A stretch of 63,135 nucleotides of DNA, counting the filler, from Sphingomonadaceae bacterium (GTDB lineage: Bacteria > Chloroflexota > UBA6077), in NCBI GenBank assembly GCA_050261575.1. It is 3 parts of 3 records of this genome, joined end to end, with 100 filler letters (N's around TTAATTAATTAA, not from the genome) between each part and the next. Parts side by side here need not be neighbours in the genome. Positions count along the whole stretch, not along the records: positions 29,026 to 59,705 come from JBLNDL010000052.1; 2 more parts are not named here. One strand, given 5' to 3'. Both the position numbers and the translations under genes were made by a program. Shown here one piece after another: positions 1 through 63,135 of the stretch. How positions within the stretch are numbered: the first letter of the stretch is position 1; each line of letters begins with the position of its first letter. The notes beneath the pieces are model-generated. The model saw nothing but the letters and a program-made list of their open reading frames with translations. It did not search any database and was not told where the DNA came from.

Positions 1-224
1 TGCCTGCCCCTTCGCCGTTGCTTTCCGCCTGCTCTCCCCCTCACACACCGCGACTCAGTCTTCAGACCCCTCATTTCACCATCCCCACGCCCTGCCCCTA
101 TCCGAATCCACGGATTAGGGGCATCTCAAGTGGCAGTGAGTATTTAACCCGACTATGCTATACTCTCCCACCGCACCAGGATGATCGACCTTCCTCAATT
201 CGTGAGCTTCGAGGTGGAGCAGAG

Positions 225-1466
225 TTGGCTGAGCGTGTTGTGGTCACCGGCTTGGGGGCCGTCACCCCACTTGGCAACGACGTGGAGAGCAGTTGGGCGG
301 CCCTCGTGGCCGGGCGGTCCGGCATCGACTCGATCCGGTCCTTCGATGCCTCGGGCTTATCCACCCGGATCGCGGGGGAGGTCAAGGACTTCGATGCCGC
401 GGCCTCGGTCGGCACCAAAGAAGCGCGCCGCATGGACCGCTTCGTTCAGTTCGCCGTGGCGGCGGCTAAGGAGGCGTTACGCGATGCCGATCTCAAGATC
501 GATGCATCCAACGCCGAGACCGTTGGCGTCCTGATGGGCTCTGGCATCGGGGGCATCGCCACCCTGATGGAGCAGTCGAGAGTGTTGGAGAGCAGGGGAC
601 CCGATCGGGTGAGCCCCCTCCTGATCCCGATGATGATAGTCGACATGGTCGCTGGCCAGACGGCGATCCATACCGGGGCCAAGGGGCCAAACTTCTCCGT
701 AGTCTCTGCCTGCGCCACCAGCGCCCACTGTATCGGCGAAGCCTTCGAAATGATCCGCAGGGGCGACGCCGCGGTGGTGATCGCGGGCGGAACCGAGGCC
801 CCCATCCTGCCAATCGGACTGGCCGGTTTCGGATCCATGCGGGCGCTGTCCACGCGCAACGACGAGCCCCAACGAGCAAGCCGCCCCTTCGACGTGGAGC
901 GGGACGGGTTCGTGATGGCCGAAGGTGGGGCGGTGATGATCCTCGAGTCGCTCAGCCACGCCCTGGAGCGAGGAGCCAGGATATATGCCGAGATGAAGGG
1001 CTACGGGGCCACCGGCGATGCCTACCACATTACAGCCCCCTCGGAGGGCGGCGAGGGAGCCACACGCGCCATGGCTATCGCCCTGCGCAAGGCCGGACTG
1101 GCCCCGGAGGATGTGGACTACATCAACGCCCACGGCACGTCCACGCCCCTCAACGACAAGCTGGAAACCCTCGCGATAAAGAACCTTTTCGGCCCGCGAG
1201 CTTACGACGTCGCCATCAGCTCCACCAAGTCGATGACCGGGCACCTGCTGGGCGCTGCCGGCGCCGTGGAGGCGATGGTGTGCGTCAAGGTCATCGTGCA
1301 CTCGGTGATTCCGCCGACGATCAATCTCGAGCACCCCGACCCCGAGTGCGACCTGGACTACGTGCCCAACGTCGCCAGGGAGACGCAGGTTCGGGTGGCC
1401 ATGTCCAACTCCCTCGGCTTCGGCGGCCACAACGCCACACTGCTTTTCACTCGGTTCGAGAGGTAG
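225..1466 (+). CDS. fabF: 3-oxoacyl-ACP synthase II
   Basis: RVVVTGLG N-terminus, SACATS catalytic Cys, [33 protein letters not shown] start at 225 after GAGGTGG RBS (track start at 18 is too long). Confidence 0.95.
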
Positions 1467-1569
1467 CCCACAATAGGGGACTGGGCCCGGGGCCCTGGGA
1501 GGATCAGGACTCATCACTCAGGACCCAGCAGACAGCGCCCATTACTCTGCACTGAACTTGGAAGAGAGC

Positions 1570-2034
1570 ATGGCTGAACCTGGCGACTGGATATCTGTCC
1601 TCAACGGGATCATCCGACAAATGTCGACAGCCGGTGTCACCGAGCTCGAGGTGCACCGGGGCGATCTCCGGCTGCGGCTGCGCCGCTCCCCGGGTGAGGT
1701 AGCTCCGCGTGCCACTGGGCTCACGCCCGCCCCCGAGCCCCTCGCGGAGGATCGAGCTGGCCTTCACCGGATCTGCGCGCCTCTCACAGGCGTGTTCTAC
1801 ACGTCCCCCAATCCAACAAGCAAACCTTACGTCGCCGAGGGCGACTGGCTGGAGCCGGACTCCGTTGTGGGGCTCATCGAGACCATGAAGGTCTTCAACG
1901 AGGTGGTCGCCGACTGTCGGGGACGCGTAACCGCGATCATGGCAAAGCAGGGGCAGTTGGTCCACACCGGGGAGCCGCTGATGTTGGTCGACCTCACCGT
2001 TGCTCCAGATCACTCCGACGAGGTGAGACCGTGA
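1570..2034 (+). CDS. accB: Biotin carboxyl carrier protein
   Basis: ICAPLTGVFY, ETMKVFNEV biotinylation motif, C-terminal GEPL; lies between fabF and fabH. Confidence 0.85.
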   Translation: MAEPGDWISVLNGIIRQMSTAGVTELEVHRGDLRLRLRRSPGEVAPRATGLTPAPEPLAEDRAGLHRICAPLTGVFYTSPNPTSKPYVAEGDWLEPDSVVGLIETMKVFNEVVADCRGRVTAIMAKQGQLVHTGEPLMLVDLTVAPDHSDEVRP

Positions 2035-3023
2035 GCATACACGTGGAAATCGCTGGCTGGGGGAAGTGCCTGCCATCCCAGATCCTCTCCAACTACGATC
2101 TGGAGAAGATGGTGGACACCTCCGACGAGTGGATACGGAGCCGCAGCGGGATCTCCGAACGGCGGGTGATATCCGAGGAGGAGAGCACCTCCACGATAGC
2201 CACCGCTGCCGCCGAAGAGGCCCTCGAGCGGGCCGGCATCTCCGCCTCCGACGTGGACTTGATCATCTTGGCGACTGTGACCCCCGACTATCCCGGCCTC
2301 CCCGCGAGTGCCTCCCTGATACAGCACGCCCTTGGGGCCTCCAAGGCGGGGGCGCTCGACTTGGTAGCGGGCTGCTCCGGCTTCGTCTACGGGCTCGTGA
2401 CGGCCGCGCAGTTCATCCTCGCCGGTGCCTACCGAAACGTCCTGGTCATCGGCGCCGAGGCGCTCTCCAGGATCGTCGACTGGAAGGATCGCTCCACCTG
2501 CGTCCTCTTCGGCGACGGCGCGGGGGCTGTGGTCCTGCGAGCCACCGATCGCGAGGGTGGGCTCCTCTCCTTCGCGCTGGGCTCCGATGGCTCGGGCCAC
2601 CACCACCTCATCATCCCCGCGGGTGGTAGCCGGATGCCCACCAACCACGAGACGGTGGAGAAGCGACTTCACCACCTGAAGATGAACGGGCGAGAGGTCT
2701 TCAAGTTCGCCTCCAGGATACTCCCCAGGGTTTTCCACGAGACGCTGGAGAAGGCGAGGGTGAAGGCCGAGGAGGTGGACCTCCTGATCCCGCACCAGGC
2801 GAACATGCGGATCATCGACTCCGCGAGGGAGAGCCTGGCCATCTCCGAGGATGCCGTCTACGTCAACGTCAATCGCTACGGCAACACCTCGGCTGCATCC
2901 ATTCCGGTGGCCCTGTGTGAGGCGATAGCAGAGGGGAAGGTGAAACCCGGCGCGCTCCTCGCCTTCGTGGCCTTTGGCGCCGGCCTAACCTGGGCTGCGG
3001 CCCTTTGGCGATGGCGCAAGTAG
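2031..3023 (+). CDS. fabH: 3-oxoacyl-ACP synthase III
   Basis: DTSDEWI, AGCSGF (Cys), LFGDGAGA, PHQAN, YGNTSAAS, FGAGLTW. Confidence 0.95.
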   Translation: MSIHVEIAGWGKCLPSQILSNYDLEKMVDTSDEWIRSRSGISERRVISEEESTSTIATAAAEEALERAGISASDVDLIILATVTPDYPGLPASASLIQHALGASKAGALDLVAGCSGFVYGLVTAAQFILAGAYRNVLVIGAEALSRIVDWKDRSTCVLFGDGAGAVVLRATDREGGLLSFALGSDGSGHHHLIIPAGGSRMPTNHETVEKRLHHLKMNGREVFKFASRILPRVFHETLEKARVKAEEVDLLIPHQANMRIIDSARESLAISEDAVYVNVNRYGNTSAASIPVALCEAIAEGKVKPGALLAFVAFGAGLTWAAALWRWRK

Positions 3024-3046
3024 CCCCGCGGAGGCACCGCCAGCCG

Positions 3047-3418
3047 CTACAGGGCGCCTGCCAGCACCCGCACTAGCCGAGGGCCGAACAGCAGCAAACC
3101 CACAACGATGGCCGCTGTGGCCGTCACCAGCACGGCCCCGGCGGCCACGTCTTTGGCGGCGCCTATCAGGTGATTGTGATCCGGGCACACTGCGTCGGCC
3201 AGGGCCTCGATGGCGGTGTTCAGCATCTCCGTGGCGATGACTAGACCGATGGTCAGCACCAGCACCGCCCACTCGAGAGGCGTCGCCCTCAGCCAGAATC
3301 CCAGACCGACCACGGCCAGGCCGATCGTGAGGTGGATTCGAGCATTGCGTTGCGAGCCCAAGGTGTGAAGTACGCCCCGGAAGGCATCCCGGAAGCTGCT
3401 CGATAGGGGCCGATGCAT
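3047..3418 (-). CDS. dgkA: Diacylglycerol/undecaprenol kinase family protein
   Basis: EMLNTAIEALAD and AKDVAAGAVL motifs, hydrophobic segments, downstream of ybeY. Confidence 0.9.
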   Translation of the reverse strand: MHRPLSSSFRDAFRGVLHTLGSQRNARIHLTIGLAVVGLGFWLRATPLEWAVLVLTIGLVIATEMLNTAIEALADAVCPDHNHLIGAAKDVAAGAVLVTATAAIVVGLLLFGPRLVRVLAGAL

Positions 3419-3915
3419 TACCTCCCCAACCCCATCCGCTGCAACACCGCCTCCTCCTCGGACCTCATCCGCTCGGCTTGAACGGGGTCCTCGTGGTCGT
3501 ATCCCAGCAGGTGCATCATCCCGTGGATCGCCAGGAACGCCAGCTCCCTCTCCAGGGAGTGGCCGTACTCTCGGGCCTGTTCCACGGCCCTGGGGTAGGA
3601 GATCACTATGTCGCCGAGGGGAAGAGGCTCGGCCGGGGGCAGGGGAAACTGGAGCCCGGGCATCTCGGGACTCTCGTACTCCTGGAGAGGAAAGGATAGC
3701 ACGTCTGTAGGGGAATCGATCCCTCGGTAGCGGTGGTTCAACTCCCGAATCTCCTCGTCGTCGGTGATCACCAGCCCGACGGCCACAGAGCTAGCCAGGC
3801 CCCTCCCCACCAGCGCTTCGGCCAGCACCGATTCCAGCAGCTTCCGGTCTACCGCCTCCTCGAGGGACTTCTTGATCTCCCACTCCACCTCTACCTGCGG
3901 GGCACGCTTAGACAT
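3418..3915 (-). CDS. ybeY: rRNA maturation endoribonuclease YbeY
   Basis: LNHRYRGIDSPTDVLSFP, GDIVIS, HGMMHLLGYDH. ATG at 3915 overlaps the upstream stop. Confidence 0.93.
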   Translation of the reverse strand: MSKRAPQVEVEWEIKKSLEEAVDRKLLESVLAEALVGRGLASSVAVGLVITDDEEIRELNHRYRGIDSPTDVLSFPLQEYESPEMPGLQFPLPPAEPLPLGDIVISYPRAVEQAREYGHSLERELAFLAIHGMMHLLGYDHEDPVQAERMRSEEEAVLQRMGLGR

Positions 3916-6085
3916 GGGCCTCCCTTGCCGCCTGGGGAGCTTCCCCCAGCGGCTCATTCTCTTCGGCGTCCCCCACAGGCAGAGCCGCGGGGTACTCGAT
4001 CCTGGGGTGGTACATTCCCATCAGGATCGAGATGAAGGCGCTCTTGATCTCCTCCATGTCCCGCATAGTGAGATCGCACTCGTCCAACTGTCCCTCGGCG
4101 ACACGCTCATCCACCACCTTGCGAACCAGGGTCGCCACCACCTCCGGCGAATGGTCCTTAGCCGCCCGAACCACCGCCTCCACCGAGTCCGCCAGCATCA
4201 CGATGGCGGTCTCCTTGCTGTGGGGCCGAGGCCCCGGGTAGGCGTACTGGGAGGCATCCACCTGACCGTCTCCCTCGCGAGACGCCTGGTTGAAGAAGTA
4301 GGTCACCAGACGGGTCCCATGGTGCTCGCAGATGAACTCCCGAACCCTGGGGGGCAGCTTGTACTTCTCCGCCAACTCCAGCCCATCCTTCACGTGGGCC
4401 GCCACGATCCTGGCGCTGGTCTGGGGATCGAGGGTGTCGTGGACGTTCTTGCCATCGAACTGGTTCTCGATGAAGAAGTATGGTCTGGCCAGCTTGCCGA
4501 TATCGTGGTAGTAGGCGCCCACTCGCACCAGCAGCGGATCCGCCCCCACCCGCTCCGCTGCCCGCTCGGCCAGGTTCCCCACCATAATGCTGTGGTGGTA
4601 GGTGCCCGGGGCTTCGTTCAGCAGCCGACGCAGTAGCGGCTGGGTCGGATCGGACAGCTCCAGCAGTTGCATGGTAGTGGTTATGCCGAACATTCGCCCC
4701 AACAGGCTGAAGGTACCCACCGTGAGGGAGGAGGCGAGCAGGCCATTGACCAGCGACAGTCCCCCCATCAGGGCTAGCCCCGCCCAGTCCTCCTCCTTGG
4801 TCATGAGACGGAAGATGAGGATCACCCCGAAGCTGCCCAGGGCAACCATGCCCCCGGCCAGGAAGTAGGCGTGGAGCCGATCGCTGCGACGCACCCCCAG
4901 GACACCCAACACTGCCCCCACCACCCCGATGGCGGCCACCTCCAGGGAGTTGCTGGACACCGTAGCCACCATCAAGCTCAGCAGCACCGTGACCAGCATC
5001 GCCAACTGCCCCTCCAGCAGCGTGGCCAGCAGCATCGCCACCGCCGAGATGGGGAAGATGTAGGCCCAGTAGGGGCGACCGGGCAGCACCGCCTTCGCCG
5101 CCAGCACGGTGACAAGCATCACCAGCACCAACAGCAGCAGCCGCTTCTCATGCACCAGCAGCGAAGGCTCGAACACCCAGATGTACCCGGCCAGCAGCAC
5201 CACCACGATCAAAGCAAGGAGCGCCGAGGCCGAGATGGCGTGGTAATCGACCGCGGGATTCCGAAGCCCCAGGGCCTCCAGCTTCTCCAGGTCCGTGGCC
5301 CTGACCACGTCCCCTTCCCTGAGGATCACCTCGCCCTTCTCCACCGTCTTGCTGACGGGCTCGACGGCATCCTGAGCCTCCCGCCTGAGCCTCTCCGTCT
5401 CAGCCGGGTTGGGGGAGTAGTTCACCCGCGCGAACTGCCTCACAAACTCCGCTGCCAGATTCCGGTCCTCGTCACCCGACAGGGCGGCCAACCTCGCCGT
5501 CGCCTCCCCCTTCAGCCCTTGGAGCCGCTCGGCCGTAACCCTCTCGCTGAGCAGCTCGTACAAGACACGAGGGGCGTTGGTAGCCACCGTCTGCCATCGA
5601 GCGTCGTCCATCCGCAGGATGAGGGAGAGCATCTCGTCGGAGATCTCGAAGTCCAGCGATTTCTTGATGGTGCCCTTCTTGACGTCCAGGGACATCACAG
5701 TGTTGCCTCTCGTGGCACCGATGCTCTGCAGGACAGCCACCATCTTGTTCCGCTGCTGGGAGGCGACGCCCGGATCGAAGACGAAAACCTCCTGGACGCT
5801 GTTGGCCGCCCGCTCCCGCTCGGCCTTGGTCTCGATGGCCGAGACGTACTGGGTCCGCTTCGGCGCCCGGATGTTGCTGGGGGTTACGTCGCCTTCGTGG
5901 AGCTCGTACCGGCTCGGGAGAAGATGCACCGAAAGGATGAAGGTCAGTCCGGCCGCGAGCCCCACCATGAGCAGGACGAGGCGCACAATCCTCTGGCTAT
6001 CCAGAATGGGCCGGCCACGGGGCACGAAGGTGTCTCGCAAGGCCACTATCGAACCACCCTCCTCTGCCGCAATCGGCAGCATCAC
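3908..6085 (-). CDS. 7TM-HD (HDIG) phosphohydrolase, PgpH-like cyclic-di-AMP phosphodiesterase family
   Basis: Extracellular domain, 7TM region, APGTYHHS, YYHDIGK, EHHGT, MLADSVEA; conserved context with ybeY/dgkA. True start may be GTG 6046. Confidence 0.88.
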   Translation of the reverse strand: MMLPIAAEEGGSIVALRDTFVPRGRPILDSQRIVRLVLLMVGLAAGLTFILSVHLLPSRYELHEGDVTPSNIRAPKRTQYVSAIETKAERERAANSVQEVFVFDPGVASQQRNKMVAVLQSIGATRGNTVMSLDVKKGTIKKSLDFEISDEMLSLILRMDDARWQTVATNAPRVLYELLSERVTAERLQGLKGEATARLAALSGDEDRNLAAEFVRQFARVNYSPNPAETERLRREAQDAVEPVSKTVEKGEVILREGDVVRATDLEKLEALGLRNPAVDYHAISASALLALIVVVLLAGYIWVFEPSLLVHEKRLLLLVLVMLVTVLAAKAVLPGRPYWAYIFPISAVAMLLATLLEGQLAMLVTVLLSLMVATVSSNSLEVAAIGVVGAVLGVLGVRRSDRLHAYFLAGGMVALGSFGVILIFRLMTKEEDWAGLALMGGLSLVNGLLASSLTVGTFSLLGRMFGITTTMQLLELSDPTQPLLRRLLNEAPGTYHHSIMVGNLAERAAERVGADPLLVRVGAYYHDIGKLARPYFFIENQFDGKNVHDTLDPQTSARIVAAHVKDGLELAEKYKLPPRVREFICEHHGTRLVTYFFNQASREGDGQVDASQYAYPGPRPHSKETAIVMLADSVEAVVRAAKDHSPEVVATLVRKVVDERVAEGQLDECDLTMRDMEEIKSAFISILMGMYHPRIEYPAALPVGDAEENEPLGEAPQAAREAHV

Positions 6086-6188
6086 CGCGATCTGCTACTA
6101 CGACTCGCCGGGGCATCCAGGCCACCCTAGGTACAGCACAGGCACTTTGCCGGAGTCCCTGCCGACGTGCCTGCACAACCAAAAGATA

Positions 6189-6632
6189 TCACGAGAGCAG
6201 CCCGCGCACCACCTCACCGATGAGCCGCCCCTCGGCGCGACCCTTCAACTGGGGTGCCAGCTTCGACATCACCTTGCCGTAGTCCCCAGGTCCCTTGGCT
6301 CCCACCTGTGCGATGGTGGCCTTGGCAGCCTCGACGATCTCCTCCCGAGACATCTGCTGCGGCATGTAGGAGAGAAGGACCTCTAGCTCCTCCTGCTCCT
6401 TGGCAGCCAGATCGGGCCGGTTCCCTTTGTTGAACGCCTCGATGGACTCGCGCCGCTGCTTCACCTGACGGGCAAACACGTCTAGGATCTCCTCGTCGCT
6501 CAGCGGTCTGCCCTTCGCAATGGCCTCGTTGGCTACGGCTGCGCGCGCCATGCGAATGGTGGACACCCGTACCTCCTGACGCTTTCTCATCGCGTCTTTG
6601 AGGTCTTCCATCAATCGCTCATTCAAGCTCAT
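6189..6632 (-). CDS. GatB/YqeY domain protein
   Basis: MSLNERLMEDLKDAM, KQRRESIEAF, YMPQQMS, GKVM...LKGRAEG pattern. Confidence 0.92.
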   Translation of the reverse strand: MSLNERLMEDLKDAMRKRQEVRVSTIRMARAAVANEAIAKGRPLSDEEILDVFARQVKQRRESIEAFNKGNRPDLAAKEQEELEVLLSYMPQQMSREEIVEAAKATIAQVGAKGPGDYGKVMSKLAPQLKGRAEGRLIGEVVRGLLS

Positions 6633-6754
6633 CTCTCAATGCCTCCGCTCATTCTTCGGATTATAGGTATCCGTGCGAAAGCGAGTCAAGGAATTGCCGC
6701 CCCTAGGGGTGCGTGCTATGATCCGGCTGAGCAACCTGCACGAAGGAGTTCCCC

Positions 6755-8023
6755 GTGGTCGAGGTCGCCGTTCCCTACGGGAAAACCCAACTCCGCTTTC
6801 ACCTCCCCGACACCAGCCAGCTCACGTTCGTCGAGCCCGTGTCCGCGCCCCCGGCTCCGGATCAGTCCGCGGAGGTGGCCCGCGCGTTGGACGAGGCGCT
6901 CGCCCGGCATCCGCTGCCAGCGGGGAAGAGCACCGTGGTTGTGGTGAGCGACGGAACCCGGCCCGTCCCCAACACCACCATCCTCCCCGTGCTGCTGGAA
7001 CGGCTGGAGGCCGCAGGGATACCTCGAGAAGGGATCACCCTGCTGGTGGCGACCGGGCTTCACCGCCCCACCCGGGAGTCCGAACTCCCTGCCCTGCTGG
7101 GCGAGGAGACCTGCCGCCGCTATCGCGTGGCCGTCCACGATGCGCGGGACCGCGACCGGCTGGCGAGGGTCGGCACCACCTCCCGCGGGACCCCCGTGTG
7201 GGTCAACCGGCTCTACCTGGAGAGCGATGTCAGGGTCCTGACCGGGATGATCGAGCCCCACCAGTTCGTGGGCTTCACCGGCGGGGCCAAGAGCGTCGCT
7301 ATCGGCCTGGCGGGAGAGGAGACGATCGAAGGCAACCACGCGCTGCTCCAGGATCCGAGGTCCCAGATCGGGGTGTACGAGGGCAACCCCGCCAGGGAGG
7401 AGATGGAGGAGATCCTGGACCTGGTGGGAGCAGATCTCGCGCTCAACGTGATCTTGAACAACCAGAAGCAGATCGTCGCCGCCCTGGCCGGCCACCCTCG
7501 AGATGTGGAGAGGGCGGGCGTCAGACTATCGGCCAGGATCTGCCAGGTAGCGGTGCCCCACCCCTTCGACATCGTCATCGCCTCCCCAGGCGGCTTCCCC
7601 AAGGATCTGGAGGTGTATCAGGCCCAGAAGGCCGTGGCCCACGCGGCCATCGCCGTGCGGGAGGGCGGGACCATCATCCTGGTGGCGGAGTGCCCCGAGG
7701 GGGCTGGGGATACCAGATTCGAGGAGTACATGGCGCAGGCCACCAGCCCGCGCGACGTGATCGAGCGGTTCCGGCGGGAGCGCTTCCGGATGGGGGTCCA
7801 CAAGGCATTCCTGCTGGCGCGCAGCATGGTGAAGGCCCGGGTGCTCCTGGTCTCCGACCGGCTGCCCGAGGAGTTGGGGCGGAAGCTGCTGTTCGAGCAG
7901 CACGCCACGGTGGGGAGCGCCCTTCGCAGCGCCCTCGCCCGACACGGCCAGTCCGCCACCATCGCCGTCATGCCGAAAGCATCGTCAACGATACCGAGGA
8001 TAGAGGAGCGCAGCCAATGGTGA
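6755..8023 (+). CDS. Nickel-pincer-dependent lactate racemase (LarA) family racemase/epimerase
   Basis: SDGTRP, ATGLHR, IEPHQFVGFTGGAKS, NH, SPGGFPKDLEVYQAQKA, AECPEGAG. Confidence 0.88.
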   Translation: MVEVAVPYGKTQLRFHLPDTSQLTFVEPVSAPPAPDQSAEVARALDEALARHPLPAGKSTVVVVSDGTRPVPNTTILPVLLERLEAAGIPREGITLLVATGLHRPTRESELPALLGEETCRRYRVAVHDARDRDRLARVGTTSRGTPVWVNRLYLESDVRVLTGMIEPHQFVGFTGGAKSVAIGLAGEETIEGNHALLQDPRSQIGVYEGNPAREEMEEILDLVGADLALNVILNNQKQIVAALAGHPRDVERAGVRLSARICQVAVPHPFDIVIASPGGFPKDLEVYQAQKAVAHAAIAVREGGTIILVAECPEGAGDTRFEEYMAQATSPRDVIERFRRERFRMGVHKAFLLARSMVKARVLLVSDRLPEELGRKLLFEQHATVGSALRSALARHGQSATIAVMPKASSTIPRIEERSQW

Positions 8024-8994
8024 GCCTTGCCGACATGATGAAGGGTGCCAGGACGTTGGTGGGCCCCTGCACCAACGTGCAGCCAGGCGAGAGTGTCCTG
8101 ATAGTCACGGACAAGCCGATGGCCTCCATCGCGGAGGCGCTGGCCGCGGCAGCCAAGGAGCGCACAGCCGAGCCCGTGATCGCCATCATCGACCAGCGGA
8201 CCTCCGACTCTACGGAGCCTCCGAGGCCGGTGGCCGAGGCGATGAAGGCGGCCAACGTGATCTTCAGCGCGGTCAGCATCTCCATCACCCACACCCGGGC
8301 CGTCAAGGAGGCCGTGGCCGCCGGGGCCCGCGCCATCGTGATGACGGCCGTGACCGAGGAGATGATGGTCTCCGGAGGGCTCGAAGCCGATTTCTCCCAG
8401 GTCCAGGCCAACTGCAGGGCCGTTGGCGAGCGGATGGCGAGGGCGAAAGCCGTTCACATCACCAGCAGGGAGGGCACCGACCTCACCTTCCGGGTGGAGG
8501 GGCGTCGGGTCAACGTGATGCCCTGCGTGGTCGAGCCCGGCCAGTTCTCTCCAGCCCCCACCGCCGAGGTGAACTTCTCCCCCATCGAGGGAACCGCCAA
8601 CGGCGTCATCGTGGCCGACGCCAGCATCCCCTATCTAGGTATCGGGCTGCTGAAGAAGCCGGTCCGCTTCGCGGTGCGCGACGGGTTCATCGTGAGCGTG
8701 GACGGCGGCGACCCCGAGCAGGTGGCTAAGCTGAAGGCCGCCTGGGAGCAGCAGGCCGATCCCAACGTGTACAACGTCGCCGAGATGGGGATAGGTATGA
8801 ACCCGAAGTGCCGCTTCACCGGCATCATGCTAGAGGACGAGGGGGTGCTGGGAAGCATCCACATCGGCACCGGCACCAATATCACCCTTGGGGGAACGGT
8901 GAAGACCAAGAGCCACTACGACCTGATCATGAGCAAGCCGACCCTGAAGCTGGACGGCGAGGTCCTGATCGAGGACGGCAGGCTGAAGCTGTAG
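8017..8994 (+). CDS. AmpS/M29-like metallopeptidase family protein
   Basis: GTDLTF, P-x-AEV, IAE/VAEMGIGMNP, EDEGVLGSIHIGTG, HYDLI motifs. ATG 8017 with GAGGAG RBS overlaps the larA-like stop (track ORF from 6673 is overextended). Confidence 0.75.
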   Translation: MVSLADMMKGARTLVGPCTNVQPGESVLIVTDKPMASIAEALAAAAKERTAEPVIAIIDQRTSDSTEPPRPVAEAMKAANVIFSAVSISITHTRAVKEAVAAGARAIVMTAVTEEMMVSGGLEADFSQVQANCRAVGERMARAKAVHITSREGTDLTFRVEGRRVNVMPCVVEPGQFSPAPTAEVNFSPIEGTANGVIVADASIPYLGIGLLKKPVRFAVRDGFIVSVDGGDPEQVAKLKAAWEQQADPNVYNVAEMGIGMNPKCRFTGIMLEDEGVLGSIHIGTGTNITLGGTVKTKSHYDLIMSKPTLKLDGEVLIEDGRLKL

Positions 8995-9086
8995 GACGTA
9001 GTGCCTGGAGAGCGAGGCTCCGGCAGAGCCGGCCGGAAGGCAGGACCACGGCGGCTCGCCAGGAGGCTCGCCCTCCACCCTACCCG

Positions 9087-9647
9087 CTAACCCTCCTGAG
9101 TCGCCTCCATCTCCAGGAAGATGCGCACCTCGTCGCCCACCAACCAGCCGCCGGTCTCCAGCGCCACGTTCCAGTTCAGACCGAACTCCTTGCGATTGAT
9201 CGCCGTCTCGGCGCTGAAACCGGCCACCTGCTTGCCCCAGGGGTTCTTGCCGACCCCCGCGAAGGTGGCGTCCAGGGCCACCTCTCGGGTGACGTCTCGA
9301 ATCGTCAGATCGCCCACGATGCGGTACCGGCCCGCACCCAGCGGCTCGACGCGCTTGCTCCTGAAGAGGATGTGGGGGTATCGCTCCACGTCGAGGAAAT
9401 CGGGGGAGCGAAGGTGGGCGTCGCGATCGGCGCTCCTCGTGTCGATGCTGGCCGCGTCGATCCTGGCCTCCACCGACGAGAGCTCCGGGGCGGCGGGGTC
9501 GAAGTCCAGGTCGGCCTGGAACTGCGCGAAGCGCCCCCTGACCGTGGTGATGACCATGTGCTTGACGGCAAACTCCACGCTCGAATGTGCGTGGTCCATA
9601 ACCCAGGAGGATGTGGCTCTGCTTTCGTTCTCCAACAGCTCAGCCAT
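9087..9647 (-). CDS. YceI family lipid/polyisoprenoid-binding protein
   Basis: W..D.AHSSVEFAVKHM, SIDT...RDAHLRSPDFLD, GDLTIRDVTR, INRKEFGL. Confidence 0.93.
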   Translation of the reverse strand: MAELLENESRATSSWVMDHAHSSVEFAVKHMVITTVRGRFAQFQADLDFDPAAPELSSVEARIDAASIDTRSADRDAHLRSPDFLDVERYPHILFRSKRVEPLGAGRYRIVGDLTIRDVTREVALDATFAGVGKNPWGKQVAGFSAETAINRKEFGLNWNVALETGGWLVGDEVRIFLEMEATQEG

Positions 9648-9721
9648 GTGACTGCTCCCATGTTCCAGTGATGGCCGCCGGCGCCGCTATCGACCCGGCA
9701 GTAGGTTATCCTACGTAAGCG

Positions 9722-9772
9722 ACTATACGCAAGTTACTTACCATCGTCAAGTATCTCGGGGTTCGTTATAAT
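9722..9772. promoter_or_regulatory. Divergent yceI/hxlR promoters with palindromic operator
   Basis: Minus strand TTGACG-N17-TATAGT (9750-9722); TATAAT at 9767-9772 on plus; TACTT-N9-AAGTA palindrome at 9735-9753. Confidence 0.6.
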
Positions 9773-9831
9773 GCGCACGACGGCCGGGTATGGCCCGCGC
9801 ATTGCTCATTCGGGGGGAGAGGAGCGGTACC

Positions 9832-10173
9832 ATGGAGCATCTCTCGGAGTCCGAGGCCTTCTGCCCCTATTATCGCCAGGCGGTCGAGCTGATCGGCCGC
9901 AGATGGACGGGCGCCATCCTCAGGGCCCTGCTCAACGGCATCACCCGCTTCAGCGACCTCGCGGCTACCATCCCGGGCATCAGCGACCGGATGCTATCCG
10001 AGAGACTCAAGGAGCTGGAAACCGAGGGCCTGGTCGTCCGCACCGTCTTCCCCGAGACCCCGGTACGGATCGAGTACCGCCTCACCCCCAAGGGACGGGC
10101 CCTGGGCGACGTGATGGAAGCCGTCTCGGCCTGGGCTCACGAGTGGCTGGCGCAGCCGGCCGAGAGAGCGTAG
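9832..10173 (+). CDS. HxlR family transcriptional regulator
   Basis: FCP...AVELIGRRWTGAIL, RFSDL, ISDRMLSERLKELE, EYRLTPKG. Confidence 0.92.
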   Translation: MEHLSESEAFCPYYRQAVELIGRRWTGAILRALLNGITRFSDLAATIPGISDRMLSERLKELETEGLVVRTVFPETPVRIEYRLTPKGRALGDVMEAVSAWAHEWLAQPAERA

Positions 10174-10182
10174 AGCCAGCTC

Positions 10183-10578
10183 CTACGAGGCGGTGCTACC
10201 TCCCCTGGATAGCACGTACTCCAGGCGGCTCACGAGCTCGGCCGGGTCGAAAGGCTTCGTCACGAAACCGGCGACTCCCTCGCTGGCCAGATCCTCCACC
10301 TCCTCGAAGGCGAAGGCCGTTGCCACTATCAGCGGAACCCCCTTCCATCTGGGATCTCGCCGAAGCAGCCTGGCCAGCCTGAACCCGGACATGTTGGGAA
10401 GATTGAGGTCCAGGACGACGGCGTCGGCATCGTTGCCCTCCAGCACCTCGTACCCCTCCACCCCATCCCTGGCCGGGATCACGTCGTAGCCTGCCTGCTC
10501 CAGGTTCACCCTGATTATGTCGAGCATTTCCGGCTCGTCCTCTACCACCACCACCTGCGGTCGTCTCATCGCCTTCAC
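10183..10578 (-). CDS. Single-domain response regulator
   Basis: VVEDE, LDLNLPNMSG, TKPF receiver motifs. Confidence 0.88.
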   Translation of the reverse strand: MKAMRRPQVVVVEDEPEMLDIIRVNLEQAGYDVIPARDGVEGYEVLEGNDADAVVLDLNLPNMSGFRLARLLRRDPRWKGVPLIVATAFAFEEVEDLASEGVAGFVTKPFDPAELVSRLEYVLSRGGSTAS

Positions 10579-10648
10579 CCACTCAAGAGGACTGAGGACT
10601 CAGGGCTGAGCACTCAGAACCCACCACACCGAACCTACCCGCATCTCC

Positions 10649-11104
10649 TCACGCGAGCTGTCCCCGGGCGGCCATCAGCCGCCTCCTCTTCTCTGCCAGC
10701 AGCCGCCGGTGCTGCTGCCGAAGCTGGGGATCGAACACGTGAAGGTTGATCTTGACCGCGGCGACCAGGTCCTCGGGGTAGAACGGCTTCGTCATATACT
10801 CCACTGCACCCGTCTCCAGCCCCCTCAACACGTCCTCATCGCTGACACGGGCAGTCAGCATGATCACCGGAATGCCAGATAGATCGGGATCCGCCTCGAT
10901 CTGCTCCAGCACGTCCCATCCATCCATCTCGGGCATCAATATGTCCAGCACAACCAGGTCGGGCATCTCCTCCCTGACCTTCTTCAGGGCATCCATTCCA
11001 TCGTATGCCTCGATGACGGTGAAGCCATGCCCTTCCAAGTTGGCCTTGGCTATGTCCACTATACCTGGCTCGTCGTCCACAACGAGAATGCGGCTCTTAC
11101 TCAT
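10649..11104 (-). CDS. Response regulator receiver protein
   Basis: VVDDE, LDILMPEMDG, MLTA, TKPF. Confidence 0.92.
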   Translation of the reverse strand: MSKSRILVVDDEPGIVDIAKANLEGHGFTVIEAYDGMDALKKVREEMPDLVVLDILMPEMDGWDVLEQIEADPDLSGIPVIMLTARVSDEDVLRGLETGAVEYMTKPFYPEDLVAAVKINLHVFDPQLRQQHRRLLAEKRRRLMAARGQLA

Positions 11105-14100
11105 CGCTGTCCCCTTCTCCTGGCTTCGGGCGCGGGGAGCGATCGCCGGCCTTCGCCGAAGACCGAGACTGGGTCAAGGGCAGGACGAACGCGAAGGTGC
11201 TGCCCTCCCCCAGGACGCTCTCTGCCCAGATGCGCCCCCCGTGTGCCTCAACGATGTTGCGGCAGATGTAGAGTCCAAGCCCGCTGCCCGGGGTTCTCTT
11301 GCTCAGACCACCCTCCACCCGATAGAACTTGTCGAATACCTTGGGAAGGTGCTGAACCGCAATCCCGACACCTTCATCCCGGACGCGAACTTCCACCTCC
11401 GAGGATCGCTTCTCCACTTTCACCGTGATGGTCTTGCCCATCGGGGAGTACTTGATGGCGTTGCCCAGCAGGTTGTCCATCACCAGCTCTAGCTGCACGC
11501 GGTCGCCCTCGAGCCTGACCGGTCGACGCGGCAGCATGAGATCGATCTCCCGGTTCTTCGCCGATGCCCTCGCGGTCGACACCGCCACCGACACGAGATG
11601 GGAGAGATCGACCTGCTGGGCGGAGATGCGCAACAGTCCCGACTCGATCCGGGAAACGCTGAGCAGGTTCTCGATTAGCCTCGCCAGCCGGTCCGCCGCC
11701 CCGTCGATCCCCATCAGGAACCGCTGCACCGTGGGCTGATCCAGGGAGAGCTGCGGGTTGAGCAGCGTCGAGGCGTAGCCCTTGATGAGGCCCAGCGGGG
11801 TACGGAGTTCGTGAGAGACCATCGACACGAACTCCGATTTCATCCGGTCGACCTCTCGCAGCTTGCTGATGTCGCGGGCTATCACCACCCCCAATCCCTC
11901 CCCCCTCGCCTCGGAGCGCACGAAGGAGTAGCTGGCGGCCACGTCCCGTTCCGTGCCGTCCTTGGTCTGCACCACGGTCTCGAAGTAGGGCACCGGCTGC
12001 CGTTTCTCGATCGCCTCCTGCATCGACATGAAGGGCTTGGAGCTGTCACCCCCACCGGGAGGCGAACTGAACAGGAAGTGCTCGGCACGGCTCCCCACCA
12101 GTTCGTCGGCCCGCCATCCCAACAGCGCCTCGGCCGCGGCGTTGACTCGAGTCACTCGGTTCTCTTGATCCACGATCATGATGGCATCGGAAGTGTTGCT
12201 GATGATGGCATCCAGTTCGTCACGCTCCCGGTCGACGCGCTGGTACAGAATGGCGTTCTGCACGATAACCGCCGCGTTCGCCGAGAGGATGGTGAGCAAC
12301 CGCAGGTCGTCCTCGTTGAAGGGCCACTCTGGCCTCTCGCTCACCAGGACCGCGCCTATCAGCCGATCCTGCGCCCTCAGCGGCGCCACCAGCGACGGCT
12401 GCTTCGTCCATTCCCCTTCGCAGGTCACCGACAGTCCGTCCACCGCCCGGATCGGGGAGGGCCGCTCGCTCTTCGCCCCACGCGACTCTCGCAGCCGGAG
12501 CCTCACCTCCGACAGCTCCCCGGGGCTGAACCCGAAGGCCGGGTACTGGGGCGTCAACTCTCCATCCTCCCCCGCCAGCAGCAGCATGCACCTCTCCGCC
12601 TGCAGCAGTTGAGCGATGGACTTGGTCAGCTCTCGATAGGTGTCATCCAGGTTGGTCAGCGTGGCTACGCTCTGGGAAACCTCCGCCAATCCGGTAAGCT
12701 CCCGAACCCTCTCCTGAAGCGACGTGAAGAGTTGGGCGTTCCTGATCGCGATGGCAGCCTGATGGGCGAAGGAGGAGAGCAACTCCACGTCGGCCTGGCT
12801 GAACTGGTCCACCCGACTGCCGAAGACGGAGAGAACCCCGATCGGCTTGGCGTGCAGCATCAGTGGGACCCCTAGATAGGAGCGGAGATCCTCGACCCCC
12901 GCCTCCTTCATCCAGCCGGTGCGATCGACGGCGGAGAGGTCCGCTACCAGCTTGGGCACCCCCTCCTTCACCACCTGCCAGCTTCCCCCCATCCCTGCGA
13001 TGCGCCTCGCCCCCTGTCCGGCATCGGCAGGAAGTCCCCTGGACGCCCTCGTCACCAACTCTCCGTCCGGCTCGTCCAGCAACAGGATCGCGCATGCCTT
13101 GGCCCGCACCATCTCCGCCGCCAGGTCCACGATGATCTGCAGCGTCTGATTGGGGTCGAGGCCGGTGGCAAGGGCGTCACCGACCCGATGGAACGAGGCC
13201 AGCAGCTCGCGACCCTTCTTCTGGGTCTCCTGGTACAGCCTGGCGTTCTCGAACTCGATGGCCGCCTCGTTGGCGAAGATGTCCAACAGCCGCAGATCGT
13301 CCGGTGAGAACTGGCTCAACCCCAGTCGCGAAAGGGTGATCACCCCGATCACCCGTCCCTCGAAGTTGATTGGGGAGGCGATCATCGACTCGTCGAGCAC
13401 CGGGGTTCCGGGCACGTGGTAGGCCCTGGCATCCCGCTCCACGTCTCCCACGATCTGAGGCTTTCCGTGAGCCGCCACCCACCCAGTTATCCCCTGCCCC
13501 ACCTCGATCTTCAGGTCCTCCATCTTCTCGATCCAGTAGTCGCGGCTGGAACTCACAACCGCCAGAGGCACCAGCTCGTTGGTGTCCTCTTGGAGCACGA
13601 AGACCCGGCAGTTGTCGTACCGGATCAGGTTCCGCAGCTCGTCGGCGACGATGTTGGCGATGGAAGACACGCTCTTGGAACGGCTCAGCTTCGACATGAT
13701 CGCCTGAAGCCGCTCCAACTGACTGCTCCACTCCTCCACCTCTCGGTACAGCCGGGCGTTCTGGATGGCGATGGCGGCCTGGTTCGCGATGGCCATCGCC
13801 GTCTCGATCTCGCTTAGTGAGTACCGGTGGTGGAATCCCACGTGGTTGACGAAGAGGGTGCCCTGCACCTGCCCCTTGGCGATCACCGGGAGCACCAGGA
13901 TCGTCTTGTCGTTGAAGAAGCGGACGGCGTCCTTATCGGTTCTAGGATCGTTTGGGGCGTCGGACACCAGAACCGGCTTCTCCGTCTTGATGGCCTCCTT
14001 GGAGAGGGGCTCGGCATCAAGCGACAGGGGATACTGCTTCCACTGGCGCACGAACTCGGCAGGCATGCCGGTCAGCGCCGACGGCAGGAGGGTATTGCCA

Positions 14101-14810
14101 TCCTTGTCCAGCAGCCACAGCCCGCACCGGTCGGCCCCGACCAGCCGCGCCGTGCTCTCGGTCACCAATGAGAGCACCTCTTCGAGTTGCAGGGTCGACC
14201 CAGCCGTCCTGGCGACCTCCAGCAGCGCCATGGAGGCCCTCTCCCGCCGCCGCTGGCCGTCGACGACCCGAAGTCCGGCGGAGACGGCTTCGGCGAAGCC
14301 TCCAACCAGCGTGGCTGTCCCCGCGGCCATCCCATCCAGCCCACCGCCCAGCACCATCAGGGCTCCAGGCTCCTCGCCGCCCAAGGAGATGGGCCAGGCC
14401 AACCCTGACAGCACCTCGCCTTTGGATCCAAGCGGGATCTCCAGTCGCACAGGGCGACCGGCTCGCTCGCCCCGGCCGGCGACCTCTCTCCTCACCCCGG
14501 CGGCCGCCTCGACGAGGCTGCCCCCCACCCCTTTGCGGGCCATCGCAGGCGTCAGGGCGCAGAGGATGGCGGCCCGGGTGCGGTCCTGGGGATCCAGCAT
14601 CAAGGAGGCCGGCAGGATCGCCGCCACGGGGGAGTTGCCCAGCACCTCCGCCAGGCTGAGCAGCAGGGGGGAGACGATCTCCGCCACGTCATCGGGCACC
14701 GGGGGCGAGCCCGGTGTCCGGTGTACCTCTAGGATACGTTCGGGCAGGGCGGAGGAATCGGCTCCATCCGCCAACGGCGGAGATTTGCGATGTGAGCCAG
14801 CGTGAAGCAT
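11097..14810 (-). CDS. Multi-GAF/PAS sensor histidine kinase
   Basis: Repeated GAF ends (QAAIAIQNARLY, EAAIEFENARLY, QAAIAIRNAQLF, NAAVIVQNAILY), PAS, SHELRTPL H-box, NLLGNAIKY, DEGVGI, GSGLGL. Start uncertain. Confidence 0.9.
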   Translation of the reverse strand: MLHAGSHRKSPPLADGADSSALPERILEVHRTPGSPPVPDDVAEIVSPLLLSLAEVLGNSPVAAILPASLMLDPQDRTRAAILCALTPAMARKGVGGSLVEAAAGVRREVAGRGERAGRPVRLEIPLGSKGEVLSGLAWPISLGGEEPGALMVLGGGLDGMAAGTATLVGGFAEAVSAGLRVVDGQRRRERASMALLEVARTAGSTLQLEEVLSLVTESTARLVGADRCGLWLLDKDGNTLLPSALTGMPAEFVRQWKQYPLSLDAEPLSKEAIKTEKPVLVSDAPNDPRTDKDAVRFFNDKTILVLPVIAKGQVQGTLFVNHVGFHHRYSLSEIETAMAIANQAAIAIQNARLYREVEEWSSQLERLQAIMSKLSRSKSVSSIANIVADELRNLIRYDNCRVFVLQEDTNELVPLAVVSSSRDYWIEKMEDLKIEVGQGITGWVAAHGKPQIVGDVERDARAYHVPGTPVLDESMIASPINFEGRVIGVITLSRLGLSQFSPDDLRLLDIFANEAAIEFENARLYQETQKKGRELLASFHRVGDALATGLDPNQTLQIIVDLAAEMVRAKACAILLLDEPDGELVTRASRGLPADAGQGARRIAGMGGSWQVVKEGVPKLVADLSAVDRTGWMKEAGVEDLRSYLGVPLMLHAKPIGVLSVFGSRVDQFSQADVELLSSFAHQAAIAIRNAQLFTSLQERVRELTGLAEVSQSVATLTNLDDTYRELTKSIAQLLQAERCMLLLAGEDGELTPQYPAFGFSPGELSEVRLRLRESRGAKSERPSPIRAVDGLSVTCEGEWTKQPSLVAPLRAQDRLIGAVLVSERPEWPFNEDDLRLLTILSANAAVIVQNAILYQRVDRERDELDAIISNTSDAIMIVDQENRVTRVNAAAEALLGWRADELVGSRAEHFLFSSPPGGGDSSKPFMSMQEAIEKRQPVPYFETVVQTKDGTERDVAASYSFVRSEARGEGLGVVIARDISKLREVDRMKSEFVSMVSHELRTPLGLIKGYASTLLNPQLSLDQPTVQRFLMGIDGAADRLARLIENLLSVSRIESGLLRISAQQVDLSHLVSVAVSTARASAKNREIDLMLPRRPVRLEGDRVQLELVMDNLLGNAIKYSPMGKTITVKVEKRSSEVEVRVRDEGVGIAVQHLPKVFDKFYRVEGGLSKRTPGSGLGLYICRNIVEAHGGRIWAESVLGEGSTFAFVLPLTQSRSSAKAGDRSPRPKPGEGDSDE

Positions 14811-14958
14811 CGATCCTCCCAGGGCTGCCCGATGGCGTTCTCTTCAGGGGACTTCCTTATTCGAACCCGCAGCAAGACACCGCGGATCCGGCGACGCAGG
14901 GTAGTCGGGACCAGGAGCCGCACAAACCGTACCATCCTCACTGCCTCACGATCCACGA

Positions 14959-17900
14959 TCACACCCTCTCCAGCAGCGCCACGGGGAAGGCCGCCAGCAC
15001 GGAGGAGGCAGGGAGCCCCGCGCCACCGCCCTCCAGCGGCGCCACCTCAACGACCTCCCCAGTGAAGACGTTCCGGTAGCTCGTGCCGGCCTCTCCGGCG
15101 GGCAGCCTCACGCCGCCGTCCCCCCACAGCTCGGCTCCCACGGGCGGGATCAACTGCCCCCTGGTCAGCCGAGCCACCAGCCTAGGCACCACCGCCACCA
15201 CCATCCGCGAGCCCTTCCCCCGAGCGAAGGCAACCAGGTGCTCGCCCTGCCGGCCCGCAGTCTGAAGTGGCAGGTAGTCACCTTCCAGGAAGACGTCCGG
15301 GTGCTCACGGCGGTAGCTGAGCCCCAGGTGGACCACGTACATCTTGATCCTGCCGTCCTCCTTGGAGTCCAGCAGCTCCCTCGCCAATTCCAGCCGATCC
15401 TGCCCGAGTGAGGCGATACGATCCCTAAGGCCATACAGCATCCTCTCTCGAAGCTCGTAGTCCACCGGCCGGCGGTTGTCCGGATCCACCAGGCTGAAGT
15501 CCCACAGCTCCGTGCCCTGGTAGAGGTCCGGAACCCCGGGGGAGGCGATCTTCAGCAGGGTCTGCGAGAGGGAGTTGAAAACCCCGTAGTGGGCTACCTT
15601 CTCCTGCAGTCGCCGGAAGTCCTTCAGGAAGGGGTTGGCGTGAACCCGGTCGAGGATGGAGTGGACGAAGTCCCGCATCGCCTCCTCGTACGCCAGGTTG
15701 GGGCTCACCCAACTCGTGTTCACCCTGGCCTCCTTGATGGCCTTCACCATGTGGGCCTGGATTCGCTCGACGAAGATCCGGTACCCGGCCTCCTCCATCG
15801 GCTCTAGCGGCCAGGCCCCTAGGAGGGTCTGGTAGAGGTAGTACTCCTCGTTACGACACGGGACCTCCCGTCCCTGGAGCGTCGCCTTCCTCTTTCGGTT
15901 GAGGCGGCTCCAATGGGTGACGGCGGCCTTCCACTCCCGAGGCAGCTCCGACAGCACGTCGATGCGGGCCCGCACGTCCTCGCTGCGTTTCGTGTCGTGG
16001 GTGGAAGTAGCAAGCAGCGAGTAGGGCCACCACCTCCGACGCTCGGCGTTCTGCCGGTGAAACTCGGAGACCTCCGTCCCAAACTGCCCCGGATCGCCCC
16101 CGACCTCGTTGATGGACAGGAGGCGGTTGTGTACGTAGAACGCGGTGTCCTCCACCGCCTTCGCCATCACCGGTCCCGTGGTCTGCTGGAACTTTCGAAC
16201 GAAGTCTAGCAGCTCGGTCTGCTCCTCCTCCCCGATGCCCTCTGGCCACCGAAGCAGCAGAGTGTCCCTGACGAAATCAAACACCGCCGGAGCGGTGCTC
16301 GCGTTCCTCTTCCTGGCTTCCTCGACAGCCTCTTCTATGTAGGCTCGGTCCCTGGCGTCGACCCCACGGACTTCGTCTCCAATGTAGGTGCGATAGACCG
16401 GGAGGCAGGCAACCACCTCCCGCAGCGCGAGGGTGAGGCTGTTCAGGGTGAAGTCCCGGTACTTCCGGTATCGGCCAGCGATCCGCTTCAACTGGTAGCC
16501 CAGCATGTTGATCTCGCTCGCCAAAGACACCAGCATGATCATCTTCTTGCAAGAGTACACGAGCTGCCGCTGGTCCGTATCCCTCCCAGTGAAGCGTCTG
16601 TAGAGGAGATCGAACGCCTCGCTGGAGCTGCCATCGACGAAGATGCCGTTCACGGCGTTGGCGAACTCGTACCCGGTGGTGCCGTGGACGGCCCATTGGC
16701 GGGGAAGATCCTCGCCGTTGCTCAAGATCTTCTCAGCCACGATGTAGAGTGGCTTGGGCGGTGAGGAGTTGCCTCCATCCCCGATTTCCCGCCCCAACCT
16801 CCCCGCCAGGGCCTCCCTCATGGCGGGCCACCGATCCTCGGTGGGCTCACCCGCCTCGGCCAGGAGGGCCATGCTCAACTCCCGCAGGTAGCCCTCCTGA
16901 AGCCTTGCGAAGTAGACCGCCGGGTCCCACAACCCATCTGGGTGGTCTATCCTCAACCCCGTGACCTTCCCCTCCCGCAGCAGTTCCATCACCAGCCGAT
17001 GGGATTCCTCGAACACCTGCGGGTCCTCCTGGCGAAGCGCCACGAGGTCGTTCACCTCGAAGAAGCGCCGGTAGTTGATCTCCTCGGCGGCCACCTGCCA
17101 GTGGGCCAGCCGGTAGGGCTGCTGCTCCAGCAACTCGTCCAGCCGGTCGAAGCTGGAAGCATCCCCCGGCACCCCTCGGTAGGCATCCAGCGCCCAGGCG
17201 ATGGCCTCCCTTACGGGCTCGGAGTCGTCGTGGAGTTCCCTCAAGCGCCGCTTGATCACCTCCTTCTCCCGCTGTCGCTCCATCACCCTCTCGGGGGAGT
17301 CCTCGGTGCGGTCGGGCAGGTGAGCGAGCGCCGTGATTATGCTCTGAAGCTCCAGCAGATGCTCGTCCTCGAGATCCGTCCGCTCCACCAGTCCTGCCTC
17401 GCATAGCTGCAGGATCCCGACGTAGCTCTTGGGATCGACCGGAAGCCTGTGCTGGTAGTAGCCGACGAAGAAAGCCCCGTCCTCGTAGGCCAGCGCCAAC
17501 TCCTGGTTCTCCAGGACTGTGCCGTAGGCGTCCCCCAGGATGGGCAGGAGCACTCTGTTCTCCAAGTGGGTGTCGCTCCGGAGGGGATGCCAGTCGATGT
17601 CGAAGAATGCAGCATAAGGAGAGCTGGGGCCGTTCTCTAGTACGTCCATCCACTTGGCGTTGCTGGTCTCGCAGCCACTCATGTGGTTTGGCACGACGTC
17701 CAGGATCTGCCCCATCCCGTGCTTCTTCAGCTCGGCAACGAAGGCTTCGTACTCCTCGGAGCCACCCAGGTCAGGGTTCAGCATGCCGTGGTCGCAGATG
17801 TCGTAGCCGTGAGGGCTTCCGGGCCGCGCCCGCAGGTAGGGAGAGGAGTAGCAGTCGGTCACACCCAGGGAGTGCAGGTATGGAACCAGGGAGCGGGCGT

Positions 17901-18018
17901 CATCGAAGGTGAAATCCAGGTTGAACTGTAGCCGGTAGGTGGAAACGGGCAGCCTCCGGTGAGACCGGAGCCGCTCCATCACGGCGTCCACCAACCCCTT
18001 GCCGGCACCCTGCCGCAT
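14959..18018 (-). CDS. treY: Malto-oligosyltrehalose synthase
   Basis: [61 protein letters not shown]. Confidence 0.95.
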
Positions 18019-18041
18019 TCGCCGATCCTCCCTGTTAGCGG

Positions 18042-18330
18042 TTACCCCTCCTCAATCACCCGACGGTGGGTGAAGAGGACCATCGACGTGGCCCCGAAGC
18101 TGCATGGCGAGCCATCCCGGAGACTTCGCCGGTCGTCCCCAACCTCCAGGCCAGCGCGAGTCCGCTCTCTGCCGCCACCGCACCCCCTGGAAACCCGATC
18201 GGAAGGGTGAAGAGTTGAGGCCCGCGACCGGCGTTATCGACGGGGGCAGCGGGTCGCTGGCACCGGACAGCCCCCGATCGTCCATTCGTCCGGCCCATCG
18301 CCAGCAAACTGCATACCTAGGTGGCTCCAG
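18042..18330 (-). pseudogene. Probable decayed C-terminal remnant of glycogen debranching enzyme (GlgX/TreX)
   Basis: Fragments in different frames (LGMQFAGDGPDE; NAGRGPQLFTLP; GVRWRQRADSRWPGG; GATSMVLFTHRR*) resemble, from memory, the GlgX C-terminal pattern; it lies directly upstream of treY. Confidence 0.45.
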
Positions 18331-18462
18331 ACGAGCATGGCTCGTGAGGGCCACGAGGCCCGTTCTTTGCAGCAGGCCCCGTCCCGAAATGGGGTGGCGC
18401 AGAGCATGCACCCTGTCACCATCGGAGCAAGTTAGACACCAACTGCCGCGCAGAGGGTCGAC

Positions 18463-20460
18463 ATGACAGCCGACGACAGCCGAAGGCGCGTCGTCATCGA
18501 GAGAGTGAGTCCCGAGATAGACTGCGGCCGCTTCCCGATCAAGCGGGTGGTAGGCGAGAGTGTCATCGTGGAGGCCGATGTCTTCGCCGATGGCCACGAT
18601 GCGATCTCCTGCCTGCTTCTCTATCGAAGGGCAGAGACCCAGGAGTGGTCCGAGTCTCCCATGCAGCCGCTGGGCAACGATCGCTGGCAGGGGGAGTTCG
18701 TCGTGGCCGAGATGGGTGACTTCCGTTACACCATTCAGGGCTGGGTGGACCACTTCGAGACCTGGCGGCGGGCCCTGGCGAAGAAGGCGGAGGCGGGCCA
18801 GGAGGTGTCCGGCGACCTGCTCGTGGGCGCACGGCTCGTGGATGAAGCGGCCGCGCGCGCCTCGGATGCCGACGCTGCAGCCCTCCGGCGCTACGCGGCG
18901 ATACTGAGTCAGCCCGACGGACTGGGGGTGCAGGAGGGGATTCGGGCGGCCCTGGAGGGAGAGCTCGCCGGGCTGATGGCCCGCCACCCCGACCGGCGCT
19001 TCGCCACCACCTACGGACGAGAGTTGGCGGTGACAGTCGATCGCGAGAGGGCTCGCTTCGGTAGCTGGTACGAGATGTTCCCCCGCTCCTGCACCTCCAC
19101 CCAGGAGCACCACGGCACCTTTAGGGACTGCGAGGCTCGTCTCCCCTACGTCGCCGCAATGGGGTTCGACGTGCTCTACCTTCCACCCATCCACCCAATC
19201 GGCATCACCCACAGGAAGGGGAAGAACAACGCCCCGGCGGCAGGGCCGGAGGACGCGGGTAGCCCTTGGGCCATCGGCGCACCATCCGGAGGGCACAAGT
19301 CCATCCACCCGGAGTTGGGAACGCTGGAGGACTTCCACCGGCTGGTGAACGCCGCTCGAGAGTGGGGGATCGAGATCGCCCTGGACGTGGCGTTCCAGGC
19401 CTCACCCGATCACCCCTACGTGTCGGAGCACCCGGAGTGGTTCCGCCATCGCCCAGATGGCACCATCCAGCACGCAGAGAACCCCCCCAAGAAGTACGAG
19501 GATATCGTCCCCTTCGACTTCGAGACCGGGCACTGGCGCGAATTGTGGGAGGAGTTGAAGAGCATCGTGCTCTTCTGGATCGAGCAAGGGGTCCACATCT
19601 TCCGGGTAGACAATCCCCACACCAAGCCCTTCCCCTTCTGGGAATGGCTGATCGCGGAGGTCAAGAGGGACCACCCCGAGGTGATCTTCCTGTCGGAGGC
19701 CTTCACGCGCCCGAAGGTGATGTACCGGCTGGCAAAGCTGGGCTTCACCCAGTCCTACACCTACTTCGCCTGGCGGAACACCAAGTGGGACCTCACCCAG
19801 TACTTCACCGAGCTCACTCAGACCGAGGTCAGGGAATACTTCCGGCCAAACCTCTGGCCCAACACCCCCGACATCCTGACGGAATACCTGCAGTACGGGG
19901 GACGGCCGGCCTTCGTGGTCCGGCTGGTGCTGGCGGCGACCCTGGGCGCCAACTACGGGATCTACGGCCCGGCCTTCGAGCTGATGGAGAGTCGGCCCCG
20001 AGAGCCGGGAAGCGAGGAGTACCAGGACTCCGAAAAATACCAGATCAGGGTGTGGGACCCGGACAGGCCAGACAGCCTTCGGGGCCTCGTCGCTCGGGTC
20101 AACCGCATCCGCAGGGAGAACCCGGCGCTGCAGGGCGATTGGAGTCTGCGATTTCACCCCGTGGATAACGACCTGATCATCTGCTACAGCAAGCGTGCGG
20201 AGAGTCCGGGCCACGTCATCGTGGTGGTCGTAAACCTGGATCCCCACCACACCCAGTCGGGATGGCTGGACCTGCCCATCGAGTCCCTCGGACTGGACCC
20301 GTCGCAGCCCTACCAGGTTCACGACCTGCTGGGGGGCGAGCGCTTCCTCTGGCACGGCTCCCGGAACTACGTCGAACTCGACCCATACGTCGTGCCGGCA
20401 CACATCTTCCGTGTTCGGCGGAAGGTACGCAGCGAGCGGGAGTTCGAGTACTACCAGTGA
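18463..20460 (+). CDS. glgE: Alpha-1,4-glucan:maltose-1-phosphate maltosyltransferase
   Basis: WYEMFPRS, YLPPIHPIG, ENPPKKYEDI, FRVDNPHTKP, LSEAFTRP, NTPDIL. Confidence 0.96.
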   Translation: MTADDSRRRVVIERVSPEIDCGRFPIKRVVGESVIVEADVFADGHDAISCLLLYRRAETQEWSESPMQPLGNDRWQGEFVVAEMGDFRYTIQGWVDHFETWRRALAKKAEAGQEVSGDLLVGARLVDEAAARASDADAAALRRYAAILSQPDGLGVQEGIRAALEGELAGLMARHPDRRFATTYGRELAVTVDRERARFGSWYEMFPRSCTSTQEHHGTFRDCEARLPYVAAMGFDVLYLPPIHPIGITHRKGKNNAPAAGPEDAGSPWAIGAPSGGHKSIHPELGTLEDFHRLVNAAREWGIEIALDVAFQASPDHPYVSEHPEWFRHRPDGTIQHAENPPKKYEDIVPFDFETGHWRELWEELKSIVLFWIEQGVHIFRVDNPHTKPFPFWEWLIAEVKRDHPEVIFLSEAFTRPKVMYRLAKLGFTQSYTYFAWRNTKWDLTQYFTELTQTEVREYFRPNLWPNTPDILTEYLQYGGRPAFVVRLVLAATLGANYGIYGPAFELMESRPREPGSEEYQDSEKYQIRVWDPDRPDSLRGLVARVNRIRRENPALQGDWSLRFHPVDNDLIICYSKRAESPGHVIVVVVNLDPHHTQSGWLDLPIESLGLDPSQPYQVHDLLGGERFLWHGSRNYVELDPYVVPAHIFRVRRKVRSEREFEYYQ

Positions 20461-20502
20461 CCGGGGATGCGGGAGACTCACTTTGCTTAGGGGTTCTCTG
20501 AG

Positions 20503-23500
20503 GTGATACCGTACACCGAAGGTGGAGCGCGATCGGGAGGCGACCACCTCTGGTACAAGGACGCGATCATCTACGAGCTGACCGTCAGGGGCTTCTACGA
20601 CAGCAACGGGGACGGGATCGGCGACTTCCCGGGTCTGACCCAGAAGCTGGACTACATCCAGGACCTAGGCGCGACGGCGATCTGGCTGCTGCCCTTCTAC
20701 CCGTCGCCGCTCAGGGACGATGGCTACGACATCGCCGACTACACGGGGGTGAACCCCATCTACGGCACCCTGCGCGACGTGAGGCTGTTCATCCGGGAGG
20801 CCCACAGACGGGGGCTGCGGATCATCACCGAGTTGGTGTGCAACCACACCTCGGATGCGCACCCCTGGTTCCAGAGGGCGAGGCGGGCCGGGCCCGGCAC
20901 CGCCAGCCGCAACTACTACGTGTGGAGCGAGGACCCAGACAGGTACAGAGAGGCGCGGATCATCTTCAAGGACTTCGAGAACTCCAACTGGTCCTGGGAC
21001 CCCGCGGCCGAGGCATACTACTGGCACCGCTTCTACTCACACCAGCCCGACCTGAACTACGACAGCCCGCAGGTCCGGAAGGCTATCTTCCGGGTGATGG
21101 ACTTCTGGCTCCAGATGGGTGTCGACGGGCTGAGGCTGGATGCCGTCCCCTACCTCTTCGAGCGGGAGGGCACCAACTGCGAGAACTTGCCCGAGACCCA
21201 CGCCTTCCTGAAGGAGCTTCGGCGCCACGTAGACGCCACCTTCAGGAACCGCATGCTGCTGGCCGAGGCTAACCAGTGGCCCGAGCAGGCGGTGGCCTAC
21301 TTCGGGGATGGCGACGAGTGCCACATGGCCTTCCATTTCCCGTTGATGCCCCGCATGTTCATGGCCATCCGCATGGAGGATCGATTTCCCATCGAGGACA
21401 TCATCGCGCAGACGCCCCCGATACCCGAGAACTGCCAGTGGGCCCTCTTCCTCCGCAACCACGACGAACTGACCCTCGAGATGGTCACCGACGAGGAGAG
21501 GGATTACATGTATCGGGTCTACGCCAGCGATCCGGTGGCCAGGATCAACCTGGGCATCCGCCGACGGCTCGCCCCCCTCCTCGGCAACAACCGAAGGCGG
21601 ATCGAGCTGATGAACGGCCTCCTCTTCTCCCTGCCGGGGACGCCCGTCGTATACTACGGGGACGAGATCGGCATGGGCGACAACATCTATCTGGGCGACC
21701 GCAACGGCGTGCGCACCCCGATGCAGTGGAGCGCCGACCGCAACGGCGGCTTCTCCCGGGCCAACCCGCAGCGGCTCTACCTGCCCGTCATTTCAGACCC
21801 CGAGTACAACTACGAGGCCATCCAGGCGGAGACTCAGCAGAACAACCCATCCTCGCTGCTCTGGTGGATGAAGAGGTTGATCGCACTGCGCAAACAGTAC
21901 AGGGCGTTCTCGCGGGGAAGCCTGCGCTTCCTCCATCCGGAGAATCGTAAGGTCCTGGCCTTCCTGCGCAGCTACCAGAGCGAGACGATCCTGGTGGTTG
22001 CCAACCTGTCCCGCCACGCCCAATACGTCCAGCTAGATCTGGGCGAATACCGAGGCATGGTGCCGGTAGAGACATTCGGGGGGGTCCCATTCCCCGCGAT
22101 TGGCGACGCCCCCTACTTCCTCACCCTCGGCTCGCACAGCTTCTACTGGTTCTCGCTGGAACCGGAAGAAGTGGCGCTGCAGGAGGTGAGGCCGATCGAG
22201 CCGAAGGCGAGGATCTCCACCCTGTCCGTGTCCGGATCCTGGCGTCAGCTTCTCCAGGAGAGGGGGGCCACGCCGCTGACGGAAGTCCTCCCCTCCTACC
22301 TCCAAGTCAGACGATGGTTCGGCGGAAAGGCGCGTCGTATCCAGCGAACCAGGATCCTCGACACCGTCCTCGTGCCCTTCGACGACACCGAGGCATACGT
22401 TACCCTGATCGAAGTGAGCTACGCCGAGGGCGACGCAGAGACCTACCAACTCTTCATCACCTTCTCGACCGGGGAGGAGGCCGAGAGGCTGCTGCAGGAG
22501 ATGCCCCACACCGTCGTGGCCAGGGTGAGGACGATGGCCGGCACGGAGGAGGGGGTGTTGCACGACGCACTGGTGATCCCCGGCTTCACCCTGGCGATGC
22601 TGCGGGCGATTCCCAGCCACCGTCGGTTGCGAGGAGCGGAGGGGAGCCTGGTGGGCACGCCGGTGCGCTCGTTCCGTGGGCTGCGCGAGATCGTGGCCGG
22701 CCCCCTGGAGCCGTCGCCCTTGAAGGTGGAACAGAGCAACAGTTCAGTGGCCTACAGCGATCGGTTGGTCATGAAGCTCTTCCGCAAGCTGGAACCAGGG
22801 GTGAATCCGGACCTGGAGATGGGGAGATTCCTCACAGATAGGGGCTTCCCCCACACCCCCCCGACGGCCGGCTCCATCGAGTACCGACGGGAGCAGCGTG
22901 AGCCGTTCACCGTCGCCATACTCCAGGGACACGTGCGCAACGAGGGCGACGCCTGGTCCTTCACCCTCGATAGTCTGGGCCGGTACTTCGAGACGGCGGT
23001 GGCGTCCGAGGTGGAGGCCCGGGAGGTAGCCGGGCTCGTCTCATCCCCGCTGTCGGCTGCCAGCCTGCTGGACCTGGCAACTGAGGAGACCCCAGACCTC
23101 GCTCTCGGCACCATTGGGGCGTATCTGGAGTCGGCGCACCTGATGGGCCGTCGCACCGCAGAGTTGCATCTGGCACTCGCCTCGGACCTCCAGAACCCAA
23201 GCTTCGCACCCGAGCCCTTCACCACCCTGTACCAGCGCTCCATCTACCAGTCCATGCGGGCGCTCGCCCGATCCGTCTTTCAGAGAGTGGCACGGGGCCT
23301 GGCCGGGCTGCCGGAGGAGGTGCAGGCCGACGCACGAGCGGTCCTGGATGCCGAGCCAGCGGTGATCAAGCGCTTCCGCTCGGTGATGGACCGCAAGATC
23401 ACCGCCGTGCGCACCCGTTGCCACGGCGACTACCACCTCGGACAGCTTCTCTACACCGGCAGCGACTTCGTCATCATCGACTTCGAGGGAGAGCCGGCCC

Positions 23501-23876
23501 GCCCCCTCAGTGAGAGGAGGATCAAGCGCTCTCCCATCCGCGACGTGGCAGGGATGCTCCGATCGTTCCACTACGCCTCACACGCGGCACTGCTAGGCCA
23601 GACCGAGAGGGTGGGGATTCGCCCCGAGGACGTGGCCCTATTGCGACCCTGGGCGCGCTACTGGCACCGGTGGGTCAGCGCCACCTTCCTCAAAGCATAC
23701 CTTCAGGCGGCGGAAGGCGCACCCTTCCTGCCGCGGGGCCGCGAGGAGCTGGAGGTGCTGCTGGACGTCTTCCTCCTGGAGAAGGTGGTTTACGAACTGG
23801 ACTACGAGGTGAACAACCGGCCCACCTGGGCTGCAATCCCGATCCAGGGGATCTTGCAACTGATGGAGGTCGAGGG

Positions 23877-23880
<4 letters not shown>
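20503..23880 (+). CDS. treS: Trehalose synthase fused to maltokinase (TreS-Pep2/Mak)
   Basis: [37 protein letters not shown]-terminal kinase with [39 protein letters not shown]. Confidence 0.95.
21652..21756 (+). repeat. 105-bp sequence exactly repeated in inverted orientation at 26183-26287
   Basis: Base-by-base comparison: TACTACGGGGACGAG...GGCGGCTTCTCC equals the reverse complement of 26183-26287. Confidence 0.9.
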
Positions 23881-25777
<1,897 letters not shown>

Positions 25778-25796
<19 letters not shown>

Positions 25797-27406
25797 AAGC
25801 CGTAAGGAGCGAGGATGAGACCGTAGGGCGCATCCCCTACCAGAGGCAGCGTGTTCTCCGACAGGAGATCCATCGGCGCACAGCCTGCAAACCGCCCCAG
25901 GGGCATCTCCACACGCTGGATCTGACCCGACAGGTTGAACACCGCGAGCAGAACCTGTCCCTTGTAGCTCCGCGTGAAGGCGAGAACCCTTCGATTATGC
26001 GTCCTCAGAAACTCGATCGATCCGCGACCGAAGGCCCTGTACCGGCACCGTACGCCGATCAGCTTCCTGACCCTCGACAACAGCGAATCGGGTGATCGCT
26101 CCTGGGCCTCGACGTTCACCGTCTTGTATCCGTGGGGAGGGTCCTCCACGGGCGGGATGTGCAGGTGTGCCGGATCGGCCGTGGAGAAGCCGCCGTTGCG
26201 GTCGGCGCTCCACTGCATCGGGGTGCGCACGCCGTTGCGGTCGCCCAGATAGATGTTGTCGCCCATGCCGATCTCGTCCCCGTAGTAGAGGATTGGGGTG
26301 CCGGGCATAGAGAGCAGGAGGGCATGCGCCAGCTCGATGCGCCCCAGATCGTTCCCCAGCAAGGGGGCGAGACGGCGCCTGATGCCACCGTTCAGCCGCA
26401 TCCGCGGGTCCGGTGCGTACGTCCGCAACAGGTAGTGCTGCTCTTCCTCCGACACCTTGGACAGAGTCAGCTCGTCGTGGTTGCGGAGGAACACCCCCCA
26501 CTGGCACTCGTCGGGGATCTGCGGAACCTCGCCGAGGATATCCTCTATGGGCTGTCCCTCCCCTCGTGCCAGCGCCATGAAGATCCTCGGCATCAACGGG
26601 AAATGGAAGGCCATATGGAACTCGTCGCACTCCCCGAAGTAGCTGCACAGGCTCGAGAGACGATGATTCGCCTCGGCCAGCAGTACCCGCCCCGGATACT
26701 CCTCGTCGATCATCCGGCGCAGCTCCTTCAGGAAGGCGTGGGTCTCGGGCAGCCCCTCGCAGTTGGTGCCGTCCCGCTCGAAGAGGTAGGGGACGGCATC
26801 GCAGCGGAAGCCGTCCACCCCCATGTCGAGCCAGTACCGCACGACCCCCTTCATCTCCTCCCGCAGCTCCGGATTATCGTAGTTGAGATCGGGCTGATGG
26901 AAGAAGAAGCGGTGCCAGTAGTACGCCTCGGCCGTGGGGTCCCAGGACCAGTTGGAGCGCTCCACGTCGTGGAAGATGATCCTCGCCTGCCCGTACCTGG
27001 CGGGATCGTCGCTCCAAACGTACCAGTCGCGCTTGGGGGAGTCAGGAGAGAGTCTGGCCTCCTGGAACCACCGGTGCTGATCGGAGGTATGGTTGAGGAC
27101 CAGGTCGGCGAGCACCCTGAAGCCCGCGCGATGCGCCGCGTCCAGGAAGTCCCGGAAGTCGTCGAGGCTGCCAAGGTCCGGGTTGATCCCGTAGTAGTCG
27201 GAGATGTCGTAGCCGCCGTCGCGCATGGGCGACGGATAGAAGGGCAGCAGCCACAAGGTGTCGACCCCGAGGCGGCGGAGATAGCCCAGCTTCTCCATCA
27301 GGCCCCGGAAATCGCCCACACCGTCCCCGTTGCTGTCGTAGAAGGCGTGGACGGGGATCTGGTAGATGATGGCGTCCTTGTACCAGAGGTCGTTGGAGAC
27401 AATCAT
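25778..27406 (-). CDS. Second, stand-alone TreS-like GH13 enzyme
   Basis: [44 protein letters not shown]; no kinase domain; 3' end overlaps glgB. Confidence 0.88.
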
Positions 27407-27799
27407 GATCCCTGGAACCCCGCATAGCTCTCCGTGCAGCGACCCACCGGGTGCGGCAGCAACGCAGCACCCCAGGAAGCCCTGGAGACGACTCCCAGGT
27501 CCAGAGCCGCGCTTCCCCGTCGCCCATCGGGCCTGATGCCGGCTAACCTATACCACATTATACCCTTCCAGCCTACATGTGTCGAGTGGTTCCTAGCGGG
27601 GCTCTCCTGCCAGATCTAAGCAGGCATCTCCAGTTCACGTCAGCTTCTCTGGCTGAAAACGTGTACTCCATCTAGAGATATCTACTTGGATGCCGCGTCC
27701 CAAGTTGCGGGGCACAGGCAACACGATCATAATGGCTTGGAGGCTAGCCATTGGGAATGAGGCCGGCGAGGACGGCCCATCTGAGCGTAGGAGGACTGC

Positions 27800-28921
27800 A
27801 TGGAGAAGGCGTTGGTGACCGGGGGAGCGGGATTCATCGGTTCCCACCTGGTGGACGCGCTAGTGGAGAGAGGGATGCGGGTCCGCATCCTGGACAGCCT
27901 GGAACCCCAGGTCCACGGCCTCGCTCGCGCACTCCCGACCTACCTGAACCCCAGGGCCGAACTGGTCCAGGGAGACGTGAGGGATCGAGAGTTGGTATGG
28001 TCGGCCCTGGAGGGGATGGATGTCGTCTTCCACCTTGCCGCGGCAGTGGGGGTCGGGCAGTCGATGTACGAAGTCGAGAGATACGTCTCCGTCAACACCC
28101 TCGGCACCGCGGTCCTGCTGGATCTCCTGGCCAATCGCCGCCCCGCGGTCCGCAAACTGATCCTGGCCTCCTCCATGTCCCTCTATGGCGAGGGCAGCCA
28201 TCGCTGCCCGGAGTGCGGCCCCGCGGAGCCGCTACCCCGCAGCGAGGCTCAGATGCGGGGCTCCCTCTGGGACCCCCTCTGCCCCCGCTGCCGGCGACCG
28301 ATGGTGGCGCTTCCCACTCCCGAGGAGAAGGCGCTCCAGCCCACGTCCATCTACGCCATATCCAAGAAGGACCAGGAGGAGATGAGCCTCTGCATCGGGC
28401 GGGCGTACGGCATCCCCACGGTGGCCCTGCGCTTCTTCAACGTGTACGGCCCCCGGCAGGCCCTGTCCAACCCCTATACCGGCGCTGCCGCGATCTTCTC
28501 CTCCAGGGCCCTGAACGGCAAGCCGCCGCTGGTGTACGAGGACGGACTCCAGACACGCGACTTCGTCCACGTCAGCGACATCGTCCAGGGTCTGCTGCTC
28601 GCCATGGATAGCGACGAAGCCGATTACGGGATCTTCAACGTGGGCACGGGCCGGGCGCTCTCGGTCCTGGAGATGGCCGAGATCATCTGCCGCGAGGTGG
28701 GTCCTGCGGGTCTCCGCCCTGAGGTGGTCGAGAAGTACCGGAAGGGGGACATCCGCCACTGCTACGCCGACATAACCAGGATCGGAGCACTCGGCTATAG
28801 GCCAAAGGTGACCTTCGAGCAGGGGCTGCGGGATCTGGTGGAATGGGTACGGCGGCAGCAAGCCGAGGATCGGGTGGAGGAAGCAGCCGCAGAGTTGGAG
28901 CGGCGCGGGCTGGTGAGCTAG
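27800..28921 (+). CDS. NAD-dependent epimerase/dehydratase (extended SDR)
   Basis: VTGGAGFIGSH, YAISK (YxxxK), LRFFNVYGP, RDFVHV; CxxC...CxxC insertion. Confidence 0.92.
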   Translation: MEKALVTGGAGFIGSHLVDALVERGMRVRILDSLEPQVHGLARALPTYLNPRAELVQGDVRDRELVWSALEGMDVVFHLAAAVGVGQSMYEVERYVSVNTLGTAVLLDLLANRRPAVRKLILASSMSLYGEGSHRCPECGPAEPLPRSEAQMRGSLWDPLCPRCRRPMVALPTPEEKALQPTSIYAISKKDQEEMSLCIGRAYGIPTVALRFFNVYGPRQALSNPYTGAAAIFSSRALNGKPPLVYEDGLQTRDFVHVSDIVQGLLLAMDSDEADYGIFNVGTGRALSVLEMAEIICREVGPAGLRPEVVEKYRKGDIRHCYADITRIGALGYRPKVTFEQGLRDLVEWVRRQQAEDRVEEAAAELERRGLVS

Positions 28922-28925
28922 ACCA

Positions 28926-29025
28926 NNNNNNNNNNNNNNNNNNNNNNNNNNNNNNNNNNNNNNNNNNNNTTAATTAATTAANNNNNNNNNNNNNNNNNNN
29001 NNNNNNNNNNNNNNNNNNNNNNNNN
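28926..29025. other. Artificial contig-joining spacer
   Basis: N44-TTAATTAATTAA-N44, stop codons in all six frames. Confidence 0.97.
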
Positions 29026-29109
29026 TTTTTACAATGTGACATAGCGGGGCGGGGGGCCCCGTGGGGTCACCGGGGGGGCCCCCCTCCCGGCAATCGGGGG
29101 AAGCCGGTC

Positions 29110-29997
29110 TCAGCCCAGCTGCCCCAATTCAGCCAGCATCCGCCGCACCTCTGCGGCCTGGTCCGGCTTCATGGGCTGGAGGGGCTTCCGCGCCCGGCCC
29201 ACTGGCCACCCCATCATCGCCATCGCCTCCTTGAGCGGGGCTGGATGGTTCGCCGTGTACCAGGACTGGATCATCGGGAGGAGCCGGTTCTGGGTTTCGC
29301 TTGCCCGCCTCGGGTCGCCTCCGACGGCGTCCCGATAGACCTGAACCAGGAGCTCGGGCACCAGATTCGCCGCGGCCAGCACGCCACCCGTCGCCCCCAT
29401 CAGCAGCGACTCCAGGAACATGTCGTCGTCGCCGTACAGCACGCAGAAGCCCTCGGGCGCATCCTGCGCCTTTCGGGCCATCAGGGCCAGATCGCGCGTG
29501 CAATCCTTCAGGCCGACGACGCCAGGGAGCCCATACAGCCTCCGCATGATCTCCGGAGTCAAGTCCAGACCCGTACGGCCGGGGTTGTTGTAGACGACCA
29601 CGGGGAGGCCGGCCCCCTCGGCCACCTCCGCGAAGAACTCCACCACGCCCTCGACGGACGGCCTGATGAAGTAGGGGGGAACGACCAGTGCGGCGTCCAC
29701 GCCGGCCTCCCTGTAGCGGCGGGCCAGCGCCACCGCCTGGGCCGTGTTGGGGTGGAAGTCGCCTGCCATCACCGGAACCCTTCCGGCGACCTGCTCGACT
29801 GCCACCGATGCGGTCCGCAACCGCTCGTCGTCCGTCAGATTGGTGAACTCCCCGCAGTTCCCGGCGATCAGGAAGCCGCTCACTCCCGCTTCGAGCTGTC
29901 TATCGATCAGACGACGCAACCGGGCCTCGTCCACGGCATCCCGATCGTCGAAAGGCGTCACCTGTGAGGTAATGACCCCCTGAAAACGGCATCGCAT
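29110..29997 (-). CDS. DapA/NAL family class I aldolase
   Basis: VTPFD, GNCGE (usually GTTGE), VVPPYF, YNNPGRTG, GLKDC Schiff-base Lys, NHPAPLKEA. ATG 29997 with GGAGGT RBS. Confidence 0.85.
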   Translation of the reverse strand: MRCRFQGVITSQVTPFDDRDAVDEARLRRLIDRQLEAGVSGFLIAGNCGEFTNLTDDERLRTASVAVEQVAGRVPVMAGDFHPNTAQAVALARRYREAGVDAALVVPPYFIRPSVEGVVEFFAEVAEGAGLPVVVYNNPGRTGLDLTPEIMRRLYGLPGVVGLKDCTRDLALMARKAQDAPEGFCVLYGDDDMFLESLLMGATGGVLAAANLVPELLVQVYRDAVGGDPRRASETQNRLLPMIQSWYTANHPAPLKEAMAMMGWPVGRARKPLQPMKPDQAAEVRRMLAELGQLG

Positions 29998-30273
29998 GGC
30001 AGTACCTCCTCTCGAGCAGTCCATCCGGCGGGTTCCCCGCACGCCGCGGCCGCCCCCTTTGCGCAGGCATCCTGATACCCACGATGCACGATGCCGCGCT
30101 GCGCATTCGGAGACCGCGGGCGGTCGTGCGGGCCGATCTGCTTGTCCGCCCAGCCCGGTGTGCGTGGCCAGGGCGCACACGTGGGTGCGCCGCTACCGAT
30201 GGGCCGACGTGCATCACCCGTTGATGGGCGCGGCCGCATTCGTCGGCCTCACTTGCCGAGTGCACCAACCGCT

Positions 30274-30480
30274 TCATCCACCGCCCACGAAGGTGACCAC
30301 CTCCAGGGCATCGCCCGACGCCAGCGTCGTGGTGTCGTACTCCTCCCGCCGGAGGATCCGCCTGTTCAGCTCTACGGCCACTCTGGCGGGGTTGACCCCT
30401 CTGGACTGGAGAAGGGAGGCGACGGTCGCCCCCTCCTCTACGCTCTCCGGCTTCCCGTTCAACGTTATCTGGTGGGGCAT
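30274..30480 (-). CDS. thiS: Thiamine biosynthesis sulfur carrier
   Basis: ITLNG, VAVELN, LEVVTFVGGG C-terminus. Confidence 0.93.
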   Translation of the reverse strand: MPHQITLNGKPESVEEGATVASLLQSRGVNPARVAVELNRRILRREEYDTTTLASGDALEVVTFVGGG

Positions 30481-30511
30481 TTCGCGACCTCTCTAACAGC
30501 GCTTAACAGGG

Positions 30512-30594
30512 CCGATCCACAGATGCGCACCGATGCTCGCAGATACCGATCTGAAGAGACCCATCTGCGTCGATCCGCGACATCTGCGGATCCG
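30512..30594. repeat. Palindromic CAGAT-unit repeat, copy 1
   Basis: Three CAGAT-type units followed by three inverted ATCTG-type units; one arm is 32/34 identical (reverse complement) to 57215-57248. Confidence 0.8.
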
Positions 30595-30617
30595 TTGCGG
30601 TTTTCCGAGCCAGCAGC

Positions 30618-31391
30618 CTACCGCACCACGCCCTCGAGGGGGCTGCTCGCGGAGGCGTACGCCTTCTTCGGGATTCTCCCGGCCAGGTACGCCTTGCGTC
30701 CGGCCTCAACACCCGCCCGCATCGCCTCGGCCATTAGGGCCGGGTTCTGAGCCAGGGCCACGGCGGTGTTGATCAGGCACGCCGATGCGCCCAGTTCCAT
30801 GGCCAGGGCGGCATCGGAGGGCGCTCCGATCCCCGCGTCGACCACGACCGGCACCTTCGCCTGCTCGATGATGATCTTGATCTGCTCGAAGTTCACCAAC
30901 CCCTGTCCCGAGCCAATGGGCGAGGCGAGAGGCATCACCGTCGCGCAGCCGACCTCCTCCAGCCGCTTGGCGAGGACGGGGTCGTCGTTGATGTATGGGA
31001 GCACCACGAAGCCTTCGTCCACGAGCCGCTTGGCGGCCTCTAGGGTGCCGATGGGATCTGGCAGGAGGTACTTCGGATCTGGGATCACCTCGAGCTTCAC
31101 CCAGTTGGAGAGCCCCATGGCCCTCGCCAGGTGGGCCACACGCACCGCCTCATCCGCCGTCTGGCACCCGGCGGTGTTGGGCAGAATGGTGTACCTGCTC
31201 CAGTCGATCTCGTCCAGCAGGGTCTTCTTCTTGGGATCGCTGAGATCCAGTCTTCGCAGGGCTACGGTGATGACCTCGGCCTGGGCCGCCTCGAAGGCTG
31301 CGCGCATCTCCTCGTTGCTGCGATACTTTCCCGTACCCAGGAACAGCCTGGACCGCAGCTCCTTGCCGGCGATTACCAGCCTATCGTCCAT
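30618..31391 (-). CDS. thiG: Thiazole synthase
   Basis: [55 protein letters not shown] 31391. Confidence 0.96.
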
Positions 31392-31502
31392 GTCCACCTC
31401 CTCAATGTGCCTGATGGGCGGGGAACCTGGGTTGTCCCCAGCCCAGGCGGTCGTCAGAGTCACGGCGCGTGAGGGTTGCCGGCGCCGAGATAGCCGCAAC
31501 TG

Positions 31503-32141
31503 CTATCCGTCGGCGTCCAACGACCGCAGCAGTTCCCGCGTAGCCACGGCCACGTCCTCCGCCGACTGGATGGCGGTGATGACCGCCACACCGTCGGCGC
31601 CGGCCCGCATTACCGAGCGGGCGTTGCGCGCATCGATCCCCCCGATGGCGATGACGGGGATCCGCACGGCCGCGGACACCTCGCCCACCAGGCCCAGTCC
31701 GGCGGGCACCCACCCCGGATGGGATCGGGTCTCGAAGATGGTCCCCAGCACCAGGTAATCGGCTCCCTCCGCCTCGGCCAAGAGCGCATCGCCGAGGGAG
31801 TGGACGGAGCAGCCCACGAGCATAGAGTCTCCCACGAGGCGGCGCGCATCCCTCACCGGCAGGCTGCCCCCGCCCAGGTGAACCCCGTCGGCCCCGAGCG
31901 CCATCGCTACGTCGATCCGGTCGTTCACCACCAGGGCCGCCCCGTGGCGCCGCACGGGAACCAAGAGAGCCTCACCCATCTCGCGCAACTGTCGGGCGGG
32001 CAACCCCCTCTCCCGCAACTGCACCAGCCCGACCCCGGCCTCCAAGGCCGAGGCTACCACCGATTCCAGGGGCCGCCCCTGGCAGGCCTCGCGGTCGGTG
32101 ACGAGGCAAAGGATAGGAAGGTGCAGCCGTCGACGATTCAC
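31503..32141 (-). CDS. thiE: Thiamine-phosphate synthase
   Basis: VQLRE, VNDRIDVA, DGVHLG, GCSVHS, IFETRSH, PVIAIGGI. Confidence 0.9.
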   Translation of the reverse strand: MNRRRLHLPILCLVTDREACQGRPLESVVASALEAGVGLVQLRERGLPARQLREMGEALLVPVRRHGAALVVNDRIDVAMALGADGVHLGGGSLPVRDARRLVGDSMLVGCSVHSLGDALLAEAEGADYLVLGTIFETRSHPGWVPAGLGLVGEVSAAVRIPVIAIGGIDARNARSVMRAGADGVAVITAIQSAEDVAVATRELLRSLDADG

Positions 32142-32165
32142 CCGCTATCACCCCGTGAACACGCC

Positions 32166-32254
32166 ATCACCCCGCGAACGTGCCCGCGGGCACGTTCACA
32201 CCGCTCCCAGGGGGAGAGGGTGGAAGCTACCGCCTCTCCCAGGGAGCGGGAGAC
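32166..32254. repeat. Palindromic repeat related to the element at 58465-58652
   Basis: GAACGTGCCC-gc-GGGCACGTTC followed by CTCCCAGGGGGAGAGGG. Confidence 0.7.
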
Positions 32255-32311
32255 AACAGAAGTGGCCGCCCTGCTAGAGGGACGGCCACAGGCACGCTTC
32301 GACGCTTGCGC

Positions 32312-32396
32312 TCCGCTTCCCTACGCTGGCACTACCCAGTTCAGGTTCACAGGGTTGGCGGCGAGGCCGCCTCTCAGCAAGTACGCTCCCCTAGCA
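32312..32396 (-). ncRNA. TPP riboswitch
   Basis: Minus strand CTAGGGGAGC...GCTGAGAG...CCCTGTGAACCTGAACTGGGTAGTGCCAGCGTAGGGAAG matches the TPP aptamer; upstream of thiE-thiG-thiS. Confidence 0.93.
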
Positions 32397-32425
32397 GACG
32401 CCCTATTCGACTTTCGCGAGAGGTC

Positions 32426-32454
32426 ATGGTAGCACGAAGAGAAAGGAAAAGCAA
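32426..32454 (-). promoter_or_regulatory. Sigma70-type promoter of the thi operon
   Basis: TTGCTT-N17-TACCAT with extended -10 TG on the minus strand. Confidence 0.6.
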
Positions 32455-32457
32455 TGC

Positions 32458-32518
32458 TTGACAAGGGGCGGGGGCCGCCCTATATTGTATCGCGAAACTT
32501 GGTTTCACCATCTGGAAG
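32458..32518 (+). promoter_or_regulatory. Sigma70 promoter of the iclR operon with downstream palindromes
   Basis: TTGACA(32458)-N17-TATATT(32481), then GAAAC-ttg-GTTTC and TTTCA-N5-TGGAA. Confidence 0.7.
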
Positions 32519-32571
32519 CAATCCCCTCTCTTATAGGTGCCTACGACCAGATCTGCTGACGAGGTTGTCAG

Positions 32572-33426
32572 GTGGCAGGCGCTTCTCGCAGAAAAGTCAA
32601 CGAGGACACTTCCTCGAAGACGACCGTCCAATCCGTTGAACGCACCCTCGACATTCTCGAAGCCCTGGCCGCTATGGGTGAGGCAGGCATCGCCCAGCTC
32701 AGCAATCGGGTGGGCCTGCACGCGAGCACCGTCCATCGGTTGCTGGCCACCCTGATCGCACGAGGGTACGTCCGACAGAACCCGGAGTCGGGGCGCTATC
32801 TCCTCGGGCTGAAGCCTCTGGACGTGGCGAGGGCGGTGAGAGCTCATCTCGATCTGCGGATGGAGGCTCTGCCCATCCTGCAGGACCTGATGAAACAGTC
32901 CGGTGAGACGGCCAACTTGGCCGTGCTGGACGATCACCAGATCGTCTATCTGGAGCAGGTATCGAGCCCTGGGTGGATGCTTCGCATGTTCGTTCAGGTA
33001 GGGGCCCGGGCCCCCCTGCACAGCACCGCCTCCGGCAAAGTCCTCCTTGCAGCCCTACCCCCACAAGAGCTGGATGAGCTTCTCCGCTCCTATCCCCTCA
33101 CCCCCTACGCGAGTCGCACCATCGTGGACGCCAGCATCCTGATGGATGAACTGCAGGAGGTGCGCCGGCAGGGTTACGCGACCGACTACGGGGAGCAGGA
33201 GGAGGGGGTGAGCTGCATCGCGGCGCCGGTCCGCGACCACAACGGTCGGGTGGTCGCGGCCATCAGCATCTCCGGCCCCTGGATCCGCATAACACCGGAG
33301 AGGGTGCGGTCGCTGGTCCCGCTGGTTAAGGAGGCCTGCGCTCGCCTTTCGGCGGCGTTGGGATACAAGCCGACCATCAGCCCGGCGATTGACGCAGTAG
33401 TTTTCACACAAGGAGGTGGCGCATGA
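32572..33426 (+). CDS. IclR family transcriptional regulator
   Basis: VQSVERTLDILE, HTH STVHRLLATL, GETANLAV, PLHSTASGK, CIAAPV, AISISGP. Confidence 0.95.
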   Translation: MAGASRRKVNEDTSSKTTVQSVERTLDILEALAAMGEAGIAQLSNRVGLHASTVHRLLATLIARGYVRQNPESGRYLLGLKPLDVARAVRAHLDLRMEALPILQDLMKQSGETANLAVLDDHQIVYLEQVSSPGWMLRMFVQVGARAPLHSTASGKVLLAALPPQELDELLRSYPLTPYASRTIVDASILMDELQEVRRQGYATDYGEQEEGVSCIAAPVRDHNGRVVAAISISGPWIRITPERVRSLVPLVKEACARLSAALGYKPTISPAIDAVVFTQGGGA

Positions 33427-34334
33427 GGATTGCCTTGATTGGGCAGGCGGCCTTCGGCGAGAAGGTTCTCGAGGCTCTCCTGAAGGAGGGCGAGAAGGTA
33501 GTCGTGGTCTACTGCCCGCCGGACGCCCCCAATGGCCGGAAGGACCCCCTGGGAGAGCTAGCCGAGAAGAACGACATCCCCGTCAGGAAGCCGGCGCGAA
33601 TGCGCAATCCCGAGGTCTTCGAGGACTACAAGACCTTCGCCCCCGAACTCAACGTCATGGCGTTCGTCACCGACATCGTACCCATGACGATGATCGATTA
33701 CCCCAAGCTTGGCACCATCCAGTACCACCCGTCCCTCCTGCCCAGGCACCGGGGTGGCAGCGCCATCAACTGGGCGGTAATCAACGGCGAGCAGGAGACG
33801 GGTCTCAGCATCTTCTGGCCGGACGATGGCCTGGACACCGGCCCGATCCTGATGCAGAAGAAGGTCACCATCGAGCCCGACGACACCCTGGGCAGCGTCT
33901 ACTTCAACAAGCTCTTCCCGCTGGGCGTCGAGGCGATGGTCGAGTCGGTGAAGCTGGTTAAAGAGGGTAAGGCGCCCAAGATCGCCCAGGACCTCACCCA
34001 GGGCGAGTACGAACCCCTCTGCAAGAAGATGAGCATCGATTGGTTCTACCCGGTCAACGTCGTCTACAACGTGATCCGAGGCTGCAACCCATCGCCTGGC
34101 GCCAGCACCAGCTACAAGGGCGCGCCCCTCAAGATCTTCGACTGCGAGAAGCGGAGTGTCAGCGGCAAGGATGCCCCCGGCACGGTGCTGGAGATCAACG
34201 ATGACGGCTTCCTCGTGGCCGCTTCCGGCGGAAGCATCTTCGTCAAGAGGGTTCAGCCGCAGGGTTCCGCGAAGGTGAAGGCGGCGGAGTTTGTGGCCGC
34301 TTCCGGTCTGCAGGTAGGCGACAAGCTGGGGTAG
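33423..34334 (+). CDS. Formyltransferase family protein resembling the N-terminal hydrolase domain of 10-formyl-THF dehydrogenase (ALDH1L1)
   Basis: MRIALIGQ..FG, DPLG, ELNV, YHPSLLPRHRGGSAINW, SIFWPDDGLDTG, LFPLG. These match ALDH1L1-Nt as I recall it better than canonical Fmt (GTPEFA, NVHASLLP). Confidence 0.8.
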   Translation: MRIALIGQAAFGEKVLEALLKEGEKVVVVYCPPDAPNGRKDPLGELAEKNDIPVRKPARMRNPEVFEDYKTFAPELNVMAFVTDIVPMTMIDYPKLGTIQYHPSLLPRHRGGSAINWAVINGEQETGLSIFWPDDGLDTGPILMQKKVTIEPDDTLGSVYFNKLFPLGVEAMVESVKLVKEGKAPKIAQDLTQGEYEPLCKKMSIDWFYPVNVVYNVIRGCNPSPGASTSYKGAPLKIFDCEKRSVSGKDAPGTVLEINDDGFLVAASGGSIFVKRVQPQGSAKVKAAEFVAASGLQVGDKLG

Positions 34335-34530
34335 GCAGCCTTCGGCGTTCGGCCGTCAGCCATGAGCCGTCGGCCCCAGACCTGGCAGCGCGGCCAGCGG
34401 CACGTCGAAGCTGACAGCCGATAGCTGATTGCCAAAGGAAGGGAGGTGGCCGATTCCCGATCCGTTTCGTGTACTACCAATAGCAGAGAGCAGCAAGCTC
34501 GCTACATCGAGGAGGAGGCAGTAGTAAAGA

Positions 34531-35106
34531 ATGGCTGGAGATCTTTACGAGGTTCGCTGGCATGCGCGCGGCGGCCAGGGTGCGGTGACGGCATCCCGCT
34601 TCCTGTCGGCTTCGGCAAGCCGCGAGAACAAGCACTTCCAGGGCTTCCCCGAGTTCGGCACCGAGCGCATGGGTGCCCCTATCCAGGCGTTCACCCGACT
34701 GAGCAGCCATCGCATCTTCACCCACGAGCAGGTCCAGAACCCCGATGCCGTCGTGGTGCTGGATCCCACCCTGCTGGAGACCGTGGATGTCACCGCCGGC
34801 CTCAAGCCGGGCGGCCCGCTGATCATCAACTCCGACATGCCAGTCAGCGAGTTGAAGAAGCAGTTGAAGCCCGGCGACTACAAGCTGTACACCGTGGACG
34901 CCACGAAGATCGCCACCGAGTGCGTCGGCCGACCCATCACCAACACGGCCATGGTGGGCGCGTTGGTGAAGGTGGTAGGGCTGATCGACTTCGAGAACGT
35001 GAAGGCTGAGCTGATCAGCATGTTCGGCACCCGCTTCAAGAAGTCGGTGGTCGAGGGCAACGTCAAGGCGCTGGAGAGGGCCTACGAGGAGGTAAAGGGC
35101 GAATGA
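34531..35106 (+). CDS. 2-oxoacid:ferredoxin oxidoreductase gamma subunit
   Basis: WHARGGQGAVTA, FPEFGTERMGAP, VVLDPTL, NTAMVGAL. Confidence 0.92.
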   Translation: MAGDLYEVRWHARGGQGAVTASRFLSASASRENKHFQGFPEFGTERMGAPIQAFTRLSSHRIFTHEQVQNPDAVVVLDPTLLETVDVTAGLKPGGPLIINSDMPVSELKKQLKPGDYKLYTVDATKIATECVGRPITNTAMVGALVKVVGLIDFENVKAELISMFGTRFKKSVVEGNVKALERAYEEVKGE

Positions 35107-35456
35107 GCAAGATCCACGAGGTAAAGCCGGGTACATTCCCCACTGTCGACGAGATACCGCTGGGTGGGATCATCCCCAGCAACGGCAACGGTGTGTTCAA
35201 CAAGACCGGCAACTGGCGAACCCAGCGCCCGATCTTCAACGCTTCCGTCTGCACCAACTGCCTGCTCTGCTGGCTCCACTGCCCCGACGATTCCATCCTG
35301 TTGGAGGACGGGAAGGTAGTGGGGATCGACGCCGATCACTGCAAGGGTTGCGGCATCTGCGCCGCCGAGTGCGGCTCCAAGCCGGTGAAGGCGATCACCA
35401 TGGAGCAGGGCGGCCGCTATCAGCCCAACGAGACCTTCGCCAGGCATACACTGTAA
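35103..35456 (+). CDS. 2-oxoacid:ferredoxin oxidoreductase delta (2x[4Fe-4S]) subunit
   Basis: TGNWRTQRP, CTNCLLCWLHCP, CKGCGICAAEC. Confidence 0.92.
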   Translation: MSKIHEVKPGTFPTVDEIPLGGIIPSNGNGVFNKTGNWRTQRPIFNASVCTNCLLCWLHCPDDSILLEDGKVVGIDADHCKGCGICAAECGSKPVKAITMEQGGRYQPNETFARHTL

Positions 35457-35468
35457 GGAGATCGAGGG

Positions 35469-36671
35469 ATGACGATTACTGAGAAGCCCGTACGAAAGGT
35501 TGTTGGTCTCACCGGTGACGGGGCTGCCGCCGACGCGATGATGCAGATCAACCCGGACCAGGTAGCGGCCTACCCGATCACCCCGCAGACCGAGATCGTC
35601 GAGCGGTTCGCCGAGTACGTGGCGAACGGGGAAGTCGACACCGAGTTCGTGGCCGTCGAGAGCGAGCACAGCGCCCTCTCCGCCTGCTGCGGTGGCTCTG
35701 CCGCCGGCGGCCGGGTGATGACCTGCACCTCCTCCCAGGGTCTCGCCCTGATGCACGAGGAGCTGTTCATCGCCTCCGGCAACCGGCTGCCCATCGTCAT
35801 GCCGATGGTCAACCGAACGCTGAGCGCCCCCATCAACATCCACGGGGATCACTCCGACTCGATGGCCTCCCGCGACGCGGGCTGGATCCAGCTCTTCTGC
35901 GCGGACGCCCAGGAGGTGTACGACACCACCATTATGGCGGTCAGGATCGCCGAGCATCCCGAGGTGAGCCTGCCGGTCATGGTCTGCTTCGACGGCTTCA
36001 GCGTCTCCCACGACATGGAGCGGGTGGAGATGCTGGACAAGGCCGAGGTCCAGTCCTTCGTCGGCGAGTACAAACCGCAGATCAACATGCTGGATCCGGA
36101 GAACCCGATCACCATCGGCTCCCTGGTCCTTCCCCCCTTCTTCTTCGAGCACAAGGTGTCGATGATCAAGGCCCTAGAGGGCTCCATCAAGGTCATCGAG
36201 TCGGTGTTCAACGAGTTCGCGGCCTTGAGCGGCCGGCCTCAGCCCATCGTCGAGAGCTACGGCATGGAGGACGCGGAAGTAGCCGTGGTCGCACTCTCCG
36301 GCATCGGCGGGACCGCGCAGTGGACCGCGATGCAGTTGCGTGAGCAGGGGATCAAGGCCGGCGTGGTGCGGCCTCGAGTCTACCGCCCCTTCCCCGCGCA
36401 GCCGATCGTCGATCTGCTGAAGAAGGTCAAGGCCGTGGCCGTGGTGGAGCGGGCCACCGCCCCCGGTGCCCCCGCCTCCCCGATCTTCGAGGACCTGGCC
36501 GCGGCGATGTACGACCTGCCGGTCCGCCCCAGGATGGTCAACTACGTGACTGGCCTGGGTGGCCGCGACACCTCCTCCGCTCAGTTCACCGCTGTCTTCA
36601 ACCGGCTGCAGGGCCTCGCCAAGGGCGAGTCGCTGGGTCCGGTTGTCAGCTATCTCGGCGCACGGGAATAG
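35469..36671 (+). CDS. 2-oxoacid:ferredoxin oxidoreductase alpha subunit
   Basis: AAYPITPQT, VESEHSA, TSSQGL, NRTLSAPINIHGDHSD, YRPFP, GLGGRD. Confidence 0.93.
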   Translation: MTITEKPVRKVVGLTGDGAAADAMMQINPDQVAAYPITPQTEIVERFAEYVANGEVDTEFVAVESEHSALSACCGGSAAGGRVMTCTSSQGLALMHEELFIASGNRLPIVMPMVNRTLSAPINIHGDHSDSMASRDAGWIQLFCADAQEVYDTTIMAVRIAEHPEVSLPVMVCFDGFSVSHDMERVEMLDKAEVQSFVGEYKPQINMLDPENPITIGSLVLPPFFFEHKVSMIKALEGSIKVIESVFNEFAALSGRPQPIVESYGMEDAEVAVVALSGIGGTAQWTAMQLREQGIKAGVVRPRVYRPFPAQPIVDLLKKVKAVAVVERATAPGAPASPIFEDLAAAMYDLPVRPRMVNYVTGLGGRDTSSAQFTAVFNRLQGLAKGESLGPVVSYLGARE

Positions 36672-36683
36672 GAGAGATAGACG

Positions 36684-37616
36684 ATGGCAATAAACCTGAA
36701 AGAGCTCGCCAAGAAGGAAGTCAAGTTCACCTCCGGCCACCGGCTCTGCACCGGCTGCGGCCCGGCGATCATCGCCAAGTGGACGATGCTCGCGGCGGCG
36801 GACTACAACGTCGCCATGAGCAGCGCCACCTGCTGCGTCGAGATCTCCAGCGCCGTCTTCCCCTTCACTAGCTGGAAGGTGTCGTGGTACCACAACGCCT
36901 TCGAGAACGCCGGCGCCGTGATCGGCGGCATCGAGGCCACCTACAAGGCCTTGAAGCGGAAGGGCAAGATCGACAAGGACTTCAAGTTCATCGCCATGGG
37001 CGGTGACGGTGGCACCTACGACATCGGCTTCCAGTCGCTCTCCGGCATGGCCGAGCGGGGCCACAACTGCCTGTACATCTGCTACGACAACAACGCCTAC
37101 ATGAACACCGGTATCCAGCGCTCCGGCGCCACGCCGAAGTACGCCTGGACTACCACATCCTACGTCGGCGACGCCTACCAGGGTAAGCAGCAGCGGCGGA
37201 AGGACCTGGTGTCCATCATGGCCGCCCACGACATCCCCTACGTCGCCCAGGCCAGCATCGGCTACTGGCGCGACTACATGAACAAGGTGCAGAAGGCACT
37301 GGAGACCCCTGGGCCTTCCTTCATCGCGGTCTACGCCCCCTGCTTCCGCGGTTGGCGCGCCGAGACCGACCAGACCGTCGAGCTGGGTCGGCTGGCCGTC
37401 CAGTCACGGTACTGGCCGCTCTTCGAGGTCGTCGATGGCAAGTGGAAGATGACCTACGAGCCCAGGGAGACCAAGCCGCTGGCGGACTTCCTGAAGCCCC
37501 AGGGCCGCTTCAGCCACCTGTTCAAGCCCGGCTACGAACACCTGATGGAGGACTTCCAGAAGGAAGTGGACTGGAAGTGGGATCAGTTGCAGAGGCGCAT
37601 CGCCGCTTCCGCGTAG
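36684..37616 (+). CDS. 2-oxoacid:ferredoxin oxidoreductase beta (TPP-binding) subunit
   Basis: GHRLCTGCG, AFEN, GGDGGTYDIG, YDNNAYMNTGIQRS, PC, QGRFSHL. Confidence 0.93.
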   Translation: MAINLKELAKKEVKFTSGHRLCTGCGPAIIAKWTMLAAADYNVAMSSATCCVEISSAVFPFTSWKVSWYHNAFENAGAVIGGIEATYKALKRKGKIDKDFKFIAMGGDGGTYDIGFQSLSGMAERGHNCLYICYDNNAYMNTGIQRSGATPKYAWTTTSYVGDAYQGKQQRRKDLVSIMAAHDIPYVAQASIGYWRDYMNKVQKALETPGPSFIAVYAPCFRGWRAETDQTVELGRLAVQSRYWPLFEVVDGKWKMTYEPRETKPLADFLKPQGRFSHLFKPGYEHLMEDFQKEVDWKWDQLQRRIAASA

Positions 37617-37641
37617 CAGACCGCTTCTCCGATCGGGAGGA

Positions 37642-37665
37642 GGCGGGGTTGCCCCCAACCCCGCC
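37642..37665 (+). terminator. GC-rich hairpin after the oxidoreductase beta gene
   Basis: GGCGGGGTTG/CAACCCCGCC stem; no U-tract, so it may be a stabiliser instead. Confidence 0.35.
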
Positions 37666-37858
37666 CGCTCCTCCGCGTCAGAACCGAGTCGTCGGGGTAC
37701 TGGCTGAGCTGGGTTTCTGGTAGCGATGACGGGGCGTCGTGGCATTCAGGATAGGATGCGGCGGCGCCCCGTTGCCATCGAGCCATCGACTATCGGGTGT
37801 CGGCCGCTGCGGATAGCTGACTGTTGATAGCCGATGGCTCTAGTAAGGAGGCCAGACG

Positions 37859-39262
37859 GTGATACGGCAGCAACTACTGGAAGAGCTGTCCCAGATCGTC
37901 GGCAAAGAGGACGTTCTCACCTCTCGTCGAGACTTGTTGGTGTACGAGTACGATTCCACGCCGGATCTCTTCGAGCCCGAAGTGGTGGTATTCCCCGCCA
38001 ATGCCGCCGAGGCCTCCGCAGTGATGCGGCTGGCCGAGAGGGAAGGGTTGACCGTGGTCCCGAGGGGTGCGGGCACCAACCTGTCCGGTGGCACTCTCGC
38101 CCTCAAGGGCGGGATCGTCATCGGGTGCACCCGGATGAAGCGGGTGCTGGAGGTCGACACGGCCAACGAGCGTGCGGTGGTGGAGCCTGGCGTCATCAAC
38201 CTGGATCTTCAGAACCTGCTCGCCCCCATGGGCTACCTGTACGCGCCCGACCCTGCGAGCCAGAAGGTATCCACCATGGGAGGCAACGTCGGCGAGAACT
38301 CCGGCGGCCCCCACTGCCTCAAGTACGGCGTCACCACCAATCACGTGTACGGGCTCGAACTGGTGCTACCCGATGGCAAAGTGATCCACACCGGCGGCCC
38401 GTGCGAGGATAACCCAGGCTACGACCTGACCGGCATCGTCGTGGGCTCCGAAGGCACTTTCGGTTTCGTCACCTCCATGACCCTCCGCCTCATGCGGGTT
38501 CCCGAGGCGATCAAGACGATGCTGGCCATCTTCGACACCCTGGAGGACTCCGGAAACGCCGTGTCGGACATCATAGCCGACGGCATCCTCCCGGCGACCC
38601 TGGAGATCATGGACAAGACCGTCACCTGGGCGGTCGAGGAGAGCACCCACGCGGGATATCCACTGGATGCCGAGGGCATCCTGATCATCGAACTGGACGG
38701 GCTGAAGGATGGGCAGGACAGGCAGGCCGAGAGGATCGTGGAGATCTGCAAGAAGAACCACGTCCGCGACATCAAGGTCGCCCAGAGCGATGCGGAGCGC
38801 AACATCCTGTGGGCCGGCCGCCGAGGGGCCTTCGGCGCCGTCGCCCGCGTGGCGCCCATGTACTCCGTGCAGGACGGTACCGTCCCCCGCACCAAGCTCT
38901 CCGAGACGATGCTGAAGGTGGTGGAGATCGCCAAGAAGCACAACGTGAAGGTCGGAACCGTCGCCCACGCCGGCGACGGCAACCTGCACCCGCTGATCAT
39001 GTACAACCCCAAGGACAAGGAGGAGATCAAGCGGGTGCACGAGGCCGGCCTCGAGATCCTGAAGCTGTGTGTCGACATGGGCGGCACCCTCACCGGCGAA
39101 CACGGCATCGGGATCGAGAAGCAGGGATCCATGCCGCTGGTCTTCAACGAGGCCGAGGTGGAGACCATGGCGCGGGTCAAGAAAGCCTTCGACCCCAACA
39201 ACCGGTTCAACCCGGATAAGATCCTGCCCCTGAAGAAGGTAGCCGAAGGAGTGGGGGTGTAG
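37859..39262 (+). CDS. glcD: Glycolate oxidase/dehydrogenase FAD subunit (GlcD family)
   Basis: PRGAGTNLSGG, YAPDPASQ, GGNVGENSGGPHCLKYGVT, GSEGT, HAGDGNLHP, GEHGIG. Confidence 0.9.
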   Translation: MIRQQLLEELSQIVGKEDVLTSRRDLLVYEYDSTPDLFEPEVVVFPANAAEASAVMRLAEREGLTVVPRGAGTNLSGGTLALKGGIVIGCTRMKRVLEVDTANERAVVEPGVINLDLQNLLAPMGYLYAPDPASQKVSTMGGNVGENSGGPHCLKYGVTTNHVYGLELVLPDGKVIHTGGPCEDNPGYDLTGIVVGSEGTFGFVTSMTLRLMRVPEAIKTMLAIFDTLEDSGNAVSDIIADGILPATLEIMDKTVTWAVEESTHAGYPLDAEGILIIELDGLKDGQDRQAERIVEICKKNHVRDIKVAQSDAERNILWAGRRGAFGAVARVAPMYSVQDGTVPRTKLSETMLKVVEIAKKHNVKVGTVAHAGDGNLHPLIMYNPKDKEEIKRVHEAGLEILKLCVDMGGTLTGEHGIGIEKQGSMPLVFNEAEVETMARVKKAFDPNNRFNPDKILPLKKVAEGVGV

Positions 39263-39264
39263 CG

Positions 39265-40623
39265 ATGACGCTGGCAACTGAAAGGCTAGAGGCAACCCGC
39301 AAGCGGCTGGCCGAGATCGTCGGGCCGACGGGCGTCCTGGTCGACGATCAGGCGGCCGCGTTCTCGGCCCATGGAGAGGCGCCCGTCGCGGTGGCGCTAC
39401 CCACCGAGGAGGGTCAGGTCGCGGAGGTGGCTCGCCTGGCCTCCGCCGAGGGGGTCCCGGTCGTGGCGTGGGGCAGCGGCACCAAACAGGACATCGAGCC
39501 GGTGCAGCCAAGGGAGGGGATCGTCCTCGGATTGGGCCAGTTGAACGGCACACTGGAGCTGGACGCCGCGAACCTCACGGTAACCGTCGGCGCAGGCAAG
39601 GTGGTGGACGACCTCCAGCGGGAGCTGGCGGAGGTGAAGCTCTTCCTGCCGCTGGACCCTGTGGACTCCGCGCGAGCGACCATCGGCGGAACCCTCGCCA
39701 CAAACAGCAGCGGCCCCAACCGCCTGCTGTACAGAACTGCCAGAGACATGGTGCTCGGTTTGAGGGTCGTCACGCCCACCGGCGACGTGATTCGCGTGGG
39801 CGGGAAGACCGTCAAGGACGTCGCTGGCTACGACATGAAGAAGCTGTACATCGGCTCGTGGGGCACGCTGGGGGCCATCACCGCGGCCACTTTCCGGCTG
39901 CTGCCGCTCCCCGAAGCCAGCGCCACCGTGGTCATGGTATTCCCGCAGCTATCCAGTGGTTGCTCGATGGTATCCGACATTCTGGCCTCCTTCATGAGAC
40001 CCTCCACAGCGGAGCTGGTGAGCTACGGCGCGATGCCCGCCCCCGTGCAGGAGGTTTTCAGCCTAAGGTCCGGCGAGTACCTCCTGCTGGTGCAGGTGGA
40101 GGGCGCCGTGGAGGCGGTGGAACGGCAGAAGAGGGAACTGGCCGAGCTGGCGGGGAAGAACGGCGCGCGCGAGGTCTCCCCCCTGGAAAAGGGCGAGGAG
40201 AAGGAGCTGTGGAGCTACCGCAAGGAGGTCTTCGGCACGTTGCCGGCGGACGCGGCCGCGATGGTGATGAAGGGCTCCGTGCTGTTGAAGAGGGTCGGCG
40301 ACTTCACAGGCGCGTTGATGAGCATGCAGGAGCAGGGTCTCCAGACCTCCTTCGCATCCCACGCCGGAAACGGCATCGTCTACGCCCTGTTGGCGGCCGA
40401 GCCCGGCGGAGAGGAGAAGCTGATATCGGCGGCCGGGAGGCTGCAGCAGGTCGCCACCCAGTGCGGCGGCTTCGCCCTGGTCCAGAAGGCCCCTCGCAGC
40501 GTGGTAGAGAAGGTGCGGTTGTGGCCGCCCAGGGACGACTACGGGCTGATGAGGGAGATCAAGGCTCAACTGGACCCCAACAACCTGTGGAATCCAGCGC
40601 GGATCCCCGGAGGGAGGGTGTAG
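39265..40623 (+). CDS. glcE: Glycolate oxidase FAD-binding subunit (GlcE family)
   Basis: ATIGGTLATNSSGP, GGKTVKDVAGYDMKKLYIGSWGTLG, LDPNNLWNP. Confidence 0.87.
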   Translation: MTLATERLEATRKRLAEIVGPTGVLVDDQAAAFSAHGEAPVAVALPTEEGQVAEVARLASAEGVPVVAWGSGTKQDIEPVQPREGIVLGLGQLNGTLELDAANLTVTVGAGKVVDDLQRELAEVKLFLPLDPVDSARATIGGTLATNSSGPNRLLYRTARDMVLGLRVVTPTGDVIRVGGKTVKDVAGYDMKKLYIGSWGTLGAITAATFRLLPLPEASATVVMVFPQLSSGCSMVSDILASFMRPSTAELVSYGAMPAPVQEVFSLRSGEYLLLVQVEGAVEAVERQKRELAELAGKNGAREVSPLEKGEEKELWSYRKEVFGTLPADAAAMVMKGSVLLKRVGDFTGALMSMQEQGLQTSFASHAGNGIVYALLAAEPGGEEKLISAAGRLQQVATQCGGFALVQKAPRSVVEKVRLWPPRDDYGLMREIKAQLDPNNLWNPARIPGGRV

Positions 40624-41913
40624 ATGGCTACGGGAACCGGTGCACAGAGCAAGACGGCGTCCGCCCTGTCTCAAATGGTGGAGAAGTGCAACCGCTGCGG
40701 CTTCTGCCAGGCGGGCTGCCCCACCTACAAAGTCACCGGCCTCGAGTGGCAGGTGTCCCGGGGCCGAGTAGCGCTGGTGAGGGACATCCTGGATGGCCGT
40801 ATCGACCTGCTGGAGGAGGACATCCGCGAGGCCCTGGGCACCTGCCTCCGCTGTGGCGGATGCACCACCCACTGCCCCCCTCAGGTCCCAACCCCTGAGA
40901 TCGTGGACAAGGCGATCGAGGAGTTGGCGCGGCTGAAGGGCCAACCCTGGGTCCAGCGTGTGATCTTCCGGAACCTGCTGCCGAATCCCGGGTTGCTGAG
41001 CACAGCAGGGAAGGCGATCTGGCTGGGTCAGGTCACCGGAGCGCAGGCGGCGGCCAAGGGACTCGGGATCACCAAGGTCCTCGGGAAGGACCCCCACAGG
41101 GCCCAGGACAACCTGCCCAGGGTGCCCTCCAAGAACGCCCGCCAGATGCTGCCCTCCATGATGCGTCCGGTGCCGGATCGAAGGTACCGAGTGGCGTACT
41201 TCATGGGCTGCGCCACCAACCTGCTCTATCCGGAGGTCGCGGCCTCCATGCTCCGGGTGCTGTACGCGAACAGCACCGAGGTGCTGCTTCCAGAGGTGGT
41301 GGACTGCGGCAAGCCGCCGATGGTGTACGGCGACCTGGAGGCGGCCCGCGACCTGGCGAGGATGAACATCGACGCCCTTTACGGCCTCGACGTGGACGCT
41401 GTCGTCACCGACTGCGCGACCTGCGGCTCCTTCCTCAAAGAGTACGGCAAGCTGATGGCAGAGGACGCGCAGTACGCCGCCAAGGCCAAGGCGGTGTCCG
41501 CCAAGGTGAAGGACATCAGCGAATTCCTCGACGGCATCCAGCTCAACGACGAGATGGGAGAGGTGAAGAGCAAGATCACCTACCACGATCCGTGCCATCT
41601 GGTGCGGTTCCAGAAGGTGAGCGCGCAGCCACGGAAGCTGCTGAAGGGCATTCCCGGCCTCGAGTTCAAGGAGATGGCCGAGGCGGACATGTGCTGCGGC
41701 GGGGCCGGCTCCTTCTCCCTGACCCACTTCGATCTGTCGCAGCAGGTGCTCGAAAGGAAGATGGGGAACGCCTCCAAGACTGGGGCGGCCTACGTGGCAA
41801 CGGGATGCCCGGCCTGCATGATGCAGCTCTCCGCAGGCGTCCGCAAGGAGGGCATGCAGGCGGAGGTCATCCACACGATCCAGTTGCTGGACCGGGCCTA
41901 CCAGGCGAAGTAG
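40624..41913 (+). CDS. glcF: Glycolate oxidase iron-sulfur subunit (GlcF family)
   Basis: CNRCGFCQAGCPTY, CLRCGGCTTHCP, YFMGC, YHDPCH, CCGGAG, CPACMMQ. Confidence 0.87.
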   Translation: MATGTGAQSKTASALSQMVEKCNRCGFCQAGCPTYKVTGLEWQVSRGRVALVRDILDGRIDLLEEDIREALGTCLRCGGCTTHCPPQVPTPEIVDKAIEELARLKGQPWVQRVIFRNLLPNPGLLSTAGKAIWLGQVTGAQAAAKGLGITKVLGKDPHRAQDNLPRVPSKNARQMLPSMMRPVPDRRYRVAYFMGCATNLLYPEVAASMLRVLYANSTEVLLPEVVDCGKPPMVYGDLEAARDLARMNIDALYGLDVDAVVTDCATCGSFLKEYGKLMAEDAQYAAKAKAVSAKVKDISEFLDGIQLNDEMGEVKSKITYHDPCHLVRFQKVSAQPRKLLKGIPGLEFKEMAEADMCCGGAGSFSLTHFDLSQQVLERKMGNASKTGAAYVATGCPACMMQLSAGVRKEGMQAEVIHTIQLLDRAYQAK

Positions 41914-41914
41914 G

Positions 41915-41970
41915 CGCGGGGGCGCGGCGAGGGCATCCCCCCTCCGAGTCCCCCTCGCCGCGCCCCCGCG
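41915..41970 (+). terminator. 19-bp perfect inverted repeat after glcF
   Basis: CGCGGGGGCGCGGCGAGGG / CCCTCGCCGCGCCCCCGCG; no U-tract. Confidence 0.5.
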
Positions 41971-41979
41971 AAGGTGACA

Positions 41980-42008
41980 TTGACGGCTTAGGAGCCTTTG
42001 TGTAGACT
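41980..42008 (+). promoter_or_regulatory. Sigma70-type promoter of fhs
   Basis: TTGACG-N17-TAGACT. Confidence 0.65.
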
Positions 42009-42094
42009 CTGAGGCGATCTTCAACCCTGCGCACTATCAGCCACGCAAAGATCGCCCCAGCTTCGTTCATCAACTTGTGGGAGGTTGTGGTACT

Positions 42095-43789
42095 GTGCTT
42101 AGCGACCTGGAGATCGCCCAAGCGGCAAAGATGAAGCCCATCACCGAGATCGCGGCGGGACTTGGCCTGCTCGAAGACGAAGTAGAGCCCTACGGGAAGT
42201 ACAAGGCCAAGATCAGCCTCGACGTGCTGGAACGGCTGAAGGACAGACCCAACGGCAAGCTGATCGACGTGACCGCCATCACTCCGACCCCCCTCGGTGA
42301 GGGGAAGACCGTCACCACCATTGGACTCTCGCAAGCGCTGGGCTACATCGGCAAGAGGGTGTTCACCTGCATCCGCCAGCCGTCCCTCGGGCCTGTCTTC
42401 GGCATCAAGGGGGGTGCCGCCGGGGGTGGCTACTCGCAGGTGGTCCCGATGGAGGACTTCAATCTCCATCTGACCGGTGACGTTCACGCGGTGGGCGCAG
42501 CCCACAACTTGCTGGCCGCGTTTATCGACAACCACATCCACCACGGAAACGCGCTGGGGATCGATCCGTTCAGCATCACCTGGCCACGGGTGATGGACAT
42601 CAGCGACCGGGCGATGCGCCAGATCATCGTCGGTCTCGGGGGCAAGGACAACGGTCACCCCAGGCAGACCGGGTTCGACATCACCGTGGCCTCCGAGGTG
42701 ATGGCCATCCTCGCCCTCACCACCAGCCTCAAGGATCTGCGCGAGCGGCTGGGCAGGATCGTCGTCGGGCTGACCAAGGACGGCAAGGCTGTAACGGCAG
42801 AGGACCTGAAGTGCGCAGGCGCCATGGCCGTCCTCCTGAAGGACGCCATCAAGCCGAACCTGCTGCAGACGCTGGAGCACACCCCCGTCTTCGTGCACGC
42901 CGGCCCCTTCGCCAACATCGCTCACGGCAACAGCTCCATCCTGGCCGACCAGATCGCCCTGAAGCTGGCCGACTACGTCGTGACCGAGAGCGGCTTCGGT
43001 GCCGATATGGGCGCCGAGAAGTTCATGGACATCAAGTGCCGGTACAGCGGCGCCGTGCCCAGCGCCGTGGTGATGGTCTGCTCCATCCGCGCCCTCAAGA
43101 TGCACAGTGGCAAGTTCAGGGTGGTGGCCGGTAAGCCACTGGATCCGGGCCTGACCCAAGAGAACCTGCAGGCGGTGGCGGAGGGCTGCTCCAATCTGGA
43201 GAAGCAGATCGAGAACATGAAGCTGTTCGGCGTGCCGGTGGTGGTCGCCATCAACCGCTTCACGACCGACACCGACAACGAGATCAAGGTGGTGAAGGAG
43301 AAGGCACTCGCCGCCGGGGCCGAGGGCGCGTACGTCAGCGAGGTGTGGGCAAAGGGAGGCGCAGGCGGCGCCGAGCTTGCCGAAGCCGTAGTGAAGGCAG
43401 CCAGCAAGCCGAACAGCTTCCGCTTCCTCTACCCCCTGGATATGCCGATCAAGGAGAAGATCGAGACCATCGCCACGAAGATCTACGGCGCCGACGGGGT
43501 GGACTACCTGCCAGCCGCAGAGACGAAGATCAAGCGGTACACGGAGTTGGGCTTCGACAAGCTGCCCATCTGCATGGCGAAGACCCACCTCTCCCTCTCC
43601 CACGAGCCCAGTTGGAAGGGCCGGCCGCGTGGCTATCGCATCCCGATCAGGGACATCCGGGCCTCGGTGGGAGCCGGCTTCCTCTACCCGCTCCTGGGCG
43701 AGATGCGCACCATGCCGGGTCTCCCCTCGAGGCCGGCCGGAGAGCACGTGGACATCGACGAGGAGGGCAGGACCCTCGGGCTGTTCTAA
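42095..43789 (+). CDS. fhs: Formate--tetrahydrofolate ligase
   Basis: [63 protein letters not shown] start 42095. Confidence 0.97.
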
Positions 43790-44470
43790 GGAGGTATCTC
43801 TGGATTGGGTGCTCGTTTCCCGCCAGAGATGTTGACGTGGACTGGGTACACCTGCTTGGTGGGGTCCGCTGGTTCACCTGGGGCCGGCAGCCTCTTGCCG
43901 GCCCCGCCCCTTCGCCCGGATCGATCCTGCGCTCGCACCACCCGTCGCCAGGAGCGCGGGTATTGACAACTGAAATATAATGCTGATAGGACGTCTGTAC
44001 ACCGCATAACCCCAGCAGGGTCTGCCAGGGCTGCCGACCAGGTCCCGGGGCCTCTCCAACGAGACGTGGAGGTGGGGAAGGGCAATGCCGAGACCCTCGA
44101 ATCCCTGGCGCGGGGATGACCCTGTCGCTCCTTTGCTGCTTTCCCAACTGCATATCGGTTACACAGTCAACCTGCGCCATCGTCTTTCAAAGGCGAGAGC
44201 GACCGGCCAGGTGCCGTGGTTGCCCGGGTGAGTGGACTGTGCTGGCCAGGCCGAGCCATCGGAGAAGTCGAGGCGAGGGAGCCTTTGCCAACCGGTGATA
44301 GGCCTGGGCGAGGGTCGCATGCCCTTGATGCACGGCGCTCCACCGGTGGTGGAAGGAGGTGGTCACCTCAGAGAGGCGAACATCATCCGGGTCTTGGCAT
44401 CTTCCCTGGTCTGTCTCGTCCCTTACTGCGTCGGTCTATACCAATCCGATTCGCGACAAGGAGTTAGACG

Positions 44471-45961
44471 ATGGCAACCTACGAGGGTGCGATCCCCGCT
44501 AAGCCCGTCAAAGAGGTGCCAGCGGGACACCTGCCAGCCTGGAAGGTCGTGGACCTGCCGGCTCCTCCGCCCTACAACTTCAAGAACGTCATCGCGATCA
44601 TCGGCCCCGGCACCATCCTGTTAGGCGTTTCCATCGGCAGCGGCGAGTGGTTGATGGGCCCCGCCGTCGCCACCACCTATGGTCCCACCCTCCTCTGGAT
44701 CGTCACCGTATCAGTCCTCCTCCAGCTCGCCCTCAACATGGAGATGCTCCGCTACACCGTTGCGACCGGCGAGCCGATCTGGACCGGATACATGCGGACG
44801 AGCCCTGGCCCCACGTTCTGGGGATGGCTCTACACCGTCATGGGGGCGCTGCAGATCGCCCTACCCGGCTGGGCAGCCACCTCCGCTACCGCCACCGCGG
44901 CCTTCATGCTAGGTAGGCTACCCGGTCCGGAGGATGCGGGCTTGGTCCTCACCTATGGCTACATCACCTTCGCGTTGGTGCTCGTCATCCTGGCTGTCGG
45001 CCGCAAGATCGAGCGGACGCTGGAGATCATCGAGACCATCATGGTGGTCGCGATCTTCTCCTATCTGCTGTTCGTGGACATCTTCCTGGTGTCCTTCGAC
45101 ACCTGGGCCAAGGTGCTGCCGGGCTTCGTGGCCTTCGGGGCCATGCCTCCCGGTGCCGACTGGCTGCTGCTGGGTGGCTTCGCCGCCTACTCCGGCGCCG
45201 GTGGCTGCATCAACGGCTTCCTCACCAACTGGTACCGCGACAAGGGCTTCGGTATGGGCTCCACGGTCGGCTACATCTCCGGCATGGTCGGCGGCGTGAA
45301 GGCCACACTCCGGCCGACGGGCAACATCTTCGAGCCCAATGAGAAGAACCTCGCCAACCTGAGGGAATGGTACCGCTATATCCGGTGGGACCAGTACGCC
45401 ATCTGGGCGGGCGGTGCCATCATCGGCATGGGCCTGACCATCACCCTCACCGTCCACTTCGTACCCTTCGGGACCAAGCTGTCCGGTCTCGCCATTGCCG
45501 CCTACCAGGCCGAGGGCATGGCCAGGATGGCCGGTCAGATCTTCTGGCCGTTGACCCTGATGATGAGCGCCTGGCTCCTGTTCAAGACCCAGCTCGGCAA
45601 CTCCGAGGGCTACGTCCGGATGATCACCGACATCGCCTGGACGGGCAGCGAGAGGGTGCGCAACTGGTCCGGCGGCGACGTCCGCAGGATCTACTACGCG
45701 ATCCTCGTCGTCTTCGCCCTGTGGGGCGCGGTGGCCCTCCAAATGACCGCTCCCTTCATGCTGGTGGTCCTGGGTGCCAACATGGCAGGTGTGATGTTCG
45801 TGTTCATGGGCATCCACACGGTGATCGTGAACCGCAAGTTCCTGCCAAGGGAGATCCAGGCACCGCTTTGGCGAGAAGTGCTGGTGATCATCAGCTCCTT
45901 CTTCTTCCTGTTCTTCGTGGTCGTAATCCTGCTGAACAGGTTCTTCGGCATGACCTTCTAG
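44471..45961 (+). CDS. Nramp-related (APC superfamily) membrane transporter
   Basis: IGPG..LLGVSIGSGEW, RYTVATGE, many hydrophobic segments; lacks the Nramp DPGN motif. Confidence 0.75.
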   Translation: MATYEGAIPAKPVKEVPAGHLPAWKVVDLPAPPPYNFKNVIAIIGPGTILLGVSIGSGEWLMGPAVATTYGPTLLWIVTVSVLLQLALNMEMLRYTVATGEPIWTGYMRTSPGPTFWGWLYTVMGALQIALPGWAATSATATAAFMLGRLPGPEDAGLVLTYGYITFALVLVILAVGRKIERTLEIIETIMVVAIFSYLLFVDIFLVSFDTWAKVLPGFVAFGAMPPGADWLLLGGFAAYSGAGGCINGFLTNWYRDKGFGMGSTVGYISGMVGGVKATLRPTGNIFEPNEKNLANLREWYRYIRWDQYAIWAGGAIIGMGLTITLTVHFVPFGTKLSGLAIAAYQAEGMARMAGQIFWPLTLMMSAWLLFKTQLGNSEGYVRMITDIAWTGSERVRNWSGGDVRRIYYAILVVFALWGAVALQMTAPFMLVVLGANMAGVMFVFMGIHTVIVNRKFLPREIQAPLWREVLVIISSFFFLFFVVVILLNRFFGMTF

Positions 45962-46036
45962 CTCGATGAGGCCGAAGGGCCTCAAGGTCGGCCCCCTCCC
46001 CCGCGATGCGGGGGAGGGGGCAGGGATGGAGACTCT

Positions 46037-46255
46037 ATGACCAGGTCGGTTATGTCCAGGCCGATGATGTTCCTCGTCGCGACGGTGTACGGTGCTTCCT
46101 GGATCGTGGGGCCGCTGAACCTGCTGGCGTTCGTCCTCAACGCCCTGGAGCTGAAGAACCCCATCGGCTTCATCCCGATGATCGTCGTGCCCTTCGGCAT
46201 CATCCTCCAGGTTCACTACCGACTCGGGTGGTTCCCCTTCCGGCCACGACCTTAG
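46037..46255 (+). CDS. Small membrane protein
   Basis: 72 aa with two hydrophobic segments; GGAG RBS upstream. Confidence 0.55.
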   Translation: MTRSVMSRPMMFLVATVYGASWIVGPLNLLAFVLNALELKNPIGFIPMIVVPFGIILQVHYRLGWFPFRPRP

Positions 46256-46304
46256 GAACGGCGTTCCAGAGGCGGGGATCCCCACATGCAGGGGGCGCGT
46301 TCCG

Positions 46305-47882
46305 CTAGGAGCGCCCCAACCTGCGTCGCACCATGGCCATCATCGTCAGCAGCTCCTGGGAGTTCATGGCGTAGGAGAGGCCGGCGTAGACGGTGGCGCC
46401 CGCAACGACCGAGAGCCCCACCTGGATCAACTGACCCGAGACGCTGGCGAGATCCACCGTGAGCCGCAGGTAGTCCGCGACGGCCGCCGCCACCAGCCCC
46501 TGCGCGACCCCCCAGAAGGTGAAGACGGCCACTGGGAACCCCAGAGTGGCCAGCCCCATCCCTTCCAGACGCCGCCCCAGCAGCACGATCAGGATCCCGC
46601 CTTCGGTGAGCCCCGCCAGTGCGTTGGCCAGCGCGAGCCCACCGAACGAGAGGTGGGACATGAGCAACAGGGAGAGAGCCACATTCAGCAGAAACGCCAG
46701 GAAGGCCACCGACACGGGGGTCCTGGTGTCGTGCAGCGCGTAGAATGCCCGATCCACGATCTCGACCGTCGCCTGCCCCACCAGCCCGAGGGCGAAGAAG
46801 GAGAGGGCGTACGCAGTCGCCCTCGTCGCCTCGGGGGTGAAATCGCCGTGCTGGAGCAGCAGGCGCACGATCGGTTCGCCCAGCACGATCAACCCCACGC
46901 TCGCCGGAATGGTCAGGTAGAGGATCAGTCTCAGGGTGGAGACGACGGTTCGCTTCAGGGCCTCCAACTGCTCGAGGGCGCTCTGCTCCGCGAGGGTGGG
47001 AAACACCGCGGTGGAGATGGCCATGGCGAAGACGCCGAGGGGCAGCATGGCGAGCATCCACGCGTAGTCCAGATAGGCGAGGCTCCCTTCCTCCAGATTC
47101 GAGGCGAGGACCACGTTCACGAGGTAGTTGATCTGGACCACCCCGAGGCCGAGGGTGCGCGGCACCATCAGACGGCCAACCTCTCGCACCCCCTCGTGGG
47201 CCAGGTCCAGCACCGGGCGGAACTCCATCCGCTCCAGCACCAGCCCCGGGATCTGCACCAGCAGATGGAACAGCGCGCCCAAGGCAGCCCCGATCGCCAG
47301 GCCGTACACGCCGATGCGCGGGCCGAGCAGCAGCGCCCCGGCGATGATGGAGAGGTTGTACATCATGGGTGCCAGGGAGGCCAGCAGGAAGCGGCTAAAG
47401 GAGTTGAGGATGCTGGCCACGAAAGTGCTGACGGCGAAGAGCACCGGCGAGAATAGGAGAATGCGTGCCAGGCTGGCTGCCAGTCGCTGGCTTGGCTCGT
47501 CCCAACCAGGCGTGATCAGCCCCATCACCTGAGGTGCGAACACCATTAGAAGGATGGAGATGGGTGTCATGACCGCAGCCGCGATCGTGATGAGGGAGCT
47601 GGCAAGTCGCCAGGCGCGCCCCATGTCGCCGCGCGCCAGGTACGCGGCGAACACCGGAATGAAAGCCGAGGCCACGGCGCCGCCGGCAAGCACCTGGAAC
47701 AGTGTGTCGGAGACTCGGATGGCCGCCAGATACGCCTCGTACTCTCGGCTGTCCGCGAATTGGCTGCTGATGGCCATGGTGCGAGCCAGTCCCAGCACCC
47801 GGCTGCCCACGAAGCCGGCCATCAGGATGATGGCCCCTAGGGCAAGGCTGCGCTTCCTTCGGACGGCTTCAGCTTTGGACAT
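46305..47882 (-). CDS. murJ: Lipid II flippase MurJ (MviN)
   Basis: SRVLGLAR, SAFIPVF, LPLGVFAMAISTAVFP, RAFYALHDTRTP. ATG 47882. Confidence 0.92.
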   Translation of the reverse strand: MSKAEAVRRKRSLALGAIILMAGFVGSRVLGLARTMAISSQFADSREYEAYLAAIRVSDTLFQVLAGGAVASAFIPVFAAYLARGDMGRAWRLASSLITIAAAVMTPISILLMVFAPQVMGLITPGWDEPSQRLAASLARILLFSPVLFAVSTFVASILNSFSRFLLASLAPMMYNLSIIAGALLLGPRIGVYGLAIGAALGALFHLLVQIPGLVLERMEFRPVLDLAHEGVREVGRLMVPRTLGLGVVQINYLVNVVLASNLEEGSLAYLDYAWMLAMLPLGVFAMAISTAVFPTLAEQSALEQLEALKRTVVSTLRLILYLTIPASVGLIVLGEPIVRLLLQHGDFTPEATRATAYALSFFALGLVGQATVEIVDRAFYALHDTRTPVSVAFLAFLLNVALSLLLMSHLSFGGLALANALAGLTEGGILIVLLGRRLEGMGLATLGFPVAVFTFWGVAQGLVAAAVADYLRLTVDLASVSGQLIQVGLSVVAGATVYAGLSYAMNSQELLTMMAMVRRRLGRS

Positions 47883-48495
47883 AGCTGGACCGTGGCGGCA
47901 AGGCCATGAGGGAGACCGCCGCCGTGGCAGCGGTGGCGCCACTCCGCAGGAAAGGCATCGAGAGCAGCAAGTACGCCGCGTTGAGGAGCGTGTAGGCCAG
48001 CACCACCTGCTGGGTGCTCGGGCCAAGGTCGCCGGCACGAAGCACCAGGAAGGCATCGCTGGAGTTGCCCAGGGCGAAGAGCATGCTCACCCCCAGGAAG
48101 ACCCAGTAGCCCCCGGCGGGCGCGAAGTGGGAAGCCTTCTCGCCGCGCCTCTCCCCACATCCCCGTCCCGTCTCTCCCACGAGCCCGATCAGCAGCAGCG
48201 ACGCGATGCCGGGGATGAAGGCCAGGGCAAAGACGAGCCTCAGATCTCCCCCCAACAGACCCAGGACGCAGAAGGCAAGAAGCGGACCGAAAACGGCGCC
48301 CAGGGTGTCCACCGAGCGGTGGAAGCCGAACGGCCGCCCCAGGTTCTCCACGGTGCGGGACTCCGCACTGACGTCGGTGAACAGGCGTGCCAGCCCGGGC
48401 ACGCAGACGTCGCGGCTCACCCCAGGCACGAGCGAGCGCACGGTAGCGGCCGAAGGGGCATCGCAATGCACGCCGAACGACGGCGCCCGTTTCAT
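47869..48495 (-). pseudogene. Truncated MFS transporter fragment
   Basis: GRPFGFHRSVDTLGAVFGPL and LFALGNSSDAFLVLRA are MFS motifs, but only about 200 aa remain. Confidence 0.65.
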
Positions 48496-48600
48496 CGCAG
48501 AGACGCCTCCATAGAGAGGGGATCACCGCTGCGGGAGGTGTGGCAGACAGGTGAAGCATATCACAACGGGGCGCCTCGGTGGCGGGCCGGAGGGCAGCCG

Positions 48601-49362
48601 CTACACCACCCCAGTGTCGACCTTGCCCAGCTTGAGGATGCGTGCGGCCACGGCCTCGTGGGCCCGGTTCTCCAGAGTGTCGTCCAGCGGGGCCAGCCGC
48701 TGAGAGTCGCCGTAGCGGCGGCGCAGCGCCGTCAGGAGGAGGTGGTCGGTGAACCAGGGATTCTTGGGCAACAGGGAGCCGTGGAGGTAGCACCCGAACG
48801 CGTTGCGATAGATGGCGCCCTCCGTCCCGTCCTCCCCGTTGTTGCCGAAGCCGGAGAGAACCCGACCCATCGGCCGGCAGCCCGGGCCCAGGTAGCTCTT
48901 GCCACTGTGGTTCTCGAAGCCCACCAGGGTGCGTGGCTCGCCCGTGAAGTCGCACATCACCAGCACGTTGCCGATGCAGCGCCTGTCGCCCGCCTCGGTC
49001 CAGGCGTCGAAGAGACCGATGCCATCCAGCCTCTCCCCCGTGTGAGTGAGGAAGTACTTCCCCAGCAGTTGATAGCCGCCGCAGATGCTGAGGAGGACGC
49101 CGCCGTCCTCCACGAAGCTGTGCACCGCCGGGGCCTGTACCGACCGGAAGTCGTCGGCCACGAGGGTCTGCTCCTTGTCCTGCCCCCCGCCGAAGAAGAC
49201 CAGGTCGCACCGGTCGGCATCCAGCCGGTCACCGAGGGTCACCGGGACCACCTCCACATCGATCCCCCGCCAACGAGCCCGTTGGACGAGTGAGATGATG
49301 TTTCCCCGATCCCCGTAGATGTTCATCAGATCCGGATAGAGGTGACAGAGGGTGAGTCTCAT
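48601..49362 (-). CDS. gatD: Lipid II isoglutaminyl synthase glutaminase subunit (CobQ-like)
   Basis: HLYPDLMNIYGDRGN, GGGQD, ICGGYQLLG, GFENHSG, YLHGSLLPKNP. Confidence 0.92.
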   Translation of the reverse strand: MRLTLCHLYPDLMNIYGDRGNIISLVQRARWRGIDVEVVPVTLGDRLDADRCDLVFFGGGQDKEQTLVADDFRSVQAPAVHSFVEDGGVLLSICGGYQLLGKYFLTHTGERLDGIGLFDAWTEAGDRRCIGNVLVMCDFTGEPRTLVGFENHSGKSYLGPGCRPMGRVLSGFGNNGEDGTEGAIYRNAFGCYLHGSLLPKNPWFTDHLLLTALRRRYGDSQRLAPLDDTLENRAHEAVAARILKLGKVDTGVV

Positions 49363-49458
49363 TTCGATGAGTCCTGTGTCCTATGTCCTGGGAGGATCGT
49401 GGCCGATCGTCAAGTCCTCAGAGCCCAGGACTTGGGACTGAACTGCTGATGGCTTGTC

Positions 49459-50847
49459 TCAATCCTCCCAGAAGGGGGGGAGCTGCCCGGCTTCCGCCAG
49501 TCTCCCCCTCACTTCCAGCATGGCTGTGTAGGTCGGTAACAGGTAGAGCGTATCGCCCTCCGCGGTCTCCTGCAGCGCCCGCTGGAGGGCCCGAGAGCTG
49601 TCCCCCTCCACGGCGATCCTCTGGGGATCGACCCCGGCGTACTTCAGTCGCACCGCCATGTCCTCGGCTCGCAGGCCCGAGGCGACGGCGAAGCGCACCC
49701 GCCCCGCCAGCATCTCGAAGTCCACGTCCCATAGCCAGGAGACGTCGGTCCCGTCGGCGAACAGGTCGTTGATGACGATCATCAGCCGCTTTTCGCCCGG
49801 CTCAGCCAGGATCGTCGAGAGGACCTGGTTGAAGCCCACCGGATTCTTGACAAGCGCCAGGAAGAGCCGCCTCCCCTGGATCTCGACCCGTTCGACCCGC
49901 CCGAAGGCGGCCGAGAACTCGCCGAGACCGACCCGGATCGTCTCCAGGTCCACTCCCATGGCAGCCCCCACCCCAACCGCCGCCAGGGCGTTGTAGACGT
50001 TGTAGAGGCCGGGGATGCGCAGTTGCAGCTCCACGCCCCCGGCTGGGCCCTCCACCTGCAGCCGGGTGCCCTCGGTGCCCAGCAGCCGGCAGCTCACTGC
50101 CCGCCAGTGCGGGGCGGGTCGGGCCACGCCGCAGGAAGGGCAGTGGTAGTGGCCGAGATGGCTGTAGAAGACGAGGGGGTAGCTGTAGGGGGCGCCGCAC
50201 CGGATGCAGAAGCGGGAGTCGGCCGCATGGGACAGGGAGGCCCCGCCGATCGAGGGGTCCTCGATGCCGTAGTAGAGGACCCGGCAGGCCACCCCCTCGC
50301 CAAGGCCGGCGATCCGGGGATCGTCGACGTTCAGCAGCACGGTGGAGGAGGGAGGCAGCATCGACAGGGTCTCTCGCCACAGCCGTGAGAGGTAGTCCAC
50401 CTCCCCGTATCGATCGAGCTGATCCCGAAACAGGTTGGTCAGCACGCACAATCGGGGTTGGAGCTGCCGCACCGCCGCGGGGAAGGCGGCCTCGTCCACC
50501 TCGAAGAGCCCCACGTCCCCCATCGGGCGTCCTGCCAGGGTGGAGTGGTTGACGAGGGCGGAGGCGATGCCAGCCATCAGGTTGGCCCCGGATCGGTTGT
50601 GCATCACCCGCAGCCCCGCCTTCCGCAAGAGGGTGGAGATCATGCGGGTGGTGGTCGTCTTCCCGTTGGTACCGGTGACCACAATGGAGCCACGAGAGAT
50701 GCGCGCGGCGATGCTGGAGACGGCGCTCGGGTCCAGCACCCTCACCAGGTGGCCGGGCGCCGTGGTGCCTCCTCCGACGCCGAGACGCCGACTGAGGACG
50801 GTGGCTAGCCGGCCGGCCGCCACTGCCGCCGTCAATCGCGGGCGCAT
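49459..50847 (-). CDS. murT: Lipid II isoglutaminyl synthase ligase subunit
   Basis: TGTNGKTTT, EVDE, NLFRDQLDRYGE, two CxxC, LVKNPVG, ADGTDVSWLWDVDFE, TYTAM. Confidence 0.92.
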   Translation of the reverse strand: MRPRLTAAVAAGRLATVLSRRLGVGGGTTAPGHLVRVLDPSAVSSIAARISRGSIVVTGTNGKTTTTRMISTLLRKAGLRVMHNRSGANLMAGIASALVNHSTLAGRPMGDVGLFEVDEAAFPAAVRQLQPRLCVLTNLFRDQLDRYGEVDYLSRLWRETLSMLPPSSTVLLNVDDPRIAGLGEGVACRVLYYGIEDPSIGGASLSHAADSRFCIRCGAPYSYPLVFYSHLGHYHCPSCGVARPAPHWRAVSCRLLGTEGTRLQVEGPAGGVELQLRIPGLYNVYNALAAVGVGAAMGVDLETIRVGLGEFSAAFGRVERVEIQGRRLFLALVKNPVGFNQVLSTILAEPGEKRLMIVINDLFADGTDVSWLWDVDFEMLAGRVRFAVASGLRAEDMAVRLKYAGVDPQRIAVEGDSSRALQRALQETAEGDTLYLLPTYTAMLEVRGRLAEAGQLPPFWED

Positions 50848-51083
50848 AGCCTACCCCCAAGAGAACTTGACAGATGATAGACCATCGGCTGGACGTGAGC
50901 AAGAACAGGGCCGGGCGGGGCCTTCCCGAGGTTGGCGCGCCCGTCATGCCTCGGCTCACTCAGCGTTCCCTCGATGCGGAGATGGTTCGCTGGCGCGCAG
51001 GATGATACCACGAAGGCCCCACGAGGCAGGTCGAGTGGCTGGACGACACGCGGTGGCACTGCTATCATGGGGTTGAGGATGCA

Positions 51084-52133
51084 ATGATCTTTCGTTACGG
51101 CAGTTCAAGACAGGACACTGTGATGAAAGATGCGAGCATTGTCGCTAAGACCCACCAGCCTCCTGCCGAGCCAACCGGTCTCGACACGACGAACCGCGCG
51201 TCCCCCTGGAGATCGAGGGTCCTGGTGTCCGGCCTGGCGCTGGGAGGCTTGGGAGCGGGTATCGTCGGCGTCTCGGCCTACGCGGCGCTGCGCCTCTCAC
51301 GGCCCCGCCGCACCAACAGTCTAGACCACCCTCCCACGGGCAGCTTCGAGCAGGTAACCTTCCCCTCTACCGATGGACTGTGGCTCAGTGGCTGGTTTCT
51401 CCCCGCGCCAGGCTCGGGCAGCACCGTCATCCTCTGCCACGGCTTCCAGACGGGGCGCAGGGAGATGCTGCCCGTCGCCCTGGCGCTGCGGGAGCGAGGC
51501 CACCACGTGCTGCTCTTCGACTTTAGAGGTCACGGCGAGAGCCAAGGGCGTTGGAGCTCCTGCGGGGCGCTGGAAACCAGGGACCTGGAGGGAGCGGTAC
51601 GCTACCTCCGCAGCCGACCGGACCTGGAGGGGACGCGCATCGGGGTGCTCGGCTTCTCCATGGGGGCAGCGGTGGCCATCCTCGCCGCCGCGCGGGTGAC
51701 GGAGATAGAGGCAGTGGTCGCCGATAGCGCCTTCGCCACACTCGAGGAGGCAGTAGCCGCCACCCTGTGCGGCGGCTACCATCTCCCGCGCTATCCGGTG
51801 GTGGAACTGGCCCTCTGGCTGGCGCAGAGGATTACGGGGACCAGGGTGAACGACGTCAGGCCGGTGGATGCCATCCCCCACCTGGCACCGAGACCCATCC
51901 TTCTGATCCACGGGGTGGAGGACAAGGTGGTGCCCCTATCGGAGGCGTACCTGCTCTACGAGGCGGCAGGGGAGGCCCGGGAGCTGTGGACGGTTCCCGG
52001 GGCAGATCACGTGGGCGCCCGCACGGTCGACTTCCAGGGATACCTGGAGCGGGTGGACGGCTTCCTCAAGAGGCAACTGTGTCGGGAACCGGCCGATGCC
52101 GCCCACGCCATACAAGGCCAAGCGCATTCCTGA
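51084..52133 (+). CDS. Alpha/beta hydrolase with N-terminal membrane anchor
   Basis: LCHG, FDFRGHGES, GFSMG nucleophile elbow, IHGVED, GADH. Confidence 0.88.
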   Translation: MIFRYGSSRQDTVMKDASIVAKTHQPPAEPTGLDTTNRASPWRSRVLVSGLALGGLGAGIVGVSAYAALRLSRPRRTNSLDHPPTGSFEQVTFPSTDGLWLSGWFLPAPGSGSTVILCHGFQTGRREMLPVALALRERGHHVLLFDFRGHGESQGRWSSCGALETRDLEGAVRYLRSRPDLEGTRIGVLGFSMGAAVAILAAARVTEIEAVVADSAFATLEEAVAATLCGGYHLPRYPVVELALWLAQRITGTRVNDVRPVDAIPHLAPRPILLIHGVEDKVVPLSEAYLLYEAAGEARELWTVPGADHVGARTVDFQGYLERVDGFLKRQLCREPADAAHAIQGQAHS

Positions 52134-52190
52134 TCGGCAGCCTGCGACGCCGCCAGAGTCGGGAGAACCCCGCCCCCCGATCGGTCGAGG

Positions 52191-52568
52191 CTACAGCAGC
52201 TTCTCGGCCTGCGACCAAAGCCGACGATAGTCCTCGAAGCTGAGAAGAGAGGGCACCCGGTCCCGAGGCACGACCACGGTGTCCCGGTTCAGGTGGTCCT
52301 GCCAGTCGGGCAGACGGCGGATGGCTCGCATCAGGAACATGGTGACCCGGTAGTCGTCGCCCTGATAGTGGAAACAGACCTCTCCCAACGGCGCGACGAT
52401 CTCGGCCTCCAGGCCAACCTCCTCCTCCACCTCTCGCCGGGCGGTCTCCTCAGCGGATTCGCCCGGCTCCAGGTGGCCCTTTGGGAAGAGATACTCGCCC
52501 TTGGGGGTGCGCCGGAGGACCACCTGATCCCCCAACAGCACGATGCCGCCGGCCTGCCGTACTACCAC
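52191..52568 (-). CDS. NUDIX hydrolase
   Basis: FPKGHLEPGESAEETARREVEEEVG Nudix box. Confidence 0.9.
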   Translation of the reverse strand: MVVRQAGGIVLLGDQVVLRRTPKGEYLFPKGHLEPGESAEETARREVEEEVGLEAEIVAPLGEVCFHYQGDDYRVTMFLMRAIRRLPDWQDHLNRDTVVVPRDRVPSLLSFEDYRRLWSQAEKLL

Positions 52569-52792
52569 TGCTCCACCTCGGTGGCGGCCTCGATGGCCGC
52601 GAGCCTGCGGGTCGCCGATTCCCCTGGGGCGGAGGTCGCGACCCCTGGGCTGGCGGTAGCGGGCGACGAGGGGCGAGGCACGATACGATCCCGACGAATG
52701 TGGCGCACCAAAGAGAGCAGCAGGTCCGCGAGGGTGATGGCCACCGCAAGACCGGCCAGGCTCGCCACCAGGAGTATCTCCTGCTGGGTCAC
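52562..52792 (-). CDS. Small single-TM hypothetical protein
   Basis: GTG overlaps the regulator stop; N-terminal hydrophobic helix; its stop overlaps the NUDIX start. Confidence 0.5.
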   Translation of the reverse strand: MTQQEILLVASLAGLAVAITLADLLLSLVRHIRRDRIVPRPSSPATASPGVATSAPGESATRRLAAIEAATEVEQW

Positions 52793-53181
52793 TGGGAAGG
52801 CTCCGAGTCGACGAAGACCCTCGCCCGGATCTTCATCTCCAGGGCATCGAGGTCGAAGGGCTTGTCCACGTAGTCGTCGCAGCCGGAGTCGAGGGCCTTG
52901 GACCTGTCGGCCGGACGGGCCAGGGCCGTGATCGCGATGATAGGTATGTCGCGGCTGCGCGGATCCCGCTTCAGCCGCCGGGCGACCTCGTATCCATCCA
53001 TCTTCGGCAGCATGAGATCGAGGAGCACCAGACAGGGCAACTCGTCCGACACCTTGGATAGGGCTTCGACGCCGTCGCTCGCCAGCACCGCCCGGCAACC
53101 GACCATGTCCTCCACGACAGCGCGGACGATCTCTTGGTTGTCCGGCTCGTCCTCGACGATCAGGATCGGCCGCTGCTCCAC
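52789..53181 (-). CDS. Single-domain response regulator (DivK-like)
   Basis: ILIVEDE, LLDLMLPKMDG, IIAITALA, GCDDYVDKPF. GTG 53181. Confidence 0.9.
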   Translation of the reverse strand: MEQRPILIVEDEPDNQEIVRAVVEDMVGCRAVLASDGVEALSKVSDELPCLVLLDLMLPKMDGYEVARRLKRDPRSRDIPIIAITALARPADRSKALDSGCDDYVDKPFDLDALEMKIRARVFVDSEPSQ

Positions 53182-53239
53182 CGAAGCTCCTCCCTGGAAC
53201 GAATGCACTTGAGTCGAAGCCTCTGCTTGCCTGGAGTCT

Positions 53240-53280
53240 AGTGTAAGATGTTGATGCAGAGGGGTCAACTGGGGTCAACC
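53240..53280 (-). promoter_or_regulatory. Promoter with tandem 10-bp direct repeat
   Basis: TTGACC-N17-TACACT on the minus strand; GGGGTCAACT-GGGGTCAACC at 53261-53280. Confidence 0.5.
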
Positions 53281-53318
53281 TACGGCCCCTTCGCACAAGC
53301 GGCTTCTACCATGCTATA

Positions 53319-54014
53319 ATGCGCCGACCCTGGCGCTCACTGGAGGTTTCGACCCTGAAGCTCTCCGTCCTGATCCCCGTCTACAACGAGCGAGACTCCA
53401 TAGAGGAGATCCTCCGTCGCGTGGCAGCCGTCCCGATTCCGAAGGAGATCATCGTCGTGAACGACTGCTCCCGCGACGGCACCGGCGAGATCCTGGACGG
53501 GCTTTCTATCGAGGGGCTTCGGGTGATTCACCACGAGCGGAACCAGGGGAAGGGCGCGGCGATCCGAACTGCCCTCGAGGCCGCCACGGGGGATCTGGCG
53601 ATCATCCAGGATGCCGACCTGGAGTACGATCCGGACGAGTACGTCAAACTGCTCCACCCCATCTTGCACAACCGGGCTCAGGTGGTGTACGGCGTTCGGA
53701 ACCTGGACGGCCAGAAGTGGCTGTTTCGGAACGGGAACCGGTTCCTCTCTTGGGCCACCAGCCTGCTGTATGGGGCTTCCATCCACGACATGGAAACCTG
53801 CTACAAGCTGATCCCCACCAAGCTTTTCAGGGAGCTGGACATCCGCTGCAATCGGTTCGATCTGGAGCCCGAGATCACCGCGAAGCTGCTGCGCCGAGGC
53901 CACCGTATCCACGAGGTCCCAATCAGCTACCGCCCTCGGGGCGACAAGAAGCTCTCCGCCTGGCGGGACGGCTTGCCCGCCATCCTGACGCTACTGAGGC
54001 TGCGCTTCAGCTAG
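53319..54014 (+). CDS. Glycosyltransferase family 2 (DPM1-like)
   Basis: LSVLIPVYNE, VNDCSRDGT, NQGKGAA, IQDADLEYDP, DMETCYK. True start may be CTG 53355 (GGAGG RBS; the ATG overlaps a TATAAT). Confidence 0.9.
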   Translation: MRRPWRSLEVSTLKLSVLIPVYNERDSIEEILRRVAAVPIPKEIIVVNDCSRDGTGEILDGLSIEGLRVIHHERNQGKGAAIRTALEAATGDLAIIQDADLEYDPDEYVKLLHPILHNRAQVVYGVRNLDGQKWLFRNGNRFLSWATSLLYGASIHDMETCYKLIPTKLFRELDIRCNRFDLEPEITAKLLRRGHRIHEVPISYRPRGDKKLSAWRDGLPAILTLLRLRFS

Positions 54015-54101
54015 GCGTCTGCCGCCACAGAGGCACCCCGACCCGCCCACAGATGTACACTGGGGAAGCTGTCGACATCGAATCCGCCCACTGCTCGGCC
54101 C

Positions 54102-55289
54102 CTACGCTCGCCCCAACCGTCTGTGGAGCACCCTGCCCAGCCGACGGATCCCCTCCTCGATGGTCGACTCGTCCGAGGTGGAGTAGCTCAAGCGGAGGCA
54201 GTTGTCGCCGCCGATCCCGCCTGGGTGGAAGGCCTGGCCGGGCACGAAGGCCACCTTCTCGCTCGCCGCCAACTCGAAGAGTTCCAGCGCCGAGAGGCCG
54301 TCGGGGAGGGTGACGAAGATGAACATCCCGCCCTCGGGCGTGGTGTAGCGGACCTCTGGGGGAAAGTAGGCTGCCATGGCGGCCATCATCGCGTCGGCTT
54401 GCCGCCTGTACGCCTCAGTTAGGATGGCGACGTGGCCATCGATGTCGTTGTCCACCAGGTAGCGGTGTAGGACCCGCTGGTCGAAGTAGCTGGAATGGAA
54501 GTCGGTCGCCTGCTTGGCGAGGGTGAACTGCTCCACCAGCTCCCGATCCGCACAGATCCAGCCGAGCCTGAAGCCCGGAGCCACGGTCTTGGAGAAGGTG
54601 CCCAACAGGATGGCCCCGCCGTGGTAGTGCCTGAGGGTCGGGAGGTCCTCGCCCCGGAAACGGAGTTCGCCGTAGGGGTCGTCCTCCACCAGCAGCACGC
54701 CGTGCCGCGCCGCGATCTCGGCAGTTCCCCTCCGCTTGGCGGCGGAGTAGCTGAGCCCCGAGGGGTTCTGGAAGTTGGGGACGGTGTAGAGCATCTTGAC
54801 CCCCGGCAGCCGGCACGCCTCATCCAGCAACTCCAGGTCGATCCCATCCTCCCGCAACGGCACCGTGTGGAAGGTAGGCTGGTACATGGCAAAGGCCTGG
54901 ATGGCACCGTGGTAGGCCGGGCGCTCCAGGATCACGCCATCCCCAGGGTTCAGCAGCACCTTGCCCAGCAGGTCGAACCCCTGCTGGGAGCCGTTCGTGA
55001 TCAGGATCTGCTCGGCCGTGACCTCTAACCCCTTTTTCTCCCGATACCTTCGGGCGACGAACTCCCTCAGGGGCAGGTATCCCTGGGTGGTGGCGTACTG
55101 GAGGATGTCCGGGCCGTCCTGTCTCAACACCTTCGCGGCGGCCTCGGCGATCTCCTCGACGGGGAAGAGGCTGGGGTTCGGAAGCCCTCCTGCGAAGGAG
55201 ATTATCTCGGGGTCCTCCGTGACCCTCAGGATCTCCGTGACGAAAGAGCGATGGGGCTTGGACATTCGGTCGGCAAATCGGTAGCTCAA
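54102..55289 (-). CDS. PLP-dependent class I aminotransferase
   Basis: ISFAGGLP, ITNGSQQ, PNFQNPSG, EDDPYGEL, GTFSKTVAPGFRLGW, LRLSYS. Confidence 0.92.
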   Translation of the reverse strand: MSYRFADRMSKPHRSFVTEILRVTEDPEIISFAGGLPNPSLFPVEEIAEAAAKVLRQDGPDILQYATTQGYLPLREFVARRYREKKGLEVTAEQILITNGSQQGFDLLGKVLLNPGDGVILERPAYHGAIQAFAMYQPTFHTVPLREDGIDLELLDEACRLPGVKMLYTVPNFQNPSGLSYSAAKRRGTAEIAARHGVLLVEDDPYGELRFRGEDLPTLRHYHGGAILLGTFSKTVAPGFRLGWICADRELVEQFTLAKQATDFHSSYFDQRVLHRYLVDNDIDGHVAILTEAYRRQADAMMAAMAAYFPPEVRYTTPEGGMFIFVTLPDGLSALELFELAASEKVAFVPGQAFHPGGIGGDNCLRLSYSTSDESTIEEGIRRLGRVLHRRLGRA

Positions 55290-55639
55290 CTGTGGTCCCT
55301 ACACCTCTCTCCCTGCAGGATAGCGAAGACACCCAGGATCGGGTGCCCATAGAAATGGGGCAGATACCCAGTATACGGCAGGCCTCATGATACCCCAGCA
55401 GAGGCATTCGACTCAAACAGCCGCGGGTCGTCGCCGTTGCGAACCGATCGCTATCCTCATCGCTAGACAATGACACAATGGGGTGCTTCGTGCTATACTC
55501 CGATGAGTGGTATGAATCGGCAGTCCGCAACTTCGGTTGGGCTCGGCACGGGACGCTTCGGCGTCTCTGTTCTCCCCTCACCTCATGTCGCGCTGACCGA
55601 CCAGCCCAATACCTTTGTGACCTGAGGAGTCAGCGCGAG

Positions 55640-55933
55640 ATGCAAGACAAGACCCTAACCTGCCGCGATTGCGGAAGCGGCTTCGTGTTCACTGCCGGCG
55701 AGCAGGAGTTCTACGCCAGAAAGGGCTTCGCCAACGAGCCGACCCGGTGCCCTAGCTGCCGTGCAGCCCGCAAGCGCAGCCAGGGCGGCGAGCGCGCCGA
55801 GAGGCAGATGTTCGACGTCGTTTGCGCCGAGTGCGGCAAGGAAACCCGCGTCCCCTTCCAGCCCCGAAGCGATCGCCCGGTATACTGCTCGGACTGCTTC
55901 GAGAATCAGCGGAGCAGCAGGAACCGTTGGTAG
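55640..55933 (+). CDS. Zinc-ribbon / CxxC-x17-CxxC domain protein
   Basis: DKTLTCRDCG..FVFTAGEQEFY..KGF.NEP.RCPSCR and CAECG...VPFQP...RPVYCSDCF. Confidence 0.9.
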   Translation: MQDKTLTCRDCGSGFVFTAGEQEFYARKGFANEPTRCPSCRAARKRSQGGERAERQMFDVVCAECGKETRVPFQPRSDRPVYCSDCFENQRSSRNRW

Positions 55934-57204
55934 AAGCCATCGCCTCTTTTTCCGAACTGAATCTGCGGCCCGAGACATTGGCCGCGCTCGAGGGGATGGG
56001 GATCTCGGTCCCCACCCCCATCCAGCAGGAAGCCATCCCCCCTCTGCTCCAGGGCCTGGACGTGGTCGGCCAGGCTCGGACAGGCTCCGGCAAGACCCTC
56101 GCCTTCGGGCTCCCCATCGTCGAACGATGCGACCCCACGATCCGCGGGATTCAGGCCCTGGTGCTCACCCCGACTCGGGAGCTGGCGATCCAGGTGGCCG
56201 AGGTGCTGGACCGGCTCGCCCAGGCCAGGCGGATGTGGCTGACCCTCGTGTACGGCGGCAGGCCCCTGGAGCCCGAGCGGGAGGCTCTGATGAACGGGGC
56301 ACAGATCGTCGTGGGTACACCTGGGAGGGTCCTGGATCACCTGTGGCAGGGGAACCTGCTACCCCAGCACCTGCGGATCTTCGTCCTGGACGAGGGGGAC
56401 GAGATGCTGGACCGGGGGTTCGCCCCCGAAGTGGAGAAGATCCTCTGGCTGATGCCGGAGGAGCGGCAGACCGCCCTCTTCTCGGCCACGCTGCCCGAGT
56501 GGATCACGTCGACCATCAAGCGCCACCTGCGCAACCCGGTCACCGTGCGGGTCGACGGCAACTGCGAGGCGCCCCCCGAGATCGAGCAGGTGGTGTTCGA
56601 GCTGGATCCGAGGGCGAAGCTCTCGGCCCTCTGCACCTTGCTGGACCATCGTGGCGACGGGCCGGTGCTGGTGTTTGGCCGCACGAAGATCGGGGTGGAG
56701 AGGCTGGCGGCCGACCTGCGGCGGCTTGGCTACCCCGTGGCCGCACTCCAGGGGAACATGAGCCAGGAATCCCGAGAGCGGGTGATGGACAGCTTCCGGT
56801 CGGGTCGCGTCCAGATCCTGTTGGCCACGAACGTCGCGGCGCGCGGGCTGGACGTGGAAGGGATCGAGGGGGTGATCAATTACGAGCTGCCCGAGTCGGC
56901 GGAGCTGTTCACCCACCGCTCGGGTCGAACCGGCCGGATGGGTCGCGAGGGGGTGACCATCACCCTGCTCACCCCCGAGGACGCGCCCAAGTGGCGGCAG
57001 ATCGAGCTGGCGCTGGGGCGCCGCCTGCCGCGACGCCCCTGGCCGGGCGGCGAGCCCGCCACCAGCATCGACGAGTCGATGGAGCAGGCGGCCGCGAGGT
57101 CCGAACGCACGTCGCGGCAGCGGCGCGAGGCCCGCGGTGGCGCTCGAGCCCGGGGCGACCGGCGGCCCGTTAGGAGACGACCCGAGGCCGGAACCGCCAG
57201 CTAA
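55927..57204 (+). CDS. DEAD-box RNA helicase
   Basis: PTPIQ, ARTGSGKT, PTRELA, TPGR, DEGD, SAT, VAARGLD, HRSGRTGR. TTG start 55927 is inferred. Confidence 0.92.
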   Translation: MVEAIASFSELNLRPETLAALEGMGISVPTPIQQEAIPPLLQGLDVVGQARTGSGKTLAFGLPIVERCDPTIRGIQALVLTPTRELAIQVAEVLDRLAQARRMWLTLVYGGRPLEPEREALMNGAQIVVGTPGRVLDHLWQGNLLPQHLRIFVLDEGDEMLDRGFAPEVEKILWLMPEERQTALFSATLPEWITSTIKRHLRNPVTVRVDGNCEAPPEIEQVVFELDPRAKLSALCTLLDHRGDGPVLVFGRTKIGVERLAADLRRLGYPVAALQGNMSQESRERVMDSFRSGRVQILLATNVAARGLDVEGIEGVINYELPESAELFTHRSGRTGRMGREGVTITLLTPEDAPKWRQIELALGRRLPRRPWPGGEPATSIDESMEQAAARSERTSRQRREARGGARARGDRRPVRRRPEAGTAS

Positions 57205-57214
57205 GAAACCACGG

Positions 57215-57298
57215 CGGATCCACAGATGTCGCAGATCGACGCAGATGGACGACCACGAGGCCTACATCTGCGTGCATCTGCGAGCATCTGCGGTTCGG
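57215..57298. repeat. Palindromic CAGAT-unit repeat, copy 2
   Basis: CACAGATGTCGCAGATCGACGCAGAT...ATCTGCGTGCATCTGCGAGCATCTGCGG. Confidence 0.8.
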
Positions 57299-57678
57299 TT
57301 CTGTTGGACACTCCAAAGACAGCCAAGGGTTACGTGGGGGCGACCGCACCGGCGGCGCCAGCGTAACGCACGCCCTCCCCAAGTGTCCGTATCCCCCCTG
57401 TGGCGCGCCGCCTTCCCCGAGAATACCGCTTCACACACCTTCCGGCGATATCCGGGAAGCCCACCCAATCCGGAGTGTGGATCCCAACGTCGTTCGCTCC
57501 TTGGCCCCCCAGAGCGCAGGACGTTCACCACCGGCCACTTCAGGGCGGAACCCTCGTACTCTCCGGCGACGGCAAGGCGCATCGCTCCCCCATCCAAGTC
57601 CGTGATGGGCAGCCGTCGGTGCTGGGGGGCCTGCACTCGGCATCGGCAGGAGCATGCGGCGGTGACCACTCGAACGTC

Positions 57679-57707
57679 TTGAAGCTTTTTCTCATATATA
57701 CTATGCT
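57679..57707 (+). promoter_or_regulatory. Sigma70-type promoter of sod
   Basis: TTGAAG-N17-TATGCT in an AT-rich patch. Confidence 0.5.
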
Positions 57708-57816
57708 AAGCGTGTGTCTCATCGCGCCGTCGTGGCCCGTCCCGCCACGGGTGCGGCACGAGTCCCTACTGGGCGTCCGCAGTGTCGCCCATCGAGTGAT
57801 CGCTTTGGAGAGTGAA

Positions 57817-58434
57817 GTGGCAGACAAGATCGAGGCCAAGCAGTTCAAGTCCTTCTCCGTGGAGCTAGACGGCATCTCCAAGAGGACCATGGAGGAGCAC
57901 TACAAGCTGTACCAGGGTTACGTCAACAAGACCAACGAGATCCGGGAGAAGCTGGAGGGGGTCAACCTGGCCGGCGCAAACCAGACCTTCAGCGACGTTC
58001 GGGAGCTGGCCGTGGAGCTGAGCTTTGCCCTCGGCGGGGTGAAGAACCACGAGCTCTACTTCGCCAACCTCGGCGGCAAGGGGGGCAAGGCCACGGGGCG
58101 TGTGTTGGAGCTGATCGAGCGCGATTTCGGTTCCTTCGAGGGCTGGCAGGCCCAGTTCAAGGCATTCGGCATCGGCGGGCGCGGATGGGCCTGGCTCGCC
58201 TACGACTACATGGACGACAAGCTGCACAACTACATCGGCGACTCCCAGAACAGCTATCCCATCTGGGACGCCACCCCCATCCTGGGGCTGGACGTCTACG
58301 AGCACGCCTACTACTTGGACTACGGGACCAAACGGGCAGACTACATCGACGCCTTCTTCCGCAACGTCGACTGGGACGACGTGAACCGCCGTCTCGCCGA
58401 GGTGGAGAGGGCCGCCAGGGCCCGCAAGGGTTAG
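57817..58434 (+). CDS. Fe/Mn superoxide dismutase
   Basis: EHYKLYQGYV, NHELYF, GWAWL, LDVYEHAYYLDY, VDW. GTG 57817. Confidence 0.92.
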   Translation: MADKIEAKQFKSFSVELDGISKRTMEEHYKLYQGYVNKTNEIREKLEGVNLAGANQTFSDVRELAVELSFALGGVKNHELYFANLGGKGGKATGRVLELIERDFGSFEGWQAQFKAFGIGGRGWAWLAYDYMDDKLHNYIGDSQNSYPIWDATPILGLDVYEHAYYLDYGTKRADYIDAFFRNVDWDDVNRRLAEVERAARARKG

Positions 58435-58464
58435 GGGGCCATCGAGGAGCGCTGTCCCCACTTG

Positions 58465-58652
58465 CGCCCGAGCCCTCACCCGCTATGCGCAACCGCCTCT
58501 CCTAGAGGGAGAGGCGGTTGCGTCTGCCTCCCTTTCCATCTGGGAGAGGCACGGCGCTCCGCTCGCTCGCGTCGCGGGGTGAGGGTGACCCCCTCCCCTG
58601 GGAGACACGTGAACGTGCCCGAGGGCACGTTCACGTGGTGAGGGCTCGGGCG
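58465..58652. mobile_element. MITE/REP-like 188-bp element with 16-bp terminal inverted repeats
   Basis: CGCCCGAGCCCTCACC (58465-80) / GGTGAGGGCTCGGGCG (58637-52), with two internal 15-bp-arm palindromes. No clear target-site duplication. Confidence 0.55.
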
Positions 58653-58911
58653 GTGCCAGCAACCCGGCCCCCCGCGAGAGCACACTCCGACCGTTGTGCT
58701 ATCCTCTACTGCATCGAGCAGAGCCGGAGGTGTGAAGGCGAGCGGGGAGTTCGCCGCCGGTACTGCTCCATCCTACTCCAATAGTCGTATCGCGAATCAG
58801 CACTCGATCCGATGCCGGGTCTCTCGGCAAATGGTATCGTGACGTCGAGGACTGGTTTCCTGGCCGGCGCGCGCCGGGTTCTGCCATTCACCATTGGAGG
58901 AGGAGACTGCC

Positions 58912-59691
58912 ATGAGTGAGGTCGACGTCGCGGAGATCCAGATCCCATACCCAGAAGCGCAGGACCTGCATCTGAGGATCGGCGTTGGGGCATGCAGGCT
59001 ACGGATCCGTCCCGGGGACGGTGCCATGTGGGTCAGCGGCAGCTACCGCGACCCCTCGGGCGCGCTGCCCTGCCGCGTCTTCCAGGAGGACGGCACCGTC
59101 AGGATCACCCAGGAGCAGAACTGGAGCAACATTCTCGATCGCCTGGGCGGCTTCCCCGCAGGCTTCGACCTGGCCCTGGGCAAGGCCAAGCCCTACGCCC
59201 TCACGATCGAGACCGGGGCCAGCGAAGCCAGCCTCGACGTCGGCAGCCTGCCGATCCGCCGCCTCGAGATCAAGCAGGGGGCAGGCAAGGTGGCGCTCGA
59301 TTTCTCCGCGCCCAATCCCGTGGAGATGAGCCTGCTGACCCTGAGCAACGGGGCAAGCGGCATCGAGATGAGGAACCTGGCCAACGCGAACTTCGCGGAG
59401 ATGGCCGTGGAGGGTGGAGCAGCCGCCTACAGCTTCGACTTCGGCGGCGAACTGCTGCAGAACGGCCGGGTGAGGGTCTCCACGGGCGTGTCCTCGGTGG
59501 AGATCGACGTTCCCGCATCCACAGCCGCCAAGATCTCCTCGGAGACGGTCCTCGGCGGCCTGGACGTGGGCGACGGCTACATGAAGAAGGAGGGAGCCTT
59601 CTGGACCGAGGCGGCGCTCGCGGGCAAGACCCCGCAGCTTGCGATCCGCGTCAACGTCGCGCTGGGTTCGTTGAAGCTGCGCACGAGGTAG
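58912..59691 (+). CDS. Hypothetical protein with repeated beta-strand motifs (LiaF/adhesin-like fold possible)
   Basis: GGAGGAGGAG RBS; repeated 'L.I..GA' units. Confidence 0.7.
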   Translation: MSEVDVAEIQIPYPEAQDLHLRIGVGACRLRIRPGDGAMWVSGSYRDPSGALPCRVFQEDGTVRITQEQNWSNILDRLGGFPAGFDLALGKAKPYALTIETGASEASLDVGSLPIRRLEIKQGAGKVALDFSAPNPVEMSLLTLSNGASGIEMRNLANANFAEMAVEGGAAAYSFDFGGELLQNGRVRVSTGVSSVEIDVPASTAAKISSETVLGGLDVGDGYMKKEGAFWTEAALAGKTPQLAIRVNVALGSLKLRTR

Positions 59692-59705
59692 CCCTGGGCG
59701 GTCCT

Positions 59706-59805
59706 NNNNNNNNNNNNNNNNNNNNNNNNNNNNNNNNNNNNNNNNNNNNTTAATTAATTAANNNNNNNNNNNNNNNNNNNNNNNNNNNNNNNNNNNNNNN
59801 NNNNN
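59706..59805. other. Artificial contig-joining spacer
   Basis: N44-TTAATTAATTAA-N44. Confidence 0.97.
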
Positions 59806-59950
59806 CCCGCCACACCCGCCGCAGGGGTTGTTCCACTTGCTGGCCTATAATAACCCGGTTTAGTTGCATTATCACCCCGACCCCCCAACCGCACCGACGG
59901 GGGCCCGGCCGGCCGGCCGGTCCCCCTTCTGTTCGTGCATGTCCATCGGT

Positions 59951-62506
<2,556 letters not shown>

Positions 62507-62741
62507 AAAACAACCTCGATATCCCTAGCGATCGGCCGTCAGCAGCCGGCCTTCAGCCGCTGCCCCTCGCCATCCACTTCCACCAACCGCCTGCGATTGC
62601 GGACAGACCCCCACGGCTCCCACTCTACGGCTGCGAGCAGAACCGGAGCAGGCCAGCGGGAGGGAGCGAGGAAGGAACGGAGACAGGGAGCCCAAGCAAC
62701 TGCCGAGTGCAGCCGCCCGAGGCGCACAGCATGAGAGGGTA

Positions 62742-62963
62742 TCAACCCTCGCGGCCGTTACGGCCCTCGGATTTCGGCCCGCCCGCGGGCTCAGAATCCT
62801 CGGGGATGGCACCAATCAGCCGCCGGTACTCCTCGATGCCGAGGACCACCGCGAAGGGCTTGCCCTGCTTCTCGATGAGGAAAGTCTCACCGCCGAAGTG
62901 GGCGCGACCGAGGATCTCTGCAAAGTTGTTGCGGGCGTCAGCGGCCCGAATCCTTATGGGCAT
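62742..62963 (-). CDS. Phd/YefM family antitoxin-like protein
   Basis: AADARNNFAEILGRA..GGETFLIEKQGKPFAVVL..EEY pattern. ATG 62963 with AGGAG RBS. Confidence 0.8.
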   Translation of the reverse strand: MPIRIRAADARNNFAEILGRAHFGGETFLIEKQGKPFAVVLGIEEYRRLIGAIPEDSEPAGGPKSEGRNGREG

Positions 62964-63135
62964 TCCGGCACTCCTAACGGGAATCATACGACATTTTGTA
63001 CAAAGTGTCAAAACGCCGCGAGGGGGCCCCCCCCGGGCCCCCCCCGGGCCCCCCCCCCGCCAAACGGGGGACCCCCGCGCACCCCCCCCCCCCCCAAAAA
63101 CCCCCCAACCCCCCCCCCACACCGCCCCGGTCCCG

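Follow-up and report, generated by a model that had tools for sequence, protein, structure and literature searches.

What does a block of genes do that combines a glycolate-type dehydrogenase, a four-subunit 2-oxoacid:ferredoxin oxidoreductase (OFOR) and two enzymes of formyl-folate metabolism? The window analysed here is a 63,135-nt stretch, along the whole of which positions are counted, and the first-pass annotation had read part of it as a candidate glycolate/glyoxylate pathway. ORF and family profile searches confirmed that all ten genes of the claimed block are present and co-oriented on the + strand at 32572-43789, in the order iclR > formyltransferase (FT) > porG/D/A/B > glcD/E/F-like > fhs. 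The absence of malate synthase, glyoxylate carboligase, Oxc and Frc was also borne out, as none of the ten products matched these families.

Gene content and transcript structure

The IclR-family regulator (iclR, 32572..33426; IclR_C 183 bits, HTH_IclR 66 bits) is followed by FT (33423..34334), which encodes a stand-alone formyltransferase resembling the N-terminal domain of ALDH1L1 (Formyl_trans_N 123 bits, Formyl_trans_C 67 bits) and whose start overlaps the iclR stop by 4 bases. The OFOR is encoded by porG (34531..35106; gamma subunit, domain III, CoA-binding in PFORs; POR 146 bits, PorC_KorC 214 bits against a cut-off of 81), porD (35103..35456; delta subunit, a two-[4Fe-4S] ferredoxin domain; PorD_KorD 90.7 bits, cut-off 60), porA (35469..36671; alpha subunit, domains I-II; POR_N 248 bits, PFOR_II 89 bits, PorA_Arch 454 bits, below its cut-off of 550) and porB (36684..37616; beta subunit with TPP and proximal-cluster domain VI; PorB 355 bits, below 405). 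An alternative ORF for porG, at 34446-35009, had no family match.

The three Glc products all score below the curated cut-offs. The glcD-like gene (37859..39262) encodes an FAD-linked 2-hydroxyacid dehydrogenase subunit (glcD model 498 bits, cut-off 568) whose closest solved chain is 9qgz_A, from an entry titled 'Glycolate oxidase' (303 bits), with D-lactate dehydrogenase chains lower at 231 and 229 bits. The gene annotated as glcE (39265..40623) is present, but its product is a full-length, 452-aa GlcD paralogue carrying FAD_binding_4 and FAD-oxidase_C (glcD model 196 bits; GlcE model 140 bits, below 284). The glcF-like gene (40624..41913) encodes an iron-sulfur subunit with an Fe-S dicluster and two CCG domains (Fer4_8 48 bits; CCG 112 bits in 2 stretches), which matches the C-terminal half of LdhH at 287 bits and GlcF at 211 bits, below the cut-off of 333. 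The last gene, fhs (42077..43789), encodes a formate-tetrahydrofolate ligase (FTHFS 889 bits; equivalog model 839.5 bits against 652).

Downstream on the same strand lies a gene for an Nramp-family membrane transporter with 8 hydrophobic segments (44471..45961; Nramp_1 181.5 bits), possibly an accessory part only; in Symbiobacterium locus L246, porB and glcD are separated by a homologue of 41% identity. The upstream flank holds thiE (31503-32141) and thiG (30618-31499) on the minus strand, with dapA beyond them; the + strand ORFs orf330 and orf237 over the thiE/thiG region are antisense artefacts.

The block is not one obvious transcript, because strong hairpins follow porB and glcF and promoter-like sites precede iclR and fhs, all on the + strand. 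The G+C-rich hairpin after porB (37635..37674; -34.8 kcal/mol, z -3.9) was equalled by 0 of 200 shuffles, and that after glcF (41914..41970) folds at -49.6 kcal/mol (z -5.3); both are without a U-run. The best promoter-like site of the block lies before iclR (TTGACA, 17 nt, TATATT; 11/12 consensus positions), and the site before fhs (41980-42008; TTGACG, 17 nt, TAGACT) is weaker at 9/12. The iclR site falls in a stretch, 32458..32525, that is nearly invariant across the window and three relatives, while the remaining spacers are not. Inside it is the palindrome GAAAC-N3-GTTTC (32493-32507), the single exact occurrence in the window and likely an autoregulatory IclR operator; spacer comparison and palindrome search found no operator in common ahead of porG, glcD or fhs. 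The regulator, translationally coupled to FT, would control at least iclR-FT-porGDAB. No curated model marks it specifically as a glyoxylate sensor; the best, BhcR, gave 228 bits against a cut-off of 350. In one study, two soil RNA libraries yielded contigs that match the FT 3' end and following spacer, all four por genes and glcF with 0-1 differences; as this evidence consists of contigs, DNA carry-over is possible.

Conservation of the cluster

The FT-porGDAB-glcDEF arrangement recurs in Bacillota (Moorellaceae, Thermanaeromonas and Symbiobacterium MAGs). Among 80 loci retrieved with Moorellaceae PorA, the order FT>porG>porD>porA>porB was found in seven (L237-L241, L245, L246), whose proteins are 44-61% identical to those of the window; six of these also have glcD and glcF downstream, five have a glcE match, and an IclR (47-51% identity) precedes FT in L245 and L246. 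Upstream in L245 there is also a LUD+CCG lactate-utilisation-like gene, and an FdnGHI-like module (molybdopterin oxidoreductase, Fe-S protein, cytochrome b) is divergent from iclR-FT in L246. The same FT-porGDAB pattern is seen in two complete or large Moorellia genomes (L348, L349), and the genome G212, from a second lineage of Chloroflexota, holds a rearranged set at 60-69% identity, with FT-porGDAB divergent from glcD-glcE. The ordinary porGDAB of G212 (L209, 49-55%) has none of the cluster neighbours, and of 80 loci surveyed around ordinary porGDAB of ~50% identity, none holds FT, glcDEF or fhs. Adjacency of glcDEF to FT extends to 16/19 FTs of the Bacillota clade and to all four Chloroflexota cases whose contig permits the comparison. 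The genome search thus upholds co-clustering of FT, OFOR and GlcDEF, in two phyla and two gene orders.

The porGDAB genes are not essential to the locus, because six Moorellia genomes have FT followed directly by glcDEF without them and L353 has a canonical single-chain PFOR (1959 bits, cut-off 911) between FT and glcDEF. In L242, porGDAB is kept while FT and glcDEF are missing at the same syntenic site. Conservation within Moorellia is in part plain synteny, since the flanks (pdaB, a decarboxylase, tmk and holB) are common to these loci too.

Membership of fhs in the module is less secure: it is present in the block, but its adjacency is limited to the clade of closest relatives at 80-90% identity. 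In their genomes the adjacent gene is the only copy found, and its job may therefore be no more than that of the usual Wood-Ljungdahl enzyme. Every carrier examined has fhs, and ACS is present in most; among five relatives' genomes, ACS (CdhC) was found in four and malate synthase in none.

A possible route from glycolate to formyl-folate

Our preferred reading, held tentatively, is that glycolate is converted through glyoxylate to formyl-CoA and CO2, and the formyl group passed to 10-formyl-THF for use in the Wood-Ljungdahl pathway or for ATP via Fhs. GlcD, its paralogue GlcD' and GlcF, whose family is clear and whose substrate is predicted, would oxidise glycolate to glyoxylate. The PorGDAB-type OFOR, which belongs to a dedicated subclade, would then turn glyoxylate and CoA into formyl-CoA, CO2 and reduced ferredoxin, the weakest of the proposed steps, and FT would move the formyl group from CoA to tetrahydrofolate. 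The resulting 10-formyl-THF could be reduced in the methyl branch towards acetyl-CoA, or Fhs, securely assigned as an enzyme and with a putative role in the module, would release formate with ATP. We know of no prior description of such a route. Cluster conservation, the identity and neighbourhoods of FT and the separate OFOR clade with its signature residues favour the pathway suggested by the first-pass annotation, whereas the carboxylate-binding and most pocket residues of the OFOR, the restricted adjacency of fhs, the inconstancy of porGDAB, the IclR scores and the published malyl-CoA pathway weaken it.

The case for a specialised OFOR begins with the alpha+beta tree, in which a branch with SH-aLRT 100 separates the 14 cluster-linked OFORs, together with that of L242, from all the rest. 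The linked clade has a beta-subunit signature of Cys50, Ile54, Val58 and Tyr69, also carried by the window porB. Tyr69 occurs in 14/14 linked proteins and 1/125 others (the L242 protein), Ile54 in 14/14 (Val in 119/125 others) and Cys50 in 12/14 (Gly in 122/125 others). By hand alignment, position 54 corresponds to D. africanus Ile843, which is reported to line the methyl pocket, and the matching residue to affect specificity in a Sulfolobus OFOR (PMC5020499). Ile54 is not diagnostic, because the pyruvate-specific D. africanus PFOR already has Ile there. A specialised paralogue is plausible, given that relatives hold 6-9 POR_N genes per genome. Relative to pyruvate, glyoxylate is reported to be oxidised in vitro at rates of 89% and 105% by two OFORs of A. 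pernix, and of 3% by a four-subunit methanogen PFOR (PMC13768988).

Against the dedicated clade and Ile54 stands the substrate site itself: the positions that contact the carboxylate, and most of those in the pocket, have the same residues as ordinary four-subunit PorAB enzymes, among them the M. acetivorans PFOR of known structure. The residues shared with pyruvate enzymes in this way are alpha Thr38, Arg116, Ile122 and Leu219, plus the Asn of YMNTG in the beta subunit. The window alpha subunit matches M. acetivorans PFOR alpha (9bt4_B) at 288 bits and oxalate oxidoreductase alpha at 234, and the beta subunit matches 9bt4_C at 266. Identity of the window porA product to ordinary PorA from many phyla is 50-56%, higher than the 42% it shares with a relative's second four-subunit paralogue.

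These pyruvate-type residues fit a conventional assignment, which we consider rather unlikely overall, with GlcDEF as a glycolate or D-lactate dehydrogenase, PorGDAB as a pyruvate:ferredoxin oxidoreductase, and FT either salvaging formyl-CoA made when the oxidoreductase accidentally meets glyoxylate or serving an unrelated folate role. D-lactate would pass through pyruvate to acetyl-CoA, and the best-scoring model for the GlcF-like subunit is that of an L-lactate dehydrogenase. Glycolate would instead enter as glyoxylate, joining acetyl-CoA to give malyl-CoA, then malate with ATP, pyruvate and acetyl-CoA. This malyl-CoA pathway is the one ascribed in print to anaerobes that use glycolate, Moorella sp. 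HUC22-1 and M. thermoacetica among them (PMC6313629, PMC8092247), and it also needs a pyruvate oxidoreductase alongside glycolate dehydrogenase; the first-pass annotation did not weigh it. The HpcH/CitE family, to which malyl-CoA lyase belongs, is represented in 5/5 carrier genomes searched, and in Moorellia (L237-L240, L348, L349, L353) the FT-glcDEF locus has a canonical PFOR next to it or within it. However, no cluster examined contains a gene for malyl-CoA lyase, thiokinase or malic enzyme. Conventional roles also leave unexplained the constant FT-glcDEF partnership (16/19 and all four cases, as above) and the distinct signature clade of OFOR beside FT in genomes that keep an ordinary porGDAB or single-chain PFOR, and salvage would still require FT to act on formyl-CoA made by the OFOR from glyoxylate.

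Formyltransferase and direction of formyl transfer

The glycolate-to-formyl-folate reading depends equally on FT. Its product scores 217-225 bits with the N-domains of 10-formyl-THF dehydrogenases (zebrafish, rat, human) and 170 bits with the best Fmt, in agreement with the ALDH1L1-like assignment, and gives 164.5 bits with the Fmt model, below the cut-off of 201.5. The HPS...GLDTG triad positions are kept. FT is not Fmt, since its family forms a clade apart in the tree and a separate Fmt-like gene exists in the same genomes: in all five relatives, the genome has PurN-like and Fmt-like genes in addition to FT.

A first scan of FT neighbourhoods covered 56 orthologue loci, with a CoA-transferase-III (Frc-like) gene in 21, an Oxc/HACL-like TPP enzyme gene in 18 and fhs directly downstream of FT in four, all proteobacterial. 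Neither an Frc-like nor an Oxc-like neighbour occurs in 32, nine of which have FT after gltX in a housekeeping context, mostly in Thermodesulfobacteriota. In Chloroflexota, FT follows a TPP enzyme (L027), adjoins an Oxc-like gene, a CoA-transferase and a 2-hydroxyacid dehydrogenase (L234), or is convergent with folD > fhs (L228). The family thus independently adjoins genes for formyl-CoA-making enzymes (Oxc/HACL-like, Frc-like), or fhs/folD.

On homology, gene neighbourhoods and published precedents for the reverse reaction, we propose that FT is a formyl-CoA:tetrahydrofolate formyltransferase. The Fmt-like LctF makes formyl-CoA from 10-formyl-THF in vitro, the only direction demonstrated for this enzyme type in that account (PMC11730586) and the opposite of the one proposed here. 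Formyl transfer between 10-formyl-THF and CoA has been proposed from structures of HypX, in a paper according to which the ALDH1L1/FDH N-domain passes formyl to a phosphopantetheine thiol (PMC6802093).

We regard it as improbable that FT is instead a 10-formyl-THF hydrolase or amine formyl donor with no CoA link, adjusting the supply of folate-bound C1 units when the Wood-Ljungdahl pathway is flooded with oxidised substrate. The isolated ALDH1L1 N-domain is a 10-formyl-THF hydrolase, the closest solved relatives of FT are such 'hydrolase' domains, and in many loci FT is flanked by housekeeping genes or unrelated ones. Hydrolysis would, however, create an ATP-wasting cycle where FT adjoins fhs (the four proteobacterial loci, L228 and the window clade), the recurrence of FT immediately downstream of Oxc/HACL-like and Frc-like genes indicates a link to formyl-CoA, and the cluster offers no candidate amine-acceptor pathway.

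A glyoxylate synthase, in which FT passes formyl from 10-formyl-THF of the Wood-Ljungdahl methyl branch to CoA and the OFOR reductively carboxylates formyl-CoA to glyoxylate for glycine or C2 supply or reduction to glycolate, is the least probable reading: the LctF direction, the pyruvate synthase role of OFORs of this family in autotrophs, and the occurrence of fhs in all carriers examined and ACS in most would suit it, but an IclR-type regulator with a three-subunit 2-hydroxyacid dehydrogenase is typical of catabolic loci, GlcDEF would have no role in an anabolic route, and the clusters hold no aminotransferase, glycine or serine genes. Formyl transfer from THF to CoA is also uphill, since the thioester is more energy-rich than 10-formyl-THF by hydrolysis energies.

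The window derives from a soil anaerobe, and the cluster is also found in distantly related acetate-forming bacteria. Under the preferred glycolate-to-formyl-folate reading, the block would be a catabolic module of strict anaerobes with the Wood-Ljungdahl pathway, in which glycolate may be split to CO2 and an activated formyl group.

The gene block, its surroundings and hints of its expression

Family-model searches of open reading frames recovered ten co-oriented genes on the plus strand of the window between positions 32572 and 43789, so the coordinates and gene list of the first-pass annotation proved correct. Behind iclR come a gene for a 303-aa formyltransferase (FT, with Formyl_trans_N and Formyl_trans_C domains), the porG, porD, porA and porB genes of a four-subunit 2-oxoacid:ferredoxin oxidoreductase (OFOR; the true start of porG is 34531), three glc genes and fhs. 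The first glc gene encodes a GlcD-like subunit, the second another, full-length GlcD paralogue, and the third a GlcF-like Fe-S/CCG subunit. The second gene had been called glcE; its product is indeed an FAD subunit within the glc row, but as a full-length GlcD paralogue it is unlike the 358-position GlcE model. The block had also been described as free of malate synthase, glyoxylate carboligase, Oxc and Frc, and none of these families occurs among its products.

The G+C content of the window is 63-68%, and its family-search annotation runs from base 18463 onward. The neighbours of the block look unrelated to it, with dapA and the divergent thiE and thiG upstream and an Nramp-family transporter gene downstream. 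The two thiamine synthesis genes (thiG and thiE, 30618-32141, minus strand, divergent from iclR) adjoin a cluster for a TPP-dependent enzyme. Two plus-strand frames upstream of iclR, orf330 and orf237, were rejected as antisense artefacts of thiG and thiE with high GC3; such antisense frames still appear "conserved" in relatives (64-80%, and 33-41% for the second). The Nramp-family gene follows fhs at 44471-45961 and has a 41%-identical homologue between porB and glcD in locus L246 of a Symbiobacterium thermophilum MAG (12419-13891); its product could be a substrate or metal carrier of the module. Elsewhere in the window, genes for GlgE, a TreS-maltokinase fusion (1125 aa) and a second TreS-like alpha-amylase (18463-27406) look like a trehalose-to-alpha-glucan pathway. 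A MurT/GatD pair for lipid II isoglutamine amidation (48601-50847, minus strand) lies beside MurJ (46305-48056). In an Fe/Mn superoxide dismutase frame of 344 aa (57400-58434) the catalytic domains begin only at residue ~159, which may reflect a long N-terminal extension or a miscalled start.

The proteins and loci closest to the window carry Chloroflexota MAG labels. The best-matching sequencing runs are soil metagenomes by label, and four of these may be where the stretch comes from, with runs X7-X16, which match a small share of the stretch, left out of this habitat reading. Statements on genome content are drawn from the genomes of relatives, not from the window's own genome.

Within the block, iclR and FT overlap by 4 bases, neighbouring por genes overlap or are separated by 12 bases, and gaps of 0-2 bases separate the glc genes; the remaining spacers measure 196, 242 and 163 bases. 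Shuffle-based folding gave no unusual structure for the spacer 3' of FT (z +0.5), and very stable hairpins lacking a U-run were found 3' of porB (z -3.9) and glcF (z -5.3). The sole strong promoter-like site lies upstream of iclR, and fhs is preceded by a weaker one of its own. The stretch that follows the iclR promoter-like site is nearly invariant in three relatives and contains GAAAC-N3-GTTTC, a palindrome with no second occurrence in the window. An IclR operator common to all units was rejected, as the palindrome occurs only upstream of iclR and the porG and glcD spacers are poorly conserved. Based on the gene overlaps and spacing, the hairpins and the placement of promoter and palindrome, iclR-FT-porGDAB is the predicted tightest unit, while joint regulation with glcDEF and fhs is not supported by the operator search. 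With 0-1 differences from the window, contigs assembled in two soil RNA libraries of a single study cover the 3' end of FT with 178 bases of the following spacer, then porG, porD, porA, porB and glcF. The stretches uncovered in runs X6 and X11 (iclR, most of glcD and the second FAD gene, fhs) are uninformative, and, being contigs, the matches only hint that the block is expressed.

The oxidoreductase and the Glc, IclR and Fhs proteins

The OFOR has the PorABCD-type architecture, with POR, a two-cluster ferredoxin, POR_N plus PFOR_II, and TPP_enzyme_C on separate subunits; gamma, delta, alpha and beta carry domains III, V, I-II and VI respectively. Its subunits exceed the cut-offs of the PorC_KorC and PorD_KorD subfamily models and miss those of the pyruvate synthase equivalogs (PorA_Arch, 454 against 550 bits; PorB, 355 against 405; PorC, 190.9 against 270). 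Scores against the oxalate oxidoreductase models fall far below cut-off (268 against 500 and 271 against 590 bits). The best solved relatives are the M. acetivorans PFOR (PDB 9bt4; 288 bits for alpha, 266 for beta) and the Moorella oxalate oxidoreductase (234 and 237 bits). The former shares with the window enzyme its four subunits, gene order, carboxylate-binding residues and most pocket residues, but the window enzyme belongs to a separate clade.

According to the accessible part of PMC5020499, the substrate carboxylate in D. africanus PFOR is bound by Thr31 and Arg114, the methyl pocket is lined by Leu121, Ala219, Ile843, Asn996 and Met1202, and specificity in Sulfolobus is governed by the residues that match Ile843 and Asn996. 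The window counterparts of the D. africanus residues, read by hand off HMMER alignments in which the Ile843 stretch is weakly aligned, are alpha Thr38, Arg116, Ile122 and Leu219 and beta Ile54 and Asn141. The carboxylate-binding alpha Thr38 and alpha Arg116, and beta Asn141 as the Asn of YxNTG, are present in 14/14 "linked" enzymes, meaning the clade members encoded beside FT or glcDEF. The mapped residues are the same in these 14 and in about 124 ordinary enzymes except at beta-54, which is Ile in 14/14 linked enzymes and Val in 118/124 ordinary ones. The flanks of alpha-219 also differ, reading Pro-Leu-Asp in ordinary enzymes and x-Leu-(Val/Ala/Thr) in linked ones. A pocket tighter by one methyl group would fit glyoxylate, an argument that is suggestive only, because D. 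africanus PFOR already has Ile at the beta-54 position.

The linked OFORs form one clade (support 100) together with the enzyme of locus L242, and members of this clade always lie beside FT and/or glcDEF, bar L242. Besides beta Ile54, its markers are beta Tyr69 (14/14 against 1/125, the one being L242), Val58 and Cys50 and alpha Cys74, Cys86 and Thr117, a signature taken from the 14 linked sequences only. An early alpha signature from four sequences (Thr117, Ala145) was not fully upheld, as Thr117 is common in closer ordinary PorA proteins and position 145 varies. Known OFORs turn over glyoxylate in vitro: relative to pyruvate, the portion of PMC13768988 that is available gives rates of 89% and 105% with two enzymes from A. 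pernix and of 3% with the four-subunit PFOR of a methanogen. The genomes of relatives contain 6-9 POR_N genes each, among them four-subunit paralogues of the ordinary kind (L164, L209) and a look-alike of oxalate oxidoreductase (L173), and a specialised OFOR paralogue is therefore plausible.

The oxalate oxidoreductase of Moorella thermoacetica (PDB 5c4i) resembles the proposed enzyme in being an OFOR that acts on a C2 acid in an acetogen. Following the accessible text of PMC5020499, it differs by an Arg in the Thr31 position, by a G-D-F-G loop and by being independent of CoA, whereas the window enzyme has Thr38 and P-I-N-I-H. The look-alike L173 (contig G001:C28 of a relative, ~6616-9621, minus strand) is a four-subunit OFOR in which Arg takes the Thr31 position and G-D-F-G replaces the PFOR motif I-N-I-H. 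Because it bears this oxalate oxidoreductase signature, Chloroflexota relatives may also oxidise oxalate directly.

The three glc products have the GlcDEF architecture, namely two FAD_binding_4 subunits and one Fe-S subunit bearing two CCG domains, all from consecutive genes. All three miss the curated cut-offs (glcD, 498 against 568 bits; GlcE, 140 against 284; GlcF, 211 against 333), and the GlcF-like subunit scores higher on the L-lactate dehydrogenase model than on GlcF. Among solved chains, one titled "Glycolate oxidase" matches the GlcD-like subunit best (303 bits), and two D-lactate dehydrogenases score lower (231 and 229 bits); we infer glycolate as the substrate. Moorella species are reported to grow on glycolate in the available section of PMC6313629, which fits the occurrence of FT-glcDEF in many Moorellia genomes.

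The first-pass annotation had pointed to E. coli IclR and AllR as glyoxylate sensors. No curated model marks the window protein specifically as such a sensor: it reaches none of the glyoxylate-sensor equivalogs (BhcR, 228 against 350 bits; IclR, 172 against 380; AllR, 149 against 406), and its best match, BhcR, is nearly equalled by KdgR (213 bits). Fhs does reach its equivalog (839.5 against a cut-off of 652 bits). Among five genomes of relatives, ACS (CdhC) was found in four and malate synthase in none, and four have a single fhs. The sole fhs adjoins glcDEF in the close clade; it lies elsewhere in the genome in G212, a Chloroflexota relative, and in five Bacillota carriers.

The formyltransferase and its genomic partners

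The description of FT as similar to the N-terminal domain of ALDH1L1 was borne out. The N-domains of 10-formyl-THF dehydrogenase (ALDH1L1/FDH) are its best solved match, with 217-225 bits over ~240-260 residues, followed by 170 bits for the best Fmt and 42 for HypX. FT has the same two-domain layout, Formyl_trans_N plus Formyl_trans_C, and keeps the His/Ser/Asp triad: its HPS and GLDTG motifs align with FDH His106, Ser108 and Asp142 (numbering and roles from the accessible part of PMC6802093). Unlike FDH, it stands alone, without a carrier or aldehyde dehydrogenase domain, and free CoA would replace the tethered phosphopantetheine. FT lies under the Fmt equivalog cut-off (164.5 against 201.5 bits) and is not the sole Fmt-type gene: each of five genomes of relatives has a PurN-like, an Fmt-like and an FT gene, and the Fmt-like one outscores FT on the Fmt model. 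A tree of 112 sequences places 88 FT-family rows and 24 Fmt-like rows on opposite sides of a branch with support 100.

One scan gave at least 582 FT-family matches among 600 candidate stretches. The best 80 of these 582 matches were taken for a first neighbourhood scan, which yielded 56 orthologue loci (42-75% identity) and missed relevant lineages. Among these 56 loci, a Frc-like CoA-transferase-III was found in 21 and an Oxc/HACL-like TPP enzyme in 18, usually in the order TctBA > GntR > TPP enzyme > CoA-transferase > FT, and fhs lay immediately downstream of FT in four. A chloroflexotal locus (L027) reads MFS > TPP enzyme > FT. An FT orthologue was present in 15 of 400 sampled Chloroflexota genomes, beside porGDAB in four cases, beside folD-fhs in one, beside Oxc-like, CoA-transferase and 2-hydroxyacid dehydrogenase genes in one, and in unrelated contexts in nine. 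In L234 (G293:C2, 8019-13455), the genes convergent with FT encode an Oxc/HACL-like TPP enzyme, a CoA-transferase III and a D-2-hydroxyacid dehydrogenase. They may form a 2-hydroxyacyl-CoA lyase or oxalyl-CoA route, which would likewise end in formyl-CoA.

Other contexts are of a different kind. In nine loci, mostly from Thermodesulfobacteriota (L005, L007, L011, L013, L016, L020, L033, L048, L053), FT follows gltX; a deacetylase gene comes next in seven of them, and six go on to prfA > prmC. This is a housekeeping context, unexplained by a formyl-CoA reading. In two Chloroflexota loci FT comes after lipoate-related genes: E3, LipB and a radical-SAM gene in L229 (1177-4165), and E2, E3 and a LipB/LipA-like gene in L003 (5520-14993), which also encodes an aminotransferase and a three-subunit OFOR convergent with FT. 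A second FT copy on a very short contig of one relative (L236, G002:C70, 1979 bases) may be a strain variant or an assembly duplicate.

The Oxc/HACL-like, Frc-like, fhs and folD neighbours, together with the homology to a domain described as serving a phosphopantetheine thiol, suggest indirectly that FT may act as a 10-formyl-THF:CoA formyltransferase. There is precedent for such chemistry in the accessible parts of the sources: LctF, which shares 32% identity with Fmt, converts 10-formyl-THF and CoA to formyl-CoA in vitro (PMC11730586), the same reaction is proposed for the HypX N-domain from structures, and the FDH N-domain is described as formylating a phosphopantetheine thiol (both PMC6802093). 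Like FT, LctF and HypX are Formyl_trans_N-family proteins, and they move formyl between N10 of THF and the CoA thiol, LctF in vitro and HypX by a proposal from structures (PMC11730586 and PMC6802093, available portions), HypX being only weakly matched by the window FT and LctF likened to it by description only. They differ in running from THF to CoA, for a polyketide starter or CO biosynthesis, whereas the transfer proposed here would run from CoA to THF in catabolism.

Among the matches listed in the first scan, glcDEF was absent from all 56 FT orthologue loci. Four-subunit porGDAB appeared in one (L016, ~7 kb from FT), and a distant three-subunit OFOR in another (L003, ~1.5 kb downstream on the opposite strand). 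A provisional conclusion that the combination is not conserved was dropped, because later searches found it in lineages which that scan had missed. The block order is repeated in three close relatives (77-90% identity) and in G236, where the entire iclR-to-fhs block is present. In G212, FT-porGDAB is divergent from a TIM-barrel gene and glcD-glcE (60-69% identity), and a second, ordinary porGDAB has no such neighbours. The TIM-barrel gene between FT and glcD was considered as a hydroxypyruvate isomerase and dropped, having weak epimerase matches only.

A Moorellaceae PorA (60% identical) used as query returned 80 loci, seven of which read FT > porG > porD > porA > porB. They come from two Moorellaceae, one genome labelled Peptococcaceae, a Thermanaeromonas MAG, Ca. 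Acetocimmeria pyornia, a Bacillota MAG and a Symbiobacterium thermophilum MAG. Six of these loci continue with glcD and glcF, and five show a glcE match; the contig of the seventh stops after porB. IclR lies upstream of FT in two. By comparison, an alignment-based porA scan gave only ordinary ~50%-identity relatives among the matches listed and serves as a control rather than an orthologue search: 0/80 of these porGDAB loci from many phyla contain FT, glcDEF or fhs. In the Symbiobacterium MAG (L246, 3155-6806, minus strand), genes for a molybdopterin oxidoreductase, a Fer4_11 protein and cytochrome b are divergent from iclR-FT, a module resembling formate dehydrogenase-N (FdnGHI-like). In a Moorellaceae MAG (L237, 44-7362), the genes directly upstream of FT encode a TRAP transporter (DctPQM) and, divergently, a single-chain PFOR of 1176 aa.

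Within the class of the Moorellaceae MAG, 17/28 genomes have an FT at least 65% identical to the Moorellaceae query. Twelve of these 17 loci were fetched: two have FT-porGDAB-glcDEF, six have FT followed directly by glcDEF, in one a canonical PFOR of the single-chain type (1959 bits, cut-off 911) lies between FT and glcDEF, one contig stops ~2.9 kb past FT without a glcD match there, and two have neither. L242 has a same-clade porGDAB at the same syntenic site (pdaB, decarboxylase, tmk and holB downstream), without FT and glcDEF. From this survey FT and glcDEF are therefore the constant pair, with an OFOR nearly always adjacent and variable in type. Plain synteny accounts for part of the conservation within Moorellia, but not for the recurrence in Chloroflexota, where two gene orders occur. 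The first-pass annotation had made its proposal depend on such conservation: the combination of FT, OFOR and glcDEF does recur across phyla, but adjacency to fhs is confined to the close clade. On the FT tree the glc-linked label requires at least four changes on well-supported branches. The Bacillota glc-linked FTs form one clade (19 rows, support 99), the window FT groups with five Actinomycetota FTs without these neighbours, and both fall inside a 69-row clade that also contains Oxc/Frc-linked FTs. Either the FT-glcDEF association is old, or it came together more than once.

A candidate route from glycolate to 10-formyl-THF

In the proposed route, GlcDEF would oxidise glycolate to glyoxylate, the PorGDAB-type OFOR would convert glyoxylate to formyl-CoA, CO2 and reduced ferredoxin, and FT would pass the formyl group on to yield 10-formyl-THF. 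This product would either enter the Wood-Ljungdahl pathway, with reduction to acetyl-CoA, or be cleaved by Fhs to formate and ATP. To our knowledge, glyoxylate is the only 2-oxoacid that gives formyl-CoA as an OFOR product. Based on this, and on the pairing of FT with glcDEF and with a distinct OFOR clade, conversion of glycolate to 10-formyl-THF is the most economical model, and the ties of the FT family elsewhere to formyl-CoA producers and to fhs/folD support it. We give the whole route, which is built from sequence comparisons, close to an even chance. More tentatively, the PorGDAB subclade marked by beta-Tyr69 and beta-Ile54 may be a natural glyoxylate:ferredoxin oxidoreductase that forms, with the stand-alone ALDH1L1-like FT, a direct route from C2 acids to CO2 and formyl-THF; the same tentative reading has this route saving or earning one ATP at Fhs in acetogen-like Chloroflexota and Bacillota.

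The alternative that survives best is a conventional one, in which the OFOR is a pyruvate oxidoreductase serving a malyl-CoA or lactate route and FT is a salvage enzyme or unrelated. HpcH/CitE-family genes occur outside the cluster in 5/5 carrier genomes and make a malyl-CoA route conceivable, and the two differences at beta-54 and the alpha-219 flanks are all that set the OFOR pocket apart from ordinary PorB. Nonetheless, no gene for malyl-CoA lyase, malate thiokinase or malic enzyme was found in the clusters examined, FT is the constant partner of glcDEF, and we consider this alternative unlikely. The malyl-CoA pathway of Syntrophobotulus glycolicus and Moorella sp. HUC22-1, as set out in the accessible parts of PMC8092247 and PMC6313629, does share with our model a glycolate dehydrogenase, a ferredoxin-dependent 2-oxoacid oxidoreductase and substrate-level ATP formation, and in Moorella also a link to the Wood-Ljungdahl pathway. 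It differs in condensing glyoxylate with acetyl-CoA, in decarboxylating malate and pyruvate, and in having no need of a formyl carrier. Oxalate catabolism by Oxc and Frc (the formyl-CoA cycle) resembles our model in that a TPP enzyme frees CO2 and leaves formyl-CoA, and FT family members and fhs are appended to it; there, however, a non-redox decarboxylase acts on oxalyl-CoA, rather than a ferredoxin-reducing OFOR on free glyoxylate as proposed here.

That FT is a 10-formyl-THF hydrolase seems improbable. The same two enzymes run backwards would be a ferredoxin-driven glyoxylate synthase, leading from formyl-THF through formyl-CoA to glyoxylate; with hydrolysis energies of about -31 to -36 kJ/mol for a thioester and about -24 kJ/mol for 10-formyl-THF, the CoA-to-THF direction would be mildly favourable, and we regard the reverse direction as very improbable.

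The route through glyoxylate, formyl-CoA and formyl-THF had been presented as one not known as a characterised pathway. Our literature search, which left subscription journals largely outside its scope, is in agreement, finding no description of the route or of the cluster. None of the enzyme families is new, and in vitro precedent exists for each reaction type; their combination into a catabolic route, and a dedicated OFOR subclade, would be new. Efforts to engineer one-carbon assimilation look for enzymes connecting formyl-CoA, folate and glyoxylate. The module is carried by a Symbiobacterium thermophilum MAG, a Thermanaeromonas MAG and several complete Moorellia genomes, and cultured relatives should suit direct testing. 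Glycolate is a major algal and plant exudate whose anaerobic fate is said to be poorly explored (PMC6313629, accessible part), and the anaerobic glyoxylate routes named in the available portions of PMC8092247 and PMC6313629 are the malyl-CoA pathway and, in one organism, the glycerate pathway. If the glycolate-to-formyl-THF model is true, it would be a third anaerobic solution for glyoxylate, would account for the entry of C2 acids into the Wood-Ljungdahl pathway of acetogens, would assign a physiological role to the glyoxylate activity of OFORs, so far an in vitro side activity only, and would define a function for a widespread formyltransferase family distinct from Fmt.

Follow-up and report, generated by a model that had tools for sequence, protein, structure and literature searches.

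The gene at the center of this analysis, hereafter FT, encodes, by sequence comparison, a bacterial protein that stands alone and is related to the first domain of animal ALDH1L1; it is not the housekeeping methionyl-tRNA formyltransferase (Fmt). What is new is where this gene is found: it shares an operon with a ferredoxin-type 2-oxoacid oxidoreductase (OFOR), a glycolate-oxidase-like (GlcDEF-like) complex and formate-tetrahydrofolate ligase (FTHFS). We propose, at about even chance, that FT is a formyl-CoA:tetrahydrofolate (THF) formyltransferase that acts on formyl-CoA made by the OFOR in this operon. A more tentative proposal, which we regard as possible but short of probable, is that the OFOR linked to FT acts as a glyoxylate:ferredoxin oxidoreductase yielding formyl-CoA and CO2, within an undescribed anaerobic, ATP-yielding route of glycolate/glyoxylate oxidation. 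The window, that is, the whole stretch of DNA analyzed, is 63,135 nucleotides long. Positions 29026-59705 represent a single contig (JBLNDL010000052.1, C52), and the DNA to the left of position 29026 belongs to a different contig and does not represent the real neighborhood of these genes.

A formyltransferase of the ALDH1L1 N-terminal lineage

The FT open reading frame translates into 303 amino acids with no internal stops, and the protein matches the Pfam domains Formyl_trans_N (1.4e-35) and Formyl_trans_C (1.7e-18). The motifs from which an earlier note on this DNA had recognized the protein are all present, namely, IGQAAFG, DPLG, ELNV, YHPSLLPRHRGGSAINW, SIFWPDDGLDTG, LFPLG and EGKAP. The overlap of the FT start with the iclR stop described there also holds, with the ATG at 33423-33425 and the TGA at 33424-33426 combined in ATGA; the ribosome site, AAGGAGGTG, is located at 33410-33418. 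The same note had stated that the protein comes without a carrier domain, and indeed none is either fused to FT, at 303 amino acids, or adjacent to it, the gap before the next gene being too short.

In the careful tree, FT and the ALDH1L1 N-terminal domains form one clade, with support of 100/99, apart from Fmt, and the phylogenetic check put forward in the note does not refute its reading. A quick tree of 179 rows places FT in a 103-row clade (SH-aLRT 99). Fusions of the ALDH1L type (FT-PP-binding-Aldedh) occur among the representatives of the FT clade, and the FT lineage consists of the bacterial formyltransferases from which the ALDH1L1 N-terminal domain derives. The best solved relative of FT is the hydrolase domain of ALDH1L1/FDH (4qpd, E 7.5e-66, over query residues 1-241); the top Fmt structure scores less well (4iqf, E 3.7e-49). 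A Foldseek search with the predicted FT model (pLDDT 95.9) also ranks 4qpd first (E 2.4e-37), although the fold comparison as such does not separate the ALDH1L1 N-terminal domain from Fmt (TM 0.89 vs 0.93 for 4iqf).

The discriminating features are found at the level of individual residues and scores. The catalytic Asn of Fmt, which in the N-x-H-x-SLLP motif precedes the His by two residues, corresponds to Q100 in FT; this position is Asn in 26/26 Fmt rows and in 0/58 rows of the clade, where it is occupied by Q (46), C (10), M (1) or L (1). The P33-A47 loop comprises 13-14 residues in all 58 clade rows vs 19-20 in all 26 Fmt rows, a difference of 5-6 residues in FT, and we take this shortened region to be the counterpart of the long basic insertion loop after strand 2 with which Fmt recognizes the initiator tRNA, as in the structure of the E. 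coli Fmt-tRNA complex. The HPS motif as well as H102, S104 and D138 are invariant in 58/58 clade rows and in 6/6 ALDH1L rows, and the catalytic set of ALDH1L1 is given as His106/Ser108/Asp142 in PMC6802093. Basic residues specific to the clade are K146, K163, R276 and K284. The net charge of the C-terminal domain, in contrast, fails as an Fmt discriminator (FT, +4; clade median, +3; Fmt median, +2.5). With the Fmt model TIGR00460, FT scores 164.5 bits, under the cut-off of 201.5, and FT is not the only fmt-like gene of the genome: a canonical fmt (294.8 bits) resides on another contig, C77. The expectation of a separate fmt beside def was thus borne out in its first part only, no def being present in the 3.5 kb inspected around that gene, or next to FT in the stretch read there. 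Of five other FT-bearing genomes, four also encode an fmt above the cut-off, and the fifth carries a split fmt-like gene. No ACT domain was found in FT with Pfam.

The operon, its conservation and the neighbors of FT elsewhere

Table 1. Features of the operon on contig C52, in window coordinates (scores in bits are given against model cut-offs)
Feature	Position	Strand	Evidence
Candidate sigma-70-like promoter upstream of the IclR gene	32458..32486	+	TTGACA-17-TATATT, 11/12 matches; consensus match only
IclR-family regulator, first gene of the operon	32572..33426	+	Pfam HTH_IclR + IclR_C
FT (P0001), stand-alone ALDH1L1-N-terminal-type formyltransferase; proposed formyl-CoA:tetrahydrofolate formyltransferase	33423..34334	+	Pfam, tree, motifs, model
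Non-conserved spacer ending in the conserved ribosome-binding site of OFOR gamma	34335..34530	+	Alignment of 8 relatives
OFOR gamma, PorC/VorC type	34531..35106	+	Pfam POR 1.2e-42; TIGR02175 214.4 > 81.1 bits
OFOR delta, 2x[4Fe-4S] ferredoxin-like	35103..35456	+	Fer4 families; TIGR02179 90.7 > 60.05 bits
OFOR alpha	35469..36671	+	POR_N + PFOR_II; PorA_Arch 454.4 < 550; OOR alpha 268 < 500
OFOR beta, ThDP-binding	36684..37616	+	TPP_enzyme_C; PorB 355 < 405; PDB 9bt4_C 4.2e-78
GlcD-like FAD 2-hydroxyacid oxidase subunit	37859..39262	+	FAD_binding_4 + FAD-oxidase_C; TIGR00387 498.4 < 567.9
GlcE-like subunit	39265..40623	+	FAD_binding_4 + FAD-oxidase_C; GlcE model 139.7 < 284
GlcF-like Fe-S (CCG) subunit	40624..41913	+	CCG x2 + Fer4; GlcF model 211.2 < 333
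Formate-tetrahydrofolate ligase (FTHFS)	42077..43789	+	FTHFS 1.1e-267; NF010030 839.5 > 652

The gene order IclR-FT-OFORγδαβ-GlcDEF-like-FTHFS (Table 1) is conserved in 5/5 genomes of the family, which are kin and not independent of each other: it is complete in G001 and present up to the contig ends in G002-G004, and the same order is found in 3/3 metagenome contigs of sufficient length. The IclR gene, whose product has BhcR as its best NCBIfam match (228.4 bits, under the cut-off of 350), precedes FT in G001-G004 and in the loci L126-L128 as well. In a genome of another family (G046), FT and OFOR are kept together at 60% (FT) and 66% (OFOR alpha) identity, and GlcD and GlcE are divergent. 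Orthologs of OFOR alpha with at least 66% identity are confined to 6/66 genomes of the class, with FT adjacent in all six; the known distribution of the operon amounts to one narrow lineage and one genome of a second family.

The four-subunit OFOR, which the earlier note had placed next door, begins 196 nt downstream of FT. Only GAGGAGGAGGC...ATGGC is kept in the intervening spacer across 8 relatives, and a riboswitch or structured leader was rejected as an explanation of this region, with no Rfam match and 0 predicted pairs in the alignment of the 8 spacers. At 99-100% identity, the OFOR genes match contigs of RNA libraries (4 soil metatranscriptome runs, 2 studies). One of these contigs, 471 nt long, runs from the 3' end of FT into the spacer (34042-34512). 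Such contigs may contain DNA and are no proof that the genes share one transcript. The IclR gene and most of FT have no RNA-library contig, which is uninformative either way. One RNA run showed a contig-level 'skip' (35363-35533) that has a side of 26 letters.

The best PDB match of OFOR alpha is a pyruvate:ferredoxin oxidoreductase (PFOR; 9bt4_B, 9e-85), with the oxalate oxidoreductase (OOR) 5c4i in second place, and the subunit keeps the PFOR-type YPITP Thr and Arg. The Arg of YPI(R)P, which we take to be the mark of oxalate oxidoreductases, is not found in OFOR alpha, which reads YPITP instead. All OOR equivalog scores of the OFOR are under the cut-off, including those of beta (270.8 < 590) and with the delta model (56 and 78 < 230). 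OFOR alpha and its FT-linked orthologs contain the segment PINIHGDH, vs IWNDH or IFGDH in PFORs; as a glyoxylate signature, this segment was discarded because it is also present in 50-54% identical paralogs without a link to FT (L121-L124), whose own neighborhoods (Pyr_redox_2, OMP decarboxylase, MurJ) are uninformative. The residue-level comparison revealed no OFOR feature that would point specifically to glyoxylate. The genome carries 8 POR_N paralogs, which leaves scope for an OFOR with a special role, and the OFOR of this operon alone among them is linked to FT. It also has two further GlcDEF-like sets. FTHFS is represented by a single tblastn match, the only copy found, and hence its position in the operon may partly be housekeeping.

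In the FT family at large, Frc, Oxc or an HACL-like enzyme is encoded at 24/56 clade loci, vs 0/24 Fmt control loci. Frc is located within 750 bp upstream, on the same strand, at 20 of the 56 loci, on the opposite strand at one and about 8 kb away at two; Oxc is found at 14 loci, an HACL-like ThDP enzyme at six, and FTHFS directly downstream of FT at four. The examples of Frc that were tested pass the equivalog cut-off (556.8, 696.8 and 599.1 > 504.2), as does the tested Oxc (983.4 > 739.4). The nearest relatives of FT outside the family of the window, L004, L005 and L007 (72-75% identical) and L015 and L059 (65-68%), have no C1 or formyl-CoA neighbors, and the members from Thermodesulfobacteriota and Nitrospirota adjoin housekeeping genes (for example gltX, prfA, prmC and trpEG). 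No Frc or Oxc above the cut-off is encoded in the genome analyzed here (best scores 187.7 and 192.3 bits) or in 4 genomes with FT in housekeeping neighborhoods, and it follows that the family may function independently of the known formyl-CoA enzymes. A candidate source of formyl-CoA in our genome, a CoA-transferase III gene near a ThDP enzyme gene on contig C56, was dismissed, the ThDP enzyme being IlvB, followed by IlvN and LeuA. At the 56 family loci of other lineages, neither OFOR nor GlcDEF adjoins FT, which makes the FT-OFOR link lineage-specific; the exception, L019, has an unrelated-looking OFOR about 8 kb from FT on the other strand.

Proposed reaction and competing explanations

Under the reading we prefer, FT would move the formyl group between the pantetheine thiol of free CoA and N10 of THF (formyl-CoA + THF <-> 10-formyl-THF + CoA), with catalysis through the conserved His102/Ser104/Asp138 set; both CoA as the acceptor or donor and the direction of the reaction are what we infer. 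In the operon, the GlcDEF-like complex would oxidize glycolate to glyoxylate, the OFOR would convert glyoxylate to formyl-CoA, CO2 and reduced ferredoxin, FT would take this formyl-CoA to 10-formyl-THF, and FTHFS would turn the latter into formate and ATP unless the unit enters C1 metabolism. Here, we infer glyoxylate as the substrate of the OFOR along with its CoA dependence, and glycolate as the substrate of the GlcDEF-like complex. The connection between formyl-CoA and formyl-THF gains independent support from the genes that adjoin the family elsewhere, which encode FTHFS and either genuine Frc and Oxc or a ThDP enzyme resembling HACL, and has an experimental precedent in LctF (PMC11730586). 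Searches of open-access papers and bioRxiv yielded no description of a glyoxylate:ferredoxin oxidoreductase that gives formyl-CoA, and PMC11961710 contains nothing of relevance. If such a route operates, the formyl thioester would be conserved as ATP, in a C1 analog of the branch from acetyl-CoA to acetate and ATP, and in the reverse direction the same enzymes would turn formate and CO2 into glyoxylate, as a natural 'glyoxylate synthase' route.

For FT itself, the database label offers one competitor. As the note had foreseen, databases call close FT homologs 'methionyl-tRNA formyltransferase', and a second Fmt would agree with the two-domain Fmt-like fold (TM 0.93 to 4iqf) and with the Fmt-like net charge of the C-terminal domain. 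Nevertheless, with its score under the fmt cut-off, the invariant Asn replaced, the loop shortened, a separate phylogenetic position and a canonical fmt also in the genome, this role appears highly improbable. It is unlikely, too, that FT hydrolyzes 10-formyl-THF, functioning like the deformylase PurU and thereby freeing formate and regenerating THF to balance the folate pool. Such a hydrolase would squander, right beside FTHFS, the ATP that FTHFS can conserve, would not account for the close position of FT behind frc, oxc or genes of the HACL-like kind (24/56 loci), and does not fit the score of FT with the PurU model NF004684 (17.9 < 223 bits). The isolated ALDH1L1 N-terminal domain does perform this reaction in vitro, and the nearest solved relatives of FT bear the name 'hydrolase domain', but according to PMC2788200, citing Krupenko 1995, the hydrolase reaction of ALDH1L1 needs millimolar 2-mercaptoethanol in vitro and is thought to be unphysiological. 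More favorable to a hydrolase are the many family members in housekeeping neighborhoods, with formyl-CoA enzymes absent nearby or genome-wide, and the finding that none of the genome's 3 PF00551 genes gave a PurU-type match. A different acceptor, either a 4'-phosphopantetheine carrier protein whose gene lies elsewhere (the mechanism of ALDH1L1 in trans) or a small-molecule amino group as in ArnA/sugar N-formyltransferases, would be in keeping with the many acceptors served by the Formyl_trans_N/C fold and with the carrier-bound pantetheine that the ALDH1L1 domain naturally uses (PMC6802093). We consider it quite unlikely, given that neither the operon nor the conserved neighborhoods of the family contain a carrier gene or domain, that sugar-nucleotide and NRPS/PKS genes are absent nearby, and that the recurrent neighbors of FT make or use free formyl-CoA.

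A further alternative concerns the pathway and not necessarily the reaction of FT. GlcDEF-type enzymes also oxidize D-lactate, and the operon could be a module for the conversion of D-lactate (or another 2-hydroxyacid) to pyruvate and on to acetyl-CoA, with a GlcDEF-like lactate dehydrogenase, the OFOR acting as PFOR, and FT and FTHFS merely co-located. The PFOR-like YPITP and Arg of OFOR alpha, its top PDB match, the lack of a residue-level glyoxylate signature, the scores of GlcD, GlcE and GlcF, all under their equivalog cut-offs, and the location of the sole FTHFS of the genome are all compatible with this explanation. We nonetheless deem it rather unlikely. A better PorA candidate (524 vs 454 bits) is encoded on contig C96, where its neighbors are genes for an aldehyde:ferredoxin oxidoreductase and for an alcohol dehydrogenase; the FT-OFOR adjacency persists in another family despite identities of 60% and 66%; and this group of OFOR orthologs occurs only where FT adjoins (6/66 genomes of the class). 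Elsewhere, FT accompanies two other types of ThDP enzymes for which formyl-CoA is the known or expected product, and the usual sinks of glyoxylate were not found in the genome, which is rated 100% complete (neither malate synthase nor isocitrate lyase, and no glyoxylate carboligase above the cut-off).

Implications and comparison with known systems

Formyl-CoA and 10-formyl-THF are two activated forms of formate. In the open-access literature and bioRxiv, we found no description of a free-standing central-metabolic enzyme that joins the two, the only precedents found being LctF, which acts in an antibiotic pathway, and HypX, which serves the maturation of hydrogenase, and no description of an FT-type formyltransferase in oxalate or glycolate operons. 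If the FT family, widespread and mislabeled, has the proposed activity, C1 units from the breakdown of oxalate, of 2-hydroxyacyl-CoA and possibly of glycolate would reach the folate pool and spare the ATP of formate-THF ligase or, alternatively, allow this ligase to gain ATP from the same breakdown. Thousands of 'methionyl-tRNA formyltransferase' annotations would then be wrong, and a natural enzyme would be at hand for the design of synthetic formate and formyl-CoA pathways. The OFOR context would add a ferredoxin-linked source of formyl-CoA, which we found otherwise only in theoretical pathway discussions.

Fmt (TIGR00460; 2fmt, 4iqf) shares with FT the two-domain fold, the SLLP-RG motif, the His and the Asp. 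Among the relatives of the OFOR, the PorCDAB PFOR (9bt4) has the same gamma-delta-alpha-beta order and the YPITP Thr and Arg, and the gamma and delta subfamily models pass, whereas OFOR alpha and beta are under the PorA and PorB cut-offs. Oxalate oxidoreductase (5c4i) likewise has the gamma-delta-alpha-beta gene order but differs by the YPIRP that is missing in the OFOR and by the alpha score (268 < 500). The frc-oxc operons for oxalate/oxalyl-CoA, known from Oxalobacter, E. coli (yfdUW) and Cupriavidus necator (PMC7486775), have formyl-CoA as the common intermediate, and other members of the FT family are encoded directly behind frc and oxc; the accessible part of that source does not mention such a formyltransferase alongside these operons. 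Unlike the frc-oxc operons, the window and the genome lack Frc and Oxc and possess instead the ferredoxin-dependent OFOR and the GlcDEF-like complex.

The chemistry that links formyl-CoA and 10-formyl-THF is not new, having been demonstrated for LctF and proposed for HypX. [quoted passage not shown] LctF, from the lactacystin pathway of Streptomyces lactacystinicus, is similar to FT in being stand-alone and Fmt-like (reportedly 32% identical to Fmt), and has been shown in vitro to move the formyl group of 10-formyl-THF onto CoA, the reverse of the reaction proposed here; unlike FT, it belongs to secondary metabolism and feeds a PKS acyltransferase domain (PMC11730586). The closest counterpart is the N-terminal domain of ALDH1L1/FDH (4qpd, 2bw0, 1s3i, 7rlu), which is in the same clade and shares with FT the His/Ser/Asp set and the HPS motif, as well as Q8, S113, G136, the missing Asn and the short loop. 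ALDH1L1 directs formyl transfer to a thiol, and FT is predicted to do the same. Unlike ALDH1L1, FT is bacterial, free-standing and only 303 amino acids long, with neither a carrier nor an aldehyde dehydrogenase domain, and is part of a catabolic operon; in place of the tethered pantetheine of ALDH1L1, its presumed thiol is that of free CoA, and its reaction probably runs toward 10-formyl-THF.

A formyltransferase distinct from Fmt

FT, the stand-alone formyltransferase of the ALDH1L1 N-terminal type, is not the housekeeping Fmt of its genome. It is encoded by an uninterrupted frame of 303 codons, and all the motifs that the earlier note had read in it (IGQAAFG, DPLG, ELNV, YHPSLLPRHRGGSAINW, SIFWPDDGLDTG, LFPLG and EGKAP) are found in the translation; the overlap of its start with the stop of the IclR-family gene, also claimed there, is an ATGA, and AAGGAGGTG lies 5 nt upstream of the FT ATG. 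The protein consists of Pfam domains Formyl_trans_N (1.4e-35) and Formyl_trans_C (1.7e-18), scores 164.5 bits with the NCBIfam fmt model (cut-off 201.5), and passes none of the ArnA (113 < 777), PurN (53 < 150) and PurU (17.9 < 223) models. Three PF00551 genes are present in the source genome (rated 100% complete, 4.8% contamination), namely FT, a short-frame gene on contig C17 taken for a putative PurN, and a canonical fmt on C77 (NVHASLLPRWRG; 294.8 bits), so that FT is not the sole fmt. Four of the 5 other genomes with a clade member also encode an fmt above the cut-off (273-299 bits); in the fifth, an fmt-like gene is broken into two frames.

By sequence, the nearest solved structure is the hydrolase domain of ALDH1L1/FDH (4qpd, E 7.5e-66), ahead of the best Fmt (3.7e-49) and HypX (3.4e-10). 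The AlphaFold model of FT, built from a 56-row alignment (pLDDT 95.9), retrieves 4qpd at rank 1 in Foldseek (E 2.4e-37, TM 0.89), but the fold does not decide between the ALDH1L1 type and Fmt because Fmt structures are matched just as closely, with TM values reaching 0.93. The 150 best representatives from a library of 1.8 billion proteins include fusion proteins with all the domains of ALDH1L1 (Formyl_trans_N/C, PP-binding, Aldedh). In a quick tree of 179 rows, which included the 50 full-length loci of the 56 family loci and omitted 6 partial ones, FT, all 50 loci and the fusion proteins form a single 103-row clade (SH-aLRT 99), with E. coli Fmt, the Fmt of the source genome and ArnA outside; a careful tree (57 rows, LG+C20) recovers the FT/ALDH1L-type clade with 100/99 support (ultrafast bootstrap/SH-aLRT). 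Grouping with true Fmt, which the earlier note named as part of an outcome that would speak against its proposal, is thus not seen, and the proposal is not refuted on this count.

Alignment of 58 clade, 6 ALDH1L-type and 26 Fmt rows shows His102, Ser104 and Asp138 to be invariant throughout. The Asn two residues N-terminal of the His, present in all 26 Fmt rows, is replaced in the clade by Q (46 rows), C (10), M (1) or L (1), and in the ALDH1L rows by I, C or V. HPS takes the place of H-G/A/S-S in 58/58 clade and 6/6 ALDH1L rows. The loop that follows strand 2, which we take to be the tRNA-recognition loop of Fmt, spans 13-14 residues in the clade vs 19-20 in Fmt.

The operon and its conservation

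The coordinates are collected in the table below. The window joins contigs, and only C52 surrounds FT; the glycogen/GlgE genes, being on another contig, are not its neighbours.

Features of the operon, its surroundings and related loci
Feature	Position	Strand	Remark
GlgE, TreS-Mak, GlgB	18463-25796		left of the FT contig
Contig C52	29026-59705		G000 (source genome):C52:1-30680
thiG	30618-31499	-	divergent from the operon
thiE	31503-32141	-	divergent from the operon
TPP riboswitch RF00059	32301-32402	-	69.1 bits, gathering score 54.3; 5' of thiE
Promoter-like site	32458-32486	+	11/12 matches
IclR-family regulator	5' of FT	+	best model BhcR, 228 < 350 bits
ATGA overlap	33423-33426	+	FT ATG/IclR-family TGA
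FT	33423-34334	+	
FT-OFOR gamma spacer	between FT and OFOR gamma	+	196 nt
RNA-library contig	34042-34512		471 nt
Operon order 3' of IclR-family gene	C52	+	FT, spacer, OFOR gamma-delta-alpha-beta, GlcD-/GlcE-/GlcF-like, FTHFS
Nramp-family metal transporter	44471-45961	+	181.5 > 50 bits; 3' of operon, no evident link
MurJ flippase	46305-48056	-	3' of operon, no evident link
Formate-dehydrogenase type	G000:C18:15415-17412	-	one in-frame TGA
Formate-dehydrogenase type	G000:C6:44180-44941		one in-frame TGA
OFOR paralogue (L136)	G000:C96:6227-14056		
HACL-like enzyme	L030:8325-9968		beside Frc and FT
OFOR paralogue group (50-54% identity, with PINIHGDH)	L134:5015-6304, L135:5424-6737		in two genomes, preceded by a Pyr_redox_2 flavoprotein and an unassigned 230-aa ORF

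The gamma and delta subunits of the 2-oxoacid:ferredoxin oxidoreductase (OFOR) pass Por/Vor subfamily cut-offs; alpha (454 < 550, PorA) and beta (355 < 405, PorB) remain below theirs and far under the oxalate oxidoreductase (OOR) models. The alpha subunit has YPITP where the OOR motif is YPIRP, and the best solved relative is the four-subunit PFOR 9bt4, followed by OOR. RNA-library contigs from 4 soil metatranscriptome runs of 2 studies match the OFOR genes at 99-100% identity; one covers the 3' end of FT and the spacer, although such contigs may contain DNA and are no proof of a single transcript.

All 4 other genomes of the family encode FT (80-86% identity), which is absent from 37/37 genomes sampled across six other families of the order. 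The complete order from IclR through FT, OFOR and GlcDEF to FTHFS (formate-THF ligase) is found in G001, and G002-G004 follow it until their contigs end; the position beside ThiE/ThiG is likewise retained in relatives. G046, from a different family of the class, keeps FT (60%) next to the four OFOR genes (alpha, 66%), with a xylose-isomerase-like TIM-barrel gene, GlcD and GlcE alongside in divergent orientation. Among 66 genomes of the class, OFOR alpha orthologues of at least 66% identity are confined to these 6, the next tier (50-54%) being a paralogue group. A metagenome scan with OFOR alpha yielded 5 loci (83-89% identity), and the 3 that are long enough all share the order, 2 of them reaching FTHFS.

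Neighbours of FT relatives

A survey with a single genome for each species gave 80 loci, 56 of the FT family (42-75% identical) and 24 ordinary Fmt (32-36%). The operon's own neighbours were not found beside FT in the 56 loci, except that several carry FTHFS (directly downstream in 4) and L019 has an OFOR at a distance. When the ORFs around FT were clustered de novo, the commonest partner was a family III CoA-transferase directly upstream, and a ThDP enzyme came second. Frc-like genes lie within 750 bp on the same strand in 20/56 loci, adjacent on the opposite strand in 1 and at ~8 kb in 2; Oxc (at least 72% identity) is present in 14, and a distinct HACL-like ThDP enzyme in 6, one of them in Chloroflexota (L030). 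The tested examples pass equivalog cut-offs (Frc 556.8, 696.8 and 599.1 > 504.2; Oxc 983.4 > 739.4). The HACL-like enzymes are under every cut-off, with PRK05858 and 2-hydroxyacyl-CoA lyase as nearest models, and may either substitute for Oxc or be another source of formyl-CoA; outside L030 they sit beside Frc and FT in L021, L022, L025, L026 and L057 (~1.4-1.9 kb 5' of FT).

Any of the three accompanies FT in 24/56 family loci vs 0/24 Fmt controls, counts that overstate independence because many of the loci come from closely related Burkholderiales and some of the contigs are short. The link nevertheless recurs in separate subclades with differing ThDP partners, and the earlier note's reading of FT as a connection between formyl-CoA and formyl-THF is supported as far as computation reaches.

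Proposed reaction, alternatives and known systems

The most likely reaction of FT, at about even odds, is formyl-CoA + THF <-> 10-formyl-THF + CoA by a mechanism of the ALDH1L1 type; for the FDH domain, transfer of formyl to the carrier 4'-phosphopantetheine via His106, Ser108 and Asp142 is described (PMC6802093). Two main rivals are a PurU-like hydrolase and a formyltransferase for another acceptor. The FDH hydrolase reaction requires millimolar 2-mercaptoethanol (PMC2788200, citing Krupenko 1995). Against the formyl-CoA reading, the closest FT relatives outside the family (L004, L005, L007, L015, L059) have no C1 or formyl-CoA neighbours, the genes beside them encoding aminotransferase, MFS, EamA and dihydroorotate dehydrogenase proteins; in Thermodesulfobacteriota, FT has gltX on one side and an HDAC-like gene on the other, with prfA and prmC close by, and in Nitrospirota it is near trpEG and plsX. 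Frc or Oxc above cut-off is found neither in the source genome nor in four genomes whose FT has such neighbourhoods. The gltX, FT, small ORFs, HDAC-like deacetylase, prfA, prmC block is conserved in L008, L010, L014, L016, L023, L036 and L051 (Thermodesulfobacteriota and kin), with no formyl-CoA enzyme near FT.

If FT does act on formyl-CoA, hydrolysis free energies of about -35 kJ/mol for a thioester and -23 kJ/mol for 10-formyl-THF imply that the reaction should lean mildly to 10-formyl-THF and be reversible in vivo. A tentative and less probable extension, the simplest chain for this operon, is a glyoxylate-OFOR pathway, in which the GlcDEF-like complex would oxidize glycolate to glyoxylate, OFOR would convert this to formyl-CoA and CO2, FT would pass the formyl group to THF, and FTHFS would release formate and ATP from 10-formyl-THF, all under an IclR-type regulator whose nearest models represent glyoxylate-responsive regulators. 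Glyoxylate would then be without its usual sinks, given that neither malate synthase nor isocitrate lyase was found in the source genome and no glyoxylate carboligase exceeds the cut-off there (top score 350.8 < 711, IlvB). Formate would have an outlet, as the genome encodes, besides FolD, a formate dehydrogenase that scores 855.9 > 666 bits when its in-frame TGA is read through (on C18, ~8 kb from folD); the C18 and C6 genes, with one such TGA each, are probably selenocysteine enzymes.

The third main rival is an ordinary lactate/pyruvate operon with merely co-located folate genes. Three results weigh against the proposed pathway: the OFOR keeps PFOR-type substrate residues; the GlcDEF-like subunits are each below their equivalog cut-offs, with two further such sets in the genome; and the FTHFS is the genome's sole copy. 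No residue signature unique to the FT-linked OFOR orthologues was found, PINIHGDH also being present in paralogues without the link. Among the 8 POR_N paralogues of the genome, that on C96 is the better PorA candidate (524 vs 454 bits for the operon's alpha subunit). The C96 locus looks like a pyruvate/aldehyde/alcohol module: beside the OFOR lie an aldehyde:ferredoxin oxidoreductase of the tungsten type and a long zinc-type alcohol dehydrogenase.

In Cupriavidus necator, glyoxylate is oxidized through oxalyl-CoA, Oxc and Frc, with no mention of a formyltransferase in the available part of that account (PMC7486775). Descriptions of an FT-type enzyme in oxalate or glycolate operons, or of a glyoxylate:ferredoxin oxidoreductase giving formyl-CoA, were not found by full-text searches of open-access literature. 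The HypX N-domain has been proposed to form formyl-CoA from 10-formyl-THF (PMC6802093), and the formyl-CoA/formyl-THF chemistry itself is already known, LctF of Streptomyces lactacystinicus having been reported to move formyl from 10-formyl-THF onto CoA in vitro (PMC11730586); what is new is a conserved, narrowly distributed operon in which FT is combined with a 2-oxoacid oxidoreductase dependent on ferredoxin and with a complex resembling glycolate oxidase.
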